From positions 6,265 to 70,264 of IMG/VR virus record IMGVR_UViG_3300032180_000006: 64,000 bases of DNA, one strand, 5' to 3'. Numbering within the stretch: the first letter of the stretch is position 1; each line of letters starts with the position of its first letter. Of this stretch, positions 1-64,000 are shown one piece after another. Origin of the DNA: a virus. The notes beneath the pieces are model-generated. The model had not been told where the DNA came from. It saw only the letters and a program-made list of their open reading frames with translations, and did no database searches. The position numbers and the translations under genes are program-made.

Positions 1-283
1 GCCCAGCAGCGGTAAAGCCATAGTTAAAGGCTGCCACACCTGCGCAGCTTTGCACGGGCAGGTCGTGCTCGCGCCAGCGTGGTCCAAATTTACCGCACGT
101 CTGTACAGTGTCAGCCGTGCGCACGGCCAGCAGCGCGGTGAAGGCGATTTTATTGGTAGTGTCCAACAGCTTGGGTCGCGGGCTGTCGGGTAGTGTTTGA
201 CAATGACCCATCGCACCGACTAAAAGAAACAGCAGCGCCAGCGCGACGAGGGCTATGGTTACGTCCTTGCTATCTTGTTGCAT
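1..283 (-). CDS. Hypothetical membrane/secreted protein (runs off window edge)
   Basis: ATG at 283 after GGAGG; MQQDSKDVTIALVALALLFLLVGAMG hydrophobic N-terminus; frame open to position 1. Confidence 0.6.
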   Translation of the reverse strand, partial: MQQDSKDVTIALVALALLFLLVGAMGHCQTLPDSPRPKLLDTTNKIAFTALLAVRTADTVQTCGKFGPRWREHDLPVQSCAGVAAFNYGFTAAG

Positions 284-389
284 TTTACTGCCTCCCTTGG
301 AACTGCGTTCGTTCAAGTGGCTGAGGGTTTGGCTGCCACTGGCTATGCGCTAGAACGCAATTCCAAGCGGAGCAGTAAAACTCCGCTTG
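284..389 (-). other. Structured intergenic RNA element with alternative hairpins overlapping the RBS
   Basis: UUGGAAUUGCGUUC/GAACGCAGUUCCAA stem; CAAGCGGAG/CUCCGCUUG hairpin competes with UUUUACUGC/GCAGUAAAA. Confidence 0.55.
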
Positions 390-391
390 TG

Positions 392-622
392 CTACCTGGA
401 TTTTCTGGCTGAGTGTATTACAGATGGCCCGCGCAGCGTGTCGGCGATGAAGAGATTCACTTGGTCTTCATGGCGATACTCAGCAATTCTTCGTTCGTCC
501 ACCCACTCGCCGTCGACGGCTGAGAAGCGTTGTGGCATCAGTTGATAGTAGAGTGAACCGGGAATCAGTTCAACGATGATACGACGATCACCATCGTTGG
601 CGATTAATTCAGATTTTGGCAT
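392..622 (-). CDS. Hypothetical early protein (76 aa, MPKSELI)
   Basis: AAGGAGAA RBS before ATG 622; the MQVASPAT extension in the ORF track is ribozyme sequence. Confidence 0.75.
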   Translation of the reverse strand: MPKSELIANDGDRRIIVELIPGSLYYQLMPQRFSAVDGEWVDERRIAEYRHEDQVNLFIADTLRGPSVIHSARKSR

Positions 623-644
623 TGCATTCTCCTTTAACTGCGTT

Positions 645-709
645 GCAGGGCTTGCAACCTGCATGCCGCATTACAGTCCGCGAGGCAAGGTGCGCGGGCT
701 GTGCTCTGC
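645..709 (-). ncRNA. Twister ribozyme, circularly permuted (P5-type), copy A
   Basis: GCAGAG-CA-[P1 hairpin]-UAAUGC-GGCAU-GCAGG UUGCAAGC CCUGC; T1 GCA/UGC; predicted cut 673/672. Confidence 0.88.
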
Positions 710-713
710 GTCT

Positions 714-929
714 TTACGTACCTGTGATTAAGGTGATGCGCCGCTTAACGCTGTCATCTTCAATTTGCAGCGCCTCAACCACATCATTGACGCACTCGTA
801 TAAGCGTTCTCTAACTTCCGTTTTGCTGAGTTTACTGGTGGGCTGGTCAGCGACAATACTGGCAAGCGCTGCGCCTGCATTGGCTACGCAGTCGTAAAAA
901 CTGCGTTCACGTTTACTACCGTCGGGCAT
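714..929 (-). CDS. Hypothetical early protein (71 aa, MPDGSK)
   Basis: CAGGAGAAGGGAA before ATG 929. Confidence 0.7.
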   Translation of the reverse strand: MPDGSKRERSFYDCVANAGAALASIVADQPTSKLSKTEVRERLYECVNDVVEALQIEDDSVKRRITLITGT

Positions 930-945
930 TTCCCTTCTCCTGTTC

Positions 946-1020
946 TGCCTCATGGCGGACTTGGAACCGCCTGTGTGCATTACAACCCGGCACGAAACCG
1001 GGCTGTCCTCTGCTTAGGCA
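946..1020 (-). ncRNA. Twister ribozyme, P5-type, copy B
   Basis: P5 UGCCU/AGGCA; GCAGAG-GA-CAGCCCGG..CCGGGUUG-UAAUGC; P4 GGCGG UUCCAAGU CCGCC; T1 GGA/UCC; cut 982/981. Confidence 0.9.
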
Positions 1021-1229
1021 ATAGGCTCCAGCGTTACCTTGAACCCGCTTACTGCATCGGGGTCAATACCAGCTTTGAGCATAGCAGCTTTGCTGACGTA
1101 GATACTGGTCAGCGCTGGGTCCTTGGCACCTTGCTCGGCGTCAAAGCGAACACTGTGCTTCTTCTCAATGCGAACGGGCAATAACTGAACGATGGATTTC
1201 GCTGTTATCGTACCCTGTTTAGTAGCCAT
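1014..1229 (-). CDS. Hypothetical early protein (71 aa)
   Basis: GGAGG RBS; stop codon lies 2-3 nt from the GCAGAG of ribozyme B. Confidence 0.75.
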   Translation of the reverse strand: MATKQGTITAKSIVQLLPVRIEKKHSVRFDAEQGAKDPALTSIYVSKAAMLKAGIDPDAVSGFKVTLEPIA

Positions 1230-1251
1230 GATTGGCCTCCATCTGCCTCAT

Positions 1252-1307
1252 GCGCGACTTGGGACGCGCTCTGTGCATTACAGCCCGGTTCGCGGGCTGC
1301 CCTCTGC
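1252..1307 (-). ncRNA. Twister ribozyme, P5-type, copy C
   Basis: GCAGAG-GG-CAGCCCG..CGGGCUG-UAAUGC; P4 GCGCG UCCCAAGU CGCGC; T1 GGG/CCC; cut 1280/1279. Confidence 0.88.
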
Positions 1308-1308
1308 T

Positions 1309-1569
1309 TTATGCTGCTGTGATGGGTTTGAATTCTAGCGCCGCGCATGTATCACAATCATTGCGCCGTTCATGTTGCGCATGTATCAGTAGGCTTTGGA
1401 TTGACGTATCGCCGTTGAACCATTGCTCACAGTGTGTGCACTGATAGCGCTTAACGCCATCGTTGCGGTTTTCAAGTTCAAAGTGCGCGCCAAGGTGCAG
1501 CGCCAGCGTTTCGAATTCTGCCAGCGTTACAGTGCGCAAACGCACATTGTAATTGATAGTTGGTGGCAT
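1309..1569 (-). CDS. Cys/His zinc-finger-like early protein
   Basis: AAGGAG RBS; YQCTHC...HAQH...CDTC. Confidence 0.7.
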   Translation of the reverse strand: MPPTINYNVRLRTVTLAEFETLALHLGAHFELENRNDGVKRYQCTHCEQWFNGDTSIQSLLIHAQHERRNDCDTCAALEFKPITAA

Positions 1570-1585
1570 TTCTGTTCTCCTTTTT

Positions 1586-1648
1586 AGCGTTGCAGGGCTT
1601 GCAACCTGCATGCCGCATTGCGCGGGCAGCGCCCGCGTGCTCTGCGCT
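1586..1648 (-). ncRNA. Twister ribozyme, P5-type, copy D
   Basis: GCAGAG-CA-CGCGGGC GCU GCCCGCG-CAAUGC-GGCAU-GCAGG UUGCAAGC CCUGC; cut C1620/A1619. Confidence 0.85.
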
Positions 1649-1654
1649 TACCTT

Positions 1655-2281
1655 TTACATACCCAGCTTGCCCGCGCACTCCGGGCCGAAACCGCTGGCT
1701 ACACTTTCAGGAACGGTGAGCGTTCGCCCGCATCTGCCGCACTTGCCCGCGTGCCATATTTCAAGCTCGGCGGGCAGTATGCCACCTACCAGTCGGCGCA
1801 GACTCCATGCCAACGCCTTAACAGGTATGCTGTCATTGTTCATGTGGCTCTTGCGGGTAAGCTGGAAGACGTTGTGCTTAATCATGCCGATGTAGACATA
1901 ATCGCCCGTGTTGTCCGGGCCACTTAGCAGGCTGACAAAGTACACCACACCGTTGTTCGCGTAGGCTGGGTTGTCCTTGGCACGGCGCACCTTATAGGTA
2001 TACCGTGCGCCCGTGGCTTTGCTGCGCAGCGTGAAGGTAGCGTTGCCGCCTGTAATGAACTGCAACGCTCGCTGTGCTGTGCTCAGGTGGGCAGGGCCAA
2101 CACCATCTAACGGTAACTGCTGCGCAGGTGCAGGCGGCACCATACGGTCAAATTCGTTGTCTGTGTCGTCAACCGCCATAGCGGGCTTTGCAGGTTTCCT
2201 GCGTGTCATGTCGGCTTGTGTGGTGTTAGCCATGCGCGTATAGAACGGTGCTTCGTTGACGTTGTGGTAACGGCGGGTCAT
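1655..2281 (-). CDS. DUF6011-like zinc-ribbon protein
   Basis: C-terminal CGRCGRTLTVPESVASGFGPEC; AAGGAG RBS before ATG 2281. Confidence 0.75.
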   Translation of the reverse strand: MTRRYHNVNEAPFYTRMANTTQADMTRRKPAKPAMAVDDTDNEFDRMVPPAPAQQLPLDGVGPAHLSTAQRALQFITGGNATFTLRSKATGARYTYKVRRAKDNPAYANNGVVYFVSLLSGPDNTGDYVYIGMIKHNVFQLTRKSHMNNDSIPVKALAWSLRRLVGGILPAELEIWHAGKCGRCGRTLTVPESVASGFGPECAGKLGM

Positions 2282-2298
2282 GGTAAATCTCCTTTGGA

Positions 2299-2402
2299 GC
2301 GTTGCAGGGCTTGCAACCTGCATGCCGCATTACAGCAGCCAAGCCCAGCGAGCAGGGAGTGATGTGCTGGGCTTGGTAACTACTGTGCTCTGCGAACTAC
2401 GC
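2299..2402 (-). ncRNA. Twister ribozyme, P5-type, copy E (long P1)
   Basis: P5 GCGU/ACGC; GCAGAG-CA-CAGUAG..CCAAGCCCAGC/GCUGGGCUUGG..CUGCUG-UAAUGC; same P4/L4 as A and D; cut 2332/2331. Confidence 0.88.
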
Positions 2403-2633
2403 GGCCAGCTTAACCAGCTTGGACGCCACAGCAAAGCGGATGAAGCTGTTGTCCGCGCCGACTTTCTTCAGCTTTGGAATGGCCTTATCGGTGGTCTTGC
2501 TGGTCAGGATGATGTCCATGCCCTTCTGCCGCTTGGTACCCTTGCGAGCACCGTGTTCGCGGTTGATGACGACGATTTTCTTGCCAGTGTAACGACCAAC
2601 GGAACGACGAGCAACTTTCTTTGAGTTTTTCAT
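2397..2633 (-). CDS. Small basic protein, possibly nucleic-acid binding
   Basis: 78 aa, Lys/Arg rich, AAGGA RBS. Confidence 0.7.
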   Translation of the reverse strand: MKNSKKVARRSVGRYTGKKIVVINREHGARKGTKRQKGMDIILTSKTTDKAIPKLKKVGADNSFIRFAVASKLVKLAA

Positions 2634-2684
2634 TTTTGTTTATCCTTTTCTTAGTTGAATTTCTGCGGCTGGTACCTTATACCT

Positions 2685-2740
2685 GAGCTCATCAGTGCCT
2701 GATTTTACAGGCAGACACGGCGCAATGCCGTGTTTCGCTC
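2685..2740 (-). ncRNA. Hammerhead ribozyme, type II
   Basis: GAGC-GAAAC-ACGGC AUUGC GCCGU-GUC-UGCCUG UAAAAU CAGGCA-CUGAUGA-GCUC: complete core and three stems; cut after C at 2714. Confidence 0.95.
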
Positions 2741-2745
2741 TTTTT

Positions 2746-2847
2746 CTAGAGCCATAGAAGACGGCGCAGGTAGTGCGCAAAGCCCGCTAAGTCTGTACAC
2801 AGACCGCGAGCAAAGTTTTGAGCGTAAAGCGCAAATCCTCGTGCCAT
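2746..2847 (-). CDS. Small ORF, 33 aa (MARGFALYAQ)
   Basis: AAGGAGGCGGCAAGAAATG leader, nearly identical to that of the upstream gene; below ORF-track cutoff. Confidence 0.55.
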   Translation of the reverse strand: MARGFALYAQNFARGLCTDLAGFAHYLRRLLWL

Positions 2848-2874
2848 TTCTTGCCGCCTCCTTAACGGTTTCAC

Positions 2875-3108
2875 TTACGCAATGCGAACCATTGCAATCA
2901 GCAGTTCGTTCGGTGTGCCTTTAGCGTAATCCAACCATTTGCCATCTTGCAGGCGTTGTGTGTACAGCATGACTTGTCCTTGACTGTCTACGTAGCTCGC
3001 ACCTTGCGAAATACGATAACGGCCAGTACGGTCGTGCGTCAGTGCAAACTCTTGCGGAAATTTGCCCATCGCTTCTAAAATCTTAAGGTCGTCATTTTCA
3101 TGCCACAT
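2875..3108 (-). CDS. Hypothetical early protein (MWHEND)
   Basis: AGGAGGCGGCAAGAAATG leader. Confidence 0.7.
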   Translation of the reverse strand: MWHENDDLKILEAMGKFPQEFALTHDRTGRYRISQGASYVDSQGQVMLYTQRLQDGKWLDYAKGTPNELLIAMVRIA

Positions 3109-3122
3109 TTCTTGCCGCCTCC

Positions 3123-3213
3123 TAGCGGTTTGCAGCACCTTATACAAGGTTGCCGTGCTTTCGCGGCAATCGCGCTGCATTTCATGCAGTGTATAAGGTG
3201 CTGCAAACCGCTA
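3123..3213. repeat. Perfect 24-bp inverted repeat enclosing two small hairpins
   Basis: TAGCGGTTTGCAGCACCTTATACA (3123-3146) / TGTATAAGGTGCTGCAAACCGCTA (3190-3213). Confidence 0.9.
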
Positions 3214-3457
3214 CGGGTTGCGCCTTGGCTAAAGTGCCGCCCGCTCGGCTGGGCATTGCGTGTACATCCGCTTTTATGCGCGTTACACGTCGCAGCCTGC
3301 TTCGCAGGTGGTTGGTACTTTGCCAAGGGCTTGTGGAGGCGGTGGCTTGCGCGCTTGAAAACCGCCGTAGCTTTCGGGCTGGCCCTCTGCAAGTGCGTTG
3401 CAGTTTAACCGTTTAACTCCGCCTGCCCTGTGTTGTCAATGAACTGTTACTGCACAT

Positions 3458-3486
3458 AATGTACGCCTGTAGTTACAGGCATGCAA
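3458..3486 (-). promoter_or_regulatory. Sigma70-like promoter with palindromic operator, upstream of the ribozyme operon
   Basis: TTGCAT-17 nt-TACATT; spacer contains GCCTGTAACTACAGGC. Confidence 0.55.
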
Positions 3487-3535
3487 GCAAAAAGTGAAAA
3501 ATAGGCCTGACTTTATCAGACCTGTTTTCAATCAC

Positions 3536-3709
3536 TTAGGCAGCGCGTACGAAAACTGACGCAACCCAGCACGGCGGGCTTAGTCGCAGGCGGGCTGCAT
3601 TAATGGCGCGCACATCTTCACCATATCGTAACAGAGTTTGCGTCTGTGCGATGCCCAGTTGTTGCCAGTGCCACCAGCTTTGTGACGCAACAAAATATTC
3701 TGTCTTCAT
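3536..3709 (-). CDS. Hypothetical protein
   Basis: ORF coupled (TAATG) to upstream gene. Confidence 0.5.
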   Translation of the reverse strand: MKTEYFVASQSWWHWQQLGIAQTQTLLRYGEDVRAINAARLRLSPPCWVASVFVRAA

Positions 3710-3936
3710 TATTTCACCGCCGTAACGCAACTGATAGCCGTACCACCATCTGCAAAGTTGGCGACAATAGCGTAACAGCGTGTATGCGTTTCGCGATCTT
3801 CAACGAACAATAAGGTGTGAGTGTGGTTCGTCCATTCAACATTGACCCACAATTTTGAAACCGCTTGCGACAAACCAAGGTTAAATGCCGCCAGCAGCCC
3901 AACAGCTACCCATATTCCTATAACAAATTTTTTCAT
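3709..3936 (-). CDS. Small membrane/secreted protein
   Basis: MKKFVIGIWVAVGLLAAF; GGGAG RBS. Confidence 0.6.
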   Translation of the reverse strand: MKKFVIGIWVAVGLLAAFNLGLSQAVSKLWVNVEWTNHTHTLLFVEDRETHTRCYAIVANFADGGTAISCVTAVK

Positions 3937-4127
3937 GCTGCGCTCCCTTTCTTTAGTTCTTCATTACTTGTCAGCGCGTAGTTTCTTAAGCGATGCTGTA
4001 TGTACAGCAAAAATCGTTCCTCCAAGTCCCTGATATTGTTCGAACGTGGTTCGGCGTTTGCCTGTACTTCCAAGGTGTACTTGGTAGCAAGATACAGCAG
4101 ATGGTCTAATACGCGCCTGTCGTCCAC
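3933..4127 (-). CDS. Hypothetical protein
   Basis: GAGG RBS, GTG start just downstream of a promoter. Confidence 0.5.
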   Translation of the reverse strand: MDDRRVLDHLLYLATKYTLEVQANAEPRSNNIRDLEERFLLYIQHRLRNYALTSNEELKKGSAA

Positions 4128-4147
4128 CGTCTTTTACCTCTACCAGT

Positions 4148-4176
4148 ATTATACCTTTATAACTACACCATTGCAA
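4148..4176 (-). promoter_or_regulatory. Sigma70-like promoter
   Basis: TTGCAA-17 nt-TATAAT; TGTAGTTATA in spacer. Confidence 0.7.
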
Positions 4177-4181
4177 TAGAT

Positions 4182-5627
4182 CTATGGTGTCTGGTGGCGC
4201 ACCTTAATATACGTGCGTAGAGCCTGCATCAACCCGCGCTGTGTGCGTTCTTTGCTGCGCATGGCGCGCAGTTTACTTTCATCTACGGTGTCGCGGGCTA
4301 TAAAGTGGTGGACGATCACGTGGCCGTGCTTGTTACCCTGCCTGCGCACGCGGCGGATAAACTGGTCGTAGTTTTCAAAGTCCCAAGGCACGGTATAGAA
4401 CGCTACGTGCTGGCACTGACCTTCTTGCAGATTAAGCCCATGCGCTACGCTGGCGACGTTACAGGCGAACAGCGACAGCTTATTGCCGTTCCACTGCTGT
4501 ATGATGCGCCGCGCATCGTCGGGCTTGACACCACCTTTAATGTATGGCGTCCGCGGGAACGCGGTCAGTATGCGTTCCAGGTCATGGTCAAACTCAAAGC
4601 CCAGCAGCAGCGGCACACCTTGCAGTTCTTCAACTAGATCTACCAGTGCCTCGGTCTTGGCATTGTGCAGCAATTTACTGATGCGGTTGATGCGCTCGTT
4701 TTTCAGTTCGTTAATATAGATTCCGCCGCTGGCAACTTGACAGCATTTCATACTGGCGACGGCTGCGTTCACGGCGGTAACTACGCTGCGATCTTCCAGT
4801 TCAGCTATCATTTCATCTTCAAGGTCATCGTAAATTTTGCGCGCTGCTGGTGGCAGTGCCACGCGAATAATGTTCGGTACTTCCTTGGGTACCTTGAGGT
4901 ACTCATTTTCATCCAGACTTAGCACCAGCGGCTTGATGGCGCGCTGGATTGCCTTTTCGCCGCCCTGCTTCAATCGCCAGTTGTACACGATTGGCCCGCT
5001 GCCTCCAGCGGGTATAAAATAATTCATGCGGAAATGCGTTATGTATTCGCCCAGCGCCTTTCCTAAGTCTAGAATGTAGATTTGCCCAAACAAATCCATG
5101 TACCCATTAGGATTCGGGCTGCCTGTAAGTATCCAGCGTCGTTGGAAACGTGATAAGAACGGCTTCAGCAGCTTGAACCGCCGTGTTCGCGTGTGTTTGA
5201 ACTTACTGCTTTCATCAATGATCAGCAATTCAGGCTTGATTATATTGAACGGTGACTGCCCGGTGCGATTGGCAAAGAACCACGGCAACCCATCAGGATT
5301 GATAATGTACACATCCGCGTCCGTATTAACGGCATCGTCCTTGTTATCGCCGTGCAGTATGTTCCAACGCAGGTGGCTGAACTGTTTCCACTGGTCAATC
5401 TGCACGGGCCATACTTCATACGCTGGCCGCAAAGGCGGCACCACCAGCGCACGACGAATCAGTTTATTTTTCAGCAGTATGTCTAGTGCTTTTAACGCGA
5501 TGCTGGTTTTTCCCAGTCCTGGGTCTAAGAACAGACCTGCGCTGCATTGTTTTAGCAGGAACTGCACTGCCATTTTTTGATACGGGTGTGGTATCCAATC
5601 CTGTTGCAAAAATGTATTTTCTGGCAT
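4182..5627 (-). CDS. SNF2-like (DEAD/SF2) helicase
   Basis: PGLGKT, IIDESS, LTGSP, HGLNLQ, RVRRQG motifs; start uncertain (5627 or 5771). Confidence 0.9.
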   Translation of the reverse strand: MPENTFLQQDWIPHPYQKMAVQFLLKQCSAGLFLDPGLGKTSIALKALDILLKNKLIRRALVVPPLRPAYEVWPVQIDQWKQFSHLRWNILHGDNKDDAVNTDADVYIINPDGLPWFFANRTGQSPFNIIKPELLIIDESSKFKHTRTRRFKLLKPFLSRFQRRWILTGSPNPNGYMDLFGQIYILDLGKALGEYITHFRMNYFIPAGGSGPIVYNWRLKQGGEKAIQRAIKPLVLSLDENEYLKVPKEVPNIIRVALPPAARKIYDDLEDEMIAELEDRSVVTAVNAAVASMKCCQVASGGIYINELKNERINRISKLLHNAKTEALVDLVEELQGVPLLLGFEFDHDLERILTAFPRTPYIKGGVKPDDARRIIQQWNGNKLSLFACNVASVAHGLNLQEGQCQHVAFYTVPWDFENYDQFIRRVRRQGNKHGHVIVHHFIARDTVDESKLRAMRSKERTQRGLMQALRTYIKVRHQTP

Positions 5628-5988
5628 CAAGTTCGTGGGTAAATCTTCTTGGTACGATTTTGGCAAAAGCGTCGCTGATTGTTTTTGCGAAGAACTTGCC
5701 TTCTTTTTCTCTTCTAAGTAATTCCTTGAGATAGGCAATGGCTTTGTCTTTGTTGTCAAAATAGGTGACATCGTAACCTAGTTTCTTTAGAATACTGATG
5801 GTGTGCTGCTGTAAACGTCTAGGTTTCTTACCCGGTCGCTTGAACTCCATTAAGCAGGGGCGACCGCCCGGTATAAAGAAAATTCTATCTGTGTACCCGC
5901 GTCTGCCCAGCACGTTCAGCTTTAAGTGCAGCAGCCCGCACGCATCAGCCCAGTGGCACACGGGCTTTTCAATGTTGTGTTCAAGCAT
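5464..5988 (-). CDS. VRR-NUC domain nuclease
   Basis: E..IE, GYTDRIF, MEFKRPG..RRLQ. Confidence 0.85.
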   Translation of the reverse strand: MLEHNIEKPVCHWADACGLLHLKLNVLGRRGYTDRIFFIPGGRPCLMEFKRPGKKPRRLQQHTISILKKLGYDVTYFDNKDKAIAYLKELLRREKEGKFFAKTISDAFAKIVPRRFTHELDARKYIFATGLDTTPVSKNGSAVPAKTMQRRSVLRPRTGKNQHRVKSTRHTAEK

Positions 5989-5989
5989 G

Positions 5990-6193
5990 CTAATCTTTCA
6001 ATTCTTTGGCAAGTTCCAGCAAAGCATACCACTGGTTACTGTCAAATGAAATGCCGATCTTGTTATCAATATACACAGATACTACGTTCACTGTACGATG
6101 GCTAACTAAATGCATGGTGTGTCCGGGACATCCTTCTCTTACGCAATCGTCCACACAGCGGTATTGAATCTTTGATGTAGTTTTCGTAGACAT
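5990..6193 (-). CDS. Hypothetical protein
   Basis: Coupled ORF in operon. Confidence 0.55.
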   Translation of the reverse strand: MSTKTTSKIQYRCVDDCVREGCPGHTMHLVSHRTVNVVSVYIDNKIGISFDSNQWYALLELAKELKD

Positions 6194-6933
6194 TAAAATT
6201 TACACGGTCCATTCTTTGATTTGCTGAAGAAGCACCACCTGCAATGATTGCCGGGTTTCGGCGCAAAACGTCTATCGCGAAACATCGGCACTGTGCGCGT
6301 GAGCCACTGCTGCTTCAATTCATCAAGCTGGTCGGCTGTGTAATCATCTTCATGTTTATCACCGCTGTCGGCGTACCAGTGCGCAACCTGCACAGCAGCG
6401 GCATCAGGGTACATAAGCATCGCGCCCAACGCATACAAATCGCGCTGCATTTTGTGTTCTTCGGCGTGCACCTTACCTGTCTTGTAGTCAATGATGACGA
6501 CCGTAGTTTGATTGGTAAAACCGTGTGTTCTGCTGCCTACAGGTTTTTTAGCCACTTCAAGATAGTGAACGTCTACCTTGATGCGCAACCACGCACGCGG
6601 CATATCAAACCAGTCACAGCTTTCCCAATCGCGTGTAAAAGCCCATTGCTGCTCTGTTAATGCTTTGCGCCTGCGCAGGTCATTGATTTCTTTTTTGAAC
6701 ACATCAAGTTCTTTTGGAAACGTCTTCAAATTGCCGCTTACATACTTGTCCGCGTTTTTATGCACGGCGTCGCCATGCGCGCCGCTAGGACTGTCGGGTT
6801 CTTTTATTTTATCTACGTGTTTATAGCGTGCTTGCGCAGGGCAGTTGGTATAATCCTTCCAACGACTAAATGACCACGCCAGCATCTGAAGAACCTTGTT
6901 GACGGTTTTCTTTCCTTTAACGATTCTGGTCAT
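6193..6933 (-). CDS. PD-(D/E)xK Cas4/AddB-like exonuclease
   Basis: SFS...CP, KVD, IIDYKTG, QxxLY, C-terminal CRWC..C. Confidence 0.85.
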   Translation of the reverse strand: MTRIVKGKKTVNKVLQMLAWSFSRWKDYTNCPAQARYKHVDKIKEPDSPSGAHGDAVHKNADKYVSGNLKTFPKELDVFKKEINDLRRRKALTEQQWAFTRDWESCDWFDMPRAWLRIKVDVHYLEVAKKPVGSRTHGFTNQTTVVIIDYKTGKVHAEEHKMQRDLYALGAMLMYPDAAAVQVAHWYADSGDKHEDDYTADQLDELKQQWLTRTVPMFRDRRFAPKPGNHCRWCFFSKSKNGPCKF

Positions 6934-7135
6934 TTAATCGCCTTTCAATTTTTGGCAGCGCTGAAATAACAGATTCAGACCATTCTGTAACTGCTACCAA
7001 CACGGCGCACGCTTCTAATATGCGTACAGCTAAGCGATCAGGATGCGACGATGTTGGATTTTTGATTTCTGGTGTTTGTTGTACTAAGTGAATTTGTGCA
7101 AATCGCAATTTTAGGTACGGATCTTGTCTATCCAT
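6917..7135 (-). CDS. Hypothetical protein
   Basis: Coupled ORF between pol and exonuclease. Confidence 0.55.
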   Translation of the reverse strand: MDRQDPYLKLRFAQIHLVQQTPEIKNPTSSHPDRLAVRILEACAVLVAVTEWSESVISALPKIERRLNDQNR

Positions 7136-9084
7136 TACACACTCCTTTGAAAATTGAGTCGTGTATCTTCCTTCAATTCTTGTAAGTGGCCCCAGTCTTT
7201 GCCGATCTCGCCGTCGCTGAGCATAGGTACGTCCATCTTCACGCTCTGCATCACGTCGCGCAGCAGCGTCATCTCATGCTTCATGGCGCGCTTAGGTGCG
7301 CTGATATCATTCTCGTCATGCACGGTTACTAAAAAGCGTGCATTACCCGTGCGCGGACCACACTTGGGATGCGCGTGGTAGCGGATGATGCTTTCCTTAG
7401 TGACGTCGCTGGCGCTGCCTTGAATCAGGTAGTTGAGCAGTTTGTAATAGAAATCCATCACTTTCTTATACTTCTTGCTGTAACCTGGTGGCTGCGCCAG
7501 ATACAGCCTGCCGCCCCAAGTGCGGATCGGCAACCCAGCTTTACCACGCTTGATTAAGGCTTCGTTCAACTGGCGAATACCGGGCAGCAGCTTGTCCTTA
7601 GCTTTGCGCAAGCGGCGAATAGTCTGTATATCGGTGTTTAGAGCTACCGCCAGCATCGCCTGACCTCGACCGTAAATGTCAGCGAAATTCAAAATTTTGG
7701 TAGGATCACGCGGCAACTCAATGCCTACTTCTTCAAGTATGCACTGTTGCACATCACGATGAATGTCGTACCATAATTTTTTCTCTGCTCCTTTCAATCG
7801 CGGATCGTTGATGTAATTCTGCATCAACTGCCCATCTTCAAAGTGAGCTAACAGGCGCAACTCCTGCTGATTGTAATCGCGGCGACCCCACAAATGGCTT
7901 CGTTCATCAGGCAGAAAATACTGCCTCATGTTCGGCAACTCTGGTACACGTAAGAACGCAGGATAGACGTAGCCATCTGCAATCGCCTTTTTCCAGTTCT
8001 TTGGTATGTTCTGGAAGTTTGGGCTGCTGCTGAACCGCCCTGTCTTAGCACCGCCTTTCTCTTCCCCTCGTACTTGGTTCCACTGCGTATGTATGCGCCC
8101 GCCCGTTTCACGCGCTACGTGCAGCCACGGCTCCATAAAGGTTCCTAGGCAGGTAGATAGTATGTTGCGGTAGCCAAACACGCTGGCGACGCGTTTATCA
8201 TTGAACATGTCCGCAGTCAGGTTCTTTTTGCTTACACTGCGTTGTCCTTCCGGATGGCGCTTGGTCGGCGCTGTGTAGTTCCATTCCGTAACTACGCCAG
8301 CAGCTTCCAGGGCATCAGCCATATCGTTATCGGCATCAATATTCAAATCCTTGACACCGAGTTTTTTGCGCAACCATATATCCGCTTTTTCAAGCGCGGC
8401 TGTGTAAATTTTGAAATCGCGCTCAAGCAGCGGTAAATTAACACGTATACCTTCACGCTCGTTAGCGAGCATGATTGGCATCAGTTGCCGTTCACGATCG
8501 TATGCCTCCAGCATATCTTGTTCGTAGATGGAAGGGTATAAATGGTCAAACAGTTTGTCGGTGCGCAAGACGTCGCCGTCCGCGTAGCGCCCTACCAGCC
8601 CGCCCGGTGCGCGGCAAATGTAGGCTCCCCACTTTTTAGGGCTGCGCCGTGCTTCAGATACGTTGGCAATAATCCAGTCACGTACATCATCGCGTTCCGT
8701 GCTGGGTATATTCAATATGCGCTCGGCACTGGGTTTTAAACTGAAGCTGCGAGCATACGGGTCGGCCAAAAACAACAGATACAAAGTGTCGTGCACGCGC
8801 TCCCAGCTAATCTTCGGCATATCCATGTGAGTTTGCGCTACATCAACGTCAAACTTCATATTCTGACCCAGTAGTGGAATGCCGCTTTTCCATGCACGGC
8901 TCAACTCACGACGCGCCTGCTCACGGGTACAGTTGTTGCCTTCCGGATGTGCAAAGGCCCAGTATTTACTTCGCTTCTCGCCGGGCCAGCGGATACTAAA
9001 ACCAACGGGTTTCGGTGGGTAGTGCGGGCGAGGTTCAATGCCATCTGTTTCAAAATCGAGCGTTATGCGCTTAGGTGCCTTCAT
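7135..9084 (-). CDS. DNA polymerase family A with 3'-5' exonuclease
   Basis: LDFET ExoI; TGRFSS.PNFQNIP; DYNQQELRLLAH; K..NF..IYG; LIQGSASD; VHDE. Confidence 0.95.
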   Translation of the reverse strand: MKAPKRITLDFETDGIEPRPHYPPKPVGFSIRWPGEKRSKYWAFAHPEGNNCTREQARRELSRAWKSGIPLLGQNMKFDVDVAQTHMDMPKISWERVHDTLYLLFLADPYARSFSLKPSAERILNIPSTERDDVRDWIIANVSEARRSPKKWGAYICRAPGGLVGRYADGDVLRTDKLFDHLYPSIYEQDMLEAYDRERQLMPIMLANEREGIRVNLPLLERDFKIYTAALEKADIWLRKKLGVKDLNIDADNDMADALEAAGVVTEWNYTAPTKRHPEGQRSVSKKNLTADMFNDKRVASVFGYRNILSTCLGTFMEPWLHVARETGGRIHTQWNQVRGEEKGGAKTGRFSSSPNFQNIPKNWKKAIADGYVYPAFLRVPELPNMRQYFLPDERSHLWGRRDYNQQELRLLAHFEDGQLMQNYINDPRLKGAEKKLWYDIHRDVQQCILEEVGIELPRDPTKILNFADIYGRGQAMLAVALNTDIQTIRRLRKAKDKLLPGIRQLNEALIKRGKAGLPIRTWGGRLYLAQPPGYSKKYKKVMDFYYKLLNYLIQGSASDVTKESIIRYHAHPKCGPRTGNARFLVTVHDENDISAPKRAMKHEMTLLRDVMQSVKMDVPMLSDGEIGKDWGHLQELKEDTRLNFQRSV

Positions 9085-9389
9085 ACAATCAATTTCTTTT
9101 CTCGTTCTACTCGCTCTTTCTCAGCCAGCACACCAATCGCCATGCCGTACATCATCGCCAGCGCCATCGCGTTCACAGGTGGCAAACTTTGTCTATATGC
9201 TTCCTCGGTTACTTCGGCAAGGAAATTCTTGAACATATTGCCGCCCTGTACTACGGCGTTTCTAAATTCCTCTACCAACTCAGCGCGCTCACTGTTGGCA
9301 CCGCGTCGCCAGTATTCATGGATAACGCCTTCTACATCGTATTTAACGCGATTGCCGCGTGCGATACGCTGTTGTTGTATCTTAGCCAT
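9081..9389 (-). CDS. Hypothetical protein
   Basis: AGGAGG RBS before MAKIQ. Confidence 0.6.
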   Translation of the reverse strand: MAKIQQQRIARGNRVKYDVEGVIHEYWRRGANSERAELVEEFRNAVVQGGNMFKNFLAEVTEEAYRQSLPPVNAMALAMMYGMAIGVLAEKERVEREKKLIV

Positions 9390-9615
9390 TGAGTTGAACC
9401 TCCTGTCCGTTAACTGCGATACTATGAATTGCCAGCCGCTCACGTTCACAGCGCAAGGTGTTATACCGCCCATAAATGCGCATGAGATAGCTGAAGCGAC
9501 GGCGCTTTTTCTTTTCTTCTTTTAACAATGCGCTGCATTGGTCTTCACTCAAATCGCGCAACGCTTTATTAAGATCAGCAAATTTCAGATCAAGTAATTG
9601 CGTAGCATTGAACAT
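9382..9615 (-). CDS. Hypothetical protein
   Basis: AAGGAG RBS. Confidence 0.65.
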   Translation of the reverse strand: MFNATQLLDLKFADLNKALRDLSEDQCSALLKEEKKKRRRFSYLMRIYGRYNTLRCERERLAIHSIAVNGQEVQLNG

Positions 9616-9637
9616 TGATTTCTCCTTAGAGAAAGCA

Positions 9638-9682
9638 GAGGCGGGCAGAGTTATGACAATAGTAAATTAGGCTGCCCGCCTC
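9638..9682 (-). terminator. Intergenic 11-bp hairpin (terminator or processing site)
   Basis: GAGGCGGGCAG/CTGCCCGCCTC with 23-nt loop, then TGCTTTCTCT on minus strand. Confidence 0.45.
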
Positions 9683-9691
9683 GGTTATGAT

Positions 9692-10498
9692 TTATGCAAA
9701 CTTGGCAGGTTTCTTTTTCGCCGCTGGCGCTGCCTGTCTGCCGCGTGCTGGCGGAGGCGCAGAGCGGCGATTGCCGCGTGCTGGCTTTTCAGCAGGTGTG
9801 ATCTGTACGTAGGGGAACTCAATTACTTTGGAGACGGCTTCAGCTTTCTGCGTCAGCGCTTCAAGCACGTCACCGTCATCAATCTGTTCAACGGTTTTGA
9901 ATGTCATGCGGAACTGCACGTCATCGTCAGGCACAAGAGCGATTTCGGTTACTACAGCCAGCGGCGGACGGTGCAGAGTGCTTTCAAGCTGGCGCACGTA
10001 GCCTGCCCACGCCTTAACGCTGGTTACAGGAACATGCACGTAAGCCTCTTCAGCTTGCAGTATGTCTTCTCCTAAGTCGCTCTCAGCCAGCACGGCCAGA
10101 CGGCGCGTGTTCTTACACGCTTTGCCCTTGCCACGGTCAGCGCTTCCCCACTCGTTTTGCGAGCAGCTTGCGCAGTCCTCGCCCTGCTTATTAGGGCTAT
10201 CATCGTGCGGTGCCATACCCTCTTCTTCCCTGCCGTAAGCATAGCAGGCCGGGCTGGCAGGGCTGCTGGGATCAAAGACACCTTCGTAGTACAGATTGGC
10301 GAAAATCTTATCTATGATAACGACACGCATTTTATTTTCAGGTATGTCAGCGCCTTTATAGCGCAGACGCCCGCCCTGCGTGCCGATTACATTGCCGCCG
10401 GATGTCACTTCGTTGGCTGCTGCCTTTGCCGCCATCTCCGCCAGCTTTGCATCCCACTTCGTCATTGCTGTTGTTTTCTTTCCAGGTTGTTTAGCCAA
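9692..10498 (-). CDS. Putative ssDNA-binding/annealing replication protein
   Basis: Position next to pol; CxxCxxNEWGS...GKACKN motif typical of phage replication-module proteins. Confidence 0.55.
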   Translation of the reverse strand: MAKQPGKKTTAMTKWDAKLAEMAAKAAANEVTSGGNVIGTQGGRLRYKGADIPENKMRVVIIDKIFANLYYEGVFDPSSPASPACYAYGREEEGMAPHDDSPNKQGEDCASCSQNEWGSADRGKGKACKNTRRLAVLAESDLGEDILQAEEAYVHVPVTSVKAWAGYVRQLESTLHRPPLAVVTEIALVPDDDVQFRMTFKTVEQIDDGDVLEALTQKAEAVSKVIEFPYVQITPAEKPARGNRRSAPPPARGRQAAPAAKKKPAKFA

Positions 10499-10642
10499 GT
10501 TAGTGCTCCTTAGGTAATACTACGATTTCGATTGCGGTTTCAAGTTCGGAGGCGCATTCTACAAGCGTTTCACGCTGAGCAGATCCTGTAGAATCATAGT
10601 CAGCTATTTCACGCCACTTCTTCACAAGGTCTTGTAGAGTTT

Positions 10643-10930
10643 TCATTTCGCGTTTGGACGCTGCGCGGCGTTCGGTGTTGGCCCGCCCGTTTGTACAGTT
10701 TCGGGGAATCCTATACCGCCCGCAAGCGCGTCCTTCTTCCAGAAGGCTCTCGCTTCAAGCACGACAAGTTGTTATTCATCGAAGGTCTGGCCGTCAATGG
10801 GTTTGCCGTCGTGCAGTTGTTCAGGCTGAACACAGATACGCACACATTTGTTCAACCATTCGGTACGACACACCACGATACCTTCAAAGTTTGTGATTAA
10901 ATCTTTTACTCTATCTCCGGGCTTAATCAT
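10643..10930 (-). pseudogene. SH3/KOW-like phage protein interrupted by in-frame TAA at 10772-10774
   Basis: MIKPGDRVKD..FDE*QLVVLE..TGGP; frame stays open to a TGA overlapping the next ATG. Confidence 0.55.
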
Positions 10931-11337
10931 TTCGCTCCCTTCAGTAGTGTGCAACTAACAGTCTTAGCCTGTAGACGGCCGATGCCGGGTACTTGCTTCT
11001 TTGCTTCCCAGCGTTCTTCAACGGCTGTTGTGCTAAGTCGTTTCTGCATCAAGTCAAACTGCCCAGTGCGTTTGATGTACGTGTACAGCTTGTCCCAGTC
11101 TTCCACAATAGGAACAGGCTTGGGGTTAACCTGCACGCGAGCAATACGGCCAGCAACACCCGTACTGTCTTTGCTTAAACTGTTGATGAAGAAGTCTTTC
11201 AGCGTAGATTCAAGCGTTTCTAGCTTCTCAACCTGCTTTTGCAGCGCCAGCCGTTCTTCGCGTGTTTTATACAGCAGGTCAGCGCATTGTGCTGCGGATT
11301 TAGGGATTGGTGGTTTGGTGGTTTTTGATTTTGCCAT
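10927..11337 (-). CDS. Coiled-coil phage protein (replication/recombination module)
   Basis: Coiled coil then VEDWDKLY..I; coupled ORF. Confidence 0.7.
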   Translation of the reverse strand: MAKSKTTKPPIPKSAAQCADLLYKTREERLALQKQVEKLETLESTLKDFFINSLSKDSTGVAGRIARVQVNPKPVPIVEDWDKLYTYIKRTGQFDLMQKRLSTTAVEERWEAKKQVPGIGRLQAKTVSCTLLKGAK

Positions 11338-11340
11338 CTC

Positions 11341-11565
11341 TTACGTTGGGCCATCTGCCATTACTGAACCGTGGAATGGCTGCTCACTGGTTGGCTGCTC
11401 TGTTGCACGCAAAGCGTTGGTAATTTTCTCAAGTTCAAGCGGTGTCAATCTGTACAATACTAAGTTGAACATGCCGCCGCTTGTGCTGTAGACATCGGGT
11501 TCTAAATGGTGAGGTAGCTTTGCTTGCAATTTAAGTTCGTACTCTGTCTTAGTATCTTTTTGCAT
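11341..11565 (-). CDS. Hypothetical protein
   Basis: ORF in operon. Confidence 0.5.
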   Translation of the reverse strand: MQKDTKTEYELKLQAKLPHHLEPDVYSTSGGMFNLVLYRLTPLELEKITNALRATEQPTSEQPFHGSVMADGPT

Positions 11566-11729
11566 TGATGATTGTTCCCAGCGCCGCGCAAGGGCTTCGT
11601 CACAAGGTTGGTCCTCTATCCACGTTGCGCGGCGTTACAACAATCAGCAAGCCTTTCGGCTAACCTTTCTGCTTGCGCATAAGTCACCTCCCGATCTTTT
11701 GTTTGTTGGGTAATGTTTGAAGCCCAGTA

Positions 11730-11758
11730 ATTATAAAAGCCTATTTTATAGATTGCAA
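11730..11758 (-). promoter_or_regulatory. Sigma70-like promoter
   Basis: TTGCAA-17 nt-TATAAT. Confidence 0.7.
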
Positions 11759-12475
11759 TGGGTAAGGTTTAAGATCTGCAACGGTGCGCTGTATCTGCCA
11801 GTGATCGCCAAACAAATCCAAGGTAGATGGCGCGTAGATTCTGTTAATGCGCTTCCATGTCAACCATATCACGGCTTGAATCTGCTGCGGACTGTGCATT
11901 CTATATTCAAGTACATCGGCGACGCTGCGCACATCGCGTTCAACTTCAGCATAGTTGAAGCCCATTGTGGCAACTAATTTCAAATTGTTTACTTGACCGC
12001 ACCACGCATTGACCATGTGGCCGTCGACCACTATAGGGCAATCTCTGTTCGCTGGCTCAAGTATGCAGCGATAGAAGGCGCGTGTCTTCAGGCCTTTGGT
12101 GCGTCCAAGGAAATCAACGCCTCCTAGAAAGTCATAGGCGCGCTGGCGACAGGCGTTGAACGCAGTGGTAGTGATTTCTGTGACTGGTCGCTGGCGTAAA
12201 TGCCAGTACATCAACGTCGCAAGGCTGCGTAGATTTTTATGGTAATCGTTGTTCGGGCTCAAGGCTACAAACGCGGCCACGGTTGAAGACACGGTGTAAC
12301 CGTAGTGATCAGCCAGCGCCAGCAGCACAGCGTTGAGGCGTTGGTAATACCCAGTGCCTGCTTCCCAGTCAATGGCATCAGCCTGCGCCAGCACCTTTAA
12401 CAAGCGTGAAACCGTACCTTGCAATCTCGGTAGCGTCAATTGTCTCCCCTGCACGTAGCCTCCAGTAGATAGCAT
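11741..12475 (-). CDS. HhH-glycosylase-like phage protein (DUF7178-like)
   Basis: ALSPNN, KTRAFY, VVDGH, QIQAVIW motifs. Confidence 0.6.
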   Translation of the reverse strand: MLSTGGYVQGRQLTLPRLQGTVSRLLKVLAQADAIDWEAGTGYYQRLNAVLLALADHYGYTVSSTVAAFVALSPNNDYHKNLRSLATLMYWHLRQRPVTEITTTAFNACRQRAYDFLGGVDFLGRTKGLKTRAFYRCILEPANRDCPIVVDGHMVNAWCGQVNNLKLVATMGFNYAEVERDVRSVADVLEYRMHSPQQIQAVIWLTWKRINRIYAPSTLDLFGDHWQIQRTVADLKPYPLQSIK

Positions 12476-12731
12476 GCCAGCGCTTGTGATGCGTACGACA
12501 TAGCAGATGGCATTTCTTAAGTTCCTGCCGTCGCCGTTCCTTACTCATGCTGGTTAGGCGATGGCTGATTTTTATGCTTGGATCTTCGTGGTGCAGCTCT
12601 AAGAATAGTTGACTGTTGCATACAACGCACATACCGCCCAGCGCGGCAATACATTCGTCTCGTATTTTCTGTTTGTATCTCTTTTGGTACGCTTTGAAAT
12701 ATTCTGGGTGAGACTTCCATGTAAAAGGCAT
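12378..12731 (-). CDS. HNH endonuclease
   Basis: LGGMCVVC...LELHHEDP...KCHLLCRTHH. Confidence 0.8.
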   Translation of the reverse strand: MPFTWKSHPEYFKAYQKRYKQKIRDECIAALGGMCVVCNSQLFLELHHEDPSIKISHRLTSMSKERRRQELKKCHLLCRTHHKRWHAIYWRLRAGETIDATEIARYGFTLVKGAGAG

Positions 12732-13396
12732 CAGCCGTGCGGCGCTGCTATCCAGCGTTCCGCAGCGGCAAAGTAGTTCTTATTTGCCAACACGGTATTC
12801 CACCCTCTGGGTTCGCTGGGTTTTAAACTGCACTGATCTTTAATAAATTGAAAACGATGCGGTAATGCGAACTTTAGAAGATGCGGGTTAAGTATAAACA
12901 AACGCATCGTCTCTGCCCATGCTTCCCATTGCTTTGGTTCGTAGCTGCTAACTTGCTTCTTATGTTGTTTTAAGATACTATCCCATTCAGGACTTCGTCC
13001 CCACCAACGTTCATCACGACTTCGCAAGCATTCTTCAACATAATGACCCAGCTCGTGAGCTACTACACCGACAGCCGTGCGGTCAGTCTTCCAACCGGGC
13101 CAGCTCCAACGTCGCATACCGGGTTGCTGCACGGGCAGCGCCGTCACCGCTACGTTAACGAAGATAACTCCGCGGCTGTAGAGTCCTGTATGTGCTCCCA
13201 CCAACGCGGCATTCGGCATCACTTTGCGCGCGAAGCGTATAGCATCCGCGGTTTCTTGAGTACTGACGAATGCGTGTGATAGTTCATCGTACGTTATAAA
13301 TATCGGATGCGGTATTTTGTTGACGTCACAAAACCGCTTCGCCAACTTCACGCCGCGTTGGTAGAGTTGTTCTTTGATTTGTAATGATGTATTCAA
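12731..13396 (-). CDS. Zincin-like metallopeptidase
   Basis: AHELGH (HExxH) and downstream SSY...EAWAE. Confidence 0.7.
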   Translation of the reverse strand: MNTSLQIKEQLYQRGVKLAKRFCDVNKIPHPIFITYDELSHAFVSTQETADAIRFARKVMPNAALVGAHTGLYSRGVIFVNVAVTALPVQQPGMRRWSWPGWKTDRTAVGVVAHELGHYVEECLRSRDERWWGRSPEWDSILKQHKKQVSSYEPKQWEAWAETMRLFILNPHLLKFALPHRFQFIKDQCSLKPSEPRGWNTVLANKNYFAAAERWIAAPHG

Positions 13397-13398
13397 TT

Positions 13399-13872
13399 TT
13401 AAGTTACCTTACGATGTTCTTGACAACGACGCATAGCTTCTTTTTCGTGTTCAGGAAAATTTGATTTCCATTTTTCCGGATGTTCCTTTGATTGCGTGTG
13501 CTTACCGCCCACACCTTTAGGACCGTTATTGTAGTACCATTTATGAGTGCGTTGAATAACTGCGTTAGCAGTTGGCAGTCGCCCTGTCTGTTCTTTATAA
13601 TCTTCAAATAGATCAGGACAAACTTGCTTTAAGAAATTCCATGCACCTTTTGCCGTCAAACCTGCATCAGCAAAATTATTGTTATAGGCACGCGCATCAC
13701 TATTCACTATTTGATTCTTATATCTATGATAAAGACAAAGTAGAGCTACGATGCCTGCGTCACGTGTCCTCCAACTATAGTTACGACTATGCCGTGGTTT
13801 TCGTTCATACGGGTATTGTCGATTGGTGAATCTATCCTTTGGTAATTGGTGATCTTGGTGTGTGATCGTCAT
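13399..13872 (-). CDS. Hypothetical protein (AT-rich)
   Basis: AAGGAG RBS before MTITH. Confidence 0.6.
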   Translation of the reverse strand: MTITHQDHQLPKDRFTNRQYPYERKPRHSRNYSWRTRDAGIVALLCLYHRYKNQIVNSDARAYNNNFADAGLTAKGAWNFLKQVCPDLFEDYKEQTGRLPTANAVIQRTHKWYYNNGPKGVGGKHTQSKEHPEKWKSNFPEHEKEAMRRCQEHRKVT

Positions 13873-14311
13873 GATTTGTCTCCTTTGGAAGTTTGTACAT
13901 GCGCCCATCGGGCTGCACTATAAAGCCATGCCGCGTGTACCACGCTTTAAGCTGCTGGCGCGTTAACTGTGGCTGCTGCTGGCCGCATGGTTGCACCAGC
14001 CCTGCCAAGGCTACCCGGTGCCGCTGGGCGAGCTCTGTAAGCCACGCCAGAGCCTCTGTACCATACCCTAAACCACGTTGCACGCTGCGCAGGCTGCTTA
14101 GCCATACAAGCTGCCCGCCCGTGGCACGGCTGACCTGCACAGCGAATACCGCCTTCGCTCGCCACACATGTTCCTGCTTGTTGAACGGATTGACTTCCGT
14201 CTGCGCATAAAACTCTTGCAAGAAAGCGCGGATGTTCTGCGCGTAATGCCACGGGCAATTCGTATCTGAGCAGGTACACATTTTTTCGAAGATGCGCTGC
14301 GCTATACTCAT
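13832..14311 (-). CDS. GNAT family acetyltransferase
   Basis: QRGLGYGT acetyl-CoA motif; WYTRHGF. Confidence 0.75.
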   Translation of the reverse strand: MSIAQRIFEKMCTCSDTNCPWHYAQNIRAFLQEFYAQTEVNPFNKQEHVWRAKAVFAVQVSRATGGQLVWLSSLRSVQRGLGYGTEALAWLTELAQRHRVALAGLVQPCGQQQPQLTRQQLKAWYTRHGFIVQPDGRMYKLPKETNHDDHTPRSPITKG

Positions 14312-14604
14312 TTCTCAATTTTCTTTGCATCAATTGGTTTCTCGTCAATATCTATACGGCCAATCATCAACCAATTACCATGCTCTTCACCGTCACCGTT
14401 AGGGTAGCGCATGATACGCACGCCGCGCACATTTGGAAACGTCTTGCCGCAAAATTTACACCTACCCACACCTATGCTAAAAGAGGGTAATTCGATAACG
14501 AATGTCATACCGCGAAATGGAAATTCAAAATCAATAGAGTCTTGGCAGCAATACGCGCCGCCTATTTCATCTTGACATTTTAACTGTGCTTCATGCAGTG
14601 GCAT
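14308..14604 (-). CDS. Hypothetical Cys-rich protein
   Basis: ATGA overlap with downstream gene; CKFCG. Confidence 0.55.
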   Translation of the reverse strand: MPLHEAQLKCQDEIGGAYCCQDSIDFEFPFRGMTFVIELPSFSIGVGRCKFCGKTFPNVRGVRIMRYPNGDGEEHGNWLMIGRIDIDEKPIDAKKIEK

Positions 14605-15073
14605 TATTCTGCTCTAGGTATTTTTCTTTCATTATTTCGTACGCTGCTGCCGCCTCTTTTTTGCTCTTAAAAGAACCGAGACGGACTTTACTATTGCCGC
14701 GAGTTATATATGCTTCCCACTGTTTTGAGCGTTTGTCCCAGCTAACGCCAGTAAACCCAGAAGTATTATGAGAGCGTAGTCCAACTTTTAAATACACCGT
14801 ACTTCTTAATTCCAATACTAAATTTTCTTTACGAAAATCCATCCTATTACTATTCTTAAAAACAACTTGTCGTTTATCGCCAGTCTTATCAACGCCCATA
14901 ATAAATCGGGACAGCTGTGTCGTTACCTGTTTGTTATTTGATTGTGAGACATTGATTACTGTGACATAAAATCCTCGTGTAATAGACACAGTCCATTTCT
15001 TTGTGCTTACTTTATCGAAATCATCATCATCAACAATCGCAACGAACCCACGGTTTAACTGTATTTCCTTCAT
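14591..15073 (-). CDS. HNH-AP2 domain protein, nuclease motif degenerate
   Basis: AIVDDDDF; VVFKNSNRMDFRKENL; NTSGFTGVSW...LGSF...AAAAY. Confidence 0.8.
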   Translation of the reverse strand: MKEIQLNRGFVAIVDDDDFDKVSTKKWTVSITRGFYVTVINVSQSNNKQVTTQLSRFIMGVDKTGDKRQVVFKNSNRMDFRKENLVLELRSTVYLKVGLRSHNTSGFTGVSWDKRSKQWEAYITRGNSKVRLGSFKSKKEAAAAYEIMKEKYLEQNNATA

Positions 15074-16038
15074 ATATCTCTTTTATCGCGCAGCCCGGTG
15101 AATACCGGGTGACGCGGTTTATCCTTCATACCTATCTGTAGAAATTTGTAGCGTACGATTTTGCCAACAGCTTCGTCGCGGAAGTCCCAGAAGCTACGAC
15201 GTTCTTCTGCACTGAACCCGGTACCGATGTTGAACGCTACCTTGGTCTTAAGGTCACGTACATGCAACGCGCCCATCGTACCGCCCGCCGTGCGGTTTGC
15301 TTTGTGCGTGCTGCGCTCGGTGTGTCCAAGTGCGTTGATAGTGGCTGTGTTTTCGTTGTGCAGCAATTCAAGCACGCCAAGGATACGTGCCTCACCATCC
15401 TTAAAGCGCTTCAACTTCAGCAGCCCGCCTTCGCGCAGAGTGCTTCGTCCCTGCTTATACTTGCCGAAAGGGTCGCGCATGCAGATACCTTCGTATCCTT
15501 CACCAAGGCAGAATCGCTCAAACCGTTGCAGCGCTTCAACATCGTCAATCTGCTGCTGCGGTACTTTTTGAAGGCAGCTTTGCACTAGACTACGATTATT
15601 TAAACGAATAGGCCAGTTCGGCAAGTCGTGACGTGCGCGTCTAATCAATTTATCTGCCCAAACTAATCGTTTATGAAAAGCCGTATGCTCAGCCTTAACG
15701 CCATAAAGAAGTTCGTGCGCGTCAATTACCCAAAACGTCACTTCTGGCTTGCCATCAACGCTCATCACGGCGCTGCTGGTACGGCGGAACACAGCGCTAC
15801 CATCGGCAGGCGGGCCAACTACAAGTTCACCGTCAAGCCCGTTGAGCCCAGCGCGGCCGAATATCTGCTGCACATAAGCATTCGGTATGAGTTTTAGATT
15901 CCTGCTCCACACCTGCCCGTGCTGCACCGTGGCGCGCACACCGTCCAGCTTAGGGCTTGCCAGCAGCGGGTAGAACAGCGTTGCCGGGTTAGTTACCTTG
16001 GCCGCGAGCATTGGTTTAAAGAACTGTAGTTTCGCCAT
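15070..16038 (-). CDS. ATP-dependent DNA ligase
   Basis: SPKLDGVR, LDGEL, GYEG, LKLK, IGTGF, PRHPVF. Confidence 0.93.
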   Translation of the reverse strand: MAKLQFFKPMLAAKVTNPATLFYPLLASPKLDGVRATVQHGQVWSRNLKLIPNAYVQQIFGRAGLNGLDGELVVGPPADGSAVFRRTSSAVMSVDGKPEVTFWVIDAHELLYGVKAEHTAFHKRLVWADKLIRRARHDLPNWPIRLNNRSLVQSCLQKVPQQQIDDVEALQRFERFCLGEGYEGICMRDPFGKYKQGRSTLREGGLLKLKRFKDGEARILGVLELLHNENTATINALGHTERSTHKANRTAGGTMGALHVRDLKTKVAFNIGTGFSAEERRSFWDFRDEAVGKIVRYKFLQIGMKDKPRHPVFTGLRDKRDI

Positions 16039-16273
16039 GTTTGTTATGCCAATCGTTATGTCTTTCTAAATCAAGTTTATCTATCAACGCACCGCACGTT
16101 AAGCAGTTATAGATCATGCGAATTCCTGCTACAACACCAAAGTTAAACCGTTCTGTCACAGTGCAGGTTATAGGTGGTGGTATTTCAACGTACTCATGAA
16201 ATCCAACCTGCTTCGGATTTTTGTGGATGCTGTTGTTTGGCGACATGTCGCACTTAGAACATTGGCCAATCAT
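16016..16273 (-). CDS. Hypothetical Cys/His protein
   Basis: Coupled ORF; CLTCGAL..H..WH. Confidence 0.55.
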   Translation of the reverse strand: MIGQCSKCDMSPNNSIHKNPKQVGFHEYVEIPPPITCTVTERFNFGVVAGIRMIYNCLTCGALIDKLDLERHNDWHNKHGETTVL

Positions 16274-16460
16274 ATCTTTTCCTTAAGTCGTGTCACGATT
16301 ACGCCATGCCACGGACGGTGAAAGAAACTTTGGTGCTGTGCGCATAAATTGACTTTAAGTGTTACGATGCCAACCACGCGACAAAGGTTCGTTCTTGCGC
16401 GAACTGCGCAGCATCTAATAAGGCGCGCACCATTCCACGTAACAGCCGCGCATCCCGCTG

Positions 16461-16676
16461 TCATACACGCACCATCACAACCCAGCGCACGCAGCGCCAG
16501 TTCGCCTTCACCAGCCTGAACAGCCAACGCGGGCAGCCCTTGCGCCGATGCCATGCCTGCGCCTTACCCTGCAAGCGCTGAGCTATTACATATATAGGTT
16601 GCCCGCCGTGGTCGGTACCTATAGGTTCGAGCGGTATATCGCGGATGCCGTTGTTTCGCAGAACGGGTTGCTGCAT
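16461..16676 (-). CDS. Hypothetical protein
   Basis: AAGGAG RBS, TAATG coupling. Confidence 0.5.
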   Translation of the reverse strand: MQQPVLRNNGIRDIPLEPIGTDHGGQPIYVIAQRLQGKAQAWHRRKGCPRWLFRLVKANWRCVRWVVMVRV

Positions 16677-16861
16677 TAAGTTTTCTCCTTGATTGTGTAG
16701 TATTGATGCAACCAGCCGATAAACCTATCAAGCGCGTCGCCATGTAATTCTGATGTTTCTTCCGGATCGTGAATGCCGTCTAGGTATTCTTTGATCAAAT
16801 TTAACTGTTGCTTTTCTTGCTGCTCTTGTTCAATCTGTTCCTGCTCCGACTGGTTAGGCAT
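16676..16861 (-). CDS. Hypothetical protein
   Basis: TAATG coupling on both sides. Confidence 0.6.
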   Translation of the reverse strand: MPNQSEQEQIEQEQQEKQQLNLIKEYLDGIHDPEETSELHGDALDRFIGWLHQYYTIKEKT

Positions 16862-17142
16862 TACTTCTTTTCCTTGTCGTTGCTGCGATTGTTGCGCGTG
16901 GTGCGATGCGTGCGCAGCAGCCCGCGCATGGACGTAATTTCCTGCTGGAAGAACTGCGAAACTGATTGCGACCGATTGTAGCTTTCAATAATACGGTTGA
17001 ACGCAGTCAAGTCCCACATATACACAGGGGCAGACCTAGTAAAGCGCTGTTGCGCGCCGTCAACGATACTACTCAACAGCAGCCCGCTATCCATCCACTG
17101 GTGCAGTTGAGCTGAAGTTAAATGTACCGTGTTCTTAGACAT
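16861..17142 (-). CDS. Hypothetical protein
   Basis: Coupled ORF. Confidence 0.6.
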   Translation of the reverse strand: MSKNTVHLTSAQLHQWMDSGLLLSSIVDGAQQRFTRSAPVYMWDLTAFNRIIESYNRSQSVSQFFQQEITSMRGLLRTHRTTRNNRSNDKEKK

Positions 17143-17545
17143 GCGCGGCTCGTACTTTCTCTACGTTCGGTTTATCGCTTTTAAATCGACCGCTGCGCGT
17201 TGTTTCTACGACGAACGTGGTATGTGCATAGGCGCGCTGGGTGGCCAGATACTGCGACTTGCGATTAAACACTGGTCGCTTCTCATGGTCAACGACAGGT
17301 ATCATTTCATTTTCGCAAAGCCAGTTGCGTTTTCCAAACTGGTCAGTCACCAGATACCCGTACTCATCACCGCGCCGCCAGTGCGTAATCATGGTAACGT
17401 AGCCTTCGCGCTGGCAGGCGCGCACTTCTCGCCGCCCTGTTTCTGGGTTAGCTGAAAGTGAAACCGTTACGCACGGCGTATTTTCGTGATGCTCATGTAG
17501 CAGGTAGGTAACAATCTGGAACATGCTGAATTGTGGTCGATTCAC
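17135..17545 (-). CDS. Hypothetical protein
   Basis: AAGGA RBS, GTG start. Confidence 0.55.
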   Translation of the reverse strand: MNRPQFSMFQIVTYLLHEHHENTPCVTVSLSANPETGRREVRACQREGYVTMITHWRRGDEYGYLVTDQFGKRNWLCENEMIPVVDHEKRPVFNRKSQYLATQRAYAHTTFVVETTRSGRFKSDKPNVEKVRAAHV

Positions 17546-17733
17546 GAGCGTCCTTTCTTTATAAGGTCATTGAGTTTGTCGTTCAGATTTATAGTCAGTT
17601 TAGCCAATGCTTCAAAGAATTCGGCAATGGCTAGATTTTTTAAAGACTCGCCGCTAACACCTGCATCATACTTTTCTCTTATGCTTTTGTTTAGGTTTGG
17701 CATCAGTCTAACCCTCCTTGTGTTGGTAGTTAC

Positions 17734-18138
17734 CTACCATTTCATTCCTTTTAATTTGACAACGAAAGCAGCGTACCCACCGAATTCATTTACAAAGGCG
17801 CGAATACGTTGTTCTTGTTTTGCAAATTCCTGCGTCGCATCTGTCTCAGCCTGCATCAATTCGCGTTTCAAACGTGCGACACGTTGAGCAGCAGTTTCGC
17901 GGGACTTACGTTGAGAAGTCCCATAACGAGCGCGAAATGCTCGTCTACGCGGACACTCTAGCAACCTTGCGATTGCCGAAATGTACCCTGTTAAACTTGT
18001 TTGCCGTTCTGCGCCTAAAGAGATACCGCAAAGTTCAGCAACATCCTTATTTTGCAGCGAATGGTCGTTGTAGGCTTCCCGAAAGGTTGCTAATTTATCG
18101 GGGTTATCAGTTATCCATTGACTAGCGCTCGTGCTCAT
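17734..18138 (-). CDS. Hypothetical protein, possible HTH plus coiled coil
   Basis: NKDVAELCGIS; AAGGAG RBS. Confidence 0.55.
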   Translation of the reverse strand: MSTSASQWITDNPDKLATFREAYNDHSLQNKDVAELCGISLGAERQTSLTGYISAIARLLECPRRRAFRARYGTSQRKSRETAAQRVARLKRELMQAETDATQEFAKQEQRIRAFVNEFGGYAAFVVKLKGMKW

Positions 18139-18611
18139 TTGAATAGCTCCTTTATATCCAAGTTAATCAGCTCTTCATATACCTGCACCATGTACCAGCA
18201 TTCAGGCATATCATCCAGCCATGCAGCGCCGCGTTCGTCTTCCATGAACTGGAACACAAGACTGCTGACTATGTGCATGTCTGGATGGTTGTAGCGTTCT
18301 CCCGTTGGCAAGGTGCGGCTTAGGTCGGCCTCAAGCACCGTAGCGGCCATGCGACGCAGCAGCGCCGTGTAGTCGTCCACAATCTGCTGGTTAAAACGCC
18401 GCACGCCTATCACGGCCAGCAGCACCACGGTCGGCAGCAGGTCCACGGGCAGACGTTCAACCTGCATAACCTGCCCAGCAGCCAGCGCCGTTATAAGGTT
18501 GCTGCGGTTGACCGGATTGTAGATGCCGCTAAGGAAGTGCTCGGTTTGCGGTGTCATATTAGTACTCGTAGCATCCACCCACGCATGCTTCCGGGTCTTT
18601 GCAGTAGCCAT
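18135..18611 (-). CDS. Hypothetical protein
   Basis: ORF in operon; start uncertain. Confidence 0.55.
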   Translation of the reverse strand: MATAKTRKHAWVDATSTNMTPQTEHFLSGIYNPVNRSNLITALAAGQVMQVERLPVDLLPTVVLLAVIGVRRFNQQIVDDYTALLRRMAATVLEADLSRTLPTGERYNHPDMHIVSSLVFQFMEDERGAAWLDDMPECWYMVQVYEELINLDIKELFK

Positions 18612-18828
18612 TGCATTTTTTGTTTGACTTTGCTTTTTTCGGCGTTTGAGTTGGCATCGCAATGCACTTGCGCAACAATACGTTCAAGTGCCGGATGGTT
18701 ACGTTGTAACTTTCATTGCCGCGTGTCTCTTTGGCAAGACGCGCCACAAGCTGGACGGCTTTCTGTTTACCAAGTTCTTCAATCATGATGAAAGAAACCT
18801 TGGCGAGTGTGGCTTTACTTGCTGGCAT
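18559..18828 (-). CDS. Hypothetical protein
   Basis: GGAGG RBS. Confidence 0.55.
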   Translation of the reverse strand: MPASKATLAKVSFIMIEELGKQKAVQLVARLAKETRGNESYNVTIRHLNVLLRKCIAMPTQTPKKAKSNKKCNGYCKDPEACVGGCYEY

Positions 18829-19105
18829 GTCCCGTCCTCCACTTCATTCTAATAGCAATAACAACTTTCTCAGCCCGCCAGCCATCACGCATCAGTGCTT
18901 CTTTGCTCATACCTGTTCCCATCATGCGTGTTCTAGATACGTACCGCCACAAGGCAGCGCGGTCAGTAGCTACCGCGTATACAACACCAGCGGGCTTACC
19001 GGGCTTTGTACTGCGCCGTACGAGCATCCATAGATGACCTTCATCCATGATTCGCAGACTGCCTTCCACGTGCATCGGTTCTAGTAATTTTAGGTCATTT
19101 GCCAC
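18815..19105 (-). CDS. Hypothetical protein
   Basis: ORF in operon. Confidence 0.55.
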   Translation of the reverse strand: MANDLKLLEPMHVEGSLRIMDEGHLWMLVRRSTKPGKPAGVVYAVATDRAALWRYVSRTRMMGTGMSKEALMRDGWRAEKVVIAIRMKWRTGHASK

Positions 19106-19478
19106 GGCGCACCGCCTGCTTGAATTTGTATTTGCGTAATTCAGTACGTAGGGGAAAGTGACCTTTAAGGTTGTCGTTCACAAAGTTCCGTACCGTGCGC
19201 GTAGAACGAAACCAAGATGTTATCAGCTCATCTACAGCCTGTTCAAGCGTTGATTCAGTGCTGGTCAATAGAATTTCAAAGTCCTTAGGGTCCCTACCAT
19301 TGTAGCGCTTCAGGCTGGCGTAGAACTGTCCCGGTTCGTCGCCATTATACGGAAGAAAAGCAATTTGGATACCGGGTGACAGCTTGTCACGAGGGTAGAG
19401 TTCAGTTAAGGCTTGCAAGAACAGAGCCAGCTTACTCTGCTTCGCAGGTTTAGCACGACGCTTCTTTGCGCGCTGCAT
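19095..19478 (-). CDS. Hypothetical protein
   Basis: GAGG RBS, first gene after a promoter. Confidence 0.65.
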   Translation of the reverse strand: MQRAKKRRAKPAKQSKLALFLQALTELYPRDKLSPGIQIAFLPYNGDEPGQFYASLKRYNGRDPKDFEILLTSTESTLEQAVDELITSWFRSTRTVRNFVNDNLKGHFPLRTELRKYKFKQAVRRGK

Positions 19479-19511
19479 GTTTCTTACCTCGGTTGTAGGA
19501 TTGATGCGCCT

Positions 19512-19540
19512 ATTATACGCCTGTAACTACACAGATACAA
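19512..19540 (-). promoter_or_regulatory. Sigma70-like promoter with TGTAGTTACA operator
   Basis: TTGTAT-17 nt-TATAAT. Confidence 0.7.
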
Positions 19541-20162
19541 CAGGTTTGTTTATCAATCTGTAGTTCTCCATCATCTGGTAGTTCAACACCACGTCCTGAT
19601 CAATATCCAGTGCCATACGCAGCAGCCACGGCAGATTAGGGATTGAATTCTGCGTTGTAATGTGATTGATGTTCTCCGTTGTGATTTGCTCGTGTTCCAA
19701 ACTACGCAACGCCATGAAAGGTTGCATGGTTTGCGCAAACCCGCGCAGGAAGTGACATTCGTAACTGCGATCTGGATTTCCAGTTCGCACCTGCTTACCG
19801 TACACGGTGCAATAGTGTTGCCAATTCACAAACTCAACGCTGGTTTCTTCCTTGAACTCACGTATCTGTGCCTGCAACGGTGTTTCAAGTTTGTCGTAAG
19901 TGTACTTCGTGCATACATGCTTCAGCATATGTCTATTTTTATAGCACTCAGTACAGCCATAGGGTTGATTCGGCATATAGCGCAGCATGTGTACACTTTC
20001 AATATGAAAGCAATCACCACACAACCTTTCAATCTTGCCGCCGATACCGTTCAGCAGACCCGCTTGCCATGCTGGTTTCTGCTTGCGCACCAGCGCCACC
20101 AGCATCAAGGGCTTGTGAATAAGAAAACCGCAGACGTTAAGAAAACCGCAGACGTAGTTCAT
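19527..20162 (-). CDS. Nudix hydrolase with Cys/His-rich insertion
   Basis: WQAGLLNGIGGKIE-[insert]-ETPLQAQIREFKEET; IPNLPWL. Confidence 0.85.
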   Translation of the reverse strand: MNYVCGFLNVCGFLIHKPLMLVALVRKQKPAWQAGLLNGIGGKIERLCGDCFHIESVHMLRYMPNQPYGCTECYKNRHMLKHVCTKYTYDKLETPLQAQIREFKEETSVEFVNWQHYCTVYGKQVRTGNPDRSYECHFLRGFAQTMQPFMALRSLEHEQITTENINHITTQNSIPNLPWLLRMALDIDQDVVLNYQMMENYRLINKPVVSV

Positions 20163-20429
20163 TCAAAACAACCTTTCAAATACATGAAACACAAGTCTGT
20201 CAAATAAAACCGTGCCTATGTATTGTTTCTTGATAATAGGAGCTATTGGATGCCCGGTGCCGCGTATCTCAAAATGTCTATGCTCCTTTGTTTTCTCTAG
20301 TGGATCAACTTCAGCCCACACGCAAACATCGCCAGCCTGCGTATTTACATGCAAAATCTTCGCGCCCATCGGCATGTCAATCGTTTGCGAATCAGCAACC
20401 TTCAATGTGAATTTCCAGATTGTTGTCAT
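20163..20429 (-). CDS. Conserved phage hypothetical protein
   Basis: TIWKF...MPMGAKIL...WAEVDP...GTGH...YIGT...LVFHVFE. Confidence 0.7.
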   Translation of the reverse strand: MTTIWKFTLKVADSQTIDMPMGAKILHVNTQAGDVCVWAEVDPLEKTKEHRHFEIRGTGHPIAPIIKKQYIGTVLFDRLVFHVFERLF

Positions 20430-20577
20430 TGCTCTAACTCCTTGATAGCAGCATAGATTGCCAGTACCACATCGGCGACAGCGCCGCTGCACGTCCAACC
20501 TCGACTTCGTACAAAATACTTGGTCTTAAGTATATTGAAGATTTGCTTCAAACTACCAAGTTCTTCTTCCTGTTTTG

Positions 20578-20835
20578 TCATTTCGCTCCTCCTACAAAAC
20601 CCGGCATACGTTCAACCGGGTTGGCTGCTTCTACATTGTTATTGCGCAGTACCACTTCAATTCCTCTGTATCGCGTGCGCGTGCCTCGTTTAAGATTCCA
20701 GCGCAGCGCATCAACGTCAGTACCATACAACTTGCCAAACGGCAACCAGTCTTTAACTTCATCGTTCCACACTTCAATCGTACGGTCTGGCCCGCGTCTC
20801 ATCATACGCACCCTCTTCCTTCGCATTTCGCGCAT
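20578..20835 (-). CDS. Hypothetical protein
   Basis: ORF in operon. Confidence 0.5.
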   Translation of the reverse strand: MREMRRKRVRMMRRGPDRTIEVWNDEVKDWLPFGKLYGTDVDALRWNLKRGTRTRYRGIEVVLRNNNVEAANPVERMPGFVGGAK

Positions 20836-21245
20836 GCGCTGCGGTTAGATTTCTTAAAATCGGAATTCGTCTTACCTTTACCGTTGCAGCTAGAGCACCA
20901 GCGCAGCCCGCCAAGTTGCAGCTTAGTATCGTACGTCTTGCGCAATGCCCTATCGCGCAGTGTTGCTCGCGCCTCAGTAAGCTGAGCGAACTGTACTGTA
21001 GCTTCACATACCGGGCATCCACGCTGTCGCCCACCTGCTACACAGTCAGCATGCGTGCGCCGTGCACCAGCCCATTGAAGCACTTTGTCTGGATGTAATT
21101 TTTCAGCCAGCTCTTTGAACCGCGCTTCAATCTGCTCTAGTGTGGCCGCTACAGGTACGCCAAGCAGCCCGTAGTAAGTGGTTGCGTACAAGGCGGATTG
21201 TATGTGTGTAGTTTTGCCTGCTTGGCGTGCGCCGCCGAACTTCAT
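20802..21245 (-). CDS. DnaJ-like co-chaperone (J domain plus zinc finger)
   Basis: YYGLLGV...LHPDK...RKTYD; CSSCNGKG and CAKCEGRG. Confidence 0.85.
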   Translation of the reverse strand: MKFGGARQAGKTTHIQSALYATTYYGLLGVPVAATLEQIEARFKELAEKLHPDKVLQWAGARRTHADCVAGGRQRGCPVCEATVQFAQLTEARATLRDRALRKTYDTKLQLGGLRWCSSCNGKGKTNSDFKKSNRSACAKCEGRGCV

Positions 21246-21830
21246 CGCAGCACCCGCGCTCGTATGTAAGTATCGTGAGGTAGATTCAACGGCAACGGCT
21301 CCCACGTCTTGCCGTTGTCAAAACTGAATTCAAGCACACTGCCTTCAGGCCAGTACAATTCTGGTACTTGCGGTTTACCATCTACCGCAACACTTAGTCG
21401 CGTAACGGGTGAAGGTTTTTCTAACTGCGTTCTGGGCCAGACTGCATACATAATGGCCGCACATACCAGCACGGCCAGCGCCAGCGACCATCCCCAACTA
21501 TTTCTTTCCGATTGCATCTTGCAATTCCTTTCGTCGTTTGGCAAGTTTGATTTTCATTGTATACCAGCGTTCAATGCTGGCATGCGCTACCGACACCGCT
21601 GCGTAGAACAAGAACCCAGCACCGAAGGTGTAATGCAGCGCGCTGACTAGGTACTGCAAAGGCTTGTCGGTCATTTCAGCTCCACGCAGGTTGCGTTCAC
21701 AAAGCGATCATGCCAGTAGTTCGCTTCCTGCGTAGCCTGCTGAGCTACCTTAACTCCCTTATGTAGTGTAAACAGCAAAAACACCAACAGGATTGTACCT
21801 AACACAATAATAAGTGGTTTCATTCAAAAC

Positions 21831-22124
21831 CTATCCTTTCCTGCTGAACGCTCCGCCGCGGAATACACTCAGCATTCTACCCATGATCTTACCGAACTTA
21901 CTGCGCTGTGCAGCGGGCTGCTTCAGCTCTTTCTTCGCCTGCTGACGCTCTGTGTCCTGGCGCTGCTTGGTTGTGTTGTCAAACAAAGTTTGCAGGAAGG
22001 CACGCTTGCGCGCTCCAGGTGCTTCGCTCTGTTGGTTGTTGTAGCTGCCATACTTGCGAGTCTGCGCACGCCTGCGCTTAACAGCGCCGATGCGCGGGCT
22101 GGTGTTACATACGTTTGTACTCAT
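21831..22124 (-). CDS. Hypothetical basic protein
   Basis: GGAGG RBS after a promoter. Confidence 0.6.
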   Translation of the reverse strand: MSTNVCNTSPRIGAVKRRRAQTRKYGSYNNQQSEAPGARKRAFLQTLFDNTTKQRQDTERQQAKKELKQPAAQRSKFGKIMGRMLSVFRGGAFSRKG

Positions 22125-22154
22125 ATCCCTCCATAGATTTGTGTGATGGCGAAC

Positions 22155-22184
22155 ATTGTAGTTACAAAGTTACACGAGGCGCAA
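22155..22184 (-). promoter_or_regulatory. Sigma70-like promoter with operator overlapping -10
   Basis: TTGCGC-18 nt-TACAAT; TGTAACTACA. Confidence 0.5.
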
Positions 22185-22196
22185 GTAACAAGTTAG

Positions 22197-22589
22197 CTAA
22201 CCTGCGCCTTTCGGGTTTAGATTGTTGCGCTCGCTCCACGGACGGTAATGGTGCAGCTTGTTGCGCGTCTGCTTGGTCATAGGTTGCGTGAACAGCGCTG
22301 TTCTACCTTGGCTATGGTTATCTGGGTCAGTCCATGTTTCAAATTCGACCTTTAGATTAACCAGATTGCCGCATACAGCTTCTAGTTGCTGCTCATCAGG
22401 CAAACCTACGATGATCACGTTCGGATGGCCGTTAGGTCTGCTGCCCGAGGTGAATGCTTCTGCTAAGGGCATATTGCGCACCATATCGACGCCTGCTTCA
22501 ATGGCGGCATGCGCCACGGCAACAAGCTGCTCCCAGTTGAACAAGTCCTGCCGCACAAAGATAAATACATATGCTTCATCAAGATTCAT
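22197..22589 (-). CDS. Peptidyl-tRNA hydrolase 2-like protein
   Basis: IFVRQDL...AVAHAA...IIVG.DEQQL...W.DPD...TAL.TQP. Confidence 0.7.
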   Translation of the reverse strand: MNLDEAYVFIFVRQDLFNWEQLVAVAHAAIEAGVDMVRNMPLAEAFTSGSRPNGHPNVIIVGLPDEQQLEAVCGNLVNLKVEFETWTDPDNHSQGRTALFTQPMTKQTRNKLHHYRPWSERNNLNPKGAG

Positions 22590-22599
22590 AGATTCTCCT

Positions 22600-22824
22600 T
22601 TAAAACATACCAGCGATGCGCCCGCAATAGTAGCGCCACGCATCATCTATTTCTGCTATGTGTTCCGGGAACACAGCATAGTAGGTAATCAACCGCAAAG
22701 CAAAAGCCAACGAAGACAAGTAACCTCGCATTCGTTGCTCAGCCTTGAGCCTATCCATATGCGTAGCAAACAATAGATACTCCTCTTTATTTTGCTGTAT
22801 GCGCAGCGCACCAATACCGATCAT
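22600..22824 (-). CDS. Hypothetical protein
   Basis: ATGA coupling. Confidence 0.5.
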   Translation of the reverse strand: MIGIGALRIQQNKEEYLLFATHMDRLKAEQRMRGYLSSLAFALRLITYYAVFPEHIAEIDDAWRYYCGRIAGMF

Positions 22825-23492
22825 GGTTTAATCACTCCCGCCCTAATTTCCTCAATATACTTTTCAAGATAGTGTTGCGCCTTCTCAAGGTCTTGCAGCC
22901 CATTCTTAAACTTCCACCGCTCCACGTATTTGGTGATCACGCCCTGGAAGTAATCAAATTTCTTCAGCGCCGCGTAATCCCAGTGCTGCATCTCAGAACC
23001 GTGCACACGGTAGTGATCGCCACCCACCTGCCTCGCATTCGCACCCTCTTTGTGGTCATACTGATCAGATGGTCTGTTCGCTGATTCAATCTTAACGGTG
23101 ATGGGCTCTTTCCTGTCCATGATGCTGAGTATAGCCGCGTCTAACTTCTCTGCTGCGATACTGTGATACTCATGCGATCCATGTGTCTGCTGCGCCAGCA
23201 TTTCTTTAGCAGCTTCAAACAATTCACGTACTTGGTTCTCTGTGGCGTTCAATGGTATCTGTGTCATGGTTTCTCCTTGGCCGCCTTGTATCTGCGTTAT
23301 CCCTTCCCAACAGTAGTCCCACTCATCGCACAGATAGTCAATCGCATCAAACTGCCGTGCCGTGGGTCGAAGTGTTCTGTCCTTGCGCCGTATAATACCC
23401 TTGTCGTCAATAAAGTTGTCGCCCAGCACATTCCACGCCTGCACATCCCCTTCAGGAAACTTCGCTCGTAGCCTTTCACTTGCTTGTGGCAT
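22821..23492 (-). CDS. DUF3310 domain protein with N-terminal extension
   Basis: QVGGDHY...G.ITKYV.RW..KNG.QDLEKA.HYL. Confidence 0.85.
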   Translation of the reverse strand: MPQASERLRAKFPEGDVQAWNVLGDNFIDDKGIIRRKDRTLRPTARQFDAIDYLCDEWDYCWEGITQIQGGQGETMTQIPLNATENQVRELFEAAKEMLAQQTHGSHEYHSIAAEKLDAAILSIMDRKEPITVKIESANRPSDQYDHKEGANARQVGGDHYRVHGSEMQHWDYAALKKFDYFQGVITKYVERWKFKNGLQDLEKAQHYLEKYIEEIRAGVIKP

Positions 23493-23501
23493 GCTTCTCC
23501 T

Positions 23502-23720
23502 TTAACCTAGATTTATGCTGCACTTCGTGCAGTGACTATACATAAACCCGCCATCGTCGATGTGTGGGTTGCAGTTCTGCTGTGCTACAACCAACTCATC
23601 TCGGATTTCTTTATGCTTCTGCTCCAGTGCTTGTTCTAGCGGCGGTATTTCTTGGTCTAGCCGACGGCAGTAGCGTTGCCACGGCGTTTCATCAACAACA
23701 GCCTTAACAGTTATCGCCAA
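23502..23720 (-). CDS. Hypothetical protein
   Basis: AGGAGG RBS, TTG start. Confidence 0.55.
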   Translation of the reverse strand: MAITVKAVVDETPWQRYCRRLDQEIPPLEQALEQKHKEIRDELVVAQQNCNPHIDDGGFMYSHCTKCSINLG

Positions 23721-24041
23721 TTAATCCAACCTCCTATCCGGTGTCATTTGCTTTACCTTGTTCTCAAGTTTATCAATTCTACTTTCTACAATCAGAACAC
23801 CGATGAACGTACCAATCGTGAAAAACGATAATACGATTAACCACGTGTAAGCCCATTCCATTAGAATTTCTCCTTTAATCGTACATTTCTTCGTACGTGT
23901 TTTTCCTACGCAACATGCGACACGTCTGGCATTCGTGTAGATGCCAGTACAGGCGCGTGCATTCTCCATCTTTAGTAATGCACACTTCATTACCTTGTGA
24001 TCTCACAATACGCTGCGCTAGTTCGCACAAATCAGATTTCA

Positions 24042-26177
24042 TTAGAACTTCTCCTTCTTCACGTTCTTCACTCCAATCGCCCGCTCCCTGTCGTACAGCG
24101 CACCGACTTCCGCGGGCTTCATCTTAACCAGCTTGGCAATGTCGCCGCGCAATACCCACAGCCGCTGATGCCCGCTTATCTCTGTGCGCACGCTGGCACC
24201 TTGGTTCGCCTGCACCAGCCCGCTCCGGCGCAATTCACGCGCCATGCCGTTTGTCGTTACCTTTGTCTTACCGTCAGGGTCGTACAAGGCGCGCAGCTCC
24301 TCGCTGGTAAACAAGGTGTGTTTCAGTTTCAAATCACCCAGTCGCAGCACGCGGTCGGGCTCCAGCTTCAGGCGCTGGCACCACTGGCCGAGGTCGCTCT
24401 TCCCGGCATCTATCATGTCTTTTTTACTTTGTGTGGTGGGAGCGTGCGCGCTGGGATTAAACCCTGTAAGGTCTAGGTTAAGAAGATGATGGAACAGGTA
24501 AGACGCACCGCCAGTATCAAGCCACTGGATGTATCCTTTGTAGAATTCCTCGGTCTTAGGCTCAGTACTTCGTACCTCGTGTACAAAGAACCGCCTATCC
24601 GCATCCTCGAGGAAGAAAGCATCTGGGTGATTGGATGTGAAGTAGTAATTGATGCAATCAGGAACGGTATAACTGGGAACATACTTTGGATTCAACCTTA
24701 TCGCTTTCTGCGTGATCATCGACTTCATACGATCCGCCGTGTTGCGCTTGTCGCCGCCTGTGATTTCATCCGCCATCACGAATTGCTTGTGCTCAGCCCA
24801 TTCGTTGTGGGTACTGTACAGGTCGCGGTCACCAATCTCAGTAGCATTACTGCCGTAGATTTTAAACATGGTGGTGCCTACCAGCGTCTTACCCGTGCCC
24901 TGTAGTAATCCCCACATTACAGCAGCGCTGTACAACTTAAAGCCCGGATGTTGCAGCGGGTAAGCAAGCCACTGCTCAAACCAAGTGCGGGCAGCATGGT
25001 CAATGCCGCTGAACAGATAGTCCAGCAACTCCAACCACGGGCGAATGGTGCTTGGGCTGCTGGTTACGGCAGGCTGCACTCCCCATCCGGGCCAGCAGTT
25101 AAAGCTGCCTGCTACAACGCGGTCAGCTCCGGGCAGGTACGTTGCTCGCACCACCTTACTGCGGTGCTTCCACTTCAGCCATTCACGCGGCGCGCTTTTC
25201 TCTGTTACCTTTACCTCATCATCCTTGCCAATCTTGTGCTCGTAATATACGCGATCGCTGTAGGCGTGGTCGGTAAAGGCACGGCAACTAAGGCGCTGCA
25301 AGGTGTCAAGGCGTACAATCAAACCCGGATCTTCTACGTACAATACCTCCTCGTTCAGGGTAAGCAGTTCCTGCGCCGCTGCGAACTCAACCGCGTTGTG
25401 CACCACAATGTCGCTTTGGAACGCTTCCACGCCACGGTCCACTATGTAATCGTCCAGCCCGGTTTTAGCCTCGCTGGCAAGGCTGGGCAGGCGCACTATA
25501 TAAGGTACGGCGCCAAGGGTCTTAAACAGCTCGCGGGCCAGCGCGTTTTCTGCCTGTACAACGTTTGGATTCGTCATCGCATCGCTGTCGTACACAATGT
25601 ATACAATGCGATCCTTCCAGTCTATCCAGTTAAAGGCAGGCAGCAGCGGCAAAGTCTGCGCCTTGCTCTTAAAGCACCACACACCACCTAAGCCCATACA
25701 GGCAAGACCTTCCTTGCAGGCACAGGCAGCCTTGATCTCACCTTCGGTTATAAATATAGGTATGGCAGTGTCGCGGGCTATTACGGGCCACGGCGCGAGG
25801 GGAGGCAGGTAAACTTCATTCAAACTCTTGGCGGGCTGCGCATAGCGCAACTGCTTGGCTGTAATGCTGACCAGCGCGTTGAATCCGCTCTGCACTTCTG
25901 CGCCTTCAAGATAGCGAAAGCGGAAGAAGGTAGTGGGTTTGCCTTGCAGGTCGAAATAAGGTATGCGAAAACCTGCCCGGTATACAGGCAAGCTGTCCAA
26001 CGCTGCGCACTGCACGGCGGTAAGCGCTTGCAGCTTTAAACGCTGGGCATCCTTGGCATCAAGCCCGCTGTGCTTCAACTTTTCCAACATGGCAGCCTGC
26101 ACGGAGGCAACACTGGTGAATTTACTTCGCACCGTTTTGCCTGCGGACACAGACACACCATTGCTAACAATAGGCAT
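24042..26177 (-). CDS. Primase-helicase (DUF3854 TOPRIM-like plus SF3-type NTPase)
   Basis: ITEGEIKA, YDSD, GLDD; GLLQGTGKT, ADE, FTSNH, DRRF. Confidence 0.9.
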   Translation of the reverse strand: MPIVSNGVSVSAGKTVRSKFTSVASVQAAMLEKLKHSGLDAKDAQRLKLQALTAVQCAALDSLPVYRAGFRIPYFDLQGKPTTFFRFRYLEGAEVQSGFNALVSITAKQLRYAQPAKSLNEVYLPPLAPWPVIARDTAIPIFITEGEIKAACACKEGLACMGLGGVWCFKSKAQTLPLLPAFNWIDWKDRIVYIVYDSDAMTNPNVVQAENALARELFKTLGAVPYIVRLPSLASEAKTGLDDYIVDRGVEAFQSDIVVHNAVEFAAAQELLTLNEEVLYVEDPGLIVRLDTLQRLSCRAFTDHAYSDRVYYEHKIGKDDEVKVTEKSAPREWLKWKHRSKVVRATYLPGADRVVAGSFNCWPGWGVQPAVTSSPSTIRPWLELLDYLFSGIDHAARTWFEQWLAYPLQHPGFKLYSAAVMWGLLQGTGKTLVGTTMFKIYGSNATEIGDRDLYSTHNEWAEHKQFVMADEITGGDKRNTADRMKSMITQKAIRLNPKYVPSYTVPDCINYYFTSNHPDAFFLEDADRRFFVHEVRSTEPKTEEFYKGYIQWLDTGGASYLFHHLLNLDLTGFNPSAHAPTTQSKKDMIDAGKSDLGQWCQRLKLEPDRVLRLGDLKLKHTLFTSEELRALYDPDGKTKVTTNGMARELRRSGLVQANQGASVRTEISGHQRLWVLRGDIAKLVKMKPAEVGALYDRERAIGVKNVKKEKF

Positions 26178-26195
26178 GGTCGCGGTGTCCTTGTA

Positions 26196-26699
26196 TTACT
26201 TGGCTGGGCTGGAAACGTTGGTTCCTACACGGTTCTTATCACCATATATAATCTGGTGCTGATACTGCTCCATCTCTCGCTCATAGGCTTCCACGCCTAG
26301 TGCCACAAGGAAGTACACAAAACTGTGTCGGCTAGGTTTGTACTTGGCTGGGTTTACCAGCGCTGCGCGGCACTGGCGCAGAAAGTCGTTGGCATGCTTA
26401 ACGCCTTTAGCGCGTGCGATGGTCTGGGCTTCTTTAAACTGCGCAGGTGTAACTCTAGTAGCGCGTGGTGCGTAGTAGTGCAGTTCTTGCAGCTTATAAA
26501 GGTGCTCGTCGATGCGAATGCGCAGCTCGTCGTTGAACTTGAGCAGCACATTGGCATTATCACCTATCTTCATATCGCTGCGGAATGGCTTTTTCTCGGG
26601 TACTAAAGGTACAACGGCGGGCGCTACTTCGGCTGTCTTCTTCGCTTTCTCTACCCACTGCTGTTGTTTGCGCTTGCTAAGCTGCGCGGATTTTGGCAC
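26196..26699 (-). CDS. Hypothetical protein, first gene of leftward arm
   Basis: GAGGA RBS, GTG start. Confidence 0.6.
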   Translation of the reverse strand: MPKSAQLSKRKQQQWVEKAKKTAEVAPAVVPLVPEKKPFRSDMKIGDNANVLLKFNDELRIRIDEHLYKLQELHYYAPRATRVTPAQFKEAQTIARAKGVKHANDFLRQCRAALVNPAKYKPSRHSFVYFLVALGVEAYEREMEQYQHQIIYGDKNRVGTNVSSPAK

Positions 26700-27345
26700 G
26701 TTTGCGTGTCCTCAGTTCTATAAATTGTTCGCTCCACTTACTTACAGGTGCGGGCAAGTAGTAAAGCATTTTATAACCCGGAAGCGCAAGTGAGAGGTTT
26801 GTAATTGTACAATTTGCGCAGTGTACACACGGTAGATTGCAGTTTTGGACATGGTAACGGTATAGTGTACGCGCAAAATTGTACAATCCGCCGTGAACAA
26901 AGCGCATTACGGCAAATAATGTGCCGCAAATCTCTGAAGGTGTTTGTCATATTGCGTTCGTCTAACCGGGCTGTTTACGCAGGTGCGCAGTGGTGCGCGC
27001 TCGGCACATGGGCATTTAATGCGTGTATTGTACGCGGTGTTTCGCAGTAGCGGCTGGGCATGCAGGTATAGAGTGCTCAGTGTATACGCTGAGTGCTTGC
27101 GGCACATTTTATGCAAAACGTGCTCAAACTCTATGTGTACAAAACACCTATTTCTTATTTACATGTATCTTTTATAAATAAATACACATATTTTCTAACA
27201 ATATAGTTTGCGACCAAAAATAGCATAATGTGCCGCACGATATCGTTAACGATCACCAACGATAGTTTTCCCGACCATTTCAGTAATCTCTTTGTCACTC
27301 TCCGTTCCGAGATGCTTGCACCGCGCAGACCTGCACTGCCATAAT
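26700..27345. promoter_or_regulatory. Divergent non-coding control region (candidate origin/pac)
   Basis: Strand switch; TGTACA palindromes; inverted repeat 26804-26819/26871-26887; AT-rich 27140-27230. Confidence 0.5.
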
Positions 27346-27352
27346 GCCGCGC

Positions 27353-27571
27353 ATGGCGAAAGCAAACTCGCTTCCCAGTTTCCCGTTCGTTGATGACAGA
27401 GTTCATCCTCTCGGTGGACGAGACTTCCGGAGAATGAGCGTCAAGGAACTGCGTGGTCTATTGCCCGATAATCTCTACATCCTGAACGGCACGGAAAGCG
27501 AAGGTGCGCTGGCCGTGCTCATGTCGTTTGACACGTTCGTGCATCTACAGCAGCTATTGCAGAACAGATGA
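27353..27571 (+). CDS. Small protein, weak Phd/YefM-like resemblance
   Basis: MSVKELR...AVLMSFDTF..L. Confidence 0.4.
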   Translation: MAKANSLPSFPFVDDRVHPLGGRDFRRMSVKELRGLLPDNLYILNGTESEGALAVLMSFDTFVHLQQLLQNR

Positions 27572-27575
27572 CACT

Positions 27576-27830
27576 ATGCAGCGCCACGATCTTAGCAGCG
27601 TTGGATATTCATGGATTCGACGGGGGAACTCTGGGTTCGTGGTGCTGTGTAGCGTCATTCTGCTGGCAGGTTGTGCAAAGCGTAATACTAGCGTGCACGT
27701 ACCGCACGTGAATGACACGATAGAGATTCGCAATGTACATGGTGCCTGCACTACGTATTGCTTAGTGCACCATGTTCAGTTTGATGCGCGAACAGGTCGT
27801 CAGGCTATTGTGTGTAAAGATGCTAACTGA
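27576..27830 (+). CDS. Putative lipoprotein
   Basis: VILLAGC lipobox; start uncertain. Confidence 0.45.
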   Translation: MQRHDLSSVGYSWIRRGNSGFVVLCSVILLAGCAKRNTSVHVPHVNDTIEIRNVHGACTTYCLVHHVQFDARTGRQAIVCKDAN

Positions 27831-28194
27831 AAGGAGGGGCGATTATGCGTGTTTTTGCATTACTTGATAGAGTGCTAAAAAACAAATGCCAAAAACAACG
27901 TAGTGCCGATGGTGGCTGGCGCGGAGCAATTCGCGATGGCTGCCTAGGTTCAAAGCAGGGCTGGCTTCGGCTGGCCCTGTTCCATTCCCTTCAGTGGTTA
28001 TTGACACGCGCTCCCCGAGCAGCGTTTTGCGCCGCTGCTTTTCTGGGCGTGTCTGCGGTGAGCCGAGCGTGTGGCGTGGTGAACCATGCGCCCGGTTCAC
28101 CTACAAAGATTCCAGCGCGTATGATGCGCGGAGAGATTCCGCGATGCCTTCTTCCGCGTGCTTCGGCCATGAAACAAAGCGCTGGAACCTATTA

Positions 28195-28944
28195 ATGCCA
28201 AAGAAACCTAAAATCGTTACGAACGACCCGCTGGTGGCAGCGACAAAGCAGCGCCATATAAAGCGAATGAAGAAGCAATCGCGTGAAGCGACGAAGCGTA
28301 ATCTACCTGCCAAGGGCTTGGAGTATGGCACCACACGCGAGGCACGGCGCACGTTGCCCGCTGAAAGCTGTAAGCACTTGCCGGGTCGCAATTCAAACAT
28401 CAACATAAGAAACATCACAGCAGCGCAGAAGAAAGCTGTCGCCGCGGAATGGGTTAAGGACTTCAACTTTAGCGCGACCGCCGTGCGCGCAGATATTAAG
28501 CGTGGCACGCTGTGGAACTTGTTGCATCGTGATGCTGAGTTCATGGGTATTGTACGTGAACTGAGCGGCGCGATCGCAGAAGAAGTAGGTATGGACGCTA
28601 AGGAAACGCTCTTGGAAGCCAGCCGTGTCGCGCGAGGCAACATACTAGACTACTTTGAATGCGACGATGATGGTGATTTGAAGTTAACGCTTGCTTCTGT
28701 AACACGCGGTAAGATGGCCGCTGTGCGCAGCATTGAGTATGAGGAATGCTGGCAAGGACGAGGTGAGGATCGTGTACTCGTTCGCAAACCCAGAATTACC
28801 ATGCACAACAAGAATGAGGCGTTGAAACTTGTAGCGCAGATCAACAAGATGTTGGGCGATACTCTGCCCGGTGGAGCTCCAGGTTCTATGCCTCCGCCCG
28901 CCATTATCGTTAAGTTCACTAACGACGAGGTAGTAAAACTGTAG
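28195..28944 (+). CDS. terS: Terminase small subunit
   Basis: DFNFSATA, ETLLE..RVA.GNI.DY, K.EALK; directly upstream of TerL. Confidence 0.85.
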   Translation: MPKKPKIVTNDPLVAATKQRHIKRMKKQSREATKRNLPAKGLEYGTTREARRTLPAESCKHLPGRNSNINIRNITAAQKKAVAAEWVKDFNFSATAVRADIKRGTLWNLLHRDAEFMGIVRELSGAIAEEVGMDAKETLLEASRVARGNILDYFECDDDGDLKLTLASVTRGKMAAVRSIEYEECWQGRGEDRVLVRKPRITMHNKNEALKLVAQINKMLGDTLPGGAPGSMPPPAIIVKFTNDEVVKL

Positions 28945-30324
28945 ATGGCAGCACTCGCACAACCCGTTATCAACTACAACCAAGTCCAAGGCTTGGAGAT
29001 AGTGTACGCACCAGCGTTTAAGCCGTTGTTCCGTGCGCGGCGCTATAAGGTTCGCTGGGGAGGACGTGGTGGTGCGAAGAGTTGGAGTTTTGCCCGTGCC
29101 TTGATTACCATCGCGCATGGCAAGCGTGTTCGCATATTGTGCACGCGTGAATTGCAGAACAGTATCAAGGATAGTGTGCACCGCTTGCTCGTAGACCAGA
29201 TTGACGCGCTGGGTCTGCGCCCGTGGTTCATCATAATGCAAAGTGGTATTGTGAGCACGGTAACAGGCAGTGAGTTCATATTCAAAGGGCTGCGTCACAA
29301 CAGCAATGAAATCAAATCTACCGAAGGCATTGACATAGTTTGGGTTGAGGAGGCACAGCTTGTCAGTGATGAAAGCTGGGAAACGCTCATACCCACGATT
29401 CGTAAGGAGAACAGCGAAATTTGGATCAGCTTCAATGCTATCGAGAAGACTGATGCTACTTATCGTCGTTTTATACCTCAATGCCATACGTGCGATATTG
29501 ATTTTGAAACTGTTGCTCTGGCCCATGTACACGAAGATGCACATGCTGCTGAAGAGAAACCGCACAAGGTAAGTTACCCGCCTCCTGACTGCGATGTACA
29601 GAAAGTAAACTGGAACGCGAACCCGTGGTTCCCCAAAGTTCTGAACGAAGAACGCCTGTATATGCTGAAGAAAGACCCGGTCGCTTATGCGCATGTATGG
29701 GAAGGCAGTACGCGCATTATCGGCGATGCGGTAATCTTTAAGAATCACTACGTTATAGAACCGTTTGATACGCCAATGCATCCCAGTCCGCGGTTCTTCC
29801 ATGGCTTGGATTTTGGCTTCGCCGATGACCCGTGCGCTTTGACGCGCAGTTTCATTACTACCAACGACGATAGAAGCGAAGACCTTTGGATTGACCGCGA
29901 GTGCTACCACCACCACTTGGAACTAGACCAGATGCCCGCGAAGTTCGACGCGGAAATGCCGACTGCGCGGAAGTGGCCTATTAAGGCGGACAACAGCCGA
30001 CCGGAAAGCATCAAGTTCTTAAAGCGTCGTGGATTTCAAATCAGCGCAGCGGAGAAGTGGGCAGGCAGCATAGAGGACGGCATTGCTTTCCTCAAAGCCT
30101 TCCGGATGATACACATCCACCCGCGCTGTGAGCACCATGCTATTGAAGCACGGCTGTACAGCTACAAGATTGACAAGAAGCAGATCAAGGAAGATGGTAA
30201 GCCCGTAATTCTACCTGAGCCCGTGGATGCGTGGAACCACTGCTGGGATGCCGACCGCTATGGGCTTGACGGTCACATCCACAAAGGCGCGAGTCAAATC
30301 TGGGCTAACTTAGGGAGGAAGTAA
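28945..30324 (+). CDS. terL: Terminase large subunit (PBSX-type)
   Basis: GGRGGAKS, RELQNSI, WVEEA, GLDFGF.DDP, NHCWDA.RY. Confidence 0.95.
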   Translation: MAALAQPVINYNQVQGLEIVYAPAFKPLFRARRYKVRWGGRGGAKSWSFARALITIAHGKRVRILCTRELQNSIKDSVHRLLVDQIDALGLRPWFIIMQSGIVSTVTGSEFIFKGLRHNSNEIKSTEGIDIVWVEEAQLVSDESWETLIPTIRKENSEIWISFNAIEKTDATYRRFIPQCHTCDIDFETVALAHVHEDAHAAEEKPHKVSYPPPDCDVQKVNWNANPWFPKVLNEERLYMLKKDPVAYAHVWEGSTRIIGDAVIFKNHYVIEPFDTPMHPSPRFFHGLDFGFADDPCALTRSFITTNDDRSEDLWIDRECYHHHLELDQMPAKFDAEMPTARKWPIKADNSRPESIKFLKRRGFQISAAEKWAGSIEDGIAFLKAFRMIHIHPRCEHHAIEARLYSYKIDKKQIKEDGKPVILPEPVDAWNHCWDADRYGLDGHIHKGASQIWANLGRK

Positions 30325-30702
30325 ATGGCTGACGTAAAAGAAAAAGCAATATTGCATACGAACGAACAAGGTGTGGCGCAGCGCAAGCACCTTGCAGCGC
30401 GGTTAACAGACGCGGAACTATTCGCAATCATAGATAGTTATCGCGAAGGACGTGATGATAGTGCAAGTACCACTGACGCGCTGTTGGCACAACTGATTCT
30501 TACACACCGAGGACACTGATATGTCACATCCACGCAGAAAATCAACGTTAGGGCTACGCACCAAAGACACAGACAACGCCATGCGTCTGTTGATTACGCA
30601 AGCGCAGGACATACCGATCAACGTGAAGGACAGCGCACCTAATCGCCACTTGATGGAAACGTTCTGGGCTTGGGTTGATCATCGCACTAAGAAAGTAAAG
30701 AA

Positions 30703-31176
30703 ATGAAAATAATTGTTAACCGCGACATCAGTACACCACGCTCATTGACGTCAATCGTCAAAGCGATACCGTTGTTGCGTCCTGAGCAAGCATGGCAGTG
30801 CTACGGGCTTGAACCATTCTGGGATCCTACGGAGACCATCAAGCCTCGTGCCATATTGCCCGGTACTTACAGCATCAAGCTGCAATGGTCACCGAAACGT
30901 CAGCGCATCGTTCCGTGGCTGCTTGATGTAAAGAACTTCGACGCAGTTGAGATTCATTGGGGAAACTTTGAGTTTGTACATGAAGATGCGCAGGGCAAAT
31001 GGCATCTACCTGACAGCGACGCTTGCTTGGTAGTAGGTGCGCAACGCGGGCTTGATAGTGTGCTGGTCAGTATGCCGACTTTTGACCACATCTTTACCAT
31101 GATCTACGATGCTGAGCAGGCGGGTGAAGATAACACCATTACTTACATTAACGCATGGGAGGGACAAAATGCCTAG
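30703..31176 (+). CDS. DUF5675-like protein, candidate endolysin
   Basis: AILPGTY, SPK, EIHWGN, DSDACLVVG. Confidence 0.7.
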   Translation: MKIIVNRDISTPRSLTSIVKAIPLLRPEQAWQCYGLEPFWDPTETIKPRAILPGTYSIKLQWSPKRQRIVPWLLDVKNFDAVEIHWGNFEFVHEDAQGKWHLPDSDACLVVGAQRGLDSVLVSMPTFDHIFTMIYDAEQAGEDNTITYINAWEGQNA

Positions 31177-31372
31177 CGGGTATGTTCTTGTCGCTGCTGC
31201 TGCGATTGCGCTTGTCTACTACGGTGGAAAAACCGTGTACACACACGTCGGGAAACCTGTCAACCACGCGGTATGTCGCGCCGTTACGCTGGGTCACAAG
31301 TGCAAACCGAAATCCAAGATTAAGAAGCCTGTAGTTGCTGTCTACTACCCGGATCAACAGGTGCAGAAATGA
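31169..31372 (+). CDS. Small membrane protein
   Basis: One TM segment, GGAGG RBS. Confidence 0.5.
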   Translation: MPSGYVLVAAAAIALVYYGGKTVYTHVGKPVNHAVCRAVTLGHKCKPKSKIKKPVVAVYYPDQQVQK

Positions 31373-32172
31373 AACCGCAATATCTCATCACCAATCGCGC
31401 TTTTACTACGCAGAACGGCGCTGTGCACTTCGGCACAGATCGCAATGCCAAGGGTTTAAGCTACTGGACGAAGAGCGATCTTCATGATTGGCAGCAGTCG
31501 ACGGCCAACGACTTCGCGCAACTGGCTGGTCCGTTCTGCGTATTCGCACATGGCTTTAATAACGATGACCATAAAGCGACAGACATGGGCAAAGTCATCG
31601 CGGATGGATTGCCTGACTACATCGTAGTTACGTTCGATTGGTACAGCGACGGTAACGTAATCGCGTATGAACAAGATCGTGTGCATGCACGAGACAGTGC
31701 GCAGGATTTTTTGGATGCGTTGCGCCTATTACGTCGCGTTAAACCTGCCTGCGTAATCGCGCACAGCATGGGAAACTACCTTCTGCAATGTGCACTGGAT
31801 GCGCAGGTTGCCTATGCGAACAGTGCAGGTACGACCAACATCATACATCGCGCTGCGCTGGTGGCCGCTGATATTGACTTCACCGCATTAAAAGACAGTG
31901 CGTTCGCTACGCTTGTTCAACGCGGTGTGGTGTTCTACTGCACCATGGATGGCGCGCTGCTGGCGAGCAGCCAACTGCATGAGCTGGAGTTGCAGGGTAT
32001 CGCACGGCTGGGTTTGCTTGGTCCGGAGAAAGGTAGTCTGCCAGTCGAGTGGGAGCAGCACGATTGTACGATGCGCTTGCTGCACCACGTTGAGTTGATA
32101 GGCAAGCACAGTGCGTATTTCTTTGAGTCGTGGTTCTATGAGACGGTGAAGCAGTTCTTCGGGGAGGCGTGA
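31369..32172 (+). CDS. Alpha/beta hydrolase (DUF900-like)
   Basis: FAHGFN, IAHSMGN, AADID, D.AL..S, HSAYF. Confidence 0.85.
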   Translation: MKPQYLITNRAFTTQNGAVHFGTDRNAKGLSYWTKSDLHDWQQSTANDFAQLAGPFCVFAHGFNNDDHKATDMGKVIADGLPDYIVVTFDWYSDGNVIAYEQDRVHARDSAQDFLDALRLLRRVKPACVIAHSMGNYLLQCALDAQVAYANSAGTTNIIHRAALVAADIDFTALKDSAFATLVQRGVVFYCTMDGALLASSQLHELELQGIARLGLLGPEKGSLPVEWEQHDCTMRLLHHVELIGKHSAYFFESWFYETVKQFFGEA

Positions 32173-32453
32173 TGGCTGCCAAGGTTCATCCACATGGTGC
32201 GACGAGGCTGGCATTTCATTGTCCGGGTTGTAAGCACGCGCATGAAATAAGAACTGTGCGAGAGAATGGACCGCAGGATTCGGTATGGGAGTGGAATGGC
32301 AGCTTTGACAAACCAACGTTCAAGCCTAGTGTGCGCGTAACCAGCAGCGCAGGCGTATGCCACTTCAATATCAACGACGGTGAGTTTAACTACCACCACG
32401 ATACTACGGTGCACGCGCTGCGCGGCAAAGTTCCTATGGAGGATTGGGAATGA
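32169..32453 (+). CDS. DUF6527-like zinc-binding phage protein
   Basis: FHCPGC..H; W.WNG...PTF.PS; CH..I.DG. Confidence 0.75.
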   Translation: MMAAKVHPHGATRLAFHCPGCKHAHEIRTVRENGPQDSVWEWNGSFDKPTFKPSVRVTSSAGVCHFNINDGEFNYHHDTTVHALRGKVPMEDWE

Positions 32454-32568
32454 ACTACTCTTTGAATGCTGACTTTCGTGCTGTGTGCGACCGCCTGCGA
32501 TGGCAGTGGGAATCGAACCACATTCTATGCGCTGTCAATGAAGCGCTTGCAAAAATCTGGGGGAACGC

Positions 32569-32859
32569 ATGAAACATCAGGCTCAGGTAGGGTTGCCCGC
32601 GGATCGCGGTATCATCGCTGACTTAGCGATCTGCCATAGCTTCAATATATGGCAAGAAGCGCAGGCAATCGTTGATGCCGAGACACCTGTTGAAGCAATG
32701 GTTGAGTGGACCGTAGAGCAGTGGCGGGATTACTGGGTTAGTGTGCGGCAGGTTTATCTATGTCGTGGCGGACTGCTAGTGCATACCTTGAGCTGGGAAG
32801 AGCAGGTTCACTACTACAGTGAAGGTTGTGAACTGAACAGGGGGATTGGGCATGCCTAA
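32569..32859 (+). CDS. Hypothetical protein
   Basis: ORF in operon. Confidence 0.5.
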   Translation: MKHQAQVGLPADRGIIADLAICHSFNIWQEAQAIVDAETPVEAMVEWTVEQWRDYWVSVRQVYLCRGGLLVHTLSWEEQVHYYSEGCELNRGIGHA

Positions 32860-33352
32860 CGATGGCAAACAAGTAACTTTACAGAGCGGTTGGGGTTACT
32901 GGGATTTAACGCACTATCCCTATGGTGGCGATTTTCACCGCTTATCAATGAATACAACTGCTGAAATCATAGGTGAAGGTTCAAATGGTACAGAGGTCAA
33001 AGTTAGATTATCGAATGGTACCGTAGCTATTATCAAAAAGGCAGCTATTGTGGAGGATATGAAAAAGGACAGTGTCTACAAACCCGTTGGCACGTTTGCT
33101 GATCTACGCAGACAGGCGGGTAACGACGTTGCGGCTAAGTTTAGCGTCGGGCAGGAAGTAGAACTTAATGCCGCTGGTATGCCGATGGCTTATAAGGGCG
33201 ATAAAGTAAAGATTATCGCTGTTGAAAAGTCAGATGTTTGGGCAGGCGGTAACAAGGCGTTCGGCGTGCGCCCTAAGAAAGAATCAAGTTATCGCTATCA
33301 AGTGCAAGGTTCTAAAGGTACTGGTTGGGTCTACGAAGAAGACTTGGATTAA
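32846..33352 (+). CDS. Hypothetical protein with two SH3-like segments
   Basis: KFSVGQEV...GWVYEEDL. Confidence 0.6.
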   Translation: MGMPNDGKQVTLQSGWGYWDLTHYPYGGDFHRLSMNTTAEIIGEGSNGTEVKVRLSNGTVAIIKKAAIVEDMKKDSVYKPVGTFADLRRQAGNDVAAKFSVGQEVELNAAGMPMAYKGDKVKIIAVEKSDVWAGGNKAFGVRPKKESSYRYQVQGSKGTGWVYEEDLD

Positions 33353-33355
33353 TCT

Positions 33356-33901
33356 ATGCCCAAGAACAGCATTTATAAATCGATTGGTTCGTTCGCTGAT
33401 ATGCGGCGCGCTGCTGGTGATGCTTCCAAAGAATCGCCTAACCGTATAACGCGCGATGCCTTTTTGTTTCTAACGCCAAAGAGCGAAGCACAGAAAGAAG
33501 ATTTTGCTCAATGCGGACCGTGCCGCATGTTTGTGCCAGAGGCAAATCTTCAAGGCAAATTTAATGGTGACCGATGCATCATACACGGTTCTCACGTGGA
33601 TTTGGACGACGATGATTCGTGTGGCTTCATGCTACCTTGGCCGACTCCGAACGGTAAGCCAGTTGAGCAGGTTGTAAAAGACCATGCTGCCGAATTACTG
33701 AAGATAATACCGGGCTCAGTCACTGCGAAAGAGTCAGGGTTGGTGTCGCGCAGGGTTCAGTGCCATCGGTGTTTCTTTGCTATAGAAGGCGCGACGGTAT
33801 GCAATCTATATCGTATGCTAAACACGACATTTCCAGAATATTTTAACCTGGACGAAAAGGTAACACCGAATTCTTGCTGCAATGCGCAGGAACTAAAGTA
33901 A
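33356..33901 (+). CDS. Cys-rich protein with two HiPIP-like repeats
   Basis: QCGPCRMF..C..SC and QCHRCFF..C..CCN. Confidence 0.55.
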   Translation: MPKNSIYKSIGSFADMRRAAGDASKESPNRITRDAFLFLTPKSEAQKEDFAQCGPCRMFVPEANLQGKFNGDRCIIHGSHVDLDDDDSCGFMLPWPTPNGKPVEQVVKDHAAELLKIIPGSVTAKESGLVSRRVQCHRCFFAIEGATVCNLYRMLNTTFPEYFNLDEKVTPNSCCNAQELK

Positions 33902-33907
33902 ATACTT

Positions 33908-36079
33908 ATGCCCAAGAACAGCATCAAAGGCGCTGCGAACGCGGTTAAGCGTGAAGACGCAAAACTGCGCCGTGCGGTTATGGACGCCAAGACACCGGGT
34001 AAGAAGCTGTCGCCTGCTTTCCAGCGGGTCACCATGGACAGCTTTCAAAATTTCGCGGCGCAACTTGGTATCGGCACAGGAAACCTCACCAGTTTCAACA
34101 CCTATGGCTTCAATCCTATTACGCGCATCCATACGCTGTTGGAGTGGATTCACCGCGGAAGCTGGATTGGTGGCGTAGCGGTAGACATTGTCGCTGATGA
34201 CATGACGCGAGCAGGCATCAGCCTTAAGGGTAACATTAAACCTGAATCGATTGAGAAAATCAACGCAGAAGCTACTCGCCTCGGTATCTGGTCGGCTATA
34301 AACGACACTGCAAAATGGGCGCGCCTGTTTGGCGGATGTATCGGCGTACTGCTAATCGATGGGCAAGATCCCAGCACTGAGTTCCGCATTAAGACGGTAA
34401 GCAAGGAGCAGTTCAAAGGCATATTGCCGCTGGATCGCTGGATGGTAGAGCCAGACCTCACCAATCTGGTTAGTCAATTCGGTCCGCAACTAGGGATGCC
34501 TCCTCGTTATCGCGTTACCAGCGACACGGCACCTGTATTCCGCGGGAAGTGGATTCACTATACGCGCTGCATTCGCATGGAAGGCATTCGTTTACCCTAT
34601 TGGCAGCGCGTGATTGAGAATCTTTGGGGATTAAGTGTTCTTGAGCGCTTGTATGACCGCATGACCGCCTTTGATGCCGCCAGCACCGGAGCAGCGCAAC
34701 TGCTGCATAAGTTGCACCTGCGCACCTATAAGATTGAGGATTTGCGCAGCAACATCAATCAGGGCGGCGATTCTATGACCGGGCTGCTCAAGTACGTGGA
34801 CATGATGCGCAAGTTCCAGTCCATTGAAGGTATGACTTTGATGGATAAGGATGATGAATTTGAAGTGCAGGGCAGTACGGCTGTCGGTGGTGTTGCTGAA
34901 CTAATGACACACTTCGGGCAGCAGATTAGCGGTGCGCTGCAAATACCTCTTGTCAGGTTGTTTGGGCAATCACCTATCGGGCTAAACGCTACGGGTGAGA
35001 GCGACCTGCGCATGTACTACGATGGCATTTATCAGCAACAGGAACGCTACCTGCACGAGCCCATCGCCACGGTATATCGCTGCATCGCGCAGTCGCTAGG
35101 AATCAAGTTACCTGATGACTTCGATATTCGCTTCAACCCATTGTGGCAGCTTATGGAGAAAGAGAAGGCAGAGATCGCGCAGGTTGTAACGACCGCTGTC
35201 ACCACGGCGCAAGAAGCTGGGCTTATTACACAGCGCACCGGGTTGCAGGAACTGCGCCAGTCCAGTGAGACAACGGGCGTATTCAGCAACATCACCGACG
35301 ATGACATCGCGGCTGCTGAAATTGAATTACCGCCGGGTCTACCTGTTGAAGAGGAAACGGCTGCGATTCGGGCTGGTGGCGGCAGTGCAGAAGATGCGGA
35401 GTTTCAAGACCCTTTGGTAGAAGGTAAGACTGCCCGCGAATGGTCAAATGAAATGACACGGTTGCGCGACATCAAACCGCGTCCCATTGAAAAGTTGTAC
35501 GGCACGAATGGACCGACGACAGAACAACTTGAAAAATGGAAGTCTGATATGCGTGAGTGGAATAAGTTGTATGGCCGCGTATCCAGAAATCAAAAAGTTG
35601 CGCTACAACTAAGCAATGAAGCATTTCGTAAGTGGAAGGAACGCGGCGGAACCTATGATGCAGCACACACCAGCGCGGGTCAACTTGCATGGCACCACGA
35701 CCTTCAAGTTGTGATTGAGAACCCGGCAGGTACGGAGCGTCGTGGTTATGGTTGGGTTGCCAAGATGCCCGCTGATTATGGCTATGTGCGCCGCGTTGAT
35801 GGTGCAGACGGCGACGCTCTGGATTGTTACATAGGCCCAGCGCCGGAAAGTTCGAATGTCTTCGTTATTAATCAACGTCGTTTGCAAGACGGCGCGTTCG
35901 ATGAACATAAGATAATGCTCGGCTACCACAGCCAGGAAAGCGCGATTGAGGATTACGTGCTGGGCTATACCGATGGCAGTGGGCCGAGGCGAATGATGGA
36001 TTGTATTGCCACCAGCATGGATGAGTTCAAGGAATGGATGAAAGACGGAGACCATACCAAGCCCTATGCTCGTTCTTGA
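33908..36079 (+). CDS. Portal protein (DUF1073-like) fused to inorganic-pyrophosphatase-like domain
   Basis: VDIVADDMTR, WARLFGG, IPLVRLFGQSP.GLNATGESD; C-term IENPAG..DYGY..GADGD.LD..DEHK. Confidence 0.9.
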   Translation: MPKNSIKGAANAVKREDAKLRRAVMDAKTPGKKLSPAFQRVTMDSFQNFAAQLGIGTGNLTSFNTYGFNPITRIHTLLEWIHRGSWIGGVAVDIVADDMTRAGISLKGNIKPESIEKINAEATRLGIWSAINDTAKWARLFGGCIGVLLIDGQDPSTEFRIKTVSKEQFKGILPLDRWMVEPDLTNLVSQFGPQLGMPPRYRVTSDTAPVFRGKWIHYTRCIRMEGIRLPYWQRVIENLWGLSVLERLYDRMTAFDAASTGAAQLLHKLHLRTYKIEDLRSNINQGGDSMTGLLKYVDMMRKFQSIEGMTLMDKDDEFEVQGSTAVGGVAELMTHFGQQISGALQIPLVRLFGQSPIGLNATGESDLRMYYDGIYQQQERYLHEPIATVYRCIAQSLGIKLPDDFDIRFNPLWQLMEKEKAEIAQVVTTAVTTAQEAGLITQRTGLQELRQSSETTGVFSNITDDDIAAAEIELPPGLPVEEETAAIRAGGGSAEDAEFQDPLVEGKTAREWSNEMTRLRDIKPRPIEKLYGTNGPTTEQLEKWKSDMREWNKLYGRVSRNQKVALQLSNEAFRKWKERGGTYDAAHTSAGQLAWHHDLQVVIENPAGTERRGYGWVAKMPADYGYVRRVDGADGDALDCYIGPAPESSNVFVINQRRLQDGAFDEHKIMLGYHSQESAIEDYVLGYTDGSGPRRMMDCIATSMDEFKEWMKDGDHTKPYARS

Positions 36080-36875
36080 TACAAGACGACAAGACGCAGT
36101 ACGAGCGAGGCGCGTAGCCCGTGAACGTTTTCTGCGAGCGCGCAAAGTAGCACAGGAATTTGAGAGTCAGCTTGCAGCCGTCGGCCGCAACATCGGTCAT
36201 TTGATTAAGGGCTTCGCGCCGCATGGTTATGTTCCGTACGAGCGACGCGTTGAACTACACGTAGCGTTACAGCAATACAGCGCCGTGCTGCGACCGTGGG
36301 CGACCGCTGTAACGGCGCGTATGCAGAGCCAAGTAAGTCAGCGTGACACGGCAGCGTGGGAAGAACTGGCGCGTACGATGGGTCGCAGCTTGCGTAGAGA
36401 TCTGCTGGGCGCGCCTATTGCTGAGGCGCTGCGCAGCAAGCTGAGCGAGCAGGTGGAATTGATCAGCAGTTTGCCGCTGGAAGCTGCGCAGCGCGTGCAG
36501 GAATTGACGGTGCAGAATGTGTTGCAGGCGGGTCGTAGTGATGAGATCGCTGCTGCCATACTGCGCAGCGGGCAGGTCGCGGCTAGTCACGCACGGTTAA
36601 TCGCGCGCACAGAAGTAGCGCGCACGGCCAGCCTATTGACGCAGGTGCGCGCCGAGTACGTTGGCAGCGAGGGTTACATCTGGCGCACTAGCGATGACGG
36701 CGTTGTGCGACCGCTGCATAAGAAATTAGAAGGCAGATTTATTAAATGGGATAAACCGCCTATCGCTGGAGAGAACGGCGAGCGGGCGCACGCGGGCCAG
36801 ATCTATAATTGTCGTTGCTGGCCTGAGCCTGTAATACCAGATGTTGTAATAGACTGGCTGCGCATAGCAGCCTGA
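36066..36875 (+). CDS. MuF/SPP1 gp7-like minor head protein
   Basis: LIARTE, YIWRT..D..VRP.H, YNCRC. Confidence 0.9.
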   Translation: MLVLDTRRQDAVRARRVARERFLRARKVAQEFESQLAAVGRNIGHLIKGFAPHGYVPYERRVELHVALQQYSAVLRPWATAVTARMQSQVSQRDTAAWEELARTMGRSLRRDLLGAPIAEALRSKLSEQVELISSLPLEAAQRVQELTVQNVLQAGRSDEIAAAILRSGQVAASHARLIARTEVARTASLLTQVRAEYVGSEGYIWRTSDDGVVRPLHKKLEGRFIKWDKPPIAGENGERAHAGQIYNCRCWPEPVIPDVVIDWLRIAA

Positions 36876-36886
36876 GGAGGAAGTAA

Positions 36887-37360
36887 ATGCTTCGAAAAGT
36901 AATTGCAAGTTCATTGCTATGTGCAGCGCTGTTCGGTATGCTGTCTGTACCCGTTCAAATGGCGCAGGCGCAAAGTGGTGGAAATTTCCAGACGTCAACC
37001 GTTATCTACAGCCCGCCCGCAACAACCATCGTAGCGACTTGTACTACCACGGGTTGTCCTACGTTTGTTTTGTCAGGTGGTTTCTGCACGGCAACTCTAC
37101 GCGTTGCTGGGTCTACAACCATTAACGTAGTGGTGAAAGTCAGTAATGATGGTGGTGCCAACTATAGCCAGATTACACCTTTGGTCGTAGGTGTGGCCGC
37201 GAACGGCACTATCACCACCAACGCTATCGCTTCTAACGGTTTGTATTCTATGACTATCGCAACTATGAACCGAGTGCGTCTTGAAGTCGGCACACTTACC
37301 GGAGCCAGCGCGACCTTTAAGCTGGTATCTACTGGCAACTGTATCTCGCAGGCGTTGTAA
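36887..37360 (+). CDS. Beta-rich protein with signal peptide
   Basis: MLRKVIASSLLCAALFG..AQAQ; GAGGAGG RBS. Confidence 0.7.
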   Translation: MLRKVIASSLLCAALFGMLSVPVQMAQAQSGGNFQTSTVIYSPPATTIVATCTTTGCPTFVLSGGFCTATLRVAGSTTINVVVKVSNDGGANYSQITPLVVGVAANGTITTNAIASNGLYSMTIATMNRVRLEVGTLTGASATFKLVSTGNCISQAL

Positions 37361-37371
37361 AGGGATAAACC

Positions 37372-38694
37372 ATGCAGTTCTACACGGTTGAACAACTCGG
37401 CCCGAAGCGCAGCTTGACACCTGACGGTTTCTTGCTATGCGAAGCGGTGCCGATTGCTCGTACTGGCGTGCAGATGTATGGTCCTGGAGAAACGCAGATT
37501 ACTCCGGGCGGCGATGGGATGGTGTACATCGAACGCAAGGAGGAAGAAGTATTCAGGCCAGAAACCATCGCCAGCTTTAATGGTAAGCCTGTGTTGAACG
37601 ACCATCCACAAGGTGGTGCGCCTGTAGATCCAGATACTTGGCAAAGTTTGGCCGTAGGAGTTGTACTGAATCCACGGCGAGGTACGGGCGTAGAGGATAA
37701 TTTCTTAATCGCAGATCTTCTTATCACTCAGCGCGAAGCCATTGATGAAGTAATGGAAGGTAAGCGTCAGGTTAGTTGCGGCTACGGTGCTCAGTGGGTT
37801 GAAATCAGCGCAGGACACGGCGAGCAGCGCAACATCGTGGGCAACCATGTTGCTCTAGTGCAGCGTGCTCGTTGTGGAAGTCGTTGTAGTATCGGAGATC
37901 AAGCTAATGAAGGAGAACCACTGATGTGGGACAAACTTAAAAAAGCATACATGGCTTACTTCAAGGTAAATACGGATACAGCCTTGGACGCGGCCATGAG
38001 CACGAAGAAGGTTATCGCTGAATTCGGAGCTGACGGTGAAGTACATTTGCATGAAGCACCGGAAGAGCGGTCGAAGTTTACCGATGAAGCATTGGAAGAG
38101 AAGTTTGCGGCATACGATAGGCGTCATGCAGGGCATGATGCTGCGATCGAGGAAATTCGGCAGAAAGTGGGCGCAGCGCCGCATGCTTCGGACGCTGGCG
38201 GTGAAGAAGGTGAGAAAGAAATTGAAGGTGAATTGAAGGAAGAAGCGCCTCCGGGCACGGGCGACAAGGCAGGTATGGCAAAGGATAGTGCGTACCTCGA
38301 AGATAGTTTCGCGGCGACCGTTGCTGCTGCTGAAATCCTGGTACCCGGTATTCAGCTCATCATGTTTGACAAGGCACGTAACCCGAAAGATATGTTCAAG
38401 GATATGTGCGCGTTCCGTCGCCGTGCATTGATTCTGGCATCAAAGGACGAAAAGACTGCGCCGCTGATGCAGGAAGTTCGCCGTGGACGCGTTGTGGCTG
38501 ATGGTGAAATTCAGAAAATGCCGTGCGGTGTTGTGCGCGACTTTTTCTTCTCAACCAGCGCCTTGAAAAAGCGCCTTAACAACGAAGCGTCGCGCAGCGC
38601 GGCAGCCTCGGTCTACACGTCTGTTAATAAAGGCAAGATGAAAACCATTGCCGATATCAACGAAGCCAATCGCAAAAAGTTTGGAGGCAACTAA
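37372..38694 (+). CDS. DUF2213 prohead protease/scaffold
   Basis: PIARTG, SF.GKP...DHP, SCGY, NHVALV..ARCG; acidic C-terminal half. Confidence 0.88.
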   Translation: MQFYTVEQLGPKRSLTPDGFLLCEAVPIARTGVQMYGPGETQITPGGDGMVYIERKEEEVFRPETIASFNGKPVLNDHPQGGAPVDPDTWQSLAVGVVLNPRRGTGVEDNFLIADLLITQREAIDEVMEGKRQVSCGYGAQWVEISAGHGEQRNIVGNHVALVQRARCGSRCSIGDQANEGEPLMWDKLKKAYMAYFKVNTDTALDAAMSTKKVIAEFGADGEVHLHEAPEERSKFTDEALEEKFAAYDRRHAGHDAAIEEIRQKVGAAPHASDAGGEEGEKEIEGELKEEAPPGTGDKAGMAKDSAYLEDSFAATVAAAEILVPGIQLIMFDKARNPKDMFKDMCAFRRRALILASKDEKTAPLMQEVRRGRVVADGEIQKMPCGVVRDFFFSTSALKKRLNNEASRSAAASVYTSVNKGKMKTIADINEANRKKFGGN

Positions 38695-39314
38695 TGTACA
38701 CACGTAAGTCCATTTCTCGCGAACAGTTTCAGAAGCTGGTTGAAGACGGGCAGATCTACCGTCAAGGCAACCAGTTCTTCTGCGATGCCGCGTTTACCTT
38801 TCGCATGGGCGCTGGTTTTCCTGGCGATATAACGCGTATCGAGCTGGCGACAGTTGAACCGTGCTTGATTGATGTCAATTCTCCGCCCACGGCTTACGGT
38901 CAACCCGTTGTCATGGATCCGACCACGCAAGGCGTTCGGCCTATCGCGGCTGGTGATAGCGCGCTGACTGCAATCTACGGTTTTACCGTTCGTCCTTTCC
39001 CAACACAGCAACAGAGCACTGCGAACTTCGGTGCCACTGTGCTCGGTGGAACACAAGTGCCGCCGACTAGCGGTGTTATCGATGTGCTGCGCAGCGGCTA
39101 CATCCTTTCACAACTCAGCAATCCTACTGTCGTGCCTGTTAAGGGCGGCACCGTGGATGTATGGTTCGCGGCCAGCTCTGGCGCGCACGTGCAGGGCGGA
39201 GTAGAAGCTGCGCACACGGGCGGCAGCAGTTTCACGATTGTTGGCAGCACGACAACCGATTTTAACGGCGGTCCGGATGCGAACGGCGTCGTTGAAGTAG
39301 CGTTTAATATCTAA
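38694..39314 (+). CDS. Head decoration/cement protein
   Basis: RMGAGFPGD, VRPFP, LRSGYI; between protease and MCP. Confidence 0.75.
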   Translation: MYTRKSISREQFQKLVEDGQIYRQGNQFFCDAAFTFRMGAGFPGDITRIELATVEPCLIDVNSPPTAYGQPVVMDPTTQGVRPIAAGDSALTAIYGFTVRPFPTQQQSTANFGATVLGGTQVPPTSGVIDVLRSGYILSQLSNPTVVPVKGGTVDVWFAASSGAHVQGGVEAAHTGGSSFTIVGSTTTDFNGGPDANGVVEVAFNI

Positions 39315-39324
39315 GGAGAGTGAA

Positions 39325-40458
39325 ATGCAATCGATGAATCGTTCGGGTCGCGGATTCTTTATGGATCGTGCATTCGGCGGTGGAATGACGCATGACTCAG
39401 CGGGAAATGCGCTGGGCCAGCCTTTGCCGTTTCCATGCCCTGTGATGGATGCCGCTGGTAATCAGACATTTGTTGACACGACAGGTGCGTTTCTGGTCGG
39501 TGAACTGGAACGCCTGGATATGACTTTGCATGAACCGTTGGTGAGCGTCAGTTGGGGTCGAGACATTGACCTCCGCGAGGACGTTACCGTGGCCGATGAA
39601 GTGTCCAGCTTTACCATCAGTACTTACGGAAGTGCTGGCGGTTTGGGTACTGGTCAGGGCATCGGTACTGGCAAAGCGTGGGTCGGTAAGGAAAGCGATG
39701 CGATCGCTGGCGTCAGCGTTGATATCGCCAAGACTCCACATCCGTTGCGTCTATGGGCTTTGGAATTGAAATATACGATTCCCGAGCTTGAATCCGCTGC
39801 GAAGCTGGGTCGTCCGATTGATGAACAGAAATACAAAGCGCTTCAGCTCAAGCACCAGATGGATATCGACGAGCAGGTGTACATCGGAGATACCACGCTG
39901 GGTGATACCGGGCTTGTTAACCAGTCTGCCACGGGCGCGCCGACAACGGGCGTAACGCAACAGAACGTGGTTGCGGGCGTCAGTGGGCAAACGGTGTGGA
40001 CTGGCAAAACGCCGGATGAAATCTTAACTGACATCAACACCGCACTGACTACGGTGTGGGCGAATAGCGCGTGGGCAGTAGTGCCACGCAATATCCTCAT
40101 TCCTCCAGCTCAGTATGGTTACATCGCAACGCAGAAGATCGGCTTGGCTGCGCAGACCAGCATTCTCAAGTACATTCTTGAGAACAATTTGTTGGCGCGT
40201 ACCGGGCAGGGTCAGCTGAACATCAATCCGTTGAAATGGTGTATCGGTTCTGGCGTCGGCGGAACACTGGGTACGGTTGGCAACGATCGCATGGTTGTGT
40301 ACACGAAGGACAAAGATCGTGTTCGCTATCCCATGACTCTGTTGCAGCGCACTCAGCTTCAGTATATGTCGATCTGGCATAAGTGCACGTACTTCGGCCG
40401 TCTCGGCGTGTTGGAACTGGTGTACCCACAGACGATGGGCTATTTTGATCTAATTTAG
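39325..40458 (+). CDS. Major capsid protein (DUF2184-like)
   Basis: GELERLD, W.RDI.LR.DV, YT.PEL, DRMV.Y; synteny. Confidence 0.9.
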   Translation: MQSMNRSGRGFFMDRAFGGGMTHDSAGNALGQPLPFPCPVMDAAGNQTFVDTTGAFLVGELERLDMTLHEPLVSVSWGRDIDLREDVTVADEVSSFTISTYGSAGGLGTGQGIGTGKAWVGKESDAIAGVSVDIAKTPHPLRLWALELKYTIPELESAAKLGRPIDEQKYKALQLKHQMDIDEQVYIGDTTLGDTGLVNQSATGAPTTGVTQQNVVAGVSGQTVWTGKTPDEILTDINTALTTVWANSAWAVVPRNILIPPAQYGYIATQKIGLAAQTSILKYILENNLLARTGQGQLNINPLKWCIGSGVGGTLGTVGNDRMVVYTKDKDRVRYPMTLLQRTQLQYMSIWHKCTYFGRLGVLELVYPQTMGYFDLI

Positions 40459-40474
40459 AGCTCAGTCCAGCAGT

Positions 40475-40524
40475 ACCGGGACTGGGCTTGATGAAGGTCA
40501 AGTCCCGGTTTAACTTTACTTTTT
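40475..40524 (+). terminator. Putative terminator after MCP
   Basis: ACCGGGACT/AGTCCCGGT then T-rich tract. Confidence 0.5.
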
Positions 40525-40540
40525 GAAAGGATGCGCAAAA

Positions 40541-41053
40541 ATGGCTAGTTTTCCCTTAACGAAAGATCCAGTACAGAAAGTAGTTAAACCCGCGAAAGAG
40601 AAGATGGTACCGATGGAATTTCCCGGTCCTGCTGATGTGCGGCTGGCATTGTCAAGCAATCAAGTTCTTATCTTCAAGCCCGGTGTACAGCTTGTGCCGC
40701 AAAGTCTGGTTAATCACCCTTGGTTGAAGGCACACAAAGTGAAATTGATTGAAGGTCTGGAAGGCGAGCAGGCTAAAGCGACCGCGGAAGCACAGCAGGC
40801 GCAGGAAAACGCTGATGATAAGAAAAAGCAAGATGACCTAGACAAAGCAGCAAAGGCCGAAGCTGATAAGAAGCGCAGCGCGGCTGCTACCGCGCTGAAT
40901 GCCATGACTAAGCCTGAGCTCGCTGTGTTTGCCAAACAGACTCATGGTTTGGAACTTAACCATGAGGAAATGAAGAAACCTGAAATGGTTGCGGCCATTC
41001 AAAATGCGATGGCGCCGAAGAAGGAGAGCGATGCCGTTACAGCAGGGCAATAA
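40541..41053 (+). CDS. Head-associated hypothetical protein
   Basis: HPWLKAH; C-terminal HeH-like MTKPEL..A...G. Confidence 0.65.
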
Positions 41054-41264
41054 CGAAGAAGCGATCAGCCATAACATAGAGACTGAGCAGAACGCAGGCA
41101 AGTCGCATGAGCAGGCTGTAGCTATTGCACTGCATACTGCTAAGGACGAAGCGGAAGTGATACTGCCCAGCAATATGACACTGAAGCAGATCAACGAGCG
41201 CAATCGTGAACTTTGGAACAAGGAGTGGAAGGCTCCAAGTCCTACTGAAAAGGAAGTTGTATGA
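41031..41264 (+). CDS. Conserved small phage protein
   Basis: MPL..G...IS.NI......G....QAVAIAL; AAGGAG RBS. Confidence 0.65.
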
Positions 41265-41743
41265 GCACCAGCGGAACTCCAGTCACGGTGCCTGTAACGG
41301 TAACAGCGTTCAGGACAGATTTTCCAGAATTCGCCAATACGGCCGTTTTTCCGGACACGATGGTGGCTTACTGGCTTAATCTTGCTGCTTTGCTGCTGAC
41401 TTCGCGCTGGGGTCAGCAGCTTGGCACAGGCATTGAGTTGTTCTGCGCGCATAACTGTGTGTTGGAAGCGTACAACACGCAGGGCGTCAACGCTGGTGGG
41501 CTGCCCGGTTTGACGAAAGGCGTGGTTAGCGCGGAGTCGGCAGGTTCAGTCAGCGTTAACTACGACACGGCCAGCGCGCTTGACCCAAAGGCAGAACACT
41601 GGAATATGACGAACTATGGTACTCGCTTCTGGTTTCTTGCGCGTATGATGGGCGCTGGGCCGATCCATTTGTCAGGTTGTGGTTCAGGTAGCAGCCCGTT
41701 CAGCGGTGGAGTACTTGGACCGGGAATCGGAGGTCAATTCTAA
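41261..41743 (+). CDS. Head-tail adaptor (DUF4054-like)
   Basis: [20 protein letters not shown]. Confidence 0.85.
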
Positions 41744-41744
41744 C

Positions 41745-42257
41745 ATGGCTGCTGAAATTCAGGTTAAACTGACAACGACCGCGGACAATGTGACAGTGTT
41801 TAAACGTGCCTTGGAGACTATCGTCCGCGATCACGTTGAGGTTGGTGTACCTGAAGAGAAAGCGCCGCGCAAGGCAGGTTCGAAAATCAGTAATGCTGCA
41901 CTGGCGTACATTCACAATACGGGCAGCCCGTTGAGAAACATTCCAGCACGACCATTCATGGAGCCCGGCATACATGATGCAGAGGACAGCATTACTGCTC
42001 GCATGGAGGCAGTGGCAAAGGCAGCATTGAAGGGTGATGTTCAAGGCGTTGAGCGCGGGCTGAACGCTGTTGGGCTGCTGGTGCAGAACGCCATTCGTCG
42101 CCGCATCAACACAGGTATTCCACCACCTTTAAAGCCCGGGACGCTGGCAGCGCGCAAACGGCAGAACTTTGAAGGTGAAAAACCGTTGATTCGTACTGGG
42201 CAACTGCGAAATTCTATCGTCTATGTGATAAAGCGTATCACGAGGAGGATTAAGTAA
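41745..42257 (+). CDS. Neck/tail-completion protein
   Basis: NIPARPFM, KPLIRTGQLRNSI. Confidence 0.8.
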   Translation: MAAEIQVKLTTTADNVTVFKRALETIVRDHVEVGVPEEKAPRKAGSKISNAALAYIHNTGSPLRNIPARPFMEPGIHDAEDSITARMEAVAKAALKGDVQGVERGLNAVGLLVQNAIRRRINTGIPPPLKPGTLAARKRQNFEGEKPLIRTGQLRNSIVYVIKRITRRIK

Positions 42258-42874
42258 TGCCGATGCTAGATGTAAGTATCGCTCTTACCAGTCCGTATCT
42301 TGTAGATACGTTCAGCGTTCAGCGCAGACAAGAAACGGTTGGTACAAATGGGCGCAGTATAATCACACCTCTTGTGTTCAATGTGGTGTCTGGCGTTGTG
42401 TTTGCCAGCGGTGCCAGTAAACTTCGTCGCGGAAGCGATGACGACGAGCAAGATAAAACTATCACTATTATTACGCGGTTCGCGCTGCGTGGTACGAGCC
42501 TTGATGGTGCAGCGCAAAGCTACAAACCAGACATTGTGACGTGGCATGGCAACCAGTTTATTGTAGATGACATAAAAGACTTCACAGGTTACGGACCGGG
42601 ATTTATTGAAGCTGAGTGCTGTCTGTACGATACTACGGCGCAGCCTTCCACGGAGCCACAAGCAATGATCGCACAAAGTAAATTGCAGCAATACCCGCTG
42701 ACGCAGGTTTCGTCTACTCAGTTCACCGTACCTGTAACGACGGGTCAATTTTTCTTGTATCGCAACGGCATGTTGCTTGTTCAAAATGATGCGCATGGCT
42801 ATACGGTTCAGGGCAACACGCTAACACTCGCTATTCCATTGGGAGCGGGAGATCTGCTGGCATTCTATGCTTAA
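42257..42874 (+). CDS. Head-closure protein with extra C-terminal domain
   Basis: PDIV.W.G, YG.GF; added LYRNG..Y...GN.LTL....GD.L segment. Confidence 0.7.
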   Translation: MPMLDVSIALTSPYLVDTFSVQRRQETVGTNGRSIITPLVFNVVSGVVFASGASKLRRGSDDDEQDKTITIITRFALRGTSLDGAAQSYKPDIVTWHGNQFIVDDIKDFTGYGPGFIEAECCLYDTTAQPSTEPQAMIAQSKLQQYPLTQVSSTQFTVPVTTGQFFLYRNGMLLVQNDAHGYTVQGNTLTLAIPLGAGDLLAFYA

Positions 42875-45800
42875 AAAACTCTTACTGTGCTGTGCTGTGT
42901 GCGTGCCTGCGTTGGCACAGCAGATTGACCTTGGCAACCAAGTTAAGGGCCAACTTGTGCCGTCGTTTATTCAACCCGGCGTAGCTGGGCAGTGCTTACT
43001 GACTGTTGGTAGCACAACAACTTGGGGAACGTGCGCAACGGGTTCAAGTGGATATACAACAATTCAATCAGCAGGTGTAGCACTGGCACAGCGCAGCGCC
43101 GTTAACTTCTTCGGCGCATTGTCGTGTGTAGACAACGCAGGTGCTGCCCGTACTGATTGCCAGCTAGTAACGCCAATTACCGTCCCGCAGGGCGGTACAG
43201 GGCTTGCTACGCTTACGGCGCATCAGCTATATGTCGGTAATGGTACAGCGACGCCTAACCCGGTCGCACCCGGGACGGCTGGGCAGGTGCTGGAGTCAAA
43301 CGGTGCAAGCGTAGATCCCAGCTTCCAAGACCCGATAGTTTCTGGCCCTGATGCTCCAGGTGTCGCTCCTACGCGCAACCCAGTACAGATAGGTGCAATC
43401 GGTGCTGACGGCAACGTACATCGCGTGCTGAGCGACAATAACGGCAACTTGAACGCACTGGTTACGAACTTCCCTGCAACGCAGGCGGTATCAGCAGCAG
43501 CGTTGCCGTTGCCCGCTGGTGCGTCTACCAGCACGAACCAGACGAACGGTACGCAGCAAACACAGATCGTACAGGGCGGTAATACCGCTATAGTTTCAGC
43601 AGCGGGTGCGCAGAAGGTTGATGGTTCGGCTGTAACGCAGCCTGTCTCTGCTGCATCGTTACCGCTGCCCGCTGGCGCTGCCACCAGCTCAAATCAGACC
43701 AATGGTACGCAGCAAACGCAGGTCACGGATGGTGCTGGGCATACGCAGCCAACGGGTGATGCATCAGCGCGCACTATACACACTACGGTTGATAATGCGA
43801 GCGTCACTGTAGTGCAGGGAACGGGCACGAATCTACATACCGTGGTAGATAACTTCCCTGCGACGCAACCTGTAAGTATTGCTACGAATGTTGGTGTTAC
43901 GCAGCAGACAACACCGTGGCTCATTGCTAATGGTACACCGACAGCGCAGACAGCGAGCTGGACGTCGGCTACTGGGTTGAATACCGCGCTAACCCTCGGA
44001 GTTCTAAACTATGCTACAGCAGAACTCTCTGTTGACATCGGGGTGATTACTGGTGGTGCATTGACGTTTGAAGTGCAAGATTCAAACTCTTCCGGGCAGT
44101 GGCATACCATACAGGGAGTACAGGTTGGTTCTACTGTTGGTTCGCCGGGCATGGGAACCACTGGAGTTTCTTATACGCTGGCATCTACTGCGCATCCAGT
44201 ATTTATTTTCAATACATCGGGTGTCAGCAGTATACGAGTACGCCTATCTTCTGTGATTACGGGTGGAGGTACCGTAACCGTCGCACTTCAAGGAGTGGCA
44301 TCACCATCTGCACTTATTCACTTAGCAGCAGAAGGAGCTACAGGACAAAGCACCACAGGAATGCCTATATTATTGATGGGAGCTCAAAGTTCAGGTGGCA
44401 CGCTCACTCCTCTGACCTTGGATTCTTCTAATAACTTGAACATGGCGTTGCCTGAAGGTGTAGATTCAGTCGTGGGGACTACTGGTGTCGCAAACTGGAG
44501 TAATGCTACCAGTGCTAATACTGCGTTGAGTGCTAACACCACTGCGATACCATTAGCGGGAGCTACAACTGTCGCGTTTAATATAGTACAGAGCGGTGCA
44601 TTCACAGGAGGAGTAATTACATTTGAAGTGTTAGGTGTATCTGGAATTACCGCTTCCTACGTTCCTGTACAAGGCATCAACATCTCGACTGGAGCGGCGC
44701 AAGGTTCTACGTTTTCACTGACTGCAAATTCTGGTACAAACGTAATCATTTTTAGTTCGGTAGGTGCGATTAACGATATTCGTGCTAGACTCAGTACAGC
44801 TATTTCAGGAGCTGGAACAGTTGCGCTTCAGGGTACTGTTCAAGGTATGGGACAACCTCCAGGGCATGTGAATCTTGCTTTTCTGGGAGGCGTGCCTTTA
44901 TCTGGCGCGAATGTGGTTGATGTTGGAAATTCCGCATTCAAGGTGAATTGTGTTACGGGCTGTTCATCTACACCCGGTTTCACTGACAATACAGCGTTCA
45001 CGGCTGGTACCACAACAGAAGCGAATATAGGTGGTGTGTTTAACGATGGTCTTAGCGCTGTTACCAGCGGCAACGCAGCAGCGGCGCGCATCACTACGAA
45101 CCGCGCTGTACACATGAATCTGCGTAACAATGCAGGTACTGAAATTGGCACTGCCAGCAATCCTGTTCAAGTATCGTTAGCAAATACTGCTGCGAACGCC
45201 ACGGCTGTCAAGGTTGATGGCAGTGCTGTAACGCAGCCAGTTAGCGCAACGCAAGGTACGGCAGCGGCGACAACGGCTGGATGGCCCGTGGTTGGTGGTA
45301 CTCTAACTGAGCAGACAGCAGCATGGACAAGCGCAACGGGCAGTAACACCACTTTACGTGAAACAATCACGGGTTATAATTCTATCGCTGTATTTTTCAA
45401 CCAGACCACTACAATCACAGGTGGCGTAGCTACATTTGAAGCGTCTGACACTACTGCATTCACCAATGCATACCCGGTACAGTGCGTTGAGTCAAACGCG
45501 GGTATCGTGGCAACTACATATACGTTCGTTGCATCTACGAATCAACTTTGGGATTGCGATGTTACAGGGTACACGGCGTTTCAAGTTCGTTTGAGTACAG
45601 TGATTTCTGGTACTGGTACTGTAAATGTTGGTGTAACTGCTAACTCAATGCCATCAGCGTCTAACGTCACGGCAAATCAAGGAACTAGCCCGTGGATAAG
45701 TAACATCACTCAATTCGGTAGCACGAACGTATCTACAGGCACGGGCGCAAGCGGCGCAGGTATACCACGTGTAACTATTTCCAATGATTCATCGTTGGCA

Positions 45801-46577
45801 GCTAATCAATCTGTTAACGTGAGTCAGTTTGGTGGTACGAACGCAGCTACAGGTACAGGCGCAAGCGGTGCTGGAATTCCGCGTGTTACAGTTTCAAACG
45901 ATAGCTCACTTACTGGTACGCTGGCGAATAACGGAGCCGCTGCTGCAACCAATCGTTTAGGTACGTTACCCGCAATCGCTCAAACTTCTTATAATAACGG
46001 AACAGCCTCTACGCAAGGAAGAGATGTTGCAGCCAACGCAGGTACGGACGGTCTCTTATGGGTAGCGAATCTACCAGCAATAAGACCTGCCAGTTTCGTT
46101 GCTTCAAAGAAATTCGCGGCGAGTTCTACTACAGATAACGCAGTGATGCCGGGTAATGCAACTAACACTGTGTTGCTTACGGCAATTAAAATCACCTGCA
46201 CGCAAACCACGGCTGGCGTTATCAGTGTAGAAATCTTGAAGCGCTCCACTGCTGACACAGCGGGTACTTCAGCAGCTATGACCGCCGTGCCAGATGATTC
46301 AAACTATTCGGCTGCTGTAAGCGCACCATTGTCCTACACAGGAACTGGACCCACGGTTGGAACACCTGTAGGTGATGTTGACAATGGGCAGGTAGGTTGC
46401 CTAGCTCCAGGTACCGCAGGAGCTAACGACATCTACATATTGAACCGTCGTCAGAAGCCGATTGTATTGCGTGGCACAGCGCAGCAGGTTGCTGTGAACG
46501 TCGGTAATGCTGCGCTGACTGGCGGCAACTTAACTGTGACATTCGAATGGATGGAGATAACAACAATAACGCCATGA
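42867..46577 (+). CDS. Large repetitive fibre-like protein with signal peptide
   Basis: 1236 aa, T/G/A/S rich, internal repeats; MLKKLLLCCAVCVPALAQQ. Confidence 0.75.
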   Translation: MLKKLLLCCAVCVPALAQQIDLGNQVKGQLVPSFIQPGVAGQCLLTVGSTTTWGTCATGSSGYTTIQSAGVALAQRSAVNFFGALSCVDNAGAARTDCQLVTPITVPQGGTGLATLTAHQLYVGNGTATPNPVAPGTAGQVLESNGASVDPSFQDPIVSGPDAPGVAPTRNPVQIGAIGADGNVHRVLSDNNGNLNALVTNFPATQAVSAAALPLPAGASTSTNQTNGTQQTQIVQGGNTAIVSAAGAQKVDGSAVTQPVSAASLPLPAGAATSSNQTNGTQQTQVTDGAGHTQPTGDASARTIHTTVDNASVTVVQGTGTNLHTVVDNFPATQPVSIATNVGVTQQTTPWLIANGTPTAQTASWTSATGLNTALTLGVLNYATAELSVDIGVITGGALTFEVQDSNSSGQWHTIQGVQVGSTVGSPGMGTTGVSYTLASTAHPVFIFNTSGVSSIRVRLSSVITGGGTVTVALQGVASPSALIHLAAEGATGQSTTGMPILLMGAQSSGGTLTPLTLDSSNNLNMALPEGVDSVVGTTGVANWSNATSANTALSANTTAIPLAGATTVAFNIVQSGAFTGGVITFEVLGVSGITASYVPVQGINISTGAAQGSTFSLTANSGTNVIIFSSVGAINDIRARLSTAISGAGTVALQGTVQGMGQPPGHVNLAFLGGVPLSGANVVDVGNSAFKVNCVTGCSSTPGFTDNTAFTAGTTTEANIGGVFNDGLSAVTSGNAAAARITTNRAVHMNLRNNAGTEIGTASNPVQVSLANTAANATAVKVDGSAVTQPVSATQGTAAATTAGWPVVGGTLTEQTAAWTSATGSNTTLRETITGYNSIAVFFNQTTTITGGVATFEASDTTAFTNAYPVQCVESNAGIVATTYTFVASTNQLWDCDVTGYTAFQVRLSTVISGTGTVNVGVTANSMPSASNVTANQGTSPWISNITQFGSTNVSTGTGASGAGIPRVTISNDSSLAANQSVNVSQFGGTNAATGTGASGAGIPRVTVSNDSSLTGTLANNGAAAATNRLGTLPAIAQTSYNNGTASTQGRDVAANAGTDGLLWVANLPAIRPASFVASKKFAASSTTDNAVMPGNATNTVLLTAIKITCTQTTAGVISVEILKRSTADTAGTSAAMTAVPDDSNYSAAVSAPLSYTGTGPTVGTPVGDVDNGQVGCLAPGTAGANDIYILNRRQKPIVLRGTAQQVAVNVGNAALTGGNLTVTFEWMEITTITP

Positions 46578-47347
46578 AAAAACTTGCACTCATATTATTT
46601 TTTCTACTGGCTTCCAGTTTCGCATCGGCAACGATCAGCGTAGCGCAGAACCCTACATGGTGCAGTTTCTCTTCTACCACGTCTGGAACCTGTGCTTATA
46701 GCTCGAACAATGCTGCTGGTTCTGTGTTGATTGCGGGTGTTGCTTGTTCTACATCAGGCGATACGCTGACTACACCGACAGATTCAATAGGAAATACGTG
46801 GCTTGTTGCTAATACTGCGACAAACAACACAGGCGATGGCTCAACTTGGGGAACGTTTTATGTGCAGAATTCTCGTAGCGGCGCTAATACCGTCACGTAT
46901 GGTGTAAGTGTGGCGCATAGTTGTACGATAATGATAGGGGAGTGGGCGAATACTATTACTGGAACATGGACTCTTGACCAAAAACAGAGTAATCCTAATA
47001 CAGGTTCATTTTCTACAGCGATGACTAGCAATGCTACAAGTGCACTTTCTCAAAGCGATGAACTTGCTGTTGGGTTTGGTGGAAGTTTTGGTACATCTAC
47101 AGCGACCTTCACGGCTGGTGGTAGTTACGCCATACCTACAGGCGGACAGCACAATACAACTTCGTCTATGAGTGCTGCTGTGGAATGGCTTGAGACTGCT
47201 GCTACTACTGCGCAAACAGCAACGATGACGATTAGTGTCAGTCAAAATTGGACGATGTTTGTTGCTACGTTTATACCGCCGACAAGTGGTGGTGCTACTG
47301 TTATTCCAGTGAACAAACGGCAGAAACTGGAGTTGCTTGATCTATGA
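46574..47347 (+). CDS. Beta-rich protein with signal peptide
   Basis: MKKLALILFFLLASSFASA; ATGA coupling. Confidence 0.7.
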   Translation: MKKLALILFFLLASSFASATISVAQNPTWCSFSSTTSGTCAYSSNNAAGSVLIAGVACSTSGDTLTTPTDSIGNTWLVANTATNNTGDGSTWGTFYVQNSRSGANTVTYGVSVAHSCTIMIGEWANTITGTWTLDQKQSNPNTGSFSTAMTSNATSALSQSDELAVGFGGSFGTSTATFTAGGSYAIPTGGQHNTTSSMSAAVEWLETAATTAQTATMTISVSQNWTMFVATFIPPTSGGATVIPVNKRQKLELLDL

Positions 47348-48021
47348 GTGATTCTACAGTTGTAGGGTATATAGCGCCGATAACGACGAACGGTGATTTG
47401 AACGATACCGTGCTTGCAGATTTTTTGCAGGCTGTTATCGTTGGTATCGTTGGACTACCTCCAACGCTGGTGCGACCACGTTGGCAGCCGGAACCGCCGA
47501 ATAAGCCGTCGTTTGGAACGGACTGGGCAGCGCTGGGTGTGCAGAGCAGGAAGCCCGATGGCTTTGCTTACATAGCGCACCAACCGAACGCGCAGAATGC
47601 GCAAGGTCAAGATCGTGCGTATCGTCAGCAGATTTTGAGCATACTGTGCAGCTTCTACGGACCGCATGCTGAAGCAAATGGTGATCTACTTTCTATGGGT
47701 ATGCAGATTGAACAGAATCTCGAAGCAATGAAGTCCGCGGGTTTCGGGTTCATTGAGGTAGATGATCCAATCGTAGTGCCGGAACTAGACCATGAGCGCT
47801 GGCTTTACCGCGTTGACACTGGGTTTAAATTACGCCGCGTACAGATTTATGATTACCCGGTTCGTAATCTGCTGGGCGCGCAAATGGCAACAAAGACCGA
47901 TGGTGGCGCACCAGAACAAGACAGTACGATTACTCTAGATACAGTCATCCAAGCACCGTTGTTTGGATTTGATGTTGAAGCAGAATTTATAGCAGGATTT
48001 GACCAAGGTCATTTGAAATAA
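47344..48021 (+). CDS. Tail terminator/neck protein
   Basis: VRPRWQ, SFYGP; precedes sheath. Confidence 0.75.
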   Translation: MSDSTVVGYIAPITTNGDLNDTVLADFLQAVIVGIVGLPPTLVRPRWQPEPPNKPSFGTDWAALGVQSRKPDGFAYIAHQPNAQNAQGQDRAYRQQILSILCSFYGPHAEANGDLLSMGMQIEQNLEAMKSAGFGFIEVDDPIVVPELDHERWLYRVDTGFKLRRVQIYDYPVRNLLGAQMATKTDGGAPEQDSTITLDTVIQAPLFGFDVEAEFIAGFDQGHLK

Positions 48022-48033
48022 GGGAGGATGTAG

Positions 48034-49524
48034 ATGCCGACAGCAACTTTACCTATCAGTAGGCTTATTTCTGTTAGCCTGACGCTGACGCCACAAGCTG
48101 CGCAGCAACAGAATCTAAGCCAGCTCTTGATTCTCGGTGACAGTGCTATCATCGATGTTGTCAGTCGTATGCGACTGTATACTTCGCTGACGCAAGTCGC
48201 CACAGATTTTGGCACGAATGCGCCGGAATACTTGGCGGCGACTCTATGGTTCGGTCAGAATCCACAACCGACCAGTTTGCTGATCGGCCGCTGGGCTCAG
48301 TCAGCTACACACGGCCAATTATTCGGTGCGCCGTTGACGCCGACGAACAGCTTGATTGCTACGTGGACAGCTATCGCGAATGGTGGCTTTCACATCAGCG
48401 TGGATGGTGGCGCGTCTACCAACGTAACTGGATTGAACTTCACGGGTGCTACCACGTTGAACGGTGTAGCAGCTATTATCAGCGCTGCGCTTACGGGCGC
48501 AACATGCGTCTATAATTCTGTGTTCAACCGCTTTGAAATTACGAGCAACACGACAGGCGCTACCAGCAGCATCAGCTTCTTAACTGCTCCCACGGCAGGT
48601 ACGGACATTAGTGGTTTGATGGGTGATGTTGCAGGTGGTGGAGGCTACCAAGCGAACGGCATCGTTGCTGAGACGGCGCTGGCCGCTGCTACGTTCTTCG
48701 ACCAGACGTTTGGTCAGCAGTGGTACGCGCTGCAATTTGCCAGCACGCACACGGTCAATGCAGATCATCAAGCTGTATCAGCGTTTATCGAGGGAACGGC
48801 GACGTATCATTTCTACGGTGTTACAACGCAAGACCCGAATGCGTTGCTTGCCAGCAGCACCACTGATATCGCGTATTTGCTTAGCCAGACTAAACCGAAT
48901 CGTACGGCGGTACAGTACAGTAGCACGTCCAACTACGCGATAGCGTCTGCGCTGGCGCGTATTTTGACTACGAACTACGCAGGTGCGAACACTGTCATTA
49001 CTCTGATGTATAAACAAGAGCCCGGTGTTGCGCCTGAAGTGCTGAATTCGACGCAGATTGCAGCGCTTGAAGCGAAGAACTGTAATGTCTACGTCACTTA
49101 CAATAACAACACGTCAATTTTTGAACCCGGTGTGTGCAGCAGCGGGTTATTCATTGATACTGAAATCGGAACAGCAGCGTGGGTCGTTACCATGCAGACG
49201 GCGCTGTATAACGTGCTGTTTACTACGTCGACCAAGGTGCCGCAGACTAACACGGGCATGCATTTGCTTGCTACGGCCATTGAACAAACCAGCAGCCAGT
49301 TCGTAGTGAATGGTTTGCTCGCTCCGGGAACGTGGACTAGCGCGGGCGTTGGAGTAATCAATCAGGGCGATCCTTTGCCGAAAGGTTACTACGTATTTGT
49401 TCCGCCTATTGAGCAACAGTCTGCGTCGCAGCGCGCTGCTCGTTTGAGCGTTAACTTTCAAGTGCTTGGAAAATTGGCGGGCGCTGTGCACGATGTACAA
49501 ATCGGCGTTACCGTCAACAGCTAA
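48034..49524 (+). CDS. Tail sheath protein (DUF3383-like)
   Basis: DFG..APEY.AA, KQEPG, KVPQT, LAGAVH. Confidence 0.9.
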   Translation: MPTATLPISRLISVSLTLTPQAAQQQNLSQLLILGDSAIIDVVSRMRLYTSLTQVATDFGTNAPEYLAATLWFGQNPQPTSLLIGRWAQSATHGQLFGAPLTPTNSLIATWTAIANGGFHISVDGGASTNVTGLNFTGATTLNGVAAIISAALTGATCVYNSVFNRFEITSNTTGATSSISFLTAPTAGTDISGLMGDVAGGGGYQANGIVAETALAAATFFDQTFGQQWYALQFASTHTVNADHQAVSAFIEGTATYHFYGVTTQDPNALLASSTTDIAYLLSQTKPNRTAVQYSSTSNYAIASALARILTTNYAGANTVITLMYKQEPGVAPEVLNSTQIAALEAKNCNVYVTYNNNTSIFEPGVCSSGLFIDTEIGTAAWVVTMQTALYNVLFTTSTKVPQTNTGMHLLATAIEQTSSQFVVNGLLAPGTWTSAGVGVINQGDPLPKGYYVFVPPIEQQSASQRAARLSVNFQVLGKLAGAVHDVQIGVTVNS

Positions 49525-49536
49525 AGGAGAATCTAA

Positions 49537-49995
49537 ATGCCTCAGCCGCAACTTGTCTACAGTTTTAAGGATGTGCACGCCACAATCGCAGGACCGGGCG
49601 GCACCGTTCCTCTTGGTAACAACGCAGGTATCGAAGAGGGTGGTATCACTGTTGAACCGCAGGAAGAAATCGGCAGCCTAAAGATTGGCGCTGATGGCAG
49701 TCCTGCGCATAGTCTCAAGGCGACCAAAGCTGCTAAGATAACTGTTCGCGTACTGAAAACCAGCCCGACGAACGCATTGCTACAGGCTATGTTCAACTTT
49801 CAACGCACCAGTTCATTGAACTGGGGCCAGAACACCTTAGTTATTTCCAACATCGCCACGGGCGATGTATACACGAATCAGTTCGTAGCGTTTTTACGCC
49901 AACCACCGAATACCTATGCCAAGGAAGCAGGTGCGATTGACTGGGAATTTCTAGTCGGTCAGCTTGATGTCAATCTTGGTGCGCAGCTAACATAA
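49537..49995 (+). CDS. Tail tube protein (DUF3277-like)
   Basis: YSF.DV, IGADG, LKTSPTN. Confidence 0.85.
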   Translation: MPQPQLVYSFKDVHATIAGPGGTVPLGNNAGIEEGGITVEPQEEIGSLKIGADGSPAHSLKATKAAKITVRVLKTSPTNALLQAMFNFQRTSSLNWGQNTLVISNIATGDVYTNQFVAFLRQPPNTYAKEAGAIDWEFLVGQLDVNLGAQLT

Positions 49996-50006
49996 GGAGA
50001 AATTGT

Positions 50007-50411
50007 GTGATTGAAATCGCAGGACACCAATACACCGTTGGTAAACTTGACGCGCGCCGACAGTTCCATGTAGTACGTCGGCTCGCGCCAATTCTTGCAG
50101 GTCTGGGCGAAGCTACTGTAAAGGCTTTGCAGAACGGTAAAAAACCGTCGTTTGAAGTAATCGCGCAACCCATCGCAGATAAACTGGCGAAGATGAGCAA
50201 TGAAGATGTTGATTATGTGCTGACATCGTGCTTGTCTGTATGCAGTCGCTTAGTTAACGGAGAACCTGCCTTAGTGCAGGCACCAAAGACAGACTTGCTT
50301 ATGTTCCCGGATATAACTATGGAGGTAATGCTGAAATTGATGATTGCTGTTATTGAGGAAAACATGGGCGATTTTTTTACTTTAGCGCAACCCGAGTTGA
50401 AAACCGACTAG
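50007..50411 (+). CDS. Tail assembly chaperone
   Basis: KL.A..QFHV.RR..P; ends GDFF on a T7 run. Confidence 0.8.
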   Translation: MIEIAGHQYTVGKLDARRQFHVVRRLAPILAGLGEATVKALQNGKKPSFEVIAQPIADKLAKMSNEDVDYVLTSCLSVCSRLVNGEPALVQAPKTDLLMFPDITMEVMLKLMIAVIEENMGDFFTLAQPELKTD

Positions 50412-50608
50412 ACACGTTAGGTGTTGCGCTGCTTAGTATGACTACCGGAGAGGACTGGTTGTTGCGACCTGTGCTGGCAGGCATGTGCAGGTTTGAATCT
50501 CTGGTAGATGGAACATTGTCGTTAGAAAATATTGCCTGTATGAACGATGCGTTGAACGTGCAACAAGAAAATCAATCGCGGGTTAACCGCACGCTTGTGA
50601 AAAGGTGA
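50378..50608 (+). CDS. Tail chaperone -1 frameshift extension (or separate ORF from ATG 50438)
   Basis: -1 frame open from T TTT TTT (50372-50378) to TGA; GEDWLLRPV..G.C..ESL.DG. Confidence 0.7.
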   Translation, partial: YFSATRVENRLDTLGVALLSMTTGEDWLLRPVLAGMCRFESLVDGTLSLENIACMNDALNVQQENQSRVNRTLVKR

Positions 50609-50614
50609 TGCTCG

Positions 50615-52273
50615 ATGTCTGAAGAGAATATCTTAAAATCGTACTTGATGTCTATCGGGTTTAAGATAGACGAAGTAGGCTATAAGAAATTCAAAAATTT
50701 GGAGGAGGAATCTGACAAGCACATCAAGGAGTTGGGTGAGCGACTTGAGAAGTTTGCCACCATTGCAGCAAGCAGCGCGGGCGTGCTTACAGCGAGCGTG
50801 TTGCGCATCAGTGATCGTCTTACACAACTTTATTACAGCAGCCAGCTTGCAGGCACCAGCGCTCGCAACCTTCAAGCCTTTAAAAGCGCCGCGGAGCAGG
50901 TGGGTGTCAGCGCTGAAGTAGCGCAGCAATCTGTTCAAGCGTTGTCAATGGCGTTGTACCAGAACCCGCAACTGGGCGCGCTGTTGCGTGGGTTTAACAT
51001 CAACCCTGATCAAGATAAAGTTCAGGTATTGATGGAGCTACTTGATAAACTGTCTGCGATGCCTGCATGGCAAGCTACACAGATCGCGAATATGTTTGGA
51101 CTTGACCCACAGACTTTTCGCATGCTTGAGATGCACCGCGATGAGCTACACAAGTTTGTTGCGCAGTACCAGGAATTGAATAAGGAGACTGATAAGCAAA
51201 GCGAAGCAAGCAGACGTTTCAATCAACATCTAAAAGATTTAGAGAATCGCTTTAACAAGTTGTGGGAAACAATTTCAACACGTCTATTACCTATCGGTGA
51301 GGAGGTTATCACTTGGCTTGATGATGTGATTGATGGATTACAAGCTGCTGATAAAGCTACTGATGGTTGGTCTAGCAAAATACTCGGTGTTGTCAGTGCA
51401 TTAGGTAGTGTAGTTGGAGGCATGGCATTTTTCAAAAGTGTGCTTGGCATGCTGGGTATAGGTGGTGCGGCAGAAGCTACAGCAGGAGCGGGCGCTGCGG
51501 CAGCGATAGGTTCAGCAGCCACAGCAACGTCAATCTTAGCTGCTATACCTGCTGAAATAGCGTCTGGTTATTATTTGAAGAAGGCCTACGACTACTACAA
51601 CGCCACGGGCGCTGATCGTGAAAATATTCATAAACGGCGTTTACAGTTATTGAAGGAACAGGGTCGGCTTGCACCTGAGGATTTACCTGAGTATAACCGC
51701 TTATTCGGTGGTGGTGGTGGCGGTAGTGGTGTAGTGCAGGACACGATCGATAAGTTCGCTGCTAAGTACGGAGTTAGTACCGCTTTGATGCATGCACTGG
51801 CGCACGAAGAGCACGGTGTAGACAAGCAAGGTAGATCGCGGATAAGCCCGAAAGGTGCCATCGGTATGTTTCAACTGATGCCGAAAACCGCGGAGATGCT
51901 GAAAGTCGACCCGTTTAATATGGAGGCGAACATTGAAGGCGGCATTCACTACTTCGCTGACCTGTTGAAACATTTTGGCGGTAATGAAATCTTAGCACTG
52001 GCCGCATACAACGCAGGTGAAGGCAAAGTTGACCAGTACGGTGGGATTCCACCGTTTAAAGAAACGCAGAATTACGTCTCAGACATTTTGAAGTATCGTC
52101 TTGCGCATCCCTATGGTGTGGAAGGTGCTGGGCCGAAAGTTGTTATCAGCCAAGAAACGAAGATTGACATAAACGGCGTGGATGATCCTATGCAGGCAGG
52201 TAGGCAGGTAGCGGCTGAGCAGGAGCGTGTTAACGGTGATCTCGTGCGCAATGCCAGCGGAGTTGTGAAATGA
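50615..52273 (+). CDS. Tape measure protein with lytic transglycosylase domain
   Basis: Helical N-terminus; SPKGAIGMFQLMP, ALAAYNAG, ETQNYV. Confidence 0.9.
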   Translation: MSEENILKSYLMSIGFKIDEVGYKKFKNLEEESDKHIKELGERLEKFATIAASSAGVLTASVLRISDRLTQLYYSSQLAGTSARNLQAFKSAAEQVGVSAEVAQQSVQALSMALYQNPQLGALLRGFNINPDQDKVQVLMELLDKLSAMPAWQATQIANMFGLDPQTFRMLEMHRDELHKFVAQYQELNKETDKQSEASRRFNQHLKDLENRFNKLWETISTRLLPIGEEVITWLDDVIDGLQAADKATDGWSSKILGVVSALGSVVGGMAFFKSVLGMLGIGGAAEATAGAGAAAAIGSAATATSILAAIPAEIASGYYLKKAYDYYNATGADRENIHKRRLQLLKEQGRLAPEDLPEYNRLFGGGGGGSGVVQDTIDKFAAKYGVSTALMHALAHEEHGVDKQGRSRISPKGAIGMFQLMPKTAEMLKVDPFNMEANIEGGIHYFADLLKHFGGNEILALAAYNAGEGKVDQYGGIPPFKETQNYVSDILKYRLAHPYGVEGAGPKVVISQETKIDINGVDDPMQAGRQVAAEQERVNGDLVRNASGVVK

Positions 52274-52800
52274 GCAGTCCTATTCTAGTTCGCCCCGTTC
52301 GCAATGTCAATGGTATTTTTGCAGATGCCGTGGTGGAGGAACTGCACAGTGATGAATCAGAGATTACAGAACATCCGGTTGAAGTAGGTTCTGTCATAGC
52401 TGATCACATGTATAAATTGCCATCAGAATTGGCGTTGACGTATGTGTGGTCAATGGGTAGTGTGCAGAACACGAGCAGAGACAATTCATTTCTAAAAAGT
52501 ATCTACCAGCAATTCCTGACACTGAAGGACAGCGCTACGTTGATGCAGGTGATTACAGGTAAGCGAGTTTATAAAAATATGGTTGTGCGCAGCTTGGCAG
52601 TGCGTACCGACAAAGAAACCGAAAACCTGTTGGAACTGCGCATCGGTCTTCGAGAAATTATTCTGGCTACTACGCAGACTGTGCCTCTAACACCAGCGGC
52701 GCAGCAAGCGCTCGCGCAGATAACAGCACCGCCAGTAAGCCAAGGTCAGCAAAACTTGCAGGTAGGAACCAACTTCAATAATAGTGCGGTGCCTAAATGA
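52270..52800 (+). CDS. Baseplate/tube initiator protein
   Basis: ITEHPVE.G..I.DH; TGKR.Y.NM. Confidence 0.8.
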   Translation: MSSPILVRPVRNVNGIFADAVVEELHSDESEITEHPVEVGSVIADHMYKLPSELALTYVWSMGSVQNTSRDNSFLKSIYQQFLTLKDSATLMQVITGKRVYKNMVVRSLAVRTDKETENLLELRIGLREIILATTQTVPLTPAAQQALAQITAPPVSQGQQNLQVGTNFNNSAVPK

Positions 52801-53111
52801 CAGTTAACCTGATTCCTTTAAAGCAAGGCACGGCGCAGAAACTTGGTATCACGCTGAATGGTGTGCAATATCAGTTAGTGGTGCGCTGGAATGATACTGC
52901 GCAGGCGTGGCACGCTGATCTACTTGATGTAAACGGCAATCCTATTTTGATGAATCTACCACTGGTTACAGGCGCTGACTTACTGGGCCAGTATGCGTAT
53001 CTGGGTATCGGCGGTAAGTTGATAGTGCAGACAACGAACAGCGTGTGGGCTGTACCTACATTTGCAAATCTTGGAGATACGGGAAATTTGTACTTTGTGA
53101 CTACACCATGA
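52797..53111 (+). CDS. Baseplate protein
   Basis: PLVTGADLL.QY.YLG. Confidence 0.75.
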   Translation: MTVNLIPLKQGTAQKLGITLNGVQYQLVVRWNDTAQAWHADLLDVNGNPILMNLPLVTGADLLGQYAYLGIGGKLIVQTTNSVWAVPTFANLGDTGNLYFVTTP

Positions 53112-54070
53112 GTGCAACGACTACAACACCGAATCAATTTTTACGCAGCTTTAAACTGCTGGTGGCGAATTCGCCAGTAGAAGGTTTTTCTAGCAGTGTA
53201 GGTACGCAGATTGATGAATCGCTGCGCTGCACTTTTGAAATTTTCGCCAACGATGTAGAGACACCGAACCATGCCGTCATTACGATTTATAACTTGTTTG
53301 AAGATACACAGAATAAGATTATCAACGAGTATGATACTGTTATCTTGCAGGCGGGTTATCGCAACGGCAACTTCGGCGTGATTTTCAAAGGTACAATCAA
53401 GCAATTCAAGCGCGGTCGTGAACGTAATGTGGACAACTACTTACGAATTCTGGCTGCTGATGGAGATTTGGCGTACAACTTTGGTGTCATCAACCAGACT
53501 TTCAATGCAGGCAGTAGCCCGCAACAACAACTCGCAGCAGCAGCAGCATCGGCGAACATACCTGTTGACCAGAATGCAAACAACTTTTTAGTTGGTGGCG
53601 TAATACTGAGTCCGCGTAGCAAGGCTGCATTCGGGCTCATGCGCAACTACATGCGCGATTTGGCAGATACGTACAATTGTCGGTGGTCAATACAGAACGG
53701 CGTGCTCACGCTTATACCGATGAATGGGTATCTACCGGGCGCAGCCGTGCAGATTAATAGCGGCACAGGCATGATCGGCGTGCCGGAAGCTACGGATGAC
53801 GGTATTCACGTAACCACGCTACTCAACCCACTGATAAAGGTTGGTTATCTGGTTCAAATTAATAATGCTGATATCGCACAGTCAACGCCTGAACGTTTTG
53901 GTTTGAGTTTCACCCGACCACCTGTACCATTAGCGACGACTACCAATGATGGGTTTTATCGCGTGCTGGTGGTTGAACACCACGGCGATACACGCGGTCA
54001 AGATTGGTATACCGAACTTACTTGCATCAGTTTAACCGCACCGGGCGGTATCGTATTGCCCGCAGGATAA
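53108..54070 (+). CDS. Baseplate hub protein
   Basis: IYNL, L.AGY, WSIQNG, TGMIG.P, GDTRG..W. Confidence 0.85.
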   Translation: MSATTTTPNQFLRSFKLLVANSPVEGFSSSVGTQIDESLRCTFEIFANDVETPNHAVITIYNLFEDTQNKIINEYDTVILQAGYRNGNFGVIFKGTIKQFKRGRERNVDNYLRILAADGDLAYNFGVINQTFNAGSSPQQQLAAAAASANIPVDQNANNFLVGGVILSPRSKAAFGLMRNYMRDLADTYNCRWSIQNGVLTLIPMNGYLPGAAVQINSGTGMIGVPEATDDGIHVTTLLNPLIKVGYLVQINNADIAQSTPERFGLSFTRPPVPLATTTNDGFYRVLVVEHHGDTRGQDWYTELTCISLTAPGGIVLPAG

Positions 54071-54073
54071 ATC

Positions 54074-54730
54074 ATGGACCAGAGAGAACGTATAGGCGAC
54101 AGAGAAGAAGGTCTTCGCAGTCAAATCGAAGACTTTCTAATCAACACGTGGACGGCCATACCGGGCATCGTGCAGAGCTACAACGCTGCGCAGAACACGG
54201 TTTCGGTACAGCCTGCAATCAAGGCGCGCATAAAGCAGGTGAACGGTTCATTCCAATGGGTGAATTTACCGTTGCTGCAAGACGTGCCCGTCGTATTTCC
54301 AGGTGGTGGCAATTTTATTGCTACATTTCCCATTAAACAGGGAGATGAGTGCATCGTCGTGTTTAGTTGTCGCAGTATCGACGGCTGGTGGCAACAAGGT
54401 GGAGTTCAACTACAAACTACAATACGACAGCATGACTTGAGTGATGGCTTTGCATTTGTTGGCCCGCGCAGTTTACCTGCAATGGCAGCGATACCGAATA
54501 TCAGCACTACCACGGCGCAGCTTCGCACGCTTGATGGCACCAGCTTTATAGAATTAGCGCCGGGTGGAGTTATTAACATCAAGGCTGCTGGTGGTGTGAA
54601 TGTTACTGGACCATTGACGGCGACAGGTGAGATAACTGCCAAGCAAGGCGCAGGCAACCATACTGTAAGCGCGCACATACACGGCGGAGTAACCACGGGC
54701 GCTGGGAGCACAGGAACTCCAACAGGATGA
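54074..54730 (+). CDS. Baseplate central spike (Gp138-like)
   Basis: DVPV.FP, GDEC...F, HDLSD, C-terminal HxH. Confidence 0.88.
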   Translation: MDQRERIGDREEGLRSQIEDFLINTWTAIPGIVQSYNAAQNTVSVQPAIKARIKQVNGSFQWVNLPLLQDVPVVFPGGGNFIATFPIKQGDECIVVFSCRSIDGWWQQGGVQLQTTIRQHDLSDGFAFVGPRSLPAMAAIPNISTTTAQLRTLDGTSFIELAPGGVINIKAAGGVNVTGPLTATGEITAKQGAGNHTVSAHIHGGVTTGAGSTGTPTG

Positions 54731-55140
54731 GATATCGCAAATTAGATGCGAACGGCGATTATACGTTTGGACATGGCAGCGCTGACTTTCTTGTCAATAG
54801 CAGCGCAGCCGTTGCGCAGGCGGTGCAGACTACATTGCTGTTAGCACAGGGCGAATGGTTTTTAGATGTCACTGTCGGCGTGCCTTACAACTCGCAGATT
54901 CTTGGCTATAACACGCAGTCGCTTTATGACAGCGTTATAAAACAAGTAATCAGCAATGTGCAGGGCTTTGTTTCATTTAGCAGTTACAGCAGCACGCTGA
55001 ATCCGCGAACTCGTGTTCTTACAGTATCTGCTGTTATCAATACGCAATTCGGCATCGCGCAAGTAACTGGCACTGTTGCTGGTGTGGCGCAAGGCGGATA
55101 CGGTGTCGGTGGTTATGGCGTGGGAGGATATGGATTATGA
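54727..55140 (+). CDS. Baseplate wedge/sheath initiator
   Basis: MRYRKLD..GDY.FG, GEWFLD. Confidence 0.8.
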   Translation: MRYRKLDANGDYTFGHGSADFLVNSSAAVAQAVQTTLLLAQGEWFLDVTVGVPYNSQILGYNTQSLYDSVIKQVISNVQGFVSFSSYSSTLNPRTRVLTVSAVINTQFGIAQVTGTVAGVAQGGYGVGGYGVGGYGL

Positions 55141-56312
55141 GTACATTTCCGCTACCAGTAAAATCAGCGCAGGGGATGTCGTCACCATCGTACAACGATA
55201 TTCTAAATTACCTGACTACGCAGTTCCAATCCATTTATGGGTCGGACGCCGTACTTACACCTGACAGTCAAGATGGACAGTGGTTGGCCGTGCAGGCGCT
55301 GGTATATTTTGATCTGATCCAAGTAATGGTGGCAGAATTCAATAGTCGCAGTCCTGTATTCGCGCAAGGCGCAGGGCTTGATTCAGTAGTCAAGATTAAC
55401 GGTCTGCAACGATTGATTCCCAGTAATAGCACCGCTGTCGTCACTATCGTGGGTGTTGCTGGCACACAGATCACAAATGGTGTTGTGCAAGATACGTCGG
55501 GTAACTTGTGGAACTTGCCCGGTCTAGTTGTAATACCGAATACGGGCAGCATCAATGTCACAGTGACGTCACAAGTTGTCGGCGCCATTTCTGCCAGTAC
55601 GAATACGATTACCACTATTTTCACGCCGACGCTAGGTTGGCAAAGTGTAACCAACCCAGCAGCAGCCGTTCCGGGCGCACCTGTTGAAACAGATGCACAG
55701 CTTCGCCAACGCCAAAGTATATCCACCGGGCAGCCTGCGCAGACGCCTATACAAGCCATAATCGCTGCCGTGGCTAACCTGCCAACGGTAACGCGCATAC
55801 AGGGCTATGAGAATAGCACGAACGCGACAGACAGTAACAACATACCGTCGCACAGTATTTGTATCGTGGTGCAGGGCGGTATCGCTGCATCTATTGCGCA
55901 GGCGATTGAGGCAAAGAAAAGTCCGGGAACTGGTACATTCGGCAGTACAACAGTCGTTGTAAATGATCCAGGTGGATTGCCTGTACCAATCAAATTCAGT
56001 GCGCTCGCCTTCACGCCGATTTTCGTTAGCGTGACTATTCACCCGTTGAATAACTTTTCCGCGGCGACGGCGCAGACAGTCGCAACGAATCTTTTGAATT
56101 TCTTGAACAATTTACCTATTGGACAGGCCGTTCTCTATGATTGGTTAGTTGCCGTTGTAGCAATGATTGATCAACCCGCTGGAGTAACGTTCAGCATCAC
56201 TACATTGACATCTGGTCTTGCAGCTACTCCAGTAGGAACGGCAGATATCCCAATAGCGTTTGATCACGCAGCATCATCCATAGCGGCAAACATCATAGTG
56301 ACGGTGGCATAA
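55137..56312 (+). CDS. Baseplate J-like protein
   Basis: DS.DGQ, ETDA.LR.R, HSI..VV.GG. Confidence 0.9.
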   Translation: MSTFPLPVKSAQGMSSPSYNDILNYLTTQFQSIYGSDAVLTPDSQDGQWLAVQALVYFDLIQVMVAEFNSRSPVFAQGAGLDSVVKINGLQRLIPSNSTAVVTIVGVAGTQITNGVVQDTSGNLWNLPGLVVIPNTGSINVTVTSQVVGAISASTNTITTIFTPTLGWQSVTNPAAAVPGAPVETDAQLRQRQSISTGQPAQTPIQAIIAAVANLPTVTRIQGYENSTNATDSNNIPSHSICIVVQGGIAASIAQAIEAKKSPGTGTFGSTTVVVNDPGGLPVPIKFSALAFTPIFVSVTIHPLNNFSAATAQTVATNLLNFLNNLPIGQAVLYDWLVAVVAMIDQPAGVTFSITTLTSGLAATPVGTADIPIAFDHAASSIAANIIVTVA

Positions 56313-56965
56313 TGACAGTCGGAATCAATCGCTATACTAATTTGATTACTTCGGAGCATAACAAGCGACCGAAGTTCATGGCGATGATCAGCGCTTGCGC
56401 GCAGCCTGCCGTAGACCTTCAAAATCTGGTATTGTCGTTTGACAGTGCGTATGATCTTGATAGTGCTGTCGGTAATCAACTTGATGTTATCGGTCAATGG
56501 GTTGGTGTTTCTCGCAACATTACGACATCGATTGCGGGCGTGTATTTTTCACTAGATACCGCTGGTCTTGGTTTTAATCAAGGCGTATGGCTTGGCCCAG
56601 GACAATCGGCTACAGGTCTCACAGTGCTTCCAGATGATAAGTATCGCTTATTGCTTAAAGCTCGCATTGCTGTTAACCAGTGGGACGGTACGGTGCCGGG
56701 TATTTATGCAATCTGGGCTATTGCGTTTCTACTTCAGCAGTTCCATATTCTGATTCAAGATAATCAGGATATGTCTATGACAATTATTTTATTAACGTCT
56801 GGCGCTATCGACGCAGTTAGTCTGGCGCTGGTGCTGGGTGGATACATTGTGCCGCGTCCGGCGGGTGTGCGCATCACAGGTTATACGCAGCGCACAGCAC
56901 CTATTTTCGGGTTAGATAGCAACACATCAACAGTTTCGGGTTTTGACACGGGCAAGTGGCTCTAG
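56312..56965 (+). CDS. Baseplate wedge (DUF2612-like)
   Basis: AVG.QLD.IG.WVG, DNQDM, PRPAGV. Confidence 0.85.
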   Translation: MTVGINRYTNLITSEHNKRPKFMAMISACAQPAVDLQNLVLSFDSAYDLDSAVGNQLDVIGQWVGVSRNITTSIAGVYFSLDTAGLGFNQGVWLGPGQSATGLTVLPDDKYRLLLKARIAVNQWDGTVPGIYAIWAIAFLLQQFHILIQDNQDMSMTIILLTSGAIDAVSLALVLGGYIVPRPAGVRITGYTQRTAPIFGLDSNTSTVSGFDTGKWL

Positions 56966-56973
56966 GAGGATGA

Positions 56974-57603
56974 ATGCTTCTCTTTGGTTTAGAACGAATT
57001 TTTCGGTTGCTGACGCTAGGGTTATTCGTTGCGTCAGACTACCTGCCTGTTGCGACAGGTGGTGGTGCGAACGTAGATAGTCAAGTTAACTTTGCGAGCA
57101 GCACTTACCAGCCTAACGGCTTTACAGCGGGTGTAGCGCAAAGCATACAGATGAACAAGGTGTGGCGTCAGTCCAGTATGGTGGCTGCTGCTGTAACCAA
57201 CTTCATCGTTAACATGTTGGGCATTAATATCGCAGATGATGGCAACCTCGCCGGGTTGATTACTAACCTGACCAATGCCATTCGCCGCGCTGCGAATACT
57301 CTGGTGGTAGTTGTGTTTAGCAGCACACCGACGTTTGATTTAAATCTAGGCAATGTGTTTGAAATTACTTTGACAGGCAACGTAACTAGCAGCACGCTCG
57401 CTAATCTGGTGTTCGGCGCGCCGCTTACGTTGGAGATTACATTTATCATTCACCAAGACGGAGCGGGTGGACATACGTTTGTCGCACCTGCCGCCGTTCC
57501 ACTGGGAGCCATCAGCCCGTTGGCGAATAAAACTACGATGCAGAGTTTCAAGGTGGGCAACGCGGGCGCACTGTACCCAACTGGCGGTCCGACCGTTATA
57601 TAG
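56974..57603 (+). CDS. Short tail-fibre/baseplate-attached protein
   Basis: GF..G.A.S..MNK..RQ.S; DDG; QDG.GG. Confidence 0.75.
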   Translation: MLLFGLERIFRLLTLGLFVASDYLPVATGGGANVDSQVNFASSTYQPNGFTAGVAQSIQMNKVWRQSSMVAAAVTNFIVNMLGINIADDGNLAGLITNLTNAIRRAANTLVVVVFSSTPTFDLNLGNVFEITLTGNVTSSTLANLVFGAPLTLEITFIIHQDGAGGHTFVAPAAVPLGAISPLANKTTMQSFKVGNAGALYPTGGPTVI

Positions 57604-57611
57604 GAGGAATC

Positions 57612-58076
57612 ATGAAAGCTATAAAGATTGCAAGCTGTGTCGTGCTTTTGTTTATCGCCACAGCATTCGCCGCTTTTACAACCATAACAAGTATCGCTCT
57701 CGTTAACTCAACGATTGATAGTACACCAATCGGAGCGACCACGCCGAGCACGGGCGCGTTCACATCACTTATAGTCAATACCAGTATTCCAACTACCAGT
57801 TCCGCGGTCAAAATTTTTCAAAGTTCAGGTACTAGCTGCACCACGTCTGGAACTGCTGGCAACGTATGCACCAGCAGCTCCATCAGCATTCCTGGTCCTG
57901 CCTTTGCGGATACTGGTTATTTCGGCGGATGTGAAACCGAAGGAGCCAATACAGGCAGTCCGGTTATACAGGGATTAGCATCAAAAACTACCAACACCAT
58001 TCAAGTCGGTGTTCTTCAGGGCGGTTCTGTTGCGTCTAGCTACGGCACTATTGATTGTTGGTTGTTTCATCCATGA
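57612..58076 (+). CDS. Fibre-like protein with signal peptide
   Basis: MKAIKIASCVVLLFIATAFA; IDSTPIGATTPSTGAFT. Confidence 0.7.
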   Translation: MKAIKIASCVVLLFIATAFAAFTTITSIALVNSTIDSTPIGATTPSTGAFTSLIVNTSIPTTSSAVKIFQSSGTSCTTSGTAGNVCTSSSISIPGPAFADTGYFGGCETEGANTGSPVIQGLASKTTNTIQVGVLQGGSVASSYGTIDCWLFHP

Positions 58077-58603
58077 AATTGCTTATTCTATTATCGTTGT
58101 TAGTACTTACCGCTTGCGCAGGTGTGCATGCGTCTGCGCCGCTTACGGTGGATTGCGCGCCTACCATTGCACAACTCGGCGATGATGGGCGTTCACCGTC
58201 CGCTAAATTGCAATATGGCCCGTGTACCGTGCACGGCGCAGACAATGGGCCAGCGCGATCTGAAGATTCATATACGCTGCGCACGGCAATGAGTGTGTGC
58301 AGCGCGCAAAGCTGGCTTGGAACTCCTACGGGTAGTCGTGAAGAAGTTGGCTTGGAATGGCTGGCGTTTGCTCCTGATGGTAGCTATTTGTTCTCCGTGC
58401 CTAACCAGTATGATAAACATCAGGATGTAGTCGGCAGCCATTGGTCAAATGTTACAGACTTGCGAAATCACGGTGCATGCGCGCATCTTCCACCGGGTAC
58501 GCGCCTTGTAATTCAACAAGCACTGGGAGTCGCAGACGCTGGCAAGGATTGTCCGAATACGTGTGGTAGTCACACGATTCTGTATTTAACAGGAGCAGAG
58601 TGA
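58073..58603 (+). CDS. Putative lipoprotein/secreted protein
   Basis: MKLLILLSLLVLTAC. Confidence 0.6.
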   Translation: MKLLILLSLLVLTACAGVHASAPLTVDCAPTIAQLGDDGRSPSAKLQYGPCTVHGADNGPARSEDSYTLRTAMSVCSAQSWLGTPTGSREEVGLEWLAFAPDGSYLFSVPNQYDKHQDVVGSHWSNVTDLRNHGACAHLPPGTRLVIQQALGVADAGKDCPNTCGSHTILYLTGAE

Positions 58604-60150
58604 TGAAAAGGATGATGTGTAATATATTACTCATTTTAATTGTGTCATGTGGTTTATATTGCACAGCGCAGATTACAACACCGAATATCGGTTTGATATT
58701 GCCACCACACGGCGCGACGAACTGGGACACGCAAGCGAACGGAAATTTCTCCACTCTTGACACAGTTATCGGTATTTTGCAGACACCGTTCCAAGGCGCG
58801 TGGAACTCTGCTGTCATATACTCTAAGGGACAACAAGTTCTATTCGGCGGTAATCTGTACTATTCGCTTGCGAACTTCAACATAAACAATACACCGAATG
58901 CTTCGCCGCTTCAATGGGTACAGGTAACGGGCGGCACCACGGGCAGTATCTTGTGTATGGGCAACGGTGTTGTCTGTGATACAGGCATCTCACGTGACTC
59001 TATTCTCGGTGCCGGGTTCTTCGACTTTGGTAATGGAACGCAGAACGACGTTTCTGGAACCATACGTGCGGCAAGTCTACAAGGAGTATTTCAGCCATTT
59101 AATTCCACGACGGCAGTTTTTAATACTACTGGCCCTATCATTTCTTCTAGTTGTGGAGGCAGTGTTTACCCTCTTATAGAATGTGGTAATCTACTGTATT
59201 TTTCAAGACAGTCTGGCGCTACTCGTGACCATGTTTTCTTTATTGGAAATCCGGCGGTGCCAGTTTTCAAGATGGACCGCACCAATAAGTTCGTCGGCAT
59301 CAGCAGCACTGTCATGGGCTTTACACCTTCAAATGATCTTAGCGTAGCGCCGGATACGGCTGTGTCACGTCTCGGTGTTGGCATTATGGGAACGGGTAAC
59401 GGTACGCAGGGCGATGTATCGGGTACGCACAAGGCAGCAATCTTTGACGCGGGAACGGGCTGGCGTGTCGCAGGCGCTGCACCATCAGCGCACTATCTTC
59501 GCGGCAATGGTACCAACTATGTAGACGGTACGGTTCAAGTAACTGATATTCCACCGGGTACGAACAGTCAGTGCTTAATAACTTCTGGTGGTGTGGCTGC
59601 GTGGGGAGGTTGCAACGGGCAGCTTGTCGTTCAATTGACAGGTACTCCCAGCATTGTTTCAACTGCTGTGAATGCCAACACTACCAGTACACAGGTGATG
59701 CAGTCTGCTTGTACGTCTGCGCCTTGTTACGCGGCAGGCGCGTTAAATTCTTTGAATAAGACAATCGATTTTGAATTTAGTGGAGGAATGTCTTTTGTCA
59801 ACACAAGCGAATCGGTTGCGTTGATAGTAGGTTTGACAACTGCTGAAGTCACATCTGGTACTGGAGTAGCCGTCGCTCTTCCATTCACTCCTACAAATAC
59901 CGGGTCCGCAGCATTTGATATACATTTTACCTGCGTAGTGACTACCGCTGGTGCAGGAGGTAGCATGACCTGCGCTACCGTTACTTCGCTGCGAGATGCT
60001 TCCGGAGTTGTATTTTCCAGGTTTGGAACGAATGTCCTTTCAACCGATTTAACGGCGGCAGTCACGCCATCGTATGGAGTGCAATTCGGTACAGCATCCA
60101 CCGCAAATATCGGTGCGCCTGTTTTCGGTATTCTACATATACATAACTAA
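58600..60150 (+). CDS. Tail-fibre-like protein with signal peptide and carbohydrate-binding-like motif
   Basis: TPNIGL..P, N.N...LD, W.....Y..G..V...G..Y; GNGTQ.DVSGT twice. Confidence 0.7.
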   Translation: MMKRMMCNILLILIVSCGLYCTAQITTPNIGLILPPHGATNWDTQANGNFSTLDTVIGILQTPFQGAWNSAVIYSKGQQVLFGGNLYYSLANFNINNTPNASPLQWVQVTGGTTGSILCMGNGVVCDTGISRDSILGAGFFDFGNGTQNDVSGTIRAASLQGVFQPFNSTTAVFNTTGPIISSSCGGSVYPLIECGNLLYFSRQSGATRDHVFFIGNPAVPVFKMDRTNKFVGISSTVMGFTPSNDLSVAPDTAVSRLGVGIMGTGNGTQGDVSGTHKAAIFDAGTGWRVAGAAPSAHYLRGNGTNYVDGTVQVTDIPPGTNSQCLITSGGVAAWGGCNGQLVVQLTGTPSIVSTAVNANTTSTQVMQSACTSAPCYAAGALNSLNKTIDFEFSGGMSFVNTSESVALIVGLTTAEVTSGTGVAVALPFTPTNTGSAAFDIHFTCVVTTAGAGGSMTCATVTSLRDASGVVFSRFGTNVLSTDLTAAVTPSYGVQFGTASTANIGAPVFGILHIHN

Positions 60151-60160
60151 GGAGAGAATC

Positions 60161-60430
60161 ATGCACTACAAAGATGGTAAGGAAGCAAAAGTCAACGATT
60201 TGATTATCTGCGTATCTAATCATGGCACGCAGTTTGAAAACCATTTTGTCGGCATTCTGGTTACGGCCAGCAGTGCATCGCCAAGCTGTAACGGCAGTGT
60301 ACTACCGCTGGCACAGCGGCAGAAGAGCGATCTAGGGTTTGGCCCGTGGTTGCCGTTGACGCCAGCATCGTCCAACTGGAGTGTGACGATCAAGGAATGT
60401 TATAAAATCGACGAACTTCCACAAACGTAG
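60161..60430 (+). CDS. Hypothetical protein
   Basis: AAGGAG RBS; MHYKDG.EAK..D. Confidence 0.65.
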   Translation: MHYKDGKEAKVNDLIICVSNHGTQFENHFVGILVTASSASPSCNGSVLPLAQRQKSDLGFGPWLPLTPASSNWSVTIKECYKIDELPQT

Positions 60431-60467
60431 CATAACTAAGAGAACAACCTGTTAGGAGACGGATGCA

Positions 60468-60737
60468 ATGAGTGAAATAAACGAACTACCTGATGACGCG
60501 CCAAAGCCCTTGAGAACTATATCCGCCTATGTTGGATTGGCGGCAATGGCGATCACCGCCTTGCTATGGTTGTTTTCTGTAAGTTCTAAGGCTGATTACG
60601 CAAAAACCAAAGTAGACGAGCATGACAAGGTTCTTGAAAACAAAGCTGATAAAAATGACGTTCGTGACGGCTTTGACAAACTCAATAAAAAACTTGACGA
60701 TCTCACCGATTATCTTCTTAACAATAAACGACGCTAG
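60468..60737 (+). CDS. Single-TM coiled-coil protein, holin/antiholin candidate
   Basis: One TM then coiled coil; AGGAG RBS. Confidence 0.55.
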   Translation: MSEINELPDDAPKPLRTISAYVGLAAMAITALLWLFSVSSKADYAKTKVDEHDKVLENKADKNDVRDGFDKLNKKLDDLTDYLLNNKRR

Positions 60738-60747
60738 GAGGAAATAG

Positions 60748-60930
60748 ATGTCATTCTTCAAATCAGGGCTCTGGGCCAAAATCGCAGGCTGGACAGGCGC
60801 AGCGCTGACCGCGCTAGGCGGTATCGGCGCACTGGGAAAGACATGGTCACCTATCGCTATGATCGTAGGTGGTGCACTAACCGGACACGGAGTACACGTA
60901 GCAAGCAACAACGGAAAGGTTGTACAATAA
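60748..60930 (+). CDS. Two-TM small protein, holin candidate
   Basis: Two Gly-rich hydrophobic helices; AGGAGG RBS. Confidence 0.55.
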   Translation: MSFFKSGLWAKIAGWTGAALTALGGIGALGKTWSPIAMIVGGALTGHGVHVASNNGKVVQ

Positions 60931-60934
60931 CACC

Positions 60935-61624
60935 ATGCAAAAACTTCTATCAATCACAATTATCTACGCGATGCTGTTCGTCAGTACTGTTTACAATACA
61001 GGCTGCACTTCAGCACAGATACAAACCGACATTGCCAACCTTGAAAGCCGAATTCCGCAGGTGGCGGAACTGGCAACGGCTGTTCTTGAAATCACTGACC
61101 CTGCTCTGGCTCCGCTTGTCGCGCCAGCAGCAGCCGTCCTAAAGCAGAATGCTGAGCAACTGCAAAGTCTGTTGAAGCAGTGTTCCGCGGCAGGCTGTAA
61201 TCTCAGCACTCTAGCAGGCATTGACGCCATTGTACAGACTGCTGTCAACAACATCAACAACATTGTAGCCAGCGTCGGCGTCAAAAGCCCTGAGTACACC
61301 AGTAAAATTCTGGGATGGGCCAGCATCGTTGGTCTGTTCTTCAATGACGTTGCCGCGTTCGCAGCTAATCACGCAACTACGGCAATGCTTGACCACCTGC
61401 CCAGCGTGTTCGGCTGGCATATTGCAGGCGTTAACCTGATGGCCGTGGATGGCAGTAAACTTCCACCGCCTATGGTGGGCAAGGTGAAGAAGTCCGGTGC
61501 TACGGCGCGCAGCGTCGCTAAGCAGTGGAACGGCTTTATTGGCAAGACCAATCCCAAGGCGCAGATCAGCGTGCCGAAAATGCACCTGCTCGGCGTGCCT
61601 GTACCCTTTACAGGCAAGAAGTAG
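60935..61624 (+). CDS. Helical lipoprotein-like protein, spanin candidate
   Basis: Hydrophobic leader ending NTGC; position after holin-like genes. Confidence 0.5.
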   Translation: MQKLLSITIIYAMLFVSTVYNTGCTSAQIQTDIANLESRIPQVAELATAVLEITDPALAPLVAPAAAVLKQNAEQLQSLLKQCSAAGCNLSTLAGIDAIVQTAVNNINNIVASVGVKSPEYTSKILGWASIVGLFFNDVAAFAANHATTAMLDHLPSVFGWHIAGVNLMAVDGSKLPPPMVGKVKKSGATARSVAKQWNGFIGKTNPKAQISVPKMHLLGVPVPFTGKK

Positions 61625-61647
61625 CCAGCCCGGTTAAACAGATAAAC

Positions 61648-61680
61648 AAAAGCCCGCCTATTGGTTTAGGCGGGCTTTTT
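61648..61680. terminator. Bidirectional intrinsic terminator
   Basis: AAAAGCCCGCCTA-ttggtt-TAGGCGGGCTTTTT between convergent arms. Confidence 0.9.
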
Positions 61681-61721
61681 ACTACCTTGTACAGATCGCT
61701 GGGGTCGCGCCTATCGAAGCG

Positions 61722-62345
61722 CTAGACGAACGGTGCCGTACTCCTAGCCAGCGGAGGTATTTGCCCTGTTTTTGGTGCAATTAAGGTTTCCTTCCAAAGC
61801 ACGTCCAGCGCGGCCACTAACTCATTGCAGCGTTGGTGCAGTGAGTCATAGGAGGACACGTTGCGCACTAGTTCTGCAACATAGCTATGAAACCGCTCGT
61901 ACGGTGCTTCGGCGTAGCGATTGCCCAGCCGTCGTTCGTGAATACAGCTCAGCATTCCTTCCATACAGTCCGCAAGTTTTAGTACAAACTTTTGTCCGAG
62001 GGTAAGTGTAAATAACATATTATTTTCTGCGAGCGTTTTGTTTTCATTTTTATCTAGCAGATCACCGATTTCAAGAGCTCGCTTCGCGGGCGCGCTGACG
62101 TCACTCCACACCTGCTCAGCCATATCGTGAGATAGCGCGGCCATAAGCAGATCAACCGAGCAGCTTCCCTTCGTTAAAAGATAACAGAACCATGCAACGC
62201 CGAATTGGTGCTGGGCCAGCGTTACACCATGCAACATCGGTACAGTGTGGAAGCGCTGCACGCTTCGGCCATAGAGAAGGAATATCATTTCCTGTCTAGG
62301 GTCAGTTGATTTTTTTCCCATGCGTTCTAACATGGTCTCAAGCAT
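61722..62345 (-). CDS. HD-domain 5'-deoxynucleotidase-like protein (YfbR-like)
   Basis: V.RFH, LAQH, AL.HD.AE...D, LKLAD..E; AAGGAG RBS. Confidence 0.85.
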   Translation of the reverse strand: MLETMLERMGKKSTDPRQEMIFLLYGRSVQRFHTVPMLHGVTLAQHQFGVAWFCYLLTKGSCSVDLLMAALSHDMAEQVWSDVSAPAKRALEIGDLLDKNENKTLAENNMLFTLTLGQKFVLKLADCMEGMLSCIHERRLGNRYAEAPYERFHSYVAELVRNVSSYDSLHQRCNELVAALDVLWKETLIAPKTGQIPPLARSTAPFV

Positions 62346-63411
62346 TTGCCGCCCGCTCCTTTTTCTGATTACGACGGTTGATCCATTCTTTGCACGCAAT
62401 GTGCCAATCATTGTTCGCTGGCATGCGCAGTATGTGTTCCATCCCAGTACCCGCTTTCTCCTTTCGTAGTATGTAAGCTGCGTACATAGGACCAGCAATG
62501 GTTTCAAGGAAGAAGTTATGTGTTTCACGACCGCGTGTTTCAATAAAGCGGTTCACATGCCACTGTGTCCAATTTTCTTGATGACCCATTTGAACCCATT
62601 GAAGAGGTTGAAAATCTGCGCATTGCAGCCGGAACAACGGCGAGTCCGAATAATAATTGTAGTGCAGAGCGTCATTCGCGTATTCGCGCAGCCGTTCCTC
62701 CGGTACGACGCTGGTGTACAGATGAAAATTGTTGCTGACTTGGTAGTACAAACCCATCGGCACGCCGATGCGGTCGGCAACGTATTCTTGCAGTATGCTG
62801 AAGTGCACGGCGTTTGCGCCATACGCTCCCCACCAGATGTCGTTGCTGCGACAGCATACAGTCATGTTCAGTTTGCCGCCGCGACAATCAAAGTAAGCGT
62901 GTGTATTGCAGGGTACGTCCTTGCCGTCTGCGAACGCAATTTTTAAATCACTCTTTCTGCGTGGCACGTAACCATCCGGGTCATCGCATTCTGTACCATC
63001 CCACATTGCCAGTACGCATCTACGACTGCTTGGGTTACGTTGCAGTTCAGTAACTATTTCTGTAAGCTGGTCGTATCCAAACCATTCACGCCAGCGATGC
63101 CCGTATGCGCCGTGCACCACAACACCGTCATCACTGTAGCTGCCGAAGTTGCTGTTGAAGTACCGCGGAAATTCAAGGTCGTTGCGCCCAGCCAACATCC
63201 ACAACGCTTCCATCAAATGGAAGAACGGGTTGGCATCTCGTAGCGGGCTGAACAGCACGCGCTGCCACGGTTTATGGTAGACAGTGGTCACTGGTCCGGG
63301 AGCGACCAACACTGGTCCGTTGCGACTGGGTTCTTTGATGCCGTGGTCTGCAAGATAAATCAAGCCGTGGTGCAAGGCTGTGTTGACGTTATCGCATTCT
63401 ATGACGTGCAT
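62338..63411 (-). CDS. Thymidylate synthase family protein, likely dUMP hydroxymethyltransferase
   Basis: ANPFF, AYG.RW, SRR, DVPCN, RSND...GAN, N.HLY. Confidence 0.9.
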   Translation of the reverse strand: MHVIECDNVNTALHHGLIYLADHGIKEPSRNGPVLVAPGPVTTVYHKPWQRVLFSPLRDANPFFHLMEALWMLAGRNDLEFPRYFNSNFGSYSDDGVVVHGAYGHRWREWFGYDQLTEIVTELQRNPSSRRCVLAMWDGTECDDPDGYVPRRKSDLKIAFADGKDVPCNTHAYFDCRGGKLNMTVCCRSNDIWWGAYGANAVHFSILQEYVADRIGVPMGLYYQVSNNFHLYTSVVPEERLREYANDALHYNYYSDSPLFRLQCADFQPLQWVQMGHQENWTQWHVNRFIETRGRETHNFFLETIAGPMYAAYILRKEKAGTGMEHILRMPANNDWHIACKEWINRRNQKKERAANA

Positions 63412-63587
63412 TTCGTAACTTCCTCTATTGACTGTACTAAATTCAATAATCCGTAGTAGAAAAAAGCGCGCTCCTTTGCGTTTGGTCCGCTGAAAATAGT
63501 AACTTCTATAGCGCCATCTTCAAGTATTGTTTCAACACGCCAAGCATTTTCAGAAAATTTGTCTTGCTCTACGCTACGTTTCTTCAA
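63399..63587 (-). CDS. Hypothetical protein
   Basis: WRVE...DG..E.T.F.GP.A..RA; coupled. Confidence 0.6.
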   Translation of the reverse strand: MKKRSVEQDKFSENAWRVETILEDGAIEVTIFSGPNAKERAFFYYGLLNLVQSIEEVTKCTS

Positions 63588-64000
63588 TTTGCGCCTCCAT
63601 TATATTTTTGTTTCGGTCTTCCCTGACCCAATCGTACACGCTCGTACTTATCCCACTCGCATAGGCAGTTCTGCAAGTCTTGCGCGTGCACGGGTGATAA
63701 AATTCGCTGATTACGGTTGACGGTTAAGGTATTTTGAATCAAGCTGTTGATCTGCTTTTGTAACTCTTGTAGTTGCGCCAGCCACGTTGCTTCATTCCAA
63801 CCATCTTGCACATCATGGTGGCAAATACGATTAAGCCCGCGTCGACTGCCCGGTCCGCTGGCTGCCCACGTCCCCCAGTCAACTGCGCTTTTCAGTGGTT
63901 CAACGTACTTGAGGTCAGCTATCACCTGCGCAGCTAGGAAGCTGCCCAGTCCGTTAAAGTGCGTCAAGGTTGTGTGTACCTGCGCCAGCGTTGGCGGTGG
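63584..64000 (-). CDS. 5-hmdU DNA kinase / aGPT-Pplase1-like helical protein (5' part outside window)
   Basis: GLGSFLAAQVIADL, GPGSRRGL, DLQNCLCEWDKY. Confidence 0.8.
   Translation of the reverse strand, partial: PPPTLAQVHTTLTHFNGLGSFLAAQVIADLKYVEPLKSAVDWGTWAASGPGSRRGLNRICHHDVQDGWNEATWLAQLQELQKQINSLIQNTLTVNRNQRILSPVHAQDLQNCLCEWDKYERVRLGQGRPKQKYNGGAN

Follow-up and report, generated by a model that had tools for sequence, protein, structure and literature searches.

In the early region of phage T7, host RNase III cuts a polycistronic transcript at intergenic double-stranded sites into gene-length mRNAs that end in hairpins, the products carrying 5'-phosphate and 3'-OH ends. For prophages, Perreault et al. 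(2011) described multiple hammerhead ribozymes that flank individual genes and proposed processing into single-gene mRNAs; three triple hammerhead arrays were reported to cleave in vitro, and one of them also in E. coli (PMC3088659). The same processing idea returns, for twisters, in a 2019 review, which notes that bacterial twisters tend to share gene neighbourhoods with hammerheads, and considers the role of small self-cleaving ribozymes in bacteria and phages an open question (PMC6765202). In the engineered E. coli operons named pRAP, an intergenic twister gives rise to monocistronic mRNAs in vivo, and a stem-loop ahead of the cut is required for the expression of all genes except the last (PMC9872166).

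Here we analyse a stretch of 64,000 nt (the window; positions 6,265 to 70,264 of the IMG/VR virus record IMGVR_UViG_3300032180_000006), in which all six spacers between seven consecutive minus-strand ORFs contain a ribozyme motif on the coding strand. The virus record represents a complete myovirus genome of 70 kb with terminase, portal, capsid and sheath genes. The locus is a clean instance of a phage layout known since 2011, not a new class. It shares with the prophage clusters of Perreault et al. several ribozymes on the phage coding strand that flank single genes or short blocks of varying identity, and each of its five internal segments contains one ORF. However, five of the six ribozymes here are type P5 twisters, six consecutive junctions are filled, the leaders are strictly 50-52 nt long, and cleavage is predicted. 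The tendency of twisters and hammerheads to occur in the same neighbourhood (PMC6765202) appears here as a mixed array. The initial annotation of this DNA knew of no described phage operon punctuated in this way, a claim that does not hold, since the layout had been published by Perreault et al. (2011; PMC3088659) and twister-P5 arrays of up to 15 copies are present in other viral records listed. For twister arrays at successive phage gene junctions in particular, no account was found in the literature covered, which did not include Roth 2014, Weinberg 2015 and Felletti 2017. As an example the operon is compact, whole and highly regular, and it could be cloned into E. coli and tested there directly.

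With pRAP the locus shares a twister between gene pairs and the outcome, predicted here, that a single transcript becomes a set of monocistronic mRNAs with the same leader; pRAP, in contrast, is engineered, its twister cuts at its own 5' end, and the stem-loop is added separately (PMC9872166). As the twisters of the window are of the P5 permutation, the predicted cut comes immediately behind the G+C-rich P1 hairpin, and the upstream mRNA would therefore end in a hairpin. The natural permutation itself would thus supply on the upstream mRNA the feature that the engineers added by hand (PMC9872166), which may be why P5 is used. The T7 early RNA is similar in being a polycistron cut at intergenic structures into gene-length, hairpin-ended mRNAs, as predicted here; however, cis-acting RNA catalysts would leave 5'-OH and 2',3'-cyclic phosphate ends, while T7 relies on a protein enzyme. 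Ribozymes in short intergenic spacers just 5' of an ORF, with translation, predicted here, of the cut 5' end, are also shared with eukaryotic RNA viruses, but those are mostly type I hammerheads, their cutting replaces cap-dependent initiation, and a bacterial Shine-Dalgarno context is absent.

Ribozymes and genes of the array

Scanning of the whole window with Rfam covariance models at gathering thresholds (37.6 bits for Twister-P5, RF02684) returned five matches, all of them to Twister-P5, on the minus strand (E 5e-7 to 2e-5) and full-length against the model (positions 1-58; 42.1-48.4 bits). The whole 70-kb record yielded the same five, with no ribozyme match in the 6.2 kb outside the window. 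A second, laxer Rfam scan of positions 1-6000 (E<=5) gave nine matches, none of them to ribozyme families other than twister and hammerhead. Coordinates are collected in Table 1.

Table 1. Features of the ribozyme array and its surroundings (window positions)
Feature	Position	Strand	Details
Terminator-like hairpin and T-run	3503..3523	-	9-pair stem followed by ATTTTT
Long near-perfect hairpin	3123..3213	-	two arms of ~23 nt; ends directly upstream of the Shine-Dalgarno site that serves the 77-aa ORF 2875-3108
33-aa ORF (putative gene), upstream of hammerhead	2746..2847	-	GGAGG site; no family match
Hammerhead ribozyme type II (RF02276, Hammerhead_II)	2682..2740	-	33.9 bits, core intact; predicted cut C2714/U2713
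78-aa ORF, first ribozyme-led gene	2397..2633	-	no family match
Twister type P5, copy 1	2305..2394	-	42.1 bits; predicted cut 2332/2331; T1 CA/UG, T2 GC/GC
208-aa ORF, C-terminal DUF6011 domain	1655..2281	-	phrog_20259 1.3e-45; PF19474 4.6e-13
Twister type P5, copy 2	1593..1646	-	48.4 bits; predicted cut 1620/1619; T1 CA/UG, T2 GC/GC
86-aa ORF with Cys/His motifs	1309..1569	-	paralogue of virus record 5737-6129, 32.5% identity over 80 aa
Twister type P5, copy 3, subtype B	1253..1308	-	48.3 bits; predicted cut 1280/1279; T1 GG/CC, T2 AC/GU
71-aa ORF	1014..1229	-	no family match
Twister type P5, copy 4, subtype B	955..1014	-	47.1 bits; predicted cut 982/981; T1 GA/UC, T2 AC/GU
71-aa ORF	714..929	-	no family match
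Twister type P5, copy 5	646..710	-	47.6 bits; predicted cut 673/672; T1 CA/UG, T2 GC/GC
76-aa ORF, last ribozyme-led gene	392..622	-	behind twister copy 5
Long hairpin past last ribozyme-led gene	283..381	-	z -4.8; 0/200 shuffles as good

The hammerhead scored below its cut-off of 37 bits (E 4e-4 over 6 kb, 1.2e-6 per record), the shortfall against RF02276 being located in the 3' tail of the model. Its core (CUGAUGA, GAAA and the GUC cleavage triplet) is intact; stem II is open and the other two stems, I and III, are closed, and the sequence reads GAGC-GAAA-CACGGC/GCCGUG-UC^-UGCCUG/CAGGCA-CUGAUGA-GCUC. It begins 5 nt past the 33-aa ORF's stop codon, and 48 nt separate its end from the start of the 78-aa ORF. 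By eye, loop I (UAAAAU) showed no pairing with the 3' tail of the type that accelerates type II hammerheads. An alternative GCUC/GAGC pairing, also noted by eye, could compete with stem II.

Taken as a whole, the six elements are best explained as genuine self-cleaving ribozymes with predicted cleavage, five type P5 twisters and one type II hammerhead, a reading that their sequences make quite probable. The initial annotation had identified these classes, their anatomy and their coding-strand placement in six of six consecutive spacers correctly, and its six cut positions coincide with those computed here. The covariance models by which it had proposed to check the ribozymes placed all five twisters over the cut-off, but not the hammerhead (33.9 against 37 bits); all six elements were found where it had located them, although two of its twister outlines (2299-2402 and 946-1020) were slightly wider than the model matches.

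The array is compact, with six junctions within 2.1 kb, every ribozyme being placed after a stop codon and before the ribosome-binding site that comes next; the single ORF of each internal segment covers 83-95% of it. The distance from a stop codon to the next ribozyme is -1 to 8 nt, and that from the twister end to the start codon is 23-25 nt. Copy 3 directly abuts the upstream stop codon (0 nt), and copy 4 overlaps it by 1 nt, its first base being the final base of the codon. A 277-aa protein is encoded 5 kb further downstream (virus record 3154-3987), and the 78-aa ORF is paralogous to its C-terminus, with 69% identity across 61 aa.

Twister structure and distribution

The conserved twister core, consisting of GCAGAG, the cleavage site N^AAUGC and CAAG in loop 4, is present in all five copies. 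The cut is preceded by U in four of them and by C in copy 2, which is alone in this respect among 50 parsed twisters (15 of the 65 examined failed to parse). Helices P1, P2 and P4 are preserved through compensatory changes among the window copies: P1 has five different sequences, every one of which folds (-9.2 to -27.2 kcal/mol; -12.8 kcal/mol in copy 2), the lowest value belonging to the long P1 of copy 1 with its 37-nt insertion, and P4 occurs as CAGG/CCUG, CGCG/CGCG and GCGG/CCGC. Pairing of the 5' with the 3' flank of each window twister by eye gave nothing consistent as a P5 stem. Pseudoknots T1 and T2 are left unscored by the RF02684 covariance model. At the positions that we take, from published twister structures, to form them, the window copies carry three (CA/UG three times, GG/CC and GA/UC once each) and two (GC/GC three times, AC/GU twice) pair types, respectively. 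A wider set of 65 twisters, drawn from 12 loci, has a complementary T1 in every case (six pair types) and, by an automatic rule, a complementary T2 in 62. These pairs come from register-anchored parsing; a MAFFT alignment of 16 twisters scattered the 5' GAG-NN block over columns. Compared with Twister type P5 (RF02684; Roth et al. 2014), the window copies share the core, P1, P2, P4 and both pseudoknots, and the fold itself does not differ; peculiar to the window are the C ahead of the cut in copy 2 and the P1 insertion in copy 1.

Arrays of this kind were also looked for in 73 other viral records, pre-selected by a twister DNA pattern, among the matches listed. At least 12 of these 73 records have four or more twister-P5 copies, the numbers reaching at least 15, and among the matches listed arrays of 13-15 copies occur in complete genomes. 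In 11 arrays with 54 internal segments altogether, ribozyme and start codon are a median of 30 nt apart, and stop codon and ribozyme a median of 6.5 nt. The same register (stop codon, 0-8 nt, ribozyme, ~23-30 nt, start codon) thus recurs in unrelated uncultured phages, with at least 15 copies in the largest array.

Close relatives of the locus itself were not found. Searching phage records by blastn with positions 600-2800 gave no match, in search sets that may lack the window's own or very near records, and a single twister produced one insignificant 18-nt match only. Exact and degenerate patterns of the twister module each had no matches in viral contigs, among which its own or very near records may be absent; a 27-nt twister module had none in metagenome contigs, and a helicase-based search for related loci returned no loci. 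No twister or hammerhead was detected in any of the three nearest cultured relatives (PolA 41-42% identical, the same order of replication genes), and the ribozyme layout is therefore dispensable. Rfam models match nothing in the 4 kb to either side of the two viral-contig relatives of the 208-aa gene (51-52% identity), hence the ribozymes are not tied to this gene. A relative of the window phage's PolA is encoded in none of five array-bearing records.

Predicted mRNAs and alternative explanations

Going beyond the motifs, positions, covariation and predicted ends observed here, we infer co-transcription, cleavage in vivo and a benefit to the phage; on our analysis, the array most likely serves to split its own transcript into single-gene mRNAs. 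One minus-strand polycistronic RNA would carry all six ribozymes, and each of them would cut itself during transcription, between a stop codon and the following ribosome-binding site. At the twisters, the upstream mRNA would then end 32-68 nt past its stop codon with a hairpin plus one base bearing a 2',3'-cyclic phosphate. On the downstream mRNA, a 5'-OH end would lead into the P4 hairpin, and an open Shine-Dalgarno site would come after it at a fixed distance. We consider it rather probable that a single polycistron is cut co-transcriptionally into gene-length mRNAs in this manner, with insulation as the likely benefit: every small gene would be given one and the same defined leader, and its 3' end would be protected, regardless of its neighbours or of host processing nucleases.

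The predicted 5' leaders of the five twister-led genes are 50, 50, 50, 52 and 50 nt long. In the predicted cut products the Shine-Dalgarno sites are mostly unpaired (P 0.36-0.91), and every 3' tail ends in a hairpin. The initial annotation had envisaged pieces of just this shape, and the predictions agree with it in placing a hairpin flush with the 3' end and, on the other side of the cut, a 5'-OH, the P4 hairpin and then the Shine-Dalgarno site, which is exposed in these predictions. According to the review, which cites glmS, a 5'-OH can flag an mRNA for decay in hosts with RNase J (PMC6765202); in such hosts cutting could lower expression, not stabilise it.

In T4-like phages, repeated boundaries of promoters and stem-loops have been proposed to aid cassette exchange. 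The ribozymes of the window might cut and yet serve mainly as conserved recombination linkers, the twister and ribosome-site modules providing short homologies for swapping or duplicating small-gene cassettes. Three twister copies have an identical 33-nt 3' half, including 6 nt (CAACGC) past the ribozyme model, and the other two have CAUGAGGCAGA in common past the model end; moreover, the cargo consists mostly of ORFans, few genes are common to the arrays of different phages, homologues of the 208-aa gene exist elsewhere without ribozymes, and the leader contains a twister-like relic. However, compensatory changes in both pseudoknots and P1 argue for selection at the RNA level, coding-strand placement and fixed stop/start distances are unneeded for DNA homology alone, and no related phage with differing cassettes between conserved ribozymes was found; we regard a mainly recombinational role as unlikely. 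We are equally doubtful that the module spread within the genome as a selfish or near-neutral repeat, its cutting being tolerated but useless to the phage. Such a repeat would agree with the absence from all three nearest cultured relatives, with the patchy distribution among unrelated phages and with the copies within an array resembling one another more than they do those of other arrays, but the module has no associated transposition machinery, its strict register with stop and start codons together with the maintained tertiary pairings points to purifying selection on activity, and harmful cutting would make arrays of 13-15 copies, as found in complete genomes, a costly burden.

Self-processing could also take other forms. 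Cutting might be conditional, with a terminating ribosome 0-8 nt upstream or Mg2+ modulating the folding, in a switch that couples the fate of the mRNA to the translation of the preceding gene. As -1 to 8 nt separate the stop codon from the base at which pairing in the twister begins, a terminating ribosome would be expected to cover P2 and part of P1, and in the hammerhead the GCUC/GAGC pairing could rival stem II. Twisters, however, rank among the fastest self-cleavers, and their folding would probably outrun the ribosome; besides, neither an aptamer-like extension nor a conserved alternative structure was found, and the Shine-Dalgarno sites are mostly open in the predicted cut product, which leaves a switch of this kind very improbable. 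Hardly more credible are circular, exonuclease-proof phage mRNAs in place of linear ones. A 5'-OH and a 2',3'-cyclic phosphate are the ends joined by host RtcB, through which engineered twister-flanked RNAs circularise. The two half-twisters flanking the 208-aa gene share one subtype and could come together again around the ends; in each of the remaining three twister-to-twister pieces, one of the two T1 positions mismatches between the neighbouring halves. No RtcB was found in the phage genome, and Perreault et al. report having sought circular or spliced products of the hammerhead arrays and found none (PMC3088659).

Borders of the unit

The junctions next to the array lack a ribozyme: that at 2875/2847 is a 27-nt spacer, and that at 392/286 is occupied by a long hairpin. 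Within 392-2847, a sigma-70-like scan, to which phage-specific promoters are invisible, revealed no convincing promoter or terminator; the sigma-70-like sites of the whole scan numbered four against 2.7 expected, with one weak site inside the array (603-576, 9/12).

Two long hairpins flank the array. The fold of the region 3100-3540, which includes the upstream one, has a z of -6.6, none of 100 shuffles being as good; this hairpin marks the unit's upstream border, and it may act as an RNase III-type site or an operator. The gene that follows has its Shine-Dalgarno site and start codon (286-284) within the 3' arm of the downstream hairpin. A weak match to mir-2574 at the same place was rejected as spurious, produced by the shape of the hairpin. 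The view of the initial annotation that the transcript is processed without host nucleases is not fully borne out, as both hairpins could be host RNase III sites. Further upstream, the leader contains the twister-like relic at about 3403-3340, and the terminator-like hairpin at 3503..3523 probably closes the upstream transcription unit.

Ribozymes and genes of the array

With the curated Rfam thresholds, five matches were obtained in the whole window, all of them type-P5 twisters on the minus strand scoring 42.1-48.4 bits (cut-off 37.6 bits). A laxer scan of positions 1-6000 added a type II hammerhead (33.9 bits, E 4e-4), in whose alignment GAAA, CUGAUGA and the GUC cleavage triplet are intact, stems I and III are closed and stem II is open; loop-to-tail pairing was not seen in its sequence. 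The covariance models thus support the five proposed twisters, whereas the hammerhead, despite its intact core, falls below the cut-off of its model (37 bits). The remaining three matches of the laxer scan were noise, two being a long hairpin read as a microRNA and one a riboswitch at E 2.6. The full 70,264-base virus record contains the same five twisters and none further, and no ribozyme was found at E<=1 in the 6.2 kb outside the window.

Minus-strand ORFs and ribozymes at the array site (window coordinates)
Feature	Coordinates	Strand	Model match
ORF, 77 aa	2875-3108	minus	
ORF, 33 aa	2746-2847	minus	
Hammerhead, type II	2740-2682	minus	Rfam, below cut-off
ORF, 78 aa	2397-2633	minus	
Twister 1, type P5	2394-2305	minus	Rfam, above cut-off
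ORF, 208 aa	1655-2281	minus	
Twister 2, type P5	1646-1593	minus	Rfam, above cut-off
ORF, 86 aa	1309-1569	minus	
Twister 3, type P5	1308-1253	minus	Rfam, above cut-off
ORF, 71 aa	1014-1229	minus	
Twister 4, type P5	1014-955	minus	Rfam, above cut-off
ORF, 71 aa	714-929	minus	
Twister 5, type P5	710-646	minus	Rfam, above cut-off
ORF, 76 aa	392-622	minus	

Each of the five internal array segments contains exactly one ORF, which occupies 83-95% of the segment. The distance from a stop codon to the next ribozyme is -1 to 8 nt, and that from the ribozyme end to the start codon is 23-25 nt for the twisters and 48 nt for the hammerhead, AGGAG or GGAGG preceding the start in the case of the twisters. 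The Rfam matches and this ORF and spacer anatomy confirm the claim of the initial annotation that a ribozyme precedes each of six consecutive genes. Its six cut sites were reproduced exactly by the predictions computed from the model alignments (2714/2713, 2332/2331, 1620/1619, 1280/1279, 982/981 and 673/672).

The twister pseudoknots provide an independent test, because the covariance model does not score them. At the positions that form T1 and T2 in published structures, all five window copies are complementary: T1 is CA/UG in three copies and GG/CC and GA/UC in the others, and T2 is GC/GC in three and AC/GU in two. In a set of 65 twisters (the window copies and 11 loci from other viral records), all have a complementary T1, with six pair types, and an automatic rule scores T2 as complementary in 62; in each of the three exceptions GC is read one base leftward, and they therefore reflect register ambiguity of the rule. 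Helix P1 has a different sequence in each of the five copies, and each is predicted to fold (-9.2 to -27.2 kcal/mol); a 37-nt insertion in twister 1 forms an 11-bp extension of this helix. In twister 2, U before the cut is replaced by C, the only such case in the 50 twisters parsed of the 65 examined; C at this position is tolerated.

Probable processing of the array transcript

Self-processing of a polycistron is a plausible reading of the array. Most likely, and with good probability in our view, the six ribozymes would divide an early or middle polycistronic RNA into single-gene mRNAs sharing uniform leaders and hairpin-capped 3' ends. The predicted leaders of the five twister-led genes are 50, 50, 50, 52 and 50 nt long, and that of the hammerhead-led gene is 80 nt. 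The twister-cut leaders would begin with a 5'-OH and a 5-bp P4 hairpin, and positions -14 to -5 relative to the start codon are largely unpaired in folding predictions (mean probability 0.36-0.85). Each upstream piece is predicted to end 32-68 nt past the stop codon, its terminal hairpin carrying one further base after a twister cut and two after the hammerhead cut.

So understood, the array would correspond in nature to pRAP, an engineered twister-split polycistronic expression system. Passages of the pRAP paper (PMC9872166) describe monocistronic mRNAs produced in vivo from twisters placed between genes in E. coli, and a stem-loop before the cut that is needed for expression of every cistron except the last. 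The P5 permutation, with its cut just 3' of the P1 hairpin, may be favored because this hairpin stays on the upstream fragment. Earlier papers bear on this reading. In Perreault et al. (PMC3088659), multiple hammerheads next to individual prophage genes are taken to imply that long phage transcripts are split into mRNAs the length of an operon or of one gene, and three triple hammerhead arrays cleaved in vitro, one of them also in E. coli. A 2019 review (PMC6765202) states that twisters and hammerheads share gene neighborhoods and mentions earlier suggestions that polycistronic transcripts of differing stability are processed, calling the purpose unproven, and Weinberg et al. (2017; PMC5737381) note that certain classes of gene occur no more than 6 kb from bacterial ribozymes. 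The initial annotation had regarded a phage operon punctuated in this way as undescribed; this view is not upheld, Perreault et al. providing a precedent, and the array is a clean, unusually regular example of an already known layout. Our literature search, of incomplete coverage, found no paper on twister arrays at successive gene junctions.

Four rival readings are less likely than transcript processing. It is improbable that the ribozymes serve as recombination linkers for gene cassettes, and equally so that their repetition is selfish or neutral. We give very little credence to cutting that is conditional and coupled to translation, and just as little to circularization of gene-length pieces by host RtcB; in the work of Perreault et al. 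(PMC3088659), spliced or circular products of hammerhead arrays were sought, and none were found.

The further claim that cutting proceeds without host nucleases is not fully upheld: a host double-strand RNase may act on two hairpins flanking the array, and therefore host processing of the unit may still occur. The upstream hairpin (3213-3123, minus strand; fold z -6.6) consists of two inverted 23-nt arms, nearly perfect and separated by about 45 nt, and ends directly at the ribosome-binding site of the 77-aa ORF; its 3' arm and this site are partly repeated at 2874-2845, before the 33-aa ORF. An operator or an RNase III site are possible roles for this hairpin. The downstream hairpin (381-283, about 100 nt, minus strand; fold z -4.8) follows the last ribozyme-led gene and includes in its paired region both the Shine-Dalgarno site and the start codon (286-284) of the next gene, a 138-aa ORF running off the window. 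Occupying the position in which one would expect a ribozyme, it could act as a translational lock or be cut by RNase III.

A terminator-like hairpin (3523-3503) lies upstream of a leader of about 390 nt devoid of ORFs. At about 3340-3403 of the minus strand, the leader contains CUGCAACGC, a tail common to three twisters, then GCAGAGGG and a P4-like hairpin with CAAGC in its loop. The UAAUGC cleavage site is absent, and no Rfam match was obtained at E<=5; the element looks like a decayed seventh twister.

The phage and other twister arrays

The virus record (70,264 bases, rated 100% complete) belongs to a myovirus whose plus strand encodes terminase, portal, capsid, sheath and baseplate proteins. 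A replication block on the minus strand (primase, DNA ligase, PolA, PD-(D/E)XK exonuclease, SNF2 helicase) is followed by the array and then by genes for a glycosyltransferase, a radical-SAM protein and a 5-hmdU DNA kinase. Of eight array-site ORFs, only that of 208 aa matched a family (DUF6011, phrog_20259). RtcB, phage RNA polymerase and RNA ligase were not found among the 103 ORFs scanned. Two array genes have paralogs outside the array, transcribed in the same direction and located a few kb downstream, in the stretch of the record beyond the window (L008): that of the 78-aa ORF lies at L008 3154-3987 (69% identity over 61 aa) and that of the 86-aa ORF at L008 5737-6129 (32.5% over 80 aa, Cys/His motifs in both). 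The kinase gene (PF18723, phrog_2396) is split over the record ends (window 63584-63967 and L008 1-624); therefore, the genome is circular or circularly permuted and was linearized inside this gene. This gene, together with a thymidylate-synthase-like gene (window 62338-63411) and those for a TET-associated glycosyltransferase (L008 2202-3098) and a radical-SAM/SPASM protein (L008 1336-2205), suggests hypermodified thymidine in the phage DNA.

Searches for close relatives, both of the phage and of its twister modules, found none. The nearest cultured phages, Stenotrophomonas phage AXL3 and Pseudoxanthomonas phage PW916, and an uncultured siphovirus record have PolA 41-42% identical; the ligase, PolA, exonuclease, helicase order is shared by AXL3 and the siphovirus record, the two examined over a wide stretch. 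No twister or hammerhead occurs in any of the three.

A degenerate twister DNA pattern matched at least 129 stretches in viral contigs, and the matches listed include 80 loci in 73 records. Among these 73 records, a sample biased by the pattern whose counts cannot serve as prevalence, the covariance model found at least one twister-P5 in 55, at least four in 12 and at least five in 10 (15, 14, 13, 9, 7, 7, 6, 6, 5 and 5 copies). In the 11 loci from other records, 60 of 61 Rfam matches were twister-P5, the remaining one being a hammerhead II inside a twister array, as in the window. The stop/ribozyme/start register also holds in these arrays: over 54 internal segments, the median distances are 30 nt from ribozyme to start and 6.5 nt from stop to ribozyme, and 36 segments contain a single ORF of at least 40 aa by a crude ORF rule. 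Few genes are common to different arrays, and a relative of the phage PolA was found in none of five array-bearing records tested.

Larger twister-P5 arrays occur in unrelated IMG/VR records, namely G065 (21418-30802, 15 copies), G052 (29-5090, 14), G010 (79760-89005 and 939-995, 13) and G026 (20163-25116, 9); G065, G010 and G026 are rated complete, and the G010 array spans the terminal repeat. The DNA pattern, taken by itself, also matches many bacterial genomes and MAGs. A 36.9-kb contig of an uncultured Eubacteriales MAG (CAZFBC010000001.1, 24129-26784) has six pattern matches within 2.6 kb, a cluster that probably represents an array of a phage or prophage from a Firmicutes background.

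What the first reader, a model, noticed from the sequence alone, without database searches (positions are those of the whole stretch)
645..2402. Five permuted twisters show compensatory covariation in stems and pseudoknots
Seen: all share GCAGAG...[P1 hairpin]...YAAUGC...P4 with a CAAG-containing loop. The T1 pseudoknot covaries exactly: GCA/UGC (A, D, E), GGA/UCC (B), GGG/CCC (C). The likely T2 changes GC/GC to AC/GU in B and C. P4 changes GCAGG/CCUGC to GGCGG/CCGCC to GCGCG/CGCGC, and P1 ranges from a 17-nt hairpin to over 50 nt. A closing P5 is clear only in B (UGCCU/AGGCA) and E (GCGU/ACGC); it is weak or absent in A, C and D, and D has C rather than U at the cut site. Inference: structure is under selection, there are two sub-lineages (A/D/E and B/C), and these may include minimal P5-less variants with tuned rates.
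Basis: partly seen in the sequence, partly recalled or inferred. Interest (0 to 1): 0.85.

Follow-up and report, generated by a model that had tools for sequence, protein, structure and literature searches.

The report
Five known-type twister ribozymes in phage
Five genuine copies of a known self-cutting RNA, the type-P5 twister ribozyme, sit between the small genes of one operon of an uncultivated soil phage and probably cut its long message into single-gene pieces, which is a tidy but ordinary example of an arrangement already known in phages.

Summary
All five elements (minus strand, 645-710, 954-1014, 1252-1308, 1592-1646, 2304-2394) pass Rfam's Twister-P5 gathering score (42.1-48.4 bits against 37.6). 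Among the five copies, 6 of 17 pairs carry changes on both sides, against 1.8 +/- 1.0 in shuffles (0 of 500).

The two sub-lineages are real. A, D and E share identical cores, so the core holds only three independent sequence types.

In a sample of 97 distinct type-P5 twisters, five of them the window's own and the rest from other viral contigs:
- All three T1 variants recur, and so does the AC/GU T2 variant (30 of 97).
- C before the cut site occurs in 4 of 97.
- Flank pairing that could make a P5 is no better than in mismatched controls.

"P5-less" is therefore the norm in this sample rather than a special minimal variant. "Tuned rates" is untested.

Each ribozyme starts 0-8 nt after a stop codon (B overlaps it by one base), and its P4 helix ends 22-24 nt before the next start codon. 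A probable type II hammerhead heads the array.

Arrays of 4-7 copies occur in other viral contigs. This scan had already noted larger ones on other DNA.

Verdict: new members of a known kind, low to moderate interest.

The parts
2875..3108 (-). First gene of the run (77 aa, no family match)
   Evidence: ORF list. I chose the start by reading a GGAGG-type ribosome-binding site. No Pfam or PHROG match.
2746..2847 (-). Possible 33-aa ORF ending 5 nt before the hammerhead (uncertain)
   Evidence: Read. It has the same ribosome-binding-site words as the gene at 3108. Not tested further.
2682..2740 (-). Probable type II hammerhead ribozyme; predicted cut after the C of GUC, between 2714 and 2713
   Evidence: RF02276 scores 33.9 bits, below the gathering score of 37. 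E is 0.0045 over the whole window and 0.0003 over 4.2 kb. The CUGAUGA, GAAA and GUC core words are all present (alignment). The minimum-free-energy fold gives the three stems, z = -4.1.
2397..2633 (-). Gene, 78 aa, basic protein
   Evidence: It is 69% identical over 61 residues to the C-terminus of a 277-aa ORF elsewhere in the same phage. No Pfam or PHROG match.
2304..2394 (-). Twister E (type P5; P1 of 53 nt); predicted cut between 2332 and 2331
   Evidence: RF02684, 42.1 bits. Own model, 76.3 bits. Starts 2 nt after the stop codon; P4 ends 22 nt before the ATG.
1655..2281 (-). Gene, 208 aa, DUF6011 / phrog_20259
   Evidence: Pfam PF19474, E = 4.6e-13. phrog_20259, E = 1.3e-45.
1592..1646 (-). 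Twister D (17-nt P1; C at -1); predicted cut between 1620 and 1619
   Evidence: RF02684, 48.4 bits. Starts 8 nt after the stop codon; P4 ends 22 nt before the ATG.
1309..1569 (-). Gene, 86 aa, cysteine/histidine-rich, no family match
1252..1308 (-). Twister C (T1 GGG/CCC, T2 AC/GU); predicted cut between 1280 and 1279
   Evidence: RF02684, 48.3 bits. The minimum-free-energy fold is the canonical P2/P1/P4, z = -3.0. Starts 0 nt after the stop codon; P4 ends 22 nt before the ATG.
1014..1229 (-). Gene, 71 aa, no family match
954..1014 (-). Twister B (T1 GGA/UCC, T2 AC/GU, 5-bp flank helix); predicted cut between 982 and 981
   Evidence: RF02684, 47.1 bits. The minimum-free-energy fold is canonical, z = -5.5. 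Its first base is the last base of the upstream stop codon; P4 ends 24 nt before the ATG. Flank duplex is -7.9 kcal/mol, the 3.8th percentile of controls.
714..929 (-). Gene, 71 aa, no family match
645..710 (-). Twister A; predicted cut between 673 and 672
   Evidence: RF02684, 47.6 bits. Starts 3 nt after the stop codon; P4 ends 22 nt before the ATG.
392..622 (-). Gene, 76 aa, last gene led by a twister

Best explanation
These are five intact type-P5 twister self-cleaving ribozymes. They lie in the sense strand of one leftward run of small genes in a 70-kb uncultivated soil phage.

Each occupies almost the whole gap between two genes. It begins 0-8 nt after the upstream stop codon (copy B overlaps it by one base), and its P4 helix ends 22-24 nt before the next start codon, just ahead of the ribosome-binding site. 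A probable type II hammerhead holds the same position one gene further upstream.

Most likely the run is transcribed as one long RNA, and each ribozyme cuts itself at the N-A step between P1 and P2.
- The upstream piece would end in the G+C-rich P1 hairpin with a 2',3'-cyclic phosphate.
- The downstream piece would begin with a 5'-hydroxyl, ten bases and the P4 hairpin, directly in front of its ribosome-binding site.
- After the cut the two halves are held together only by P2 (3-4 pairs) and T1 (3 pairs), so they should separate.

The result would be single-gene messages with hairpin-capped ends, whose stability and translation no longer depend on their neighbours.

Shown here: family membership, intact conserved positions, compensatory changes, and placement relative to the genes. 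Inferred: co-transcription, cleavage in vivo, and the effect on stability or translation.
For: - Family membership: 5 of 5 copies are above Rfam's gathering score over the full model.
- Covariation: all helices and both pseudoknots pair in all five copies, with compensatory changes.
- T1 in the wider sample: 85 of 97 distinct phage copies, including the window's five, have all three T1 pairs in nine different combinations.
- T2 in the wider sample: it is GC/GC in 63, AC/GU in 30 and GC/GU in 1 of 97.
- Whole structure on the 97 rows: 94.4% of cells paired against 71.8 +/- 0.8 in shuffles, covariation score 0.488 against 0.121, 0 of 500 shuffles as high, slid controls 26-46%. T1 was not part of the model that made that alignment.
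- RNA rather than DNA: G-U pairs in P1 of B and E would be mismatches on the other strand, and all copies share the orientation of the genes.
- Placement in the window: gaps from stop codon to ribozyme are 3, -1, 0, 8 and 2 nt. Gaps from P4 to ATG are 22, 24, 22, 22 and 22 nt.
- Placement in all 104 hits: 74 have the upstream stop codon within -2 to +6 nt. 72 have a ribosome-binding site plus start codon 13-35 nt downstream.
- Arrays elsewhere: of 71 other viral loci with hits, 13 hold 2 or more copies and 7 hold 3 or more, and within each of the 7 with 3 or more all copies lie on one strand. Rfam confirms 6, 4, 7 and 4 copies in four of them.
- Literature: clustered hammerheads flank single genes in prophages, three tandem sets cleaved during in vitro transcription, and processing into single-gene mRNAs was proposed (PMC3088659, passages). 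The review PMC6765202 repeats this proposal for twisters (passages).
Against: - No RNA data. No RNA run holds this phage, so neither co-transcription nor cleavage is shown.
- The promoter for the run is weak by consensus. My scan listed no minus-strand promoter between 3110 and 3500.
- The nearest-neighbour minimum-free-energy fold of A, D and E is not the canonical one (z = -0.1, -0.8, -2.8). It pairs the 5' GCAG with the 3' strand of P4. That program ignores pseudoknots.
- Tight packing between stop and start codons may simply reflect phage genome compaction. I ran no control for it.
- The gene-context counts use a simple heuristic: ORFs of at least 40 codons and a 4-nt match to a ribosome-binding-site word.
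It is therefore a sample and not a census.
Confidence: 0.8

Rival explanations
1. The copies differ in cleavage rate on purpose. Differences in P1 length, the -1 base, flank helices and competing folds would set how much of each junction is cut, and so the relative expression of the genes. It adds to the main reading and does not replace it.
For: - P1 ranges from 17 to 53 nt, and D has C at -1.
- Only B and E have flank helices (-7.9 and -8.1 kcal/mol, 3.8th and 3.3rd percentile of controls).
- A, D and E have a competing minimum-free-energy fold that B and C lack.
Against: - P1 length and sequence vary freely across the family.
- The -1 base is described as nonconserved (PMC5408937).
- Across 100 copies, flank helices are no better than in controls.
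- No kinetic data exist for these copies.
Confidence: 0.2
2. The gene-sized pieces released by two neighbouring cuts are joined end to end into circular mRNAs. The join could come from the ribozyme's reverse reaction or from a host RtcB-type ligase. The halves left on each end can re-form a twister fold.
For: - Each released piece would carry a 3' half at its 5' end and a 5' half at its 3' end.
- For the piece between E and D, the halves match in P2 and T1 (both GCA/UGC).
- Circular products were raised as a possibility for clustered hammerheads (PMC3088659).
Against: - For the other three junction pairs (D-C, C-B, B-A), the T1 words of the two halves do not match, by my reading.
- The phage encodes no RtcB and no Rnl2-type RNA ligase (0 matches each).
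- Perreault et al. looked for such products with hammerheads and did not detect them.
Confidence: 0.06
3. The repeated unit of ribozyme plus ribosome-binding site matters mainly at the DNA level. It would act as a portable gene junction that promotes recombination and shuffling of small genes between phages, with cleavage secondary.
For: - A, D and E share a 56-nt direct repeat that runs through the ribosome-binding site to the start codon. B and C share a 47-nt repeat.
- The genes between the ribozymes are unrelated orphans.
- Homologues of the DUF6011 gene in two other viral contigs have no ribozymes beside them.
Against: - A pure DNA repeat would not keep RNA pseudoknot pairs through compensatory changes.
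- It would not tolerate G-U pairs on one strand only.
- The conserved catalytic words are intact in all five copies.
Confidence: 0.1
4. The elements are decayed or inactive relics with no present role.
For: None beyond the lack of any activity data.
Against: - Five of five copies score above gathering over the full model.
- A, D and E keep near-identical cores while their P1 stems differ.
- Paired positions are kept in every copy.
Confidence: 0.03

Closest known systems
Type-P5 twister self-cleaving ribozyme (Rfam RF02684). The class is that of Roth et al. 2014, a paper not held here. I rely on review PMC5408937 (passages) and the Rfam model printed.
   Same: - Order of parts: P2 5' strand, L1, P1 hairpin, N-AA cut site, P2 3' strand, T2 dinucleotide, P4 with its CAAG loop.
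- All conserved words are present.
- T1 has three pairs and T2 has two.
- Scores are above gathering in 5 of 5 copies.
   Different: Nothing that sets these copies apart from other phage copies. The T1 words GCA/UGC (8 of 97) and GGA/UCC (5 of 97) are minority variants. The AC/GU T2 with a 3-pair P2 is seen in 27 of 97. A nearby P5 helix is mostly absent, here as elsewhere.
Clustered hammerhead ribozymes flanking genes in prophages (Perreault et al. 2011, PMC3088659; passages read)
   Same: Several self-cleaving ribozymes lie close together and flank single genes or short gene blocks of phage origin. Processing of a long transcript into single-gene mRNAs was proposed. One probable hammerhead takes part in this array too.
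   Different: The ribozyme class here is mainly twister. The placement is very regular: stop codon, ribozyme, ribosome-binding site, start codon. Those authors showed cleavage in vitro, whereas nothing has been assayed here.
Larger twister arrays in phage operons noted earlier by this scan on other DNA (AI notes)
   Same: Type-P5 twisters sit one per gene junction in runs of small phage genes, and the notes give the same functional reading.
   Different: Those notes report 7 to about 30 copies, against five plus one hammerhead here. I did not check those genomes. I did confirm arrays of 4-7 copies in four other viral contigs.
RNase III processing of T7 early polycistronic mRNA, and synthetic ribozyme insulators placed before ribosome-binding sites (both recalled from general knowledge, not from any call)
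   Same: Both cut a long message between cistrons so that each cistron has a defined, hairpin-capped end.
   Different: T7 uses a host protein enzyme. The synthetic parts are engineered. Here the cut would be made by the RNA itself in a natural phage.

Membership tests
Twister ribozyme, type P5 (RF02684) | Covariance-model score at or above Rfam's gathering score (37.6 bits) over the full model | tested here: met
   5 of 5 copies score 42.1-48.4 bits with model positions 1-58 of 58 matched.
Twister ribozyme, type P5 (RF02684) | The essential helices P1, P2 and P4 (PMC5408937) | tested here: met
   Cells paired: P1 base 100%, P4 100%, and the three inner P2 pairs 5 of 5. The outer P2 pair forms in A, D and E only.
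Twister ribozyme, type P5 (RF02684) | Pseudoknot T1: three Watson-Crick pairs between L1 and L4 | tested here: met
   15 of 15 cells paired, and 2 of 3 pairs are changed on both sides among the five copies. In the wider sample, 85 of 97 distinct copies pair fully.
Twister ribozyme, type P5 (RF02684) | Pseudoknot T2: two pairs between the L2 dinucleotide and L4 | tested here: met
   GC/GC in A, D and E. AC/GU in B and C, one column earlier. In the MAFFT register only 3 of 5 score as paired.
Twister ribozyme, type P5 (RF02684) | Strongly conserved nucleotides of L1 and L4, and the adenine 3' of the scissile bond | tested here: met
   The words GCAGAG, AAUGC, GU..CAAG and the closing C are invariant in the five copies.
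Twister ribozyme, type P5 (RF02684) | Chain ends enter through P5 (circular permutation); a P5 helix closes the junction | tested here: inconclusive
   The order of parts is that of type P5 in 5 of 5 copies. A flank helix is present in B (-7.9 kcal/mol) and E (-8.1) but is weak in A, C and D (-2.1, -4.9, -2.2). Over 100 copies, own flanks average -3.1 against -2.95 for mismatched flanks. Only 14-nt flanks were tested.
Twister ribozyme, type P5 (RF02684) | Self-cleavage at the N-A step, giving 2',3'-cyclic phosphate and 5'-OH ends | not testable with these tools
   No RNA run is listed for this phage.
Hammerhead ribozyme, type II (RF02276) | Score at or above the gathering score (37 bits) | tested here: not met
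   33.9 bits. E is 0.0045 over the whole window and 0.0003 over 4.2 kb.
Hammerhead ribozyme, type II (RF02276) | Conserved core (CUGAUGA, GAAA, cleavage triplet) enclosed by three stems, open at stem II | tested here: met
   The core words are all present in the alignment. The minimum-free-energy fold gives stem I (6 bp), stem III (7 bp) and an open stem II (4 bp), z = -4.1.

The most novel reading that the evidence does not exclude
The placement is functional and not just compact. The ribozyme's P2 strand and T1 bases begin at, or overlap, the upstream stop codon. This holds for 74 of 104 phage copies within -2 to +6 nt, and for 4 of the window's 5; D starts 8 nt after its stop. A ribosome terminating there would cover these bases and keep the twister unfolded. 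Cleavage would then be coupled to translation of the upstream gene. A junction would be cut only once the upstream cistron is no longer occupied. Mixed T1 words within one array would act as addresses that stop halves of neighbouring copies from pairing with each other.
Probability: 0.12. Interest if true: 0.55.

Novelty: new member of a known kind. Interest (0 to 1): 0.25.

Why it matters
The biological role of bacterial and phage twisters is still described as speculative (PMC5408937; PMC6765202). A short, regular array such as this one, with five twisters of three T1 types, one probable hammerhead and six small genes in 2.4 kb, is a convenient natural test piece. One in vitro transcript would show whether all junctions cut. 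One reporter construct would show whether cutting changes the stability or translation of each cistron.

As a discovery it adds little. The family, its covariation and the clustered arrangement in phages are already in print or in Rfam, and this scan has already noted larger arrays.

The by-products that may be worth more are the sample-wide regularities: the stop codon abuts position 1, there are two P2/T2 registers, and there is no general P5. I could not check these against Roth 2014 or Felletti 2017, which are not held here.

Tried and rejected
Searches and checks that led nowhere:
- blastn of 1-4200 against 50,697 phage records gave no match.
- Relatives of the DUF6011 gene in viral contigs gave 2 loci. 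Neither holds any ribozyme at E <= 0.1, only four tRNAs in one of them. Synteny therefore gave no homologous ribozymes.
- Relatives of the SNF2 helicase gave none.
- Sequencing runs: no RNA holder is listed. Two soil-metagenome DNA runs from two studies hold the stretch, and one of them may be its source.
- Laying their contigs showed no other letters in the covered parts. The one difference was a 4-base omission at 2031 in a single low-depth contig. There were no ends or joints of use. Natural variants could not be used as a covariation test.
- RtcB (PF01139) and RNA_ligase (PF09414) gave 0 matches each in the phage.

Readings considered and set aside:
- That the five copies give five independent observations. 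A and E are identical in the core and D is nearly so.
- That AC/GU in T2, or C at -1, marks unusual variants. Both recur in other phages.
- That lack of a P5 marks minimal variants.
- The nearest-neighbour fold as a test of the ribozyme fold in A, D and E. The program cannot see pseudoknots.

Literature:
- Roth et al. 2014 (by DOI and by PMC id) and Felletti et al. 2017 are not held. What I say about the original consensus comes from review passages and the Rfam model.
- Supplementary files were not opened. The figures and supplements of Perreault 2011 may show placements like those I counted.
- Four full-text searches found no paper describing the stop-codon placement or twister arrays in DNA phages. 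The library lacks most subscription journals, so this is weak evidence that the point is unpublished.
Full report
WHAT IS THERE. The window is bases 6265-70264 of a 70,264-base virus record that CheckV rates as complete. Two soil-metagenome DNA runs hold the stretch. Rfam's cmscan of the whole window, both strands, gave exactly five matches at or above gathering score. All are Twister-P5 (RF02684), all on the minus strand, all covering model positions 1-58 of 58. They lie at 1593-1646 (48.4 bits), 1253-1308 (48.3), 646-710 (47.6), 955-1014 (47.1) and 2305-2394 (42.1), against a gathering score of 37.6. The permissive scan added one Hammerhead_II match at 2682-2740 on the minus strand (33.9 bits, gathering 37, E = 0.0045) and two chance-level matches elsewhere. 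Over 4.2 kb the hammerhead has E = 0.0003, and all its core words are present. The rest of the record holds no further twister. The family rang in 0 of 14 control genomes.

CHECK OF THE OBSERVATION. I extracted the RNA strand of each copy with its flanks and aligned the five.
- T1 is GCA/UGC in A, D and E, GGA/UCC in B, and GGG/CCC in C.
- T2 is GC/GC in A, D and E and AC/GU in B and C.
- P4 is GCAGG/CCUGC, GGCGG/CCGCC and GCGCG/CGCGC.
- P1 is a 17-nt hairpin in D and 53 nt in E.
- D has C at the -1 position.
- Flank helices UGCCU/AGGCA (B) and GCGU/ACGC (E) exist, with nothing comparable in A, C and D.

Counting pairs on the five-copy alignment with both pseudoknots written in gave these figures:
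- 92.9% of 84 cells were paired, against 80.2 +/- 2.5 in shuffles (0 of 500).
- 6 of 17 pairs were changed on both sides, against 1.8 +/- 1.0 (0 of 500).
- With the partners slid by 1-3 columns, 27-35% of cells paired and 0-3 pairs were changed on both sides.

Two refinements follow. First, A and E are identical in 44 core columns and D differs only at the base of P1 and at -1 (identity 0.89). The core therefore gives three independent sequence types, and only P1 gives five. Second, B and C have a 3-pair P2 followed directly by T2, while A, D and E have a 4-pair P2. For that reason the MAFFT register scores T2 as paired in only 3 of 5. I read the B and C pairs (A-U and C-G) directly.

IS ANY OF THIS UNUSUAL FOR THE FAMILY? 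I scanned the viral contig collection with a pattern made of the conserved twister words. I built a covariance model from the five copies, with P2, the P1 base and P4 only and no pseudoknots, and searched the loci with it. This gave 104 hits at E <= 0.01 in 72 sources, including the window's five, and 97 distinct rows.

On that alignment 94.4% of cells pair, against 71.8 +/- 0.8 in shuffles. The covariation score is 0.488 against 0.121 (0 of 500), and slid controls give 26-46%. The T1 columns were not in the model, yet they pair in 94.1% of cells. The middle T1 pair is U-A in 38 rows, G-C in 34, C-G in 10 and A-U in 6.
- T1: all three pairs form in 85 of 97 rows, in nine combinations. These include GCA/UGC (8), GGA/UCC (5) and GGG/CCC (25).
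- T2: GC/GC in 63 rows, AC/GU in 30, GC/GU in 1, and unpaired or ambiguous in 3. Both P2/T2 registers are common.
- The -1 base: U in 93 rows and C in 4.

The review PMC5408937 (passages) calls that uridine 'less conserved' and 'nonconserved', and describes cleavage with 2-aminopurine in its place. It lists P0, P3 and P5 as optional. It describes T1 as three Watson-Crick pairs and T2 as the pairing of a conserved GC in L2.

For P5 I computed the best duplex between 14-nt flanks for 100 hits with usable flanks. Own flanks averaged -3.1 kcal/mol and mismatched flank pairs -2.95. The shares at or below -6 kcal/mol were 14% and 10.5%. The window's B (-7.9) and E (-8.1) fall in the best 4% of controls. 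A (-2.1), D (-2.2) and C (-4.9) do not.

The caveat is that only short flanks were tested, and the sample is biased by the pattern that found it.

SUB-LINEAGES. Direct-repeat search joins A, D and E in a 56-nt family that runs from the P2 3' strand through P4 and the ribosome-binding site to the start codon. It joins B and C in a 47-nt family. Core identity is 0.89-1.00 within A/D/E, 0.77 for B-C, and 0.55-0.68 between the groups. C is closer to a copy in another viral contig (0.82) than to A (0.66). The two groups thus correspond to two widespread types, not to divergence inside this phage.

CONTEXT. On the minus strand the order of parts is as follows:
- gene 3108-2875
- a possible 33-aa ORF, 2847-2746
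- the hammerhead
- gene 2633-2397
- twister E
- gene 2281-1655 (DUF6011, phrog_20259)
- twister D
- gene 1569-1309
- twister C
- gene 1229-1014
- twister B
- gene 929-714
- twister A
- gene 622-392
- a long hairpin
- a membrane-protein-like gene that runs past the window's start

The other genes in the run have no Pfam or PHROG match. The 78-aa protein resembles the C-terminus of a 277-aa ORF of the same phage (69% over 61 residues).

The ribozymes start 3, -1, 0, 8 and 2 nt after the upstream stop codon (in the order A to E). Their P4 helices end 22, 24, 22, 22 and 22 nt before the next ATG, which is preceded by a ribosome-binding site. The same heuristic was applied to all 104 hits. It found the upstream stop codon within -2 to +6 nt in 74, and a ribosome-binding site plus start codon 13-35 nt downstream in 72. 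I ran no control for this.

Arrays recur. Of 71 other loci with hits, 13 hold 2 or more copies and 7 hold 3 or more, and within each of the 7 with 3 or more all copies lie on one strand at gene-sized spacing. Rfam confirms 6, 4, 7 and 4 copies in four of them.

HOW IT MOST LIKELY WORKS. The run is probably one transcript. A terminator-like hairpin on the minus strand at 3523-3503 precedes it, and no terminator-like site on that strand separates the genes except weak internal ones. The promoter is not established.

Each twister would cut at the N-A step between P1 and P2. The upstream mRNA would then end in the P1 hairpin. The downstream mRNA would begin with ten bases and the P4 hairpin, just before its ribosome-binding site.

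This reading was proposed for clustered hammerheads in prophages, where three tandem sets cleaved during in vitro transcription (PMC3088659, passages). It has been repeated for twisters (PMC6765202, passages). Cleavage, co-transcription and the effect on expression are all inferred here. No RNA run is listed for this phage, and I mention that only as something tried.

Nearest-neighbour folding gives the canonical P2/P1/P4 fold for B and C (z = -5.5 and -3.0). For A, D and E it gives a competing fold in which the 5' GCAG pairs with the 3' strand of P4. The program cannot see pseudoknots, so this is a lead at most.

RIVALS.
- Rate tuning is possible but untested.
- Circularisation of the released pieces is conceivable, because each piece carries two complementary ribozyme halves. 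However, T1 words match for only one of the four neighbouring pairs (E-D), by my reading. The phage has no RtcB or Rnl2-type ligase. Perreault et al. did not detect such products.
- A DNA-level role as a recombination junction fits the repeats and the orphan genes. It does not explain compensatory changes in pseudoknots or the strand-specific G-U pairs.

NOVELTY AND VERDICT. These are new members of a known family in a known kind of arrangement. This scan had already noted larger twister arrays, from 7 to about 30 copies, on other DNA. Those are AI notes that I did not check. Earlier notes on this same genome describe the operon, the hammerhead and the neighbouring hairpins.

Interest is 0.25.

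Noticed in passing
window 2682-2740 (-): Probable type II hammerhead in the same positional role as the twisters. It starts 5 nt after the stop codon of a 33-aa ORF and ends 48 nt before the next ATG. It scores 33.9 bits, just under Rfam's gathering score of 37.
   Followed up: partly
window 280-392 (-): The spacer after the last twister-led gene folds into one long, very stable hairpin (-50.5 kcal/mol, z = -5.4). The hairpin covers the ribosome-binding site of the next gene. It matches no Rfam family beyond chance. It may be an RNase III-type processing site or a translational lock.
   Followed up: partly
window 3121-3215: A long, near-perfect inverted repeat lies just upstream of the first gene of the run. 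Not analysed.
   Followed up: no
A2 alignment of 97 distinct viral type-P5 twisters (loci L009-L127 plus the window): There are two registers of the P2/T2 junction. In 39 rows a 3-pair P2 is followed directly by T2 (AC/GU in 27, GC/GC in 11, GC/GU in 1). In 55 rows a 4-pair P2 comes before T2 (GC/GC in 52, AC/GU in 3). The review says that changing the number of P2 pairs might disturb the active site, so this may deserve a check against the published consensus.
   Followed up: partly
104 twister hits in the window and loci L009-L127: The upstream stop codon lies within -2 to +6 nt of ribozyme position 1 in 74 of 104 hits and often overlaps it. A ribosome-binding site plus start codon follows P4 by 13-35 nt in 72 of 104. 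This rests on a heuristic with no control.
   Followed up: partly
window 2397-2633 (-) and L006 3154-3987 (-): The 78-aa basic protein of the array is a stand-alone copy of the C-terminal 61 residues of a 277-aa protein encoded about 5 kb further along the same strand (69% identity, E = 8e-27). Neither has a family match.
   Followed up: partly
window twisters A, D and E (645-710, 1592-1646, 2304-2394): In these three copies the L4 loop bases and the bases just after P4 can form a 6-bp alternative hairpin (my reading). In addition, the 5' GCAG can pair with the 3' strand of P4 (minimum-free-energy folds). B and C lack both alternatives.
   Followed up: partly
L025 434-493 and 2764-2823 (-): Two copies of another phage's array carry changes at the otherwise near-invariant first T1 pair. 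One is compensated (A-U in place of G-C). Both pass Rfam's gathering score.
   Followed up: no

Follow-up and report, generated by a model that had tools for sequence, protein, structure and literature searches.

In phage T7, RNase III cuts the early mRNA at structured intercistronic sites, giving stable single-gene mRNAs that end in hairpins. Some RNAs cut themselves, and one class of such ribozymes, the type-P5 twister, was reportedly described by Roth et al. in 2014.

The role of the many self-cleaving ribozymes in phages has been a question since 2011–2014. Perreault et al. (2011; PMC3088659) described prophages and phages in which single genes are flanked by multiple hammerhead ribozymes. 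These tandem arrays cleave both in vitro and in E. coli, and their proposed role is to break up long transcripts of the phage into mRNAs of one gene each; the authors also considered and sought circular or spliced products, but detected none (data not shown). A 2019 review presents the processing of polycistronic transcripts as a suggested role and the role itself as still undetermined (PMC6765202). The preprint of Lee et al. (10.1101/2022.07.19.500677) describes cccRNAs bearing single ribozymes. The one with the most CRISPR spacer matches (57 matches, 26 metagenomes) is 606 nt long, was recovered as 841 nt and carries one twister-P5; the next, of 286 nt, has a type II hammerhead and matches 13 spacers. 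Such CRISPR targeting points to prokaryotic mobile DNA, and one "cccRNA" with a pistol ribozyme proved to be a segment of a dsDNA phage.

We analyzed a 64,000-nt stretch of DNA (the window) comprising bases 6265–70264 of a 70,264-nt IMG/VR record that CheckV rates as complete. The layout of single genes flanked by ribozymes was already described in 2011, and the window contains a further example of it. The genome encodes a myovirus-like gene set (terminase, portal, major capsid protein, a sheath-like DUF3383 protein and baseplate proteins) together with replication genes (family A DNA polymerase, SNF2 helicase, primase-like protein and ATP-dependent DNA ligase) and genes for thymidine hypermodification. 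Judged by the capsid protein, the nearest cultured phage is Edwardsiella phage vB_EpM_ZHS (57% identity), whose genome was found to be without a twister.

Ribozymes and genes of the array

A search with the Rfam Twister-P5 model (RF02684) gave five matches, all on the minus strand and scoring 42.1–48.4 bits, each above the gathering score of 37.6 (Table 1). Across the entire 70,264-nt genome these five were the only Twister-P5 matches, and the identical search of 14 control genomes found the motif in none of them. A sixth candidate, a GCAGAGGGCC motif near position 3390, reached 2.5 bits (E 3) and was rejected as a twister.

All five copies have a complete set of conserved core bases, and P1, P2, P4 and the pseudoknots T1 and T2 are present, as in RF02684. 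The departures from the family are the apparent lack of a general P5 stem, the AC:GU form of T2 together with a P2 of 3 bp only in twisters B and C, and the C at position N-1 of twister D. The P1 of twister E contains an insert of 48 nt, and the P1 loop of twister A includes UUGCCU, complementary to the AGGCAG that follows twister B. E and D agree in their 3′ halves over 34 nt, and A with them over 33 nt; the three also share the 5′ core CGCAGAGCAC, while their P1 stems are completely different. This identity of three 3′ halves despite differing P1 stems is not accounted for by processing into linear mRNAs alone.

Upstream of the first gene lies a type II hammerhead candidate with an E-value of 5.7e-4 over 8 kb and 6.4e-5 over 901 nt, whose bit score is below the gathering score of its family (Table 1). 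In the alignment its core is intact (GCGAAAC, GUC and CUGAUGAG), and it has both hairpins, with stems I and III closed, and an open stem II of 4 bp. If the array serves to cut a transcript into linear pieces, then the C at N-1 in twister D, the P1 insert in twister E and the sub-threshold score of this hammerhead are its counterpoints.

Table 1. Positions of ribozymes, genes and short complementary motifs in the window. Predicted cuts are written as N-1/first base of the 3′ product, with cleavage of twisters predicted before AAUGC.
Feature	Position	Strand	Score or family	Predicted cut	Remarks
Type II hammerhead candidate	2682..2740	-	RF02276, 33.9 bits (gathering score 37)	after GUC, near 2714	upstream of 78-aa gene
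78-aa basic protein gene	2397..2633	-	no family		stop codon 2 nt before twister E
Twister E	2305..2394	-	42.1 bits	2332/2331	long P1 with insert; T1 GCA:UGC
208-aa gene	1655..2281	-	C-terminal DUF6011 (Pfam E 4.6e-13); phrog_20259		inside E-to-D fragment
Twister D	1593..1646	-	48.4 bits	1620/1619	T1 GCA:UGC; N-1 is C, not U
86-aa gene	1309..1569	-	no family		inside D-to-C fragment
Twister C	1253..1308	-	48.3 bits	1280/1279	T1 GGG:CCC; T2 AC:GU
AGGCA	1244..1248	-			downstream of twister C; same AGGCA also after twister B
71-aa gene	1014..1229	-	no family		stop UAA (1016-1014) overlaps first base of twister B
UGCCU	1016..1020	-			immediately upstream of twister B
Twister B	955..1014	-	47.1 bits	982/981	T1 GGA:UCC; T2 AC:GU
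71-aa gene	714..929	-	no family		inside B-to-A fragment
Twister A	646..710	-	47.6 bits	673/672	T1 GCA:UGC
76-aa gene	392..622	-	no family		first gene past last twister (A)

Counting the hammerhead candidate, six ribozymes alternate with six small genes, all on the minus strand. The order along the transcript is hammerhead, 78-aa gene, E, 208-aa gene, D, 86-aa gene, C, 71-aa gene, B, 71-aa gene, A and 76-aa gene. The packing is tight: the distance from a stop codon to the following twister is −1 to 8 nt, and that from the Rfam end of the twister to the next AUG is 23–25 nt. A Shine-Dalgarno sequence sits between the twister end and the AUG, and the spacers are otherwise empty.

Covariation and recurrence in other phages

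We defined T1 as the pairing of positions 7–9 after GCA with the three loop bases before AAG. It is formed by three Watson–Crick pairs out of three in every one of the five copies, which between them use three different pair sets. T2 is GC:GC in A, D and E and AC:GU in B and C, a compensated change. The covariation alignment comprised 72 twisters, four from the window and 68 from IMG/VR, collected with a core pattern in which the core words were fixed and the variable T1 positions left free. Over these 72 sequences the T1 helix is 99.5% paired, with 4–5 pair types at each variable position: the first free position is UA in 44 cases, GC in 14, CG in 8 and AU in 4, and the second is GC in 52, AU in 15, CG in 2, GU in 2 and UA in 1. 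The covariation score of the whole structure was 0.515 versus 0.130 for shuffled alignments, and none of 500 shuffles scored as high.

Duplexes between the native flanks of a twister had a mean energy of −5.10 kcal/mol (n=117), compared with −5.06 kcal/mol for control pairs taken from different loci (P=0.52). Within the window, the flanks of B (−11.0), C (−10.3) and E (−7.8) do pair; those of D (−1.7) and A (−1.8) do not.

Similarity searches at the DNA level found no close relatives of the locus: positions 1–6000 of the window had no megablast match among phages, twister D had no blastn match among them, and a consensus-like twister gave a single weak one (E 0.4). Nor did the 33-nt half common to A, D and E have an exact match in metagenome contigs. 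The twister arrangement itself does recur. Among 49 records searched with a first, loose core pattern, three had a twister at E≤0.01. The five window copies by themselves made too narrow a covariance model; one based on the 72-twister alignment produced 130 matches in 82 sources, some of the loci overlapping. After four redundant loci had been dropped, the IMG/VR arrays included L138 (six twisters), L168 (seven), L183 (five), L184 (six) and L149 (five). In the bacterial genomes scanned, twisters were mostly single, with pairs at most.

In these arrays the fragments between twisters measure 291–1359 nt, and stop codon, twister, Shine-Dalgarno sequence and start codon are packed alike, with many gaps of −2 to +5 nt from stop codon to twister. 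P4 stems differ among copies. Gene content is unrelated between arrays: the inter-twister genes are mostly orphans, and only eight of 37 could be placed in a Pfam family (DUF932, PAPS reductase, DUF6011, ArdC-N with metallopeptidase, VWA, DUF3489, RadC and pentapeptide repeats). Moreover, none of 11 loci encoding homologs of the DUF6011 gene (two viral and nine metagenomic, 38–55% identity) had a twister at E≤0.01. The variety of genes, coupled with the twister-free homologs, fits a generic rather than a gene-specific processing device.

Taken as a whole, the ribozyme motifs with their covarying pseudoknots, together with a gene layout that other phages share, are probably best explained by intercistronic self-cleavage, in which the twisters and the hammerhead divide the transcript into linear single-gene mRNAs. 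A long leftward transcript would be cut during or soon after transcription, leaving one gene per piece. Because the gap between genes consists only of the stop codon, the twister, some 23–25 nt with the Shine-Dalgarno sequence and the start codon, each product would begin with a 5′-OH and then carry the P4 hairpin, some 50 nt upstream of the AUG, and would end, directly after the stop codon, with the P1 hairpin and a 2′,3′-cyclic phosphate. Such ends may uncouple the stability and translation of a gene from those of its neighbors, and may also shield the mRNA from host RNases that act on ends. If cutting is all that the ribozymes do, the array is one more clear case of natural insulators that separate genes independently of the host.

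Excised fragments and alternative readings

The type-P5 twister is permuted, being open between P4 and P2, and therefore the ends of a fragment excised between two copies are halves of neighboring twisters. The 5′ end supplies AAUGC and the 5′ side of P2, along with T2 and P4, whose loop takes part in T1. The 3′ end supplies the other side of P2, GAG, the T1 strand, the entire P1 hairpin and N-1. This geometry is valid for any tandem type-P5 twisters. The preliminary description had proposed that each fragment joins the AAUGC–P4 half of one twister to the GCAGAG–P1 half of the next, and this is so in all four cases: E-to-D (712 nt, 2331–1620), D-to-C (340 nt), C-to-B (298 nt) and B-to-A (309 nt) all run from AAUGC...P4 at the 5′ end to NGCAGAG-P1-N at the 3′ end. 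The junctions it had named, 1620–2331 and 982–1279, coincide with the cleavage positions derived from the twister matches, and the gene it had called DUF6011-like, within the E-to-D fragment, does encode that domain.

The earlier account of the chimeric T1 helices also agrees with our analysis. It held T1 to be fully compatible in E-to-D, where all three pairs are Watson–Crick, partly compatible in C-to-B and mismatched in the remaining two fragments. We found an outer A.C mismatch in C-to-B, a central G.G mismatch plus a G.U wobble in D-to-C and a central C.C mismatch in B-to-A; since each of these three junctions has one mismatch, the distinction between partly compatible and mismatched is one of degree only. 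Because E and D have the same 3′ half over 34 nt, the twister restored by the E-to-D ends has the sequence of native D.

We folded the fragments with nearest-neighbor models, taking the P2 pair probability as the measure of end-joining and interior shuffles as the null. At minimum energy the C-to-B fragment folds into the entire chimeric scaffold of P2, P4, AGGCA:UGCCU and P1, which contains the pairing of AGGCA after C with UGCCU before B that had been anticipated. Its P2 probability is about 0.70 (0.61–0.75), compared with a shuffle mean of 0.195, and two of 25 shuffles were as high. The AGGCA that follows B as well makes this motif equally usable as B's own P5. For E-to-D the P2 probability is 0.32 versus 0.088 in shuffles (1/12 as high), for D-to-C it is 0.14 (4/25) and for B-to-A it is 0.0 (18/25); in the last fragment the 5′ region pairs instead with the P1 of twister A over 23 bp.

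No such tendency was seen in the fragments folded from other arrays. For 15 of the 33 fragments, each of up to 620 nt, P2 probabilities were mostly below 0.07 and the rank against shuffles was 58/120, the value expected under the null, in a test that is weak because the folding models ignore T1 and T2. Likewise, the flanks that would close a chimeric twister, taken as the 18 nt following one twister and the 18 nt preceding the next, had a mean energy of −5.36 kcal/mol (n=42) versus −5.06 kcal/mol for controls (n=2951; P=0.55). The closing flank of C-to-B in the window stands out at −12.7 kcal/mol, but native B reaches −11.0. Tests of selection for refolding were thus null both in the closing stems of 42 junctions and in the end-joining of 15 fragments. 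What stands of the refolding proposal is its geometry, in that the ends can rebuild twisters; selection for refolding finds no support in these tests.

These results bear directly on an alternative fate of the fragments, in which their ends would reassemble a nicked twister and then be joined into gene-sized circles, either by the ribozyme running in reverse or by an RtcB-type ligase from the host. We consider it unlikely, even though the geometry is valid, the E-to-D ends restore the sequence of native D with a P2 probability exceeding that of most shuffles, and the C-to-B fragment adopts the full chimeric scaffold. In the Tornado system the native RtcB of E. coli turns RNA flanked by self-cleaving ribozymes into circular mRNA (PMC12628768), and the cccRNAs in the preprint by Lee et al. 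(10.1101/2022.07.19.500677) fit inter-ribozyme phage fragments in ribozyme type and size. On the other hand, D-to-C and B-to-A do not close through P2, the closing flanks are no more complementary than controls, and the 15 fragments from other arrays join their ends no better than shuffles. A search for RtcB gave no match in the phage genome and was positive in 10 of 14 control genomes; no RNA ligase was found among the 52 larger phage ORFs. Perreault et al. (PMC3088659) detected no circular or spliced products of hammerhead arrays, and PMC8782182 describes the 5′ end of the twister 3′ product as buried in the fold. Furthermore, a circle with a perfect twister would presumably cut itself again unless another fold prevailed.

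In a broader version, circles would form via the chimeric twister, with or without host RtcB, and the CRISPR-targeted cccRNAs with a single twister-P5 or type II hammerhead, from metatranscriptomes dominated by prokaryotes, would be such phage circles and not RNA replicators. The cccRNAs may derive from phage arrays, but this combined scenario seems to us unlikely. If the fragments did circularize, phages would make natural circular mRNAs, and some reported prokaryotic "viroid-like" RNAs would have to be reinterpreted as transcripts of phages. The array spans 2.4 kb, small enough for direct cloning.

The preliminary description had also raised the possibility that alternating pseudoknots insulate neighboring twisters, so that differing T1 helices would have been selected against cross-pairing. 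The three T1 types among the five window copies are in line with this, and in mixed arrays there is a trend in the same direction, with 21 compatible adjacent pairs versus 23.5 ± 1.5 for random order within arrays; however, this trend is not significant (P(≤observed)=0.086). The comparison covered 15 arrays, three with gaps in the T1 columns and one duplicate having been dropped. Over all arrays, strict compatibility holds for 21 of 41 adjacent pairs, where a global shuffle gives fewer (14.3 ± 2.4; P=0.005), and even in the window the neighbors E and D have the same T1. The proposal fails on whole arrays too: all seven twisters of L168 use GUG:CAC and all six of L184 use GGG:CCC, and therefore T1 alternation is not a general rule; five of six are alike in L138. 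We regard selection for insulation as very unlikely.

It is highly improbable, finally, that the main role of the twisters lies in the DNA, where they would serve as conserved 50-nt boundaries for the recombinational swap or loss of gene cassettes, with RNA cleavage secondary: the identical 3′ halves and 5′ cores of E, D and A beside different P1 stems, the unrelated gene content of arrays and the twister-free homologs of the DUF6011 gene would suit such a role, but the strong covariation in P1, P4 and T1 shows selection on the RNA fold and not on DNA identity, and because P4 stems differ between copies in other arrays, long identical DNA stretches are not general.

Comparison with known systems

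We favor linear processing of the transcript by self-cleavage. Among the closest known systems are the hammerhead arrays of PMC3088659. As in the present locus, co-oriented ribozymes each flank one gene or a short block, the genes are variable and often of anti-restriction type, and a processing role has been proposed. The ribozymes differ: those arrays consist of hammerheads, whereas here five type-P5 twisters are accompanied by one type II hammerhead candidate. The rebuilding of a whole twister from neighboring halves in an excised fragment does not appear in the available part of PMC3088659, and our literature search found no paper on tandem phage twisters that yield circular mRNA.

The cccRNAs of Lee et al. 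(10.1101/2022.07.19.500677) carry the same two ribozyme types as the operon, and their lengths of 606 and 286 nt compare with a range of 291–1359 nt for the inter-twister fragments. The authors read these RNAs as possible RNA replicators.

With Tornado (PMC12628768), the predicted fragments would have in common an RNA flanked by ribozymes whose 5′-OH and 2′,3′-cyclic phosphate can be joined by RtcB. Tornado is synthetic, however, and the phage fragments differ from it in keeping both ribozyme halves, so that a circle would contain a complete twister. They also differ in that only the C-to-B fragment has a closing stem.

The early mRNA of phage T7 offers the parallel of structured intercistronic sites at which a polycistronic transcript is split. 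There, cutting needs a host enzyme; in the array described here, the RNA is proposed to cut itself, leaving 5′-OH and cyclic-phosphate ends.

Predicted pairing between the ends of the B-to-A fragment

Twister A carries UUGCCU and GCGGAC in its P1 loop, and these are complementary to AGGCAG and GUCCGC, which lie immediately 3′ of twister B. The ends of the fragment released between these two ribozymes are therefore predicted to pair over 23 bp without forming a twister.

Features and their positions
Feature	Locus	Position	Strand
Region with the P1-loop motifs of twister A	window	644-710	-
Region with the complementary motifs after twister B	window	925-960	-
Hairpin after 76-aa gene	window	281-381	-
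Candidate type II hammerhead	window	2682-2740	-
77-aa gene	window	3108-2875	
Three-way junction	window	3118-3215	-
Twister-like motif	window	3351-3391	-
Portal protein	window	33908-36079	+
Hypermodification set	window	62338-63967	-
Hypermodification set	L251 (further locus)	1336-3098	-
Twister-framed genes	L149	3443-4366	
Twister-framed genes	L134	6876-7667	
Twister-framed genes	L183	3008-3496	
Twister-framed genes	L145	4086-5096	

Other predicted RNA structures flanking the array

Downstream of the 76-aa gene lies a long predicted hairpin (-50.8 kcal/mol, z -4.84; equalled in stability by 0 of 200 shuffles) without an Rfam family, within which the GGGAGG Shine-Dalgarno and AUG region of the next gene would be buried. 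Upstream of the 78-aa gene is a candidate type II hammerhead whose core is intact and whose score falls slightly below the Rfam threshold; with it, two ribozyme classes appear to be mixed in the operon.

A predicted three-way junction (-66 kcal/mol, z -6.7), closed by a perfect 24-bp stem, abuts the Shine-Dalgarno of the 77-aa gene. The structure matches nothing in Rfam at E<=5; it may serve as a site of the RNase III type or represent a structured RNA of unknown kind. Directly downstream of a promoter-like site, GCAGAGGGCC followed by CAAGCC-type loops has the appearance of a twister relic, a reading rejected at a twister-model score of only 2.5 bits.

Other phage genes

One set of DNA hypermodification genes, at the window and L251 positions tabulated above, encodes a thymidylate-synthase-like protein, a 5-hmdU DNA kinase, a TET-associated glycosyltransferase and a radical SAM/SPASM protein. 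The portal protein bears an inorganic pyrophosphatase (InPase) domain at its C-terminal end (Pfam E 8.6e-34).

In other phage arrays, the families among twister-framed genes include ArdC-N/metallopeptidase, DUF932, RadC and a second DUF6011, a set that recalls anti-restriction and leading-region genes.
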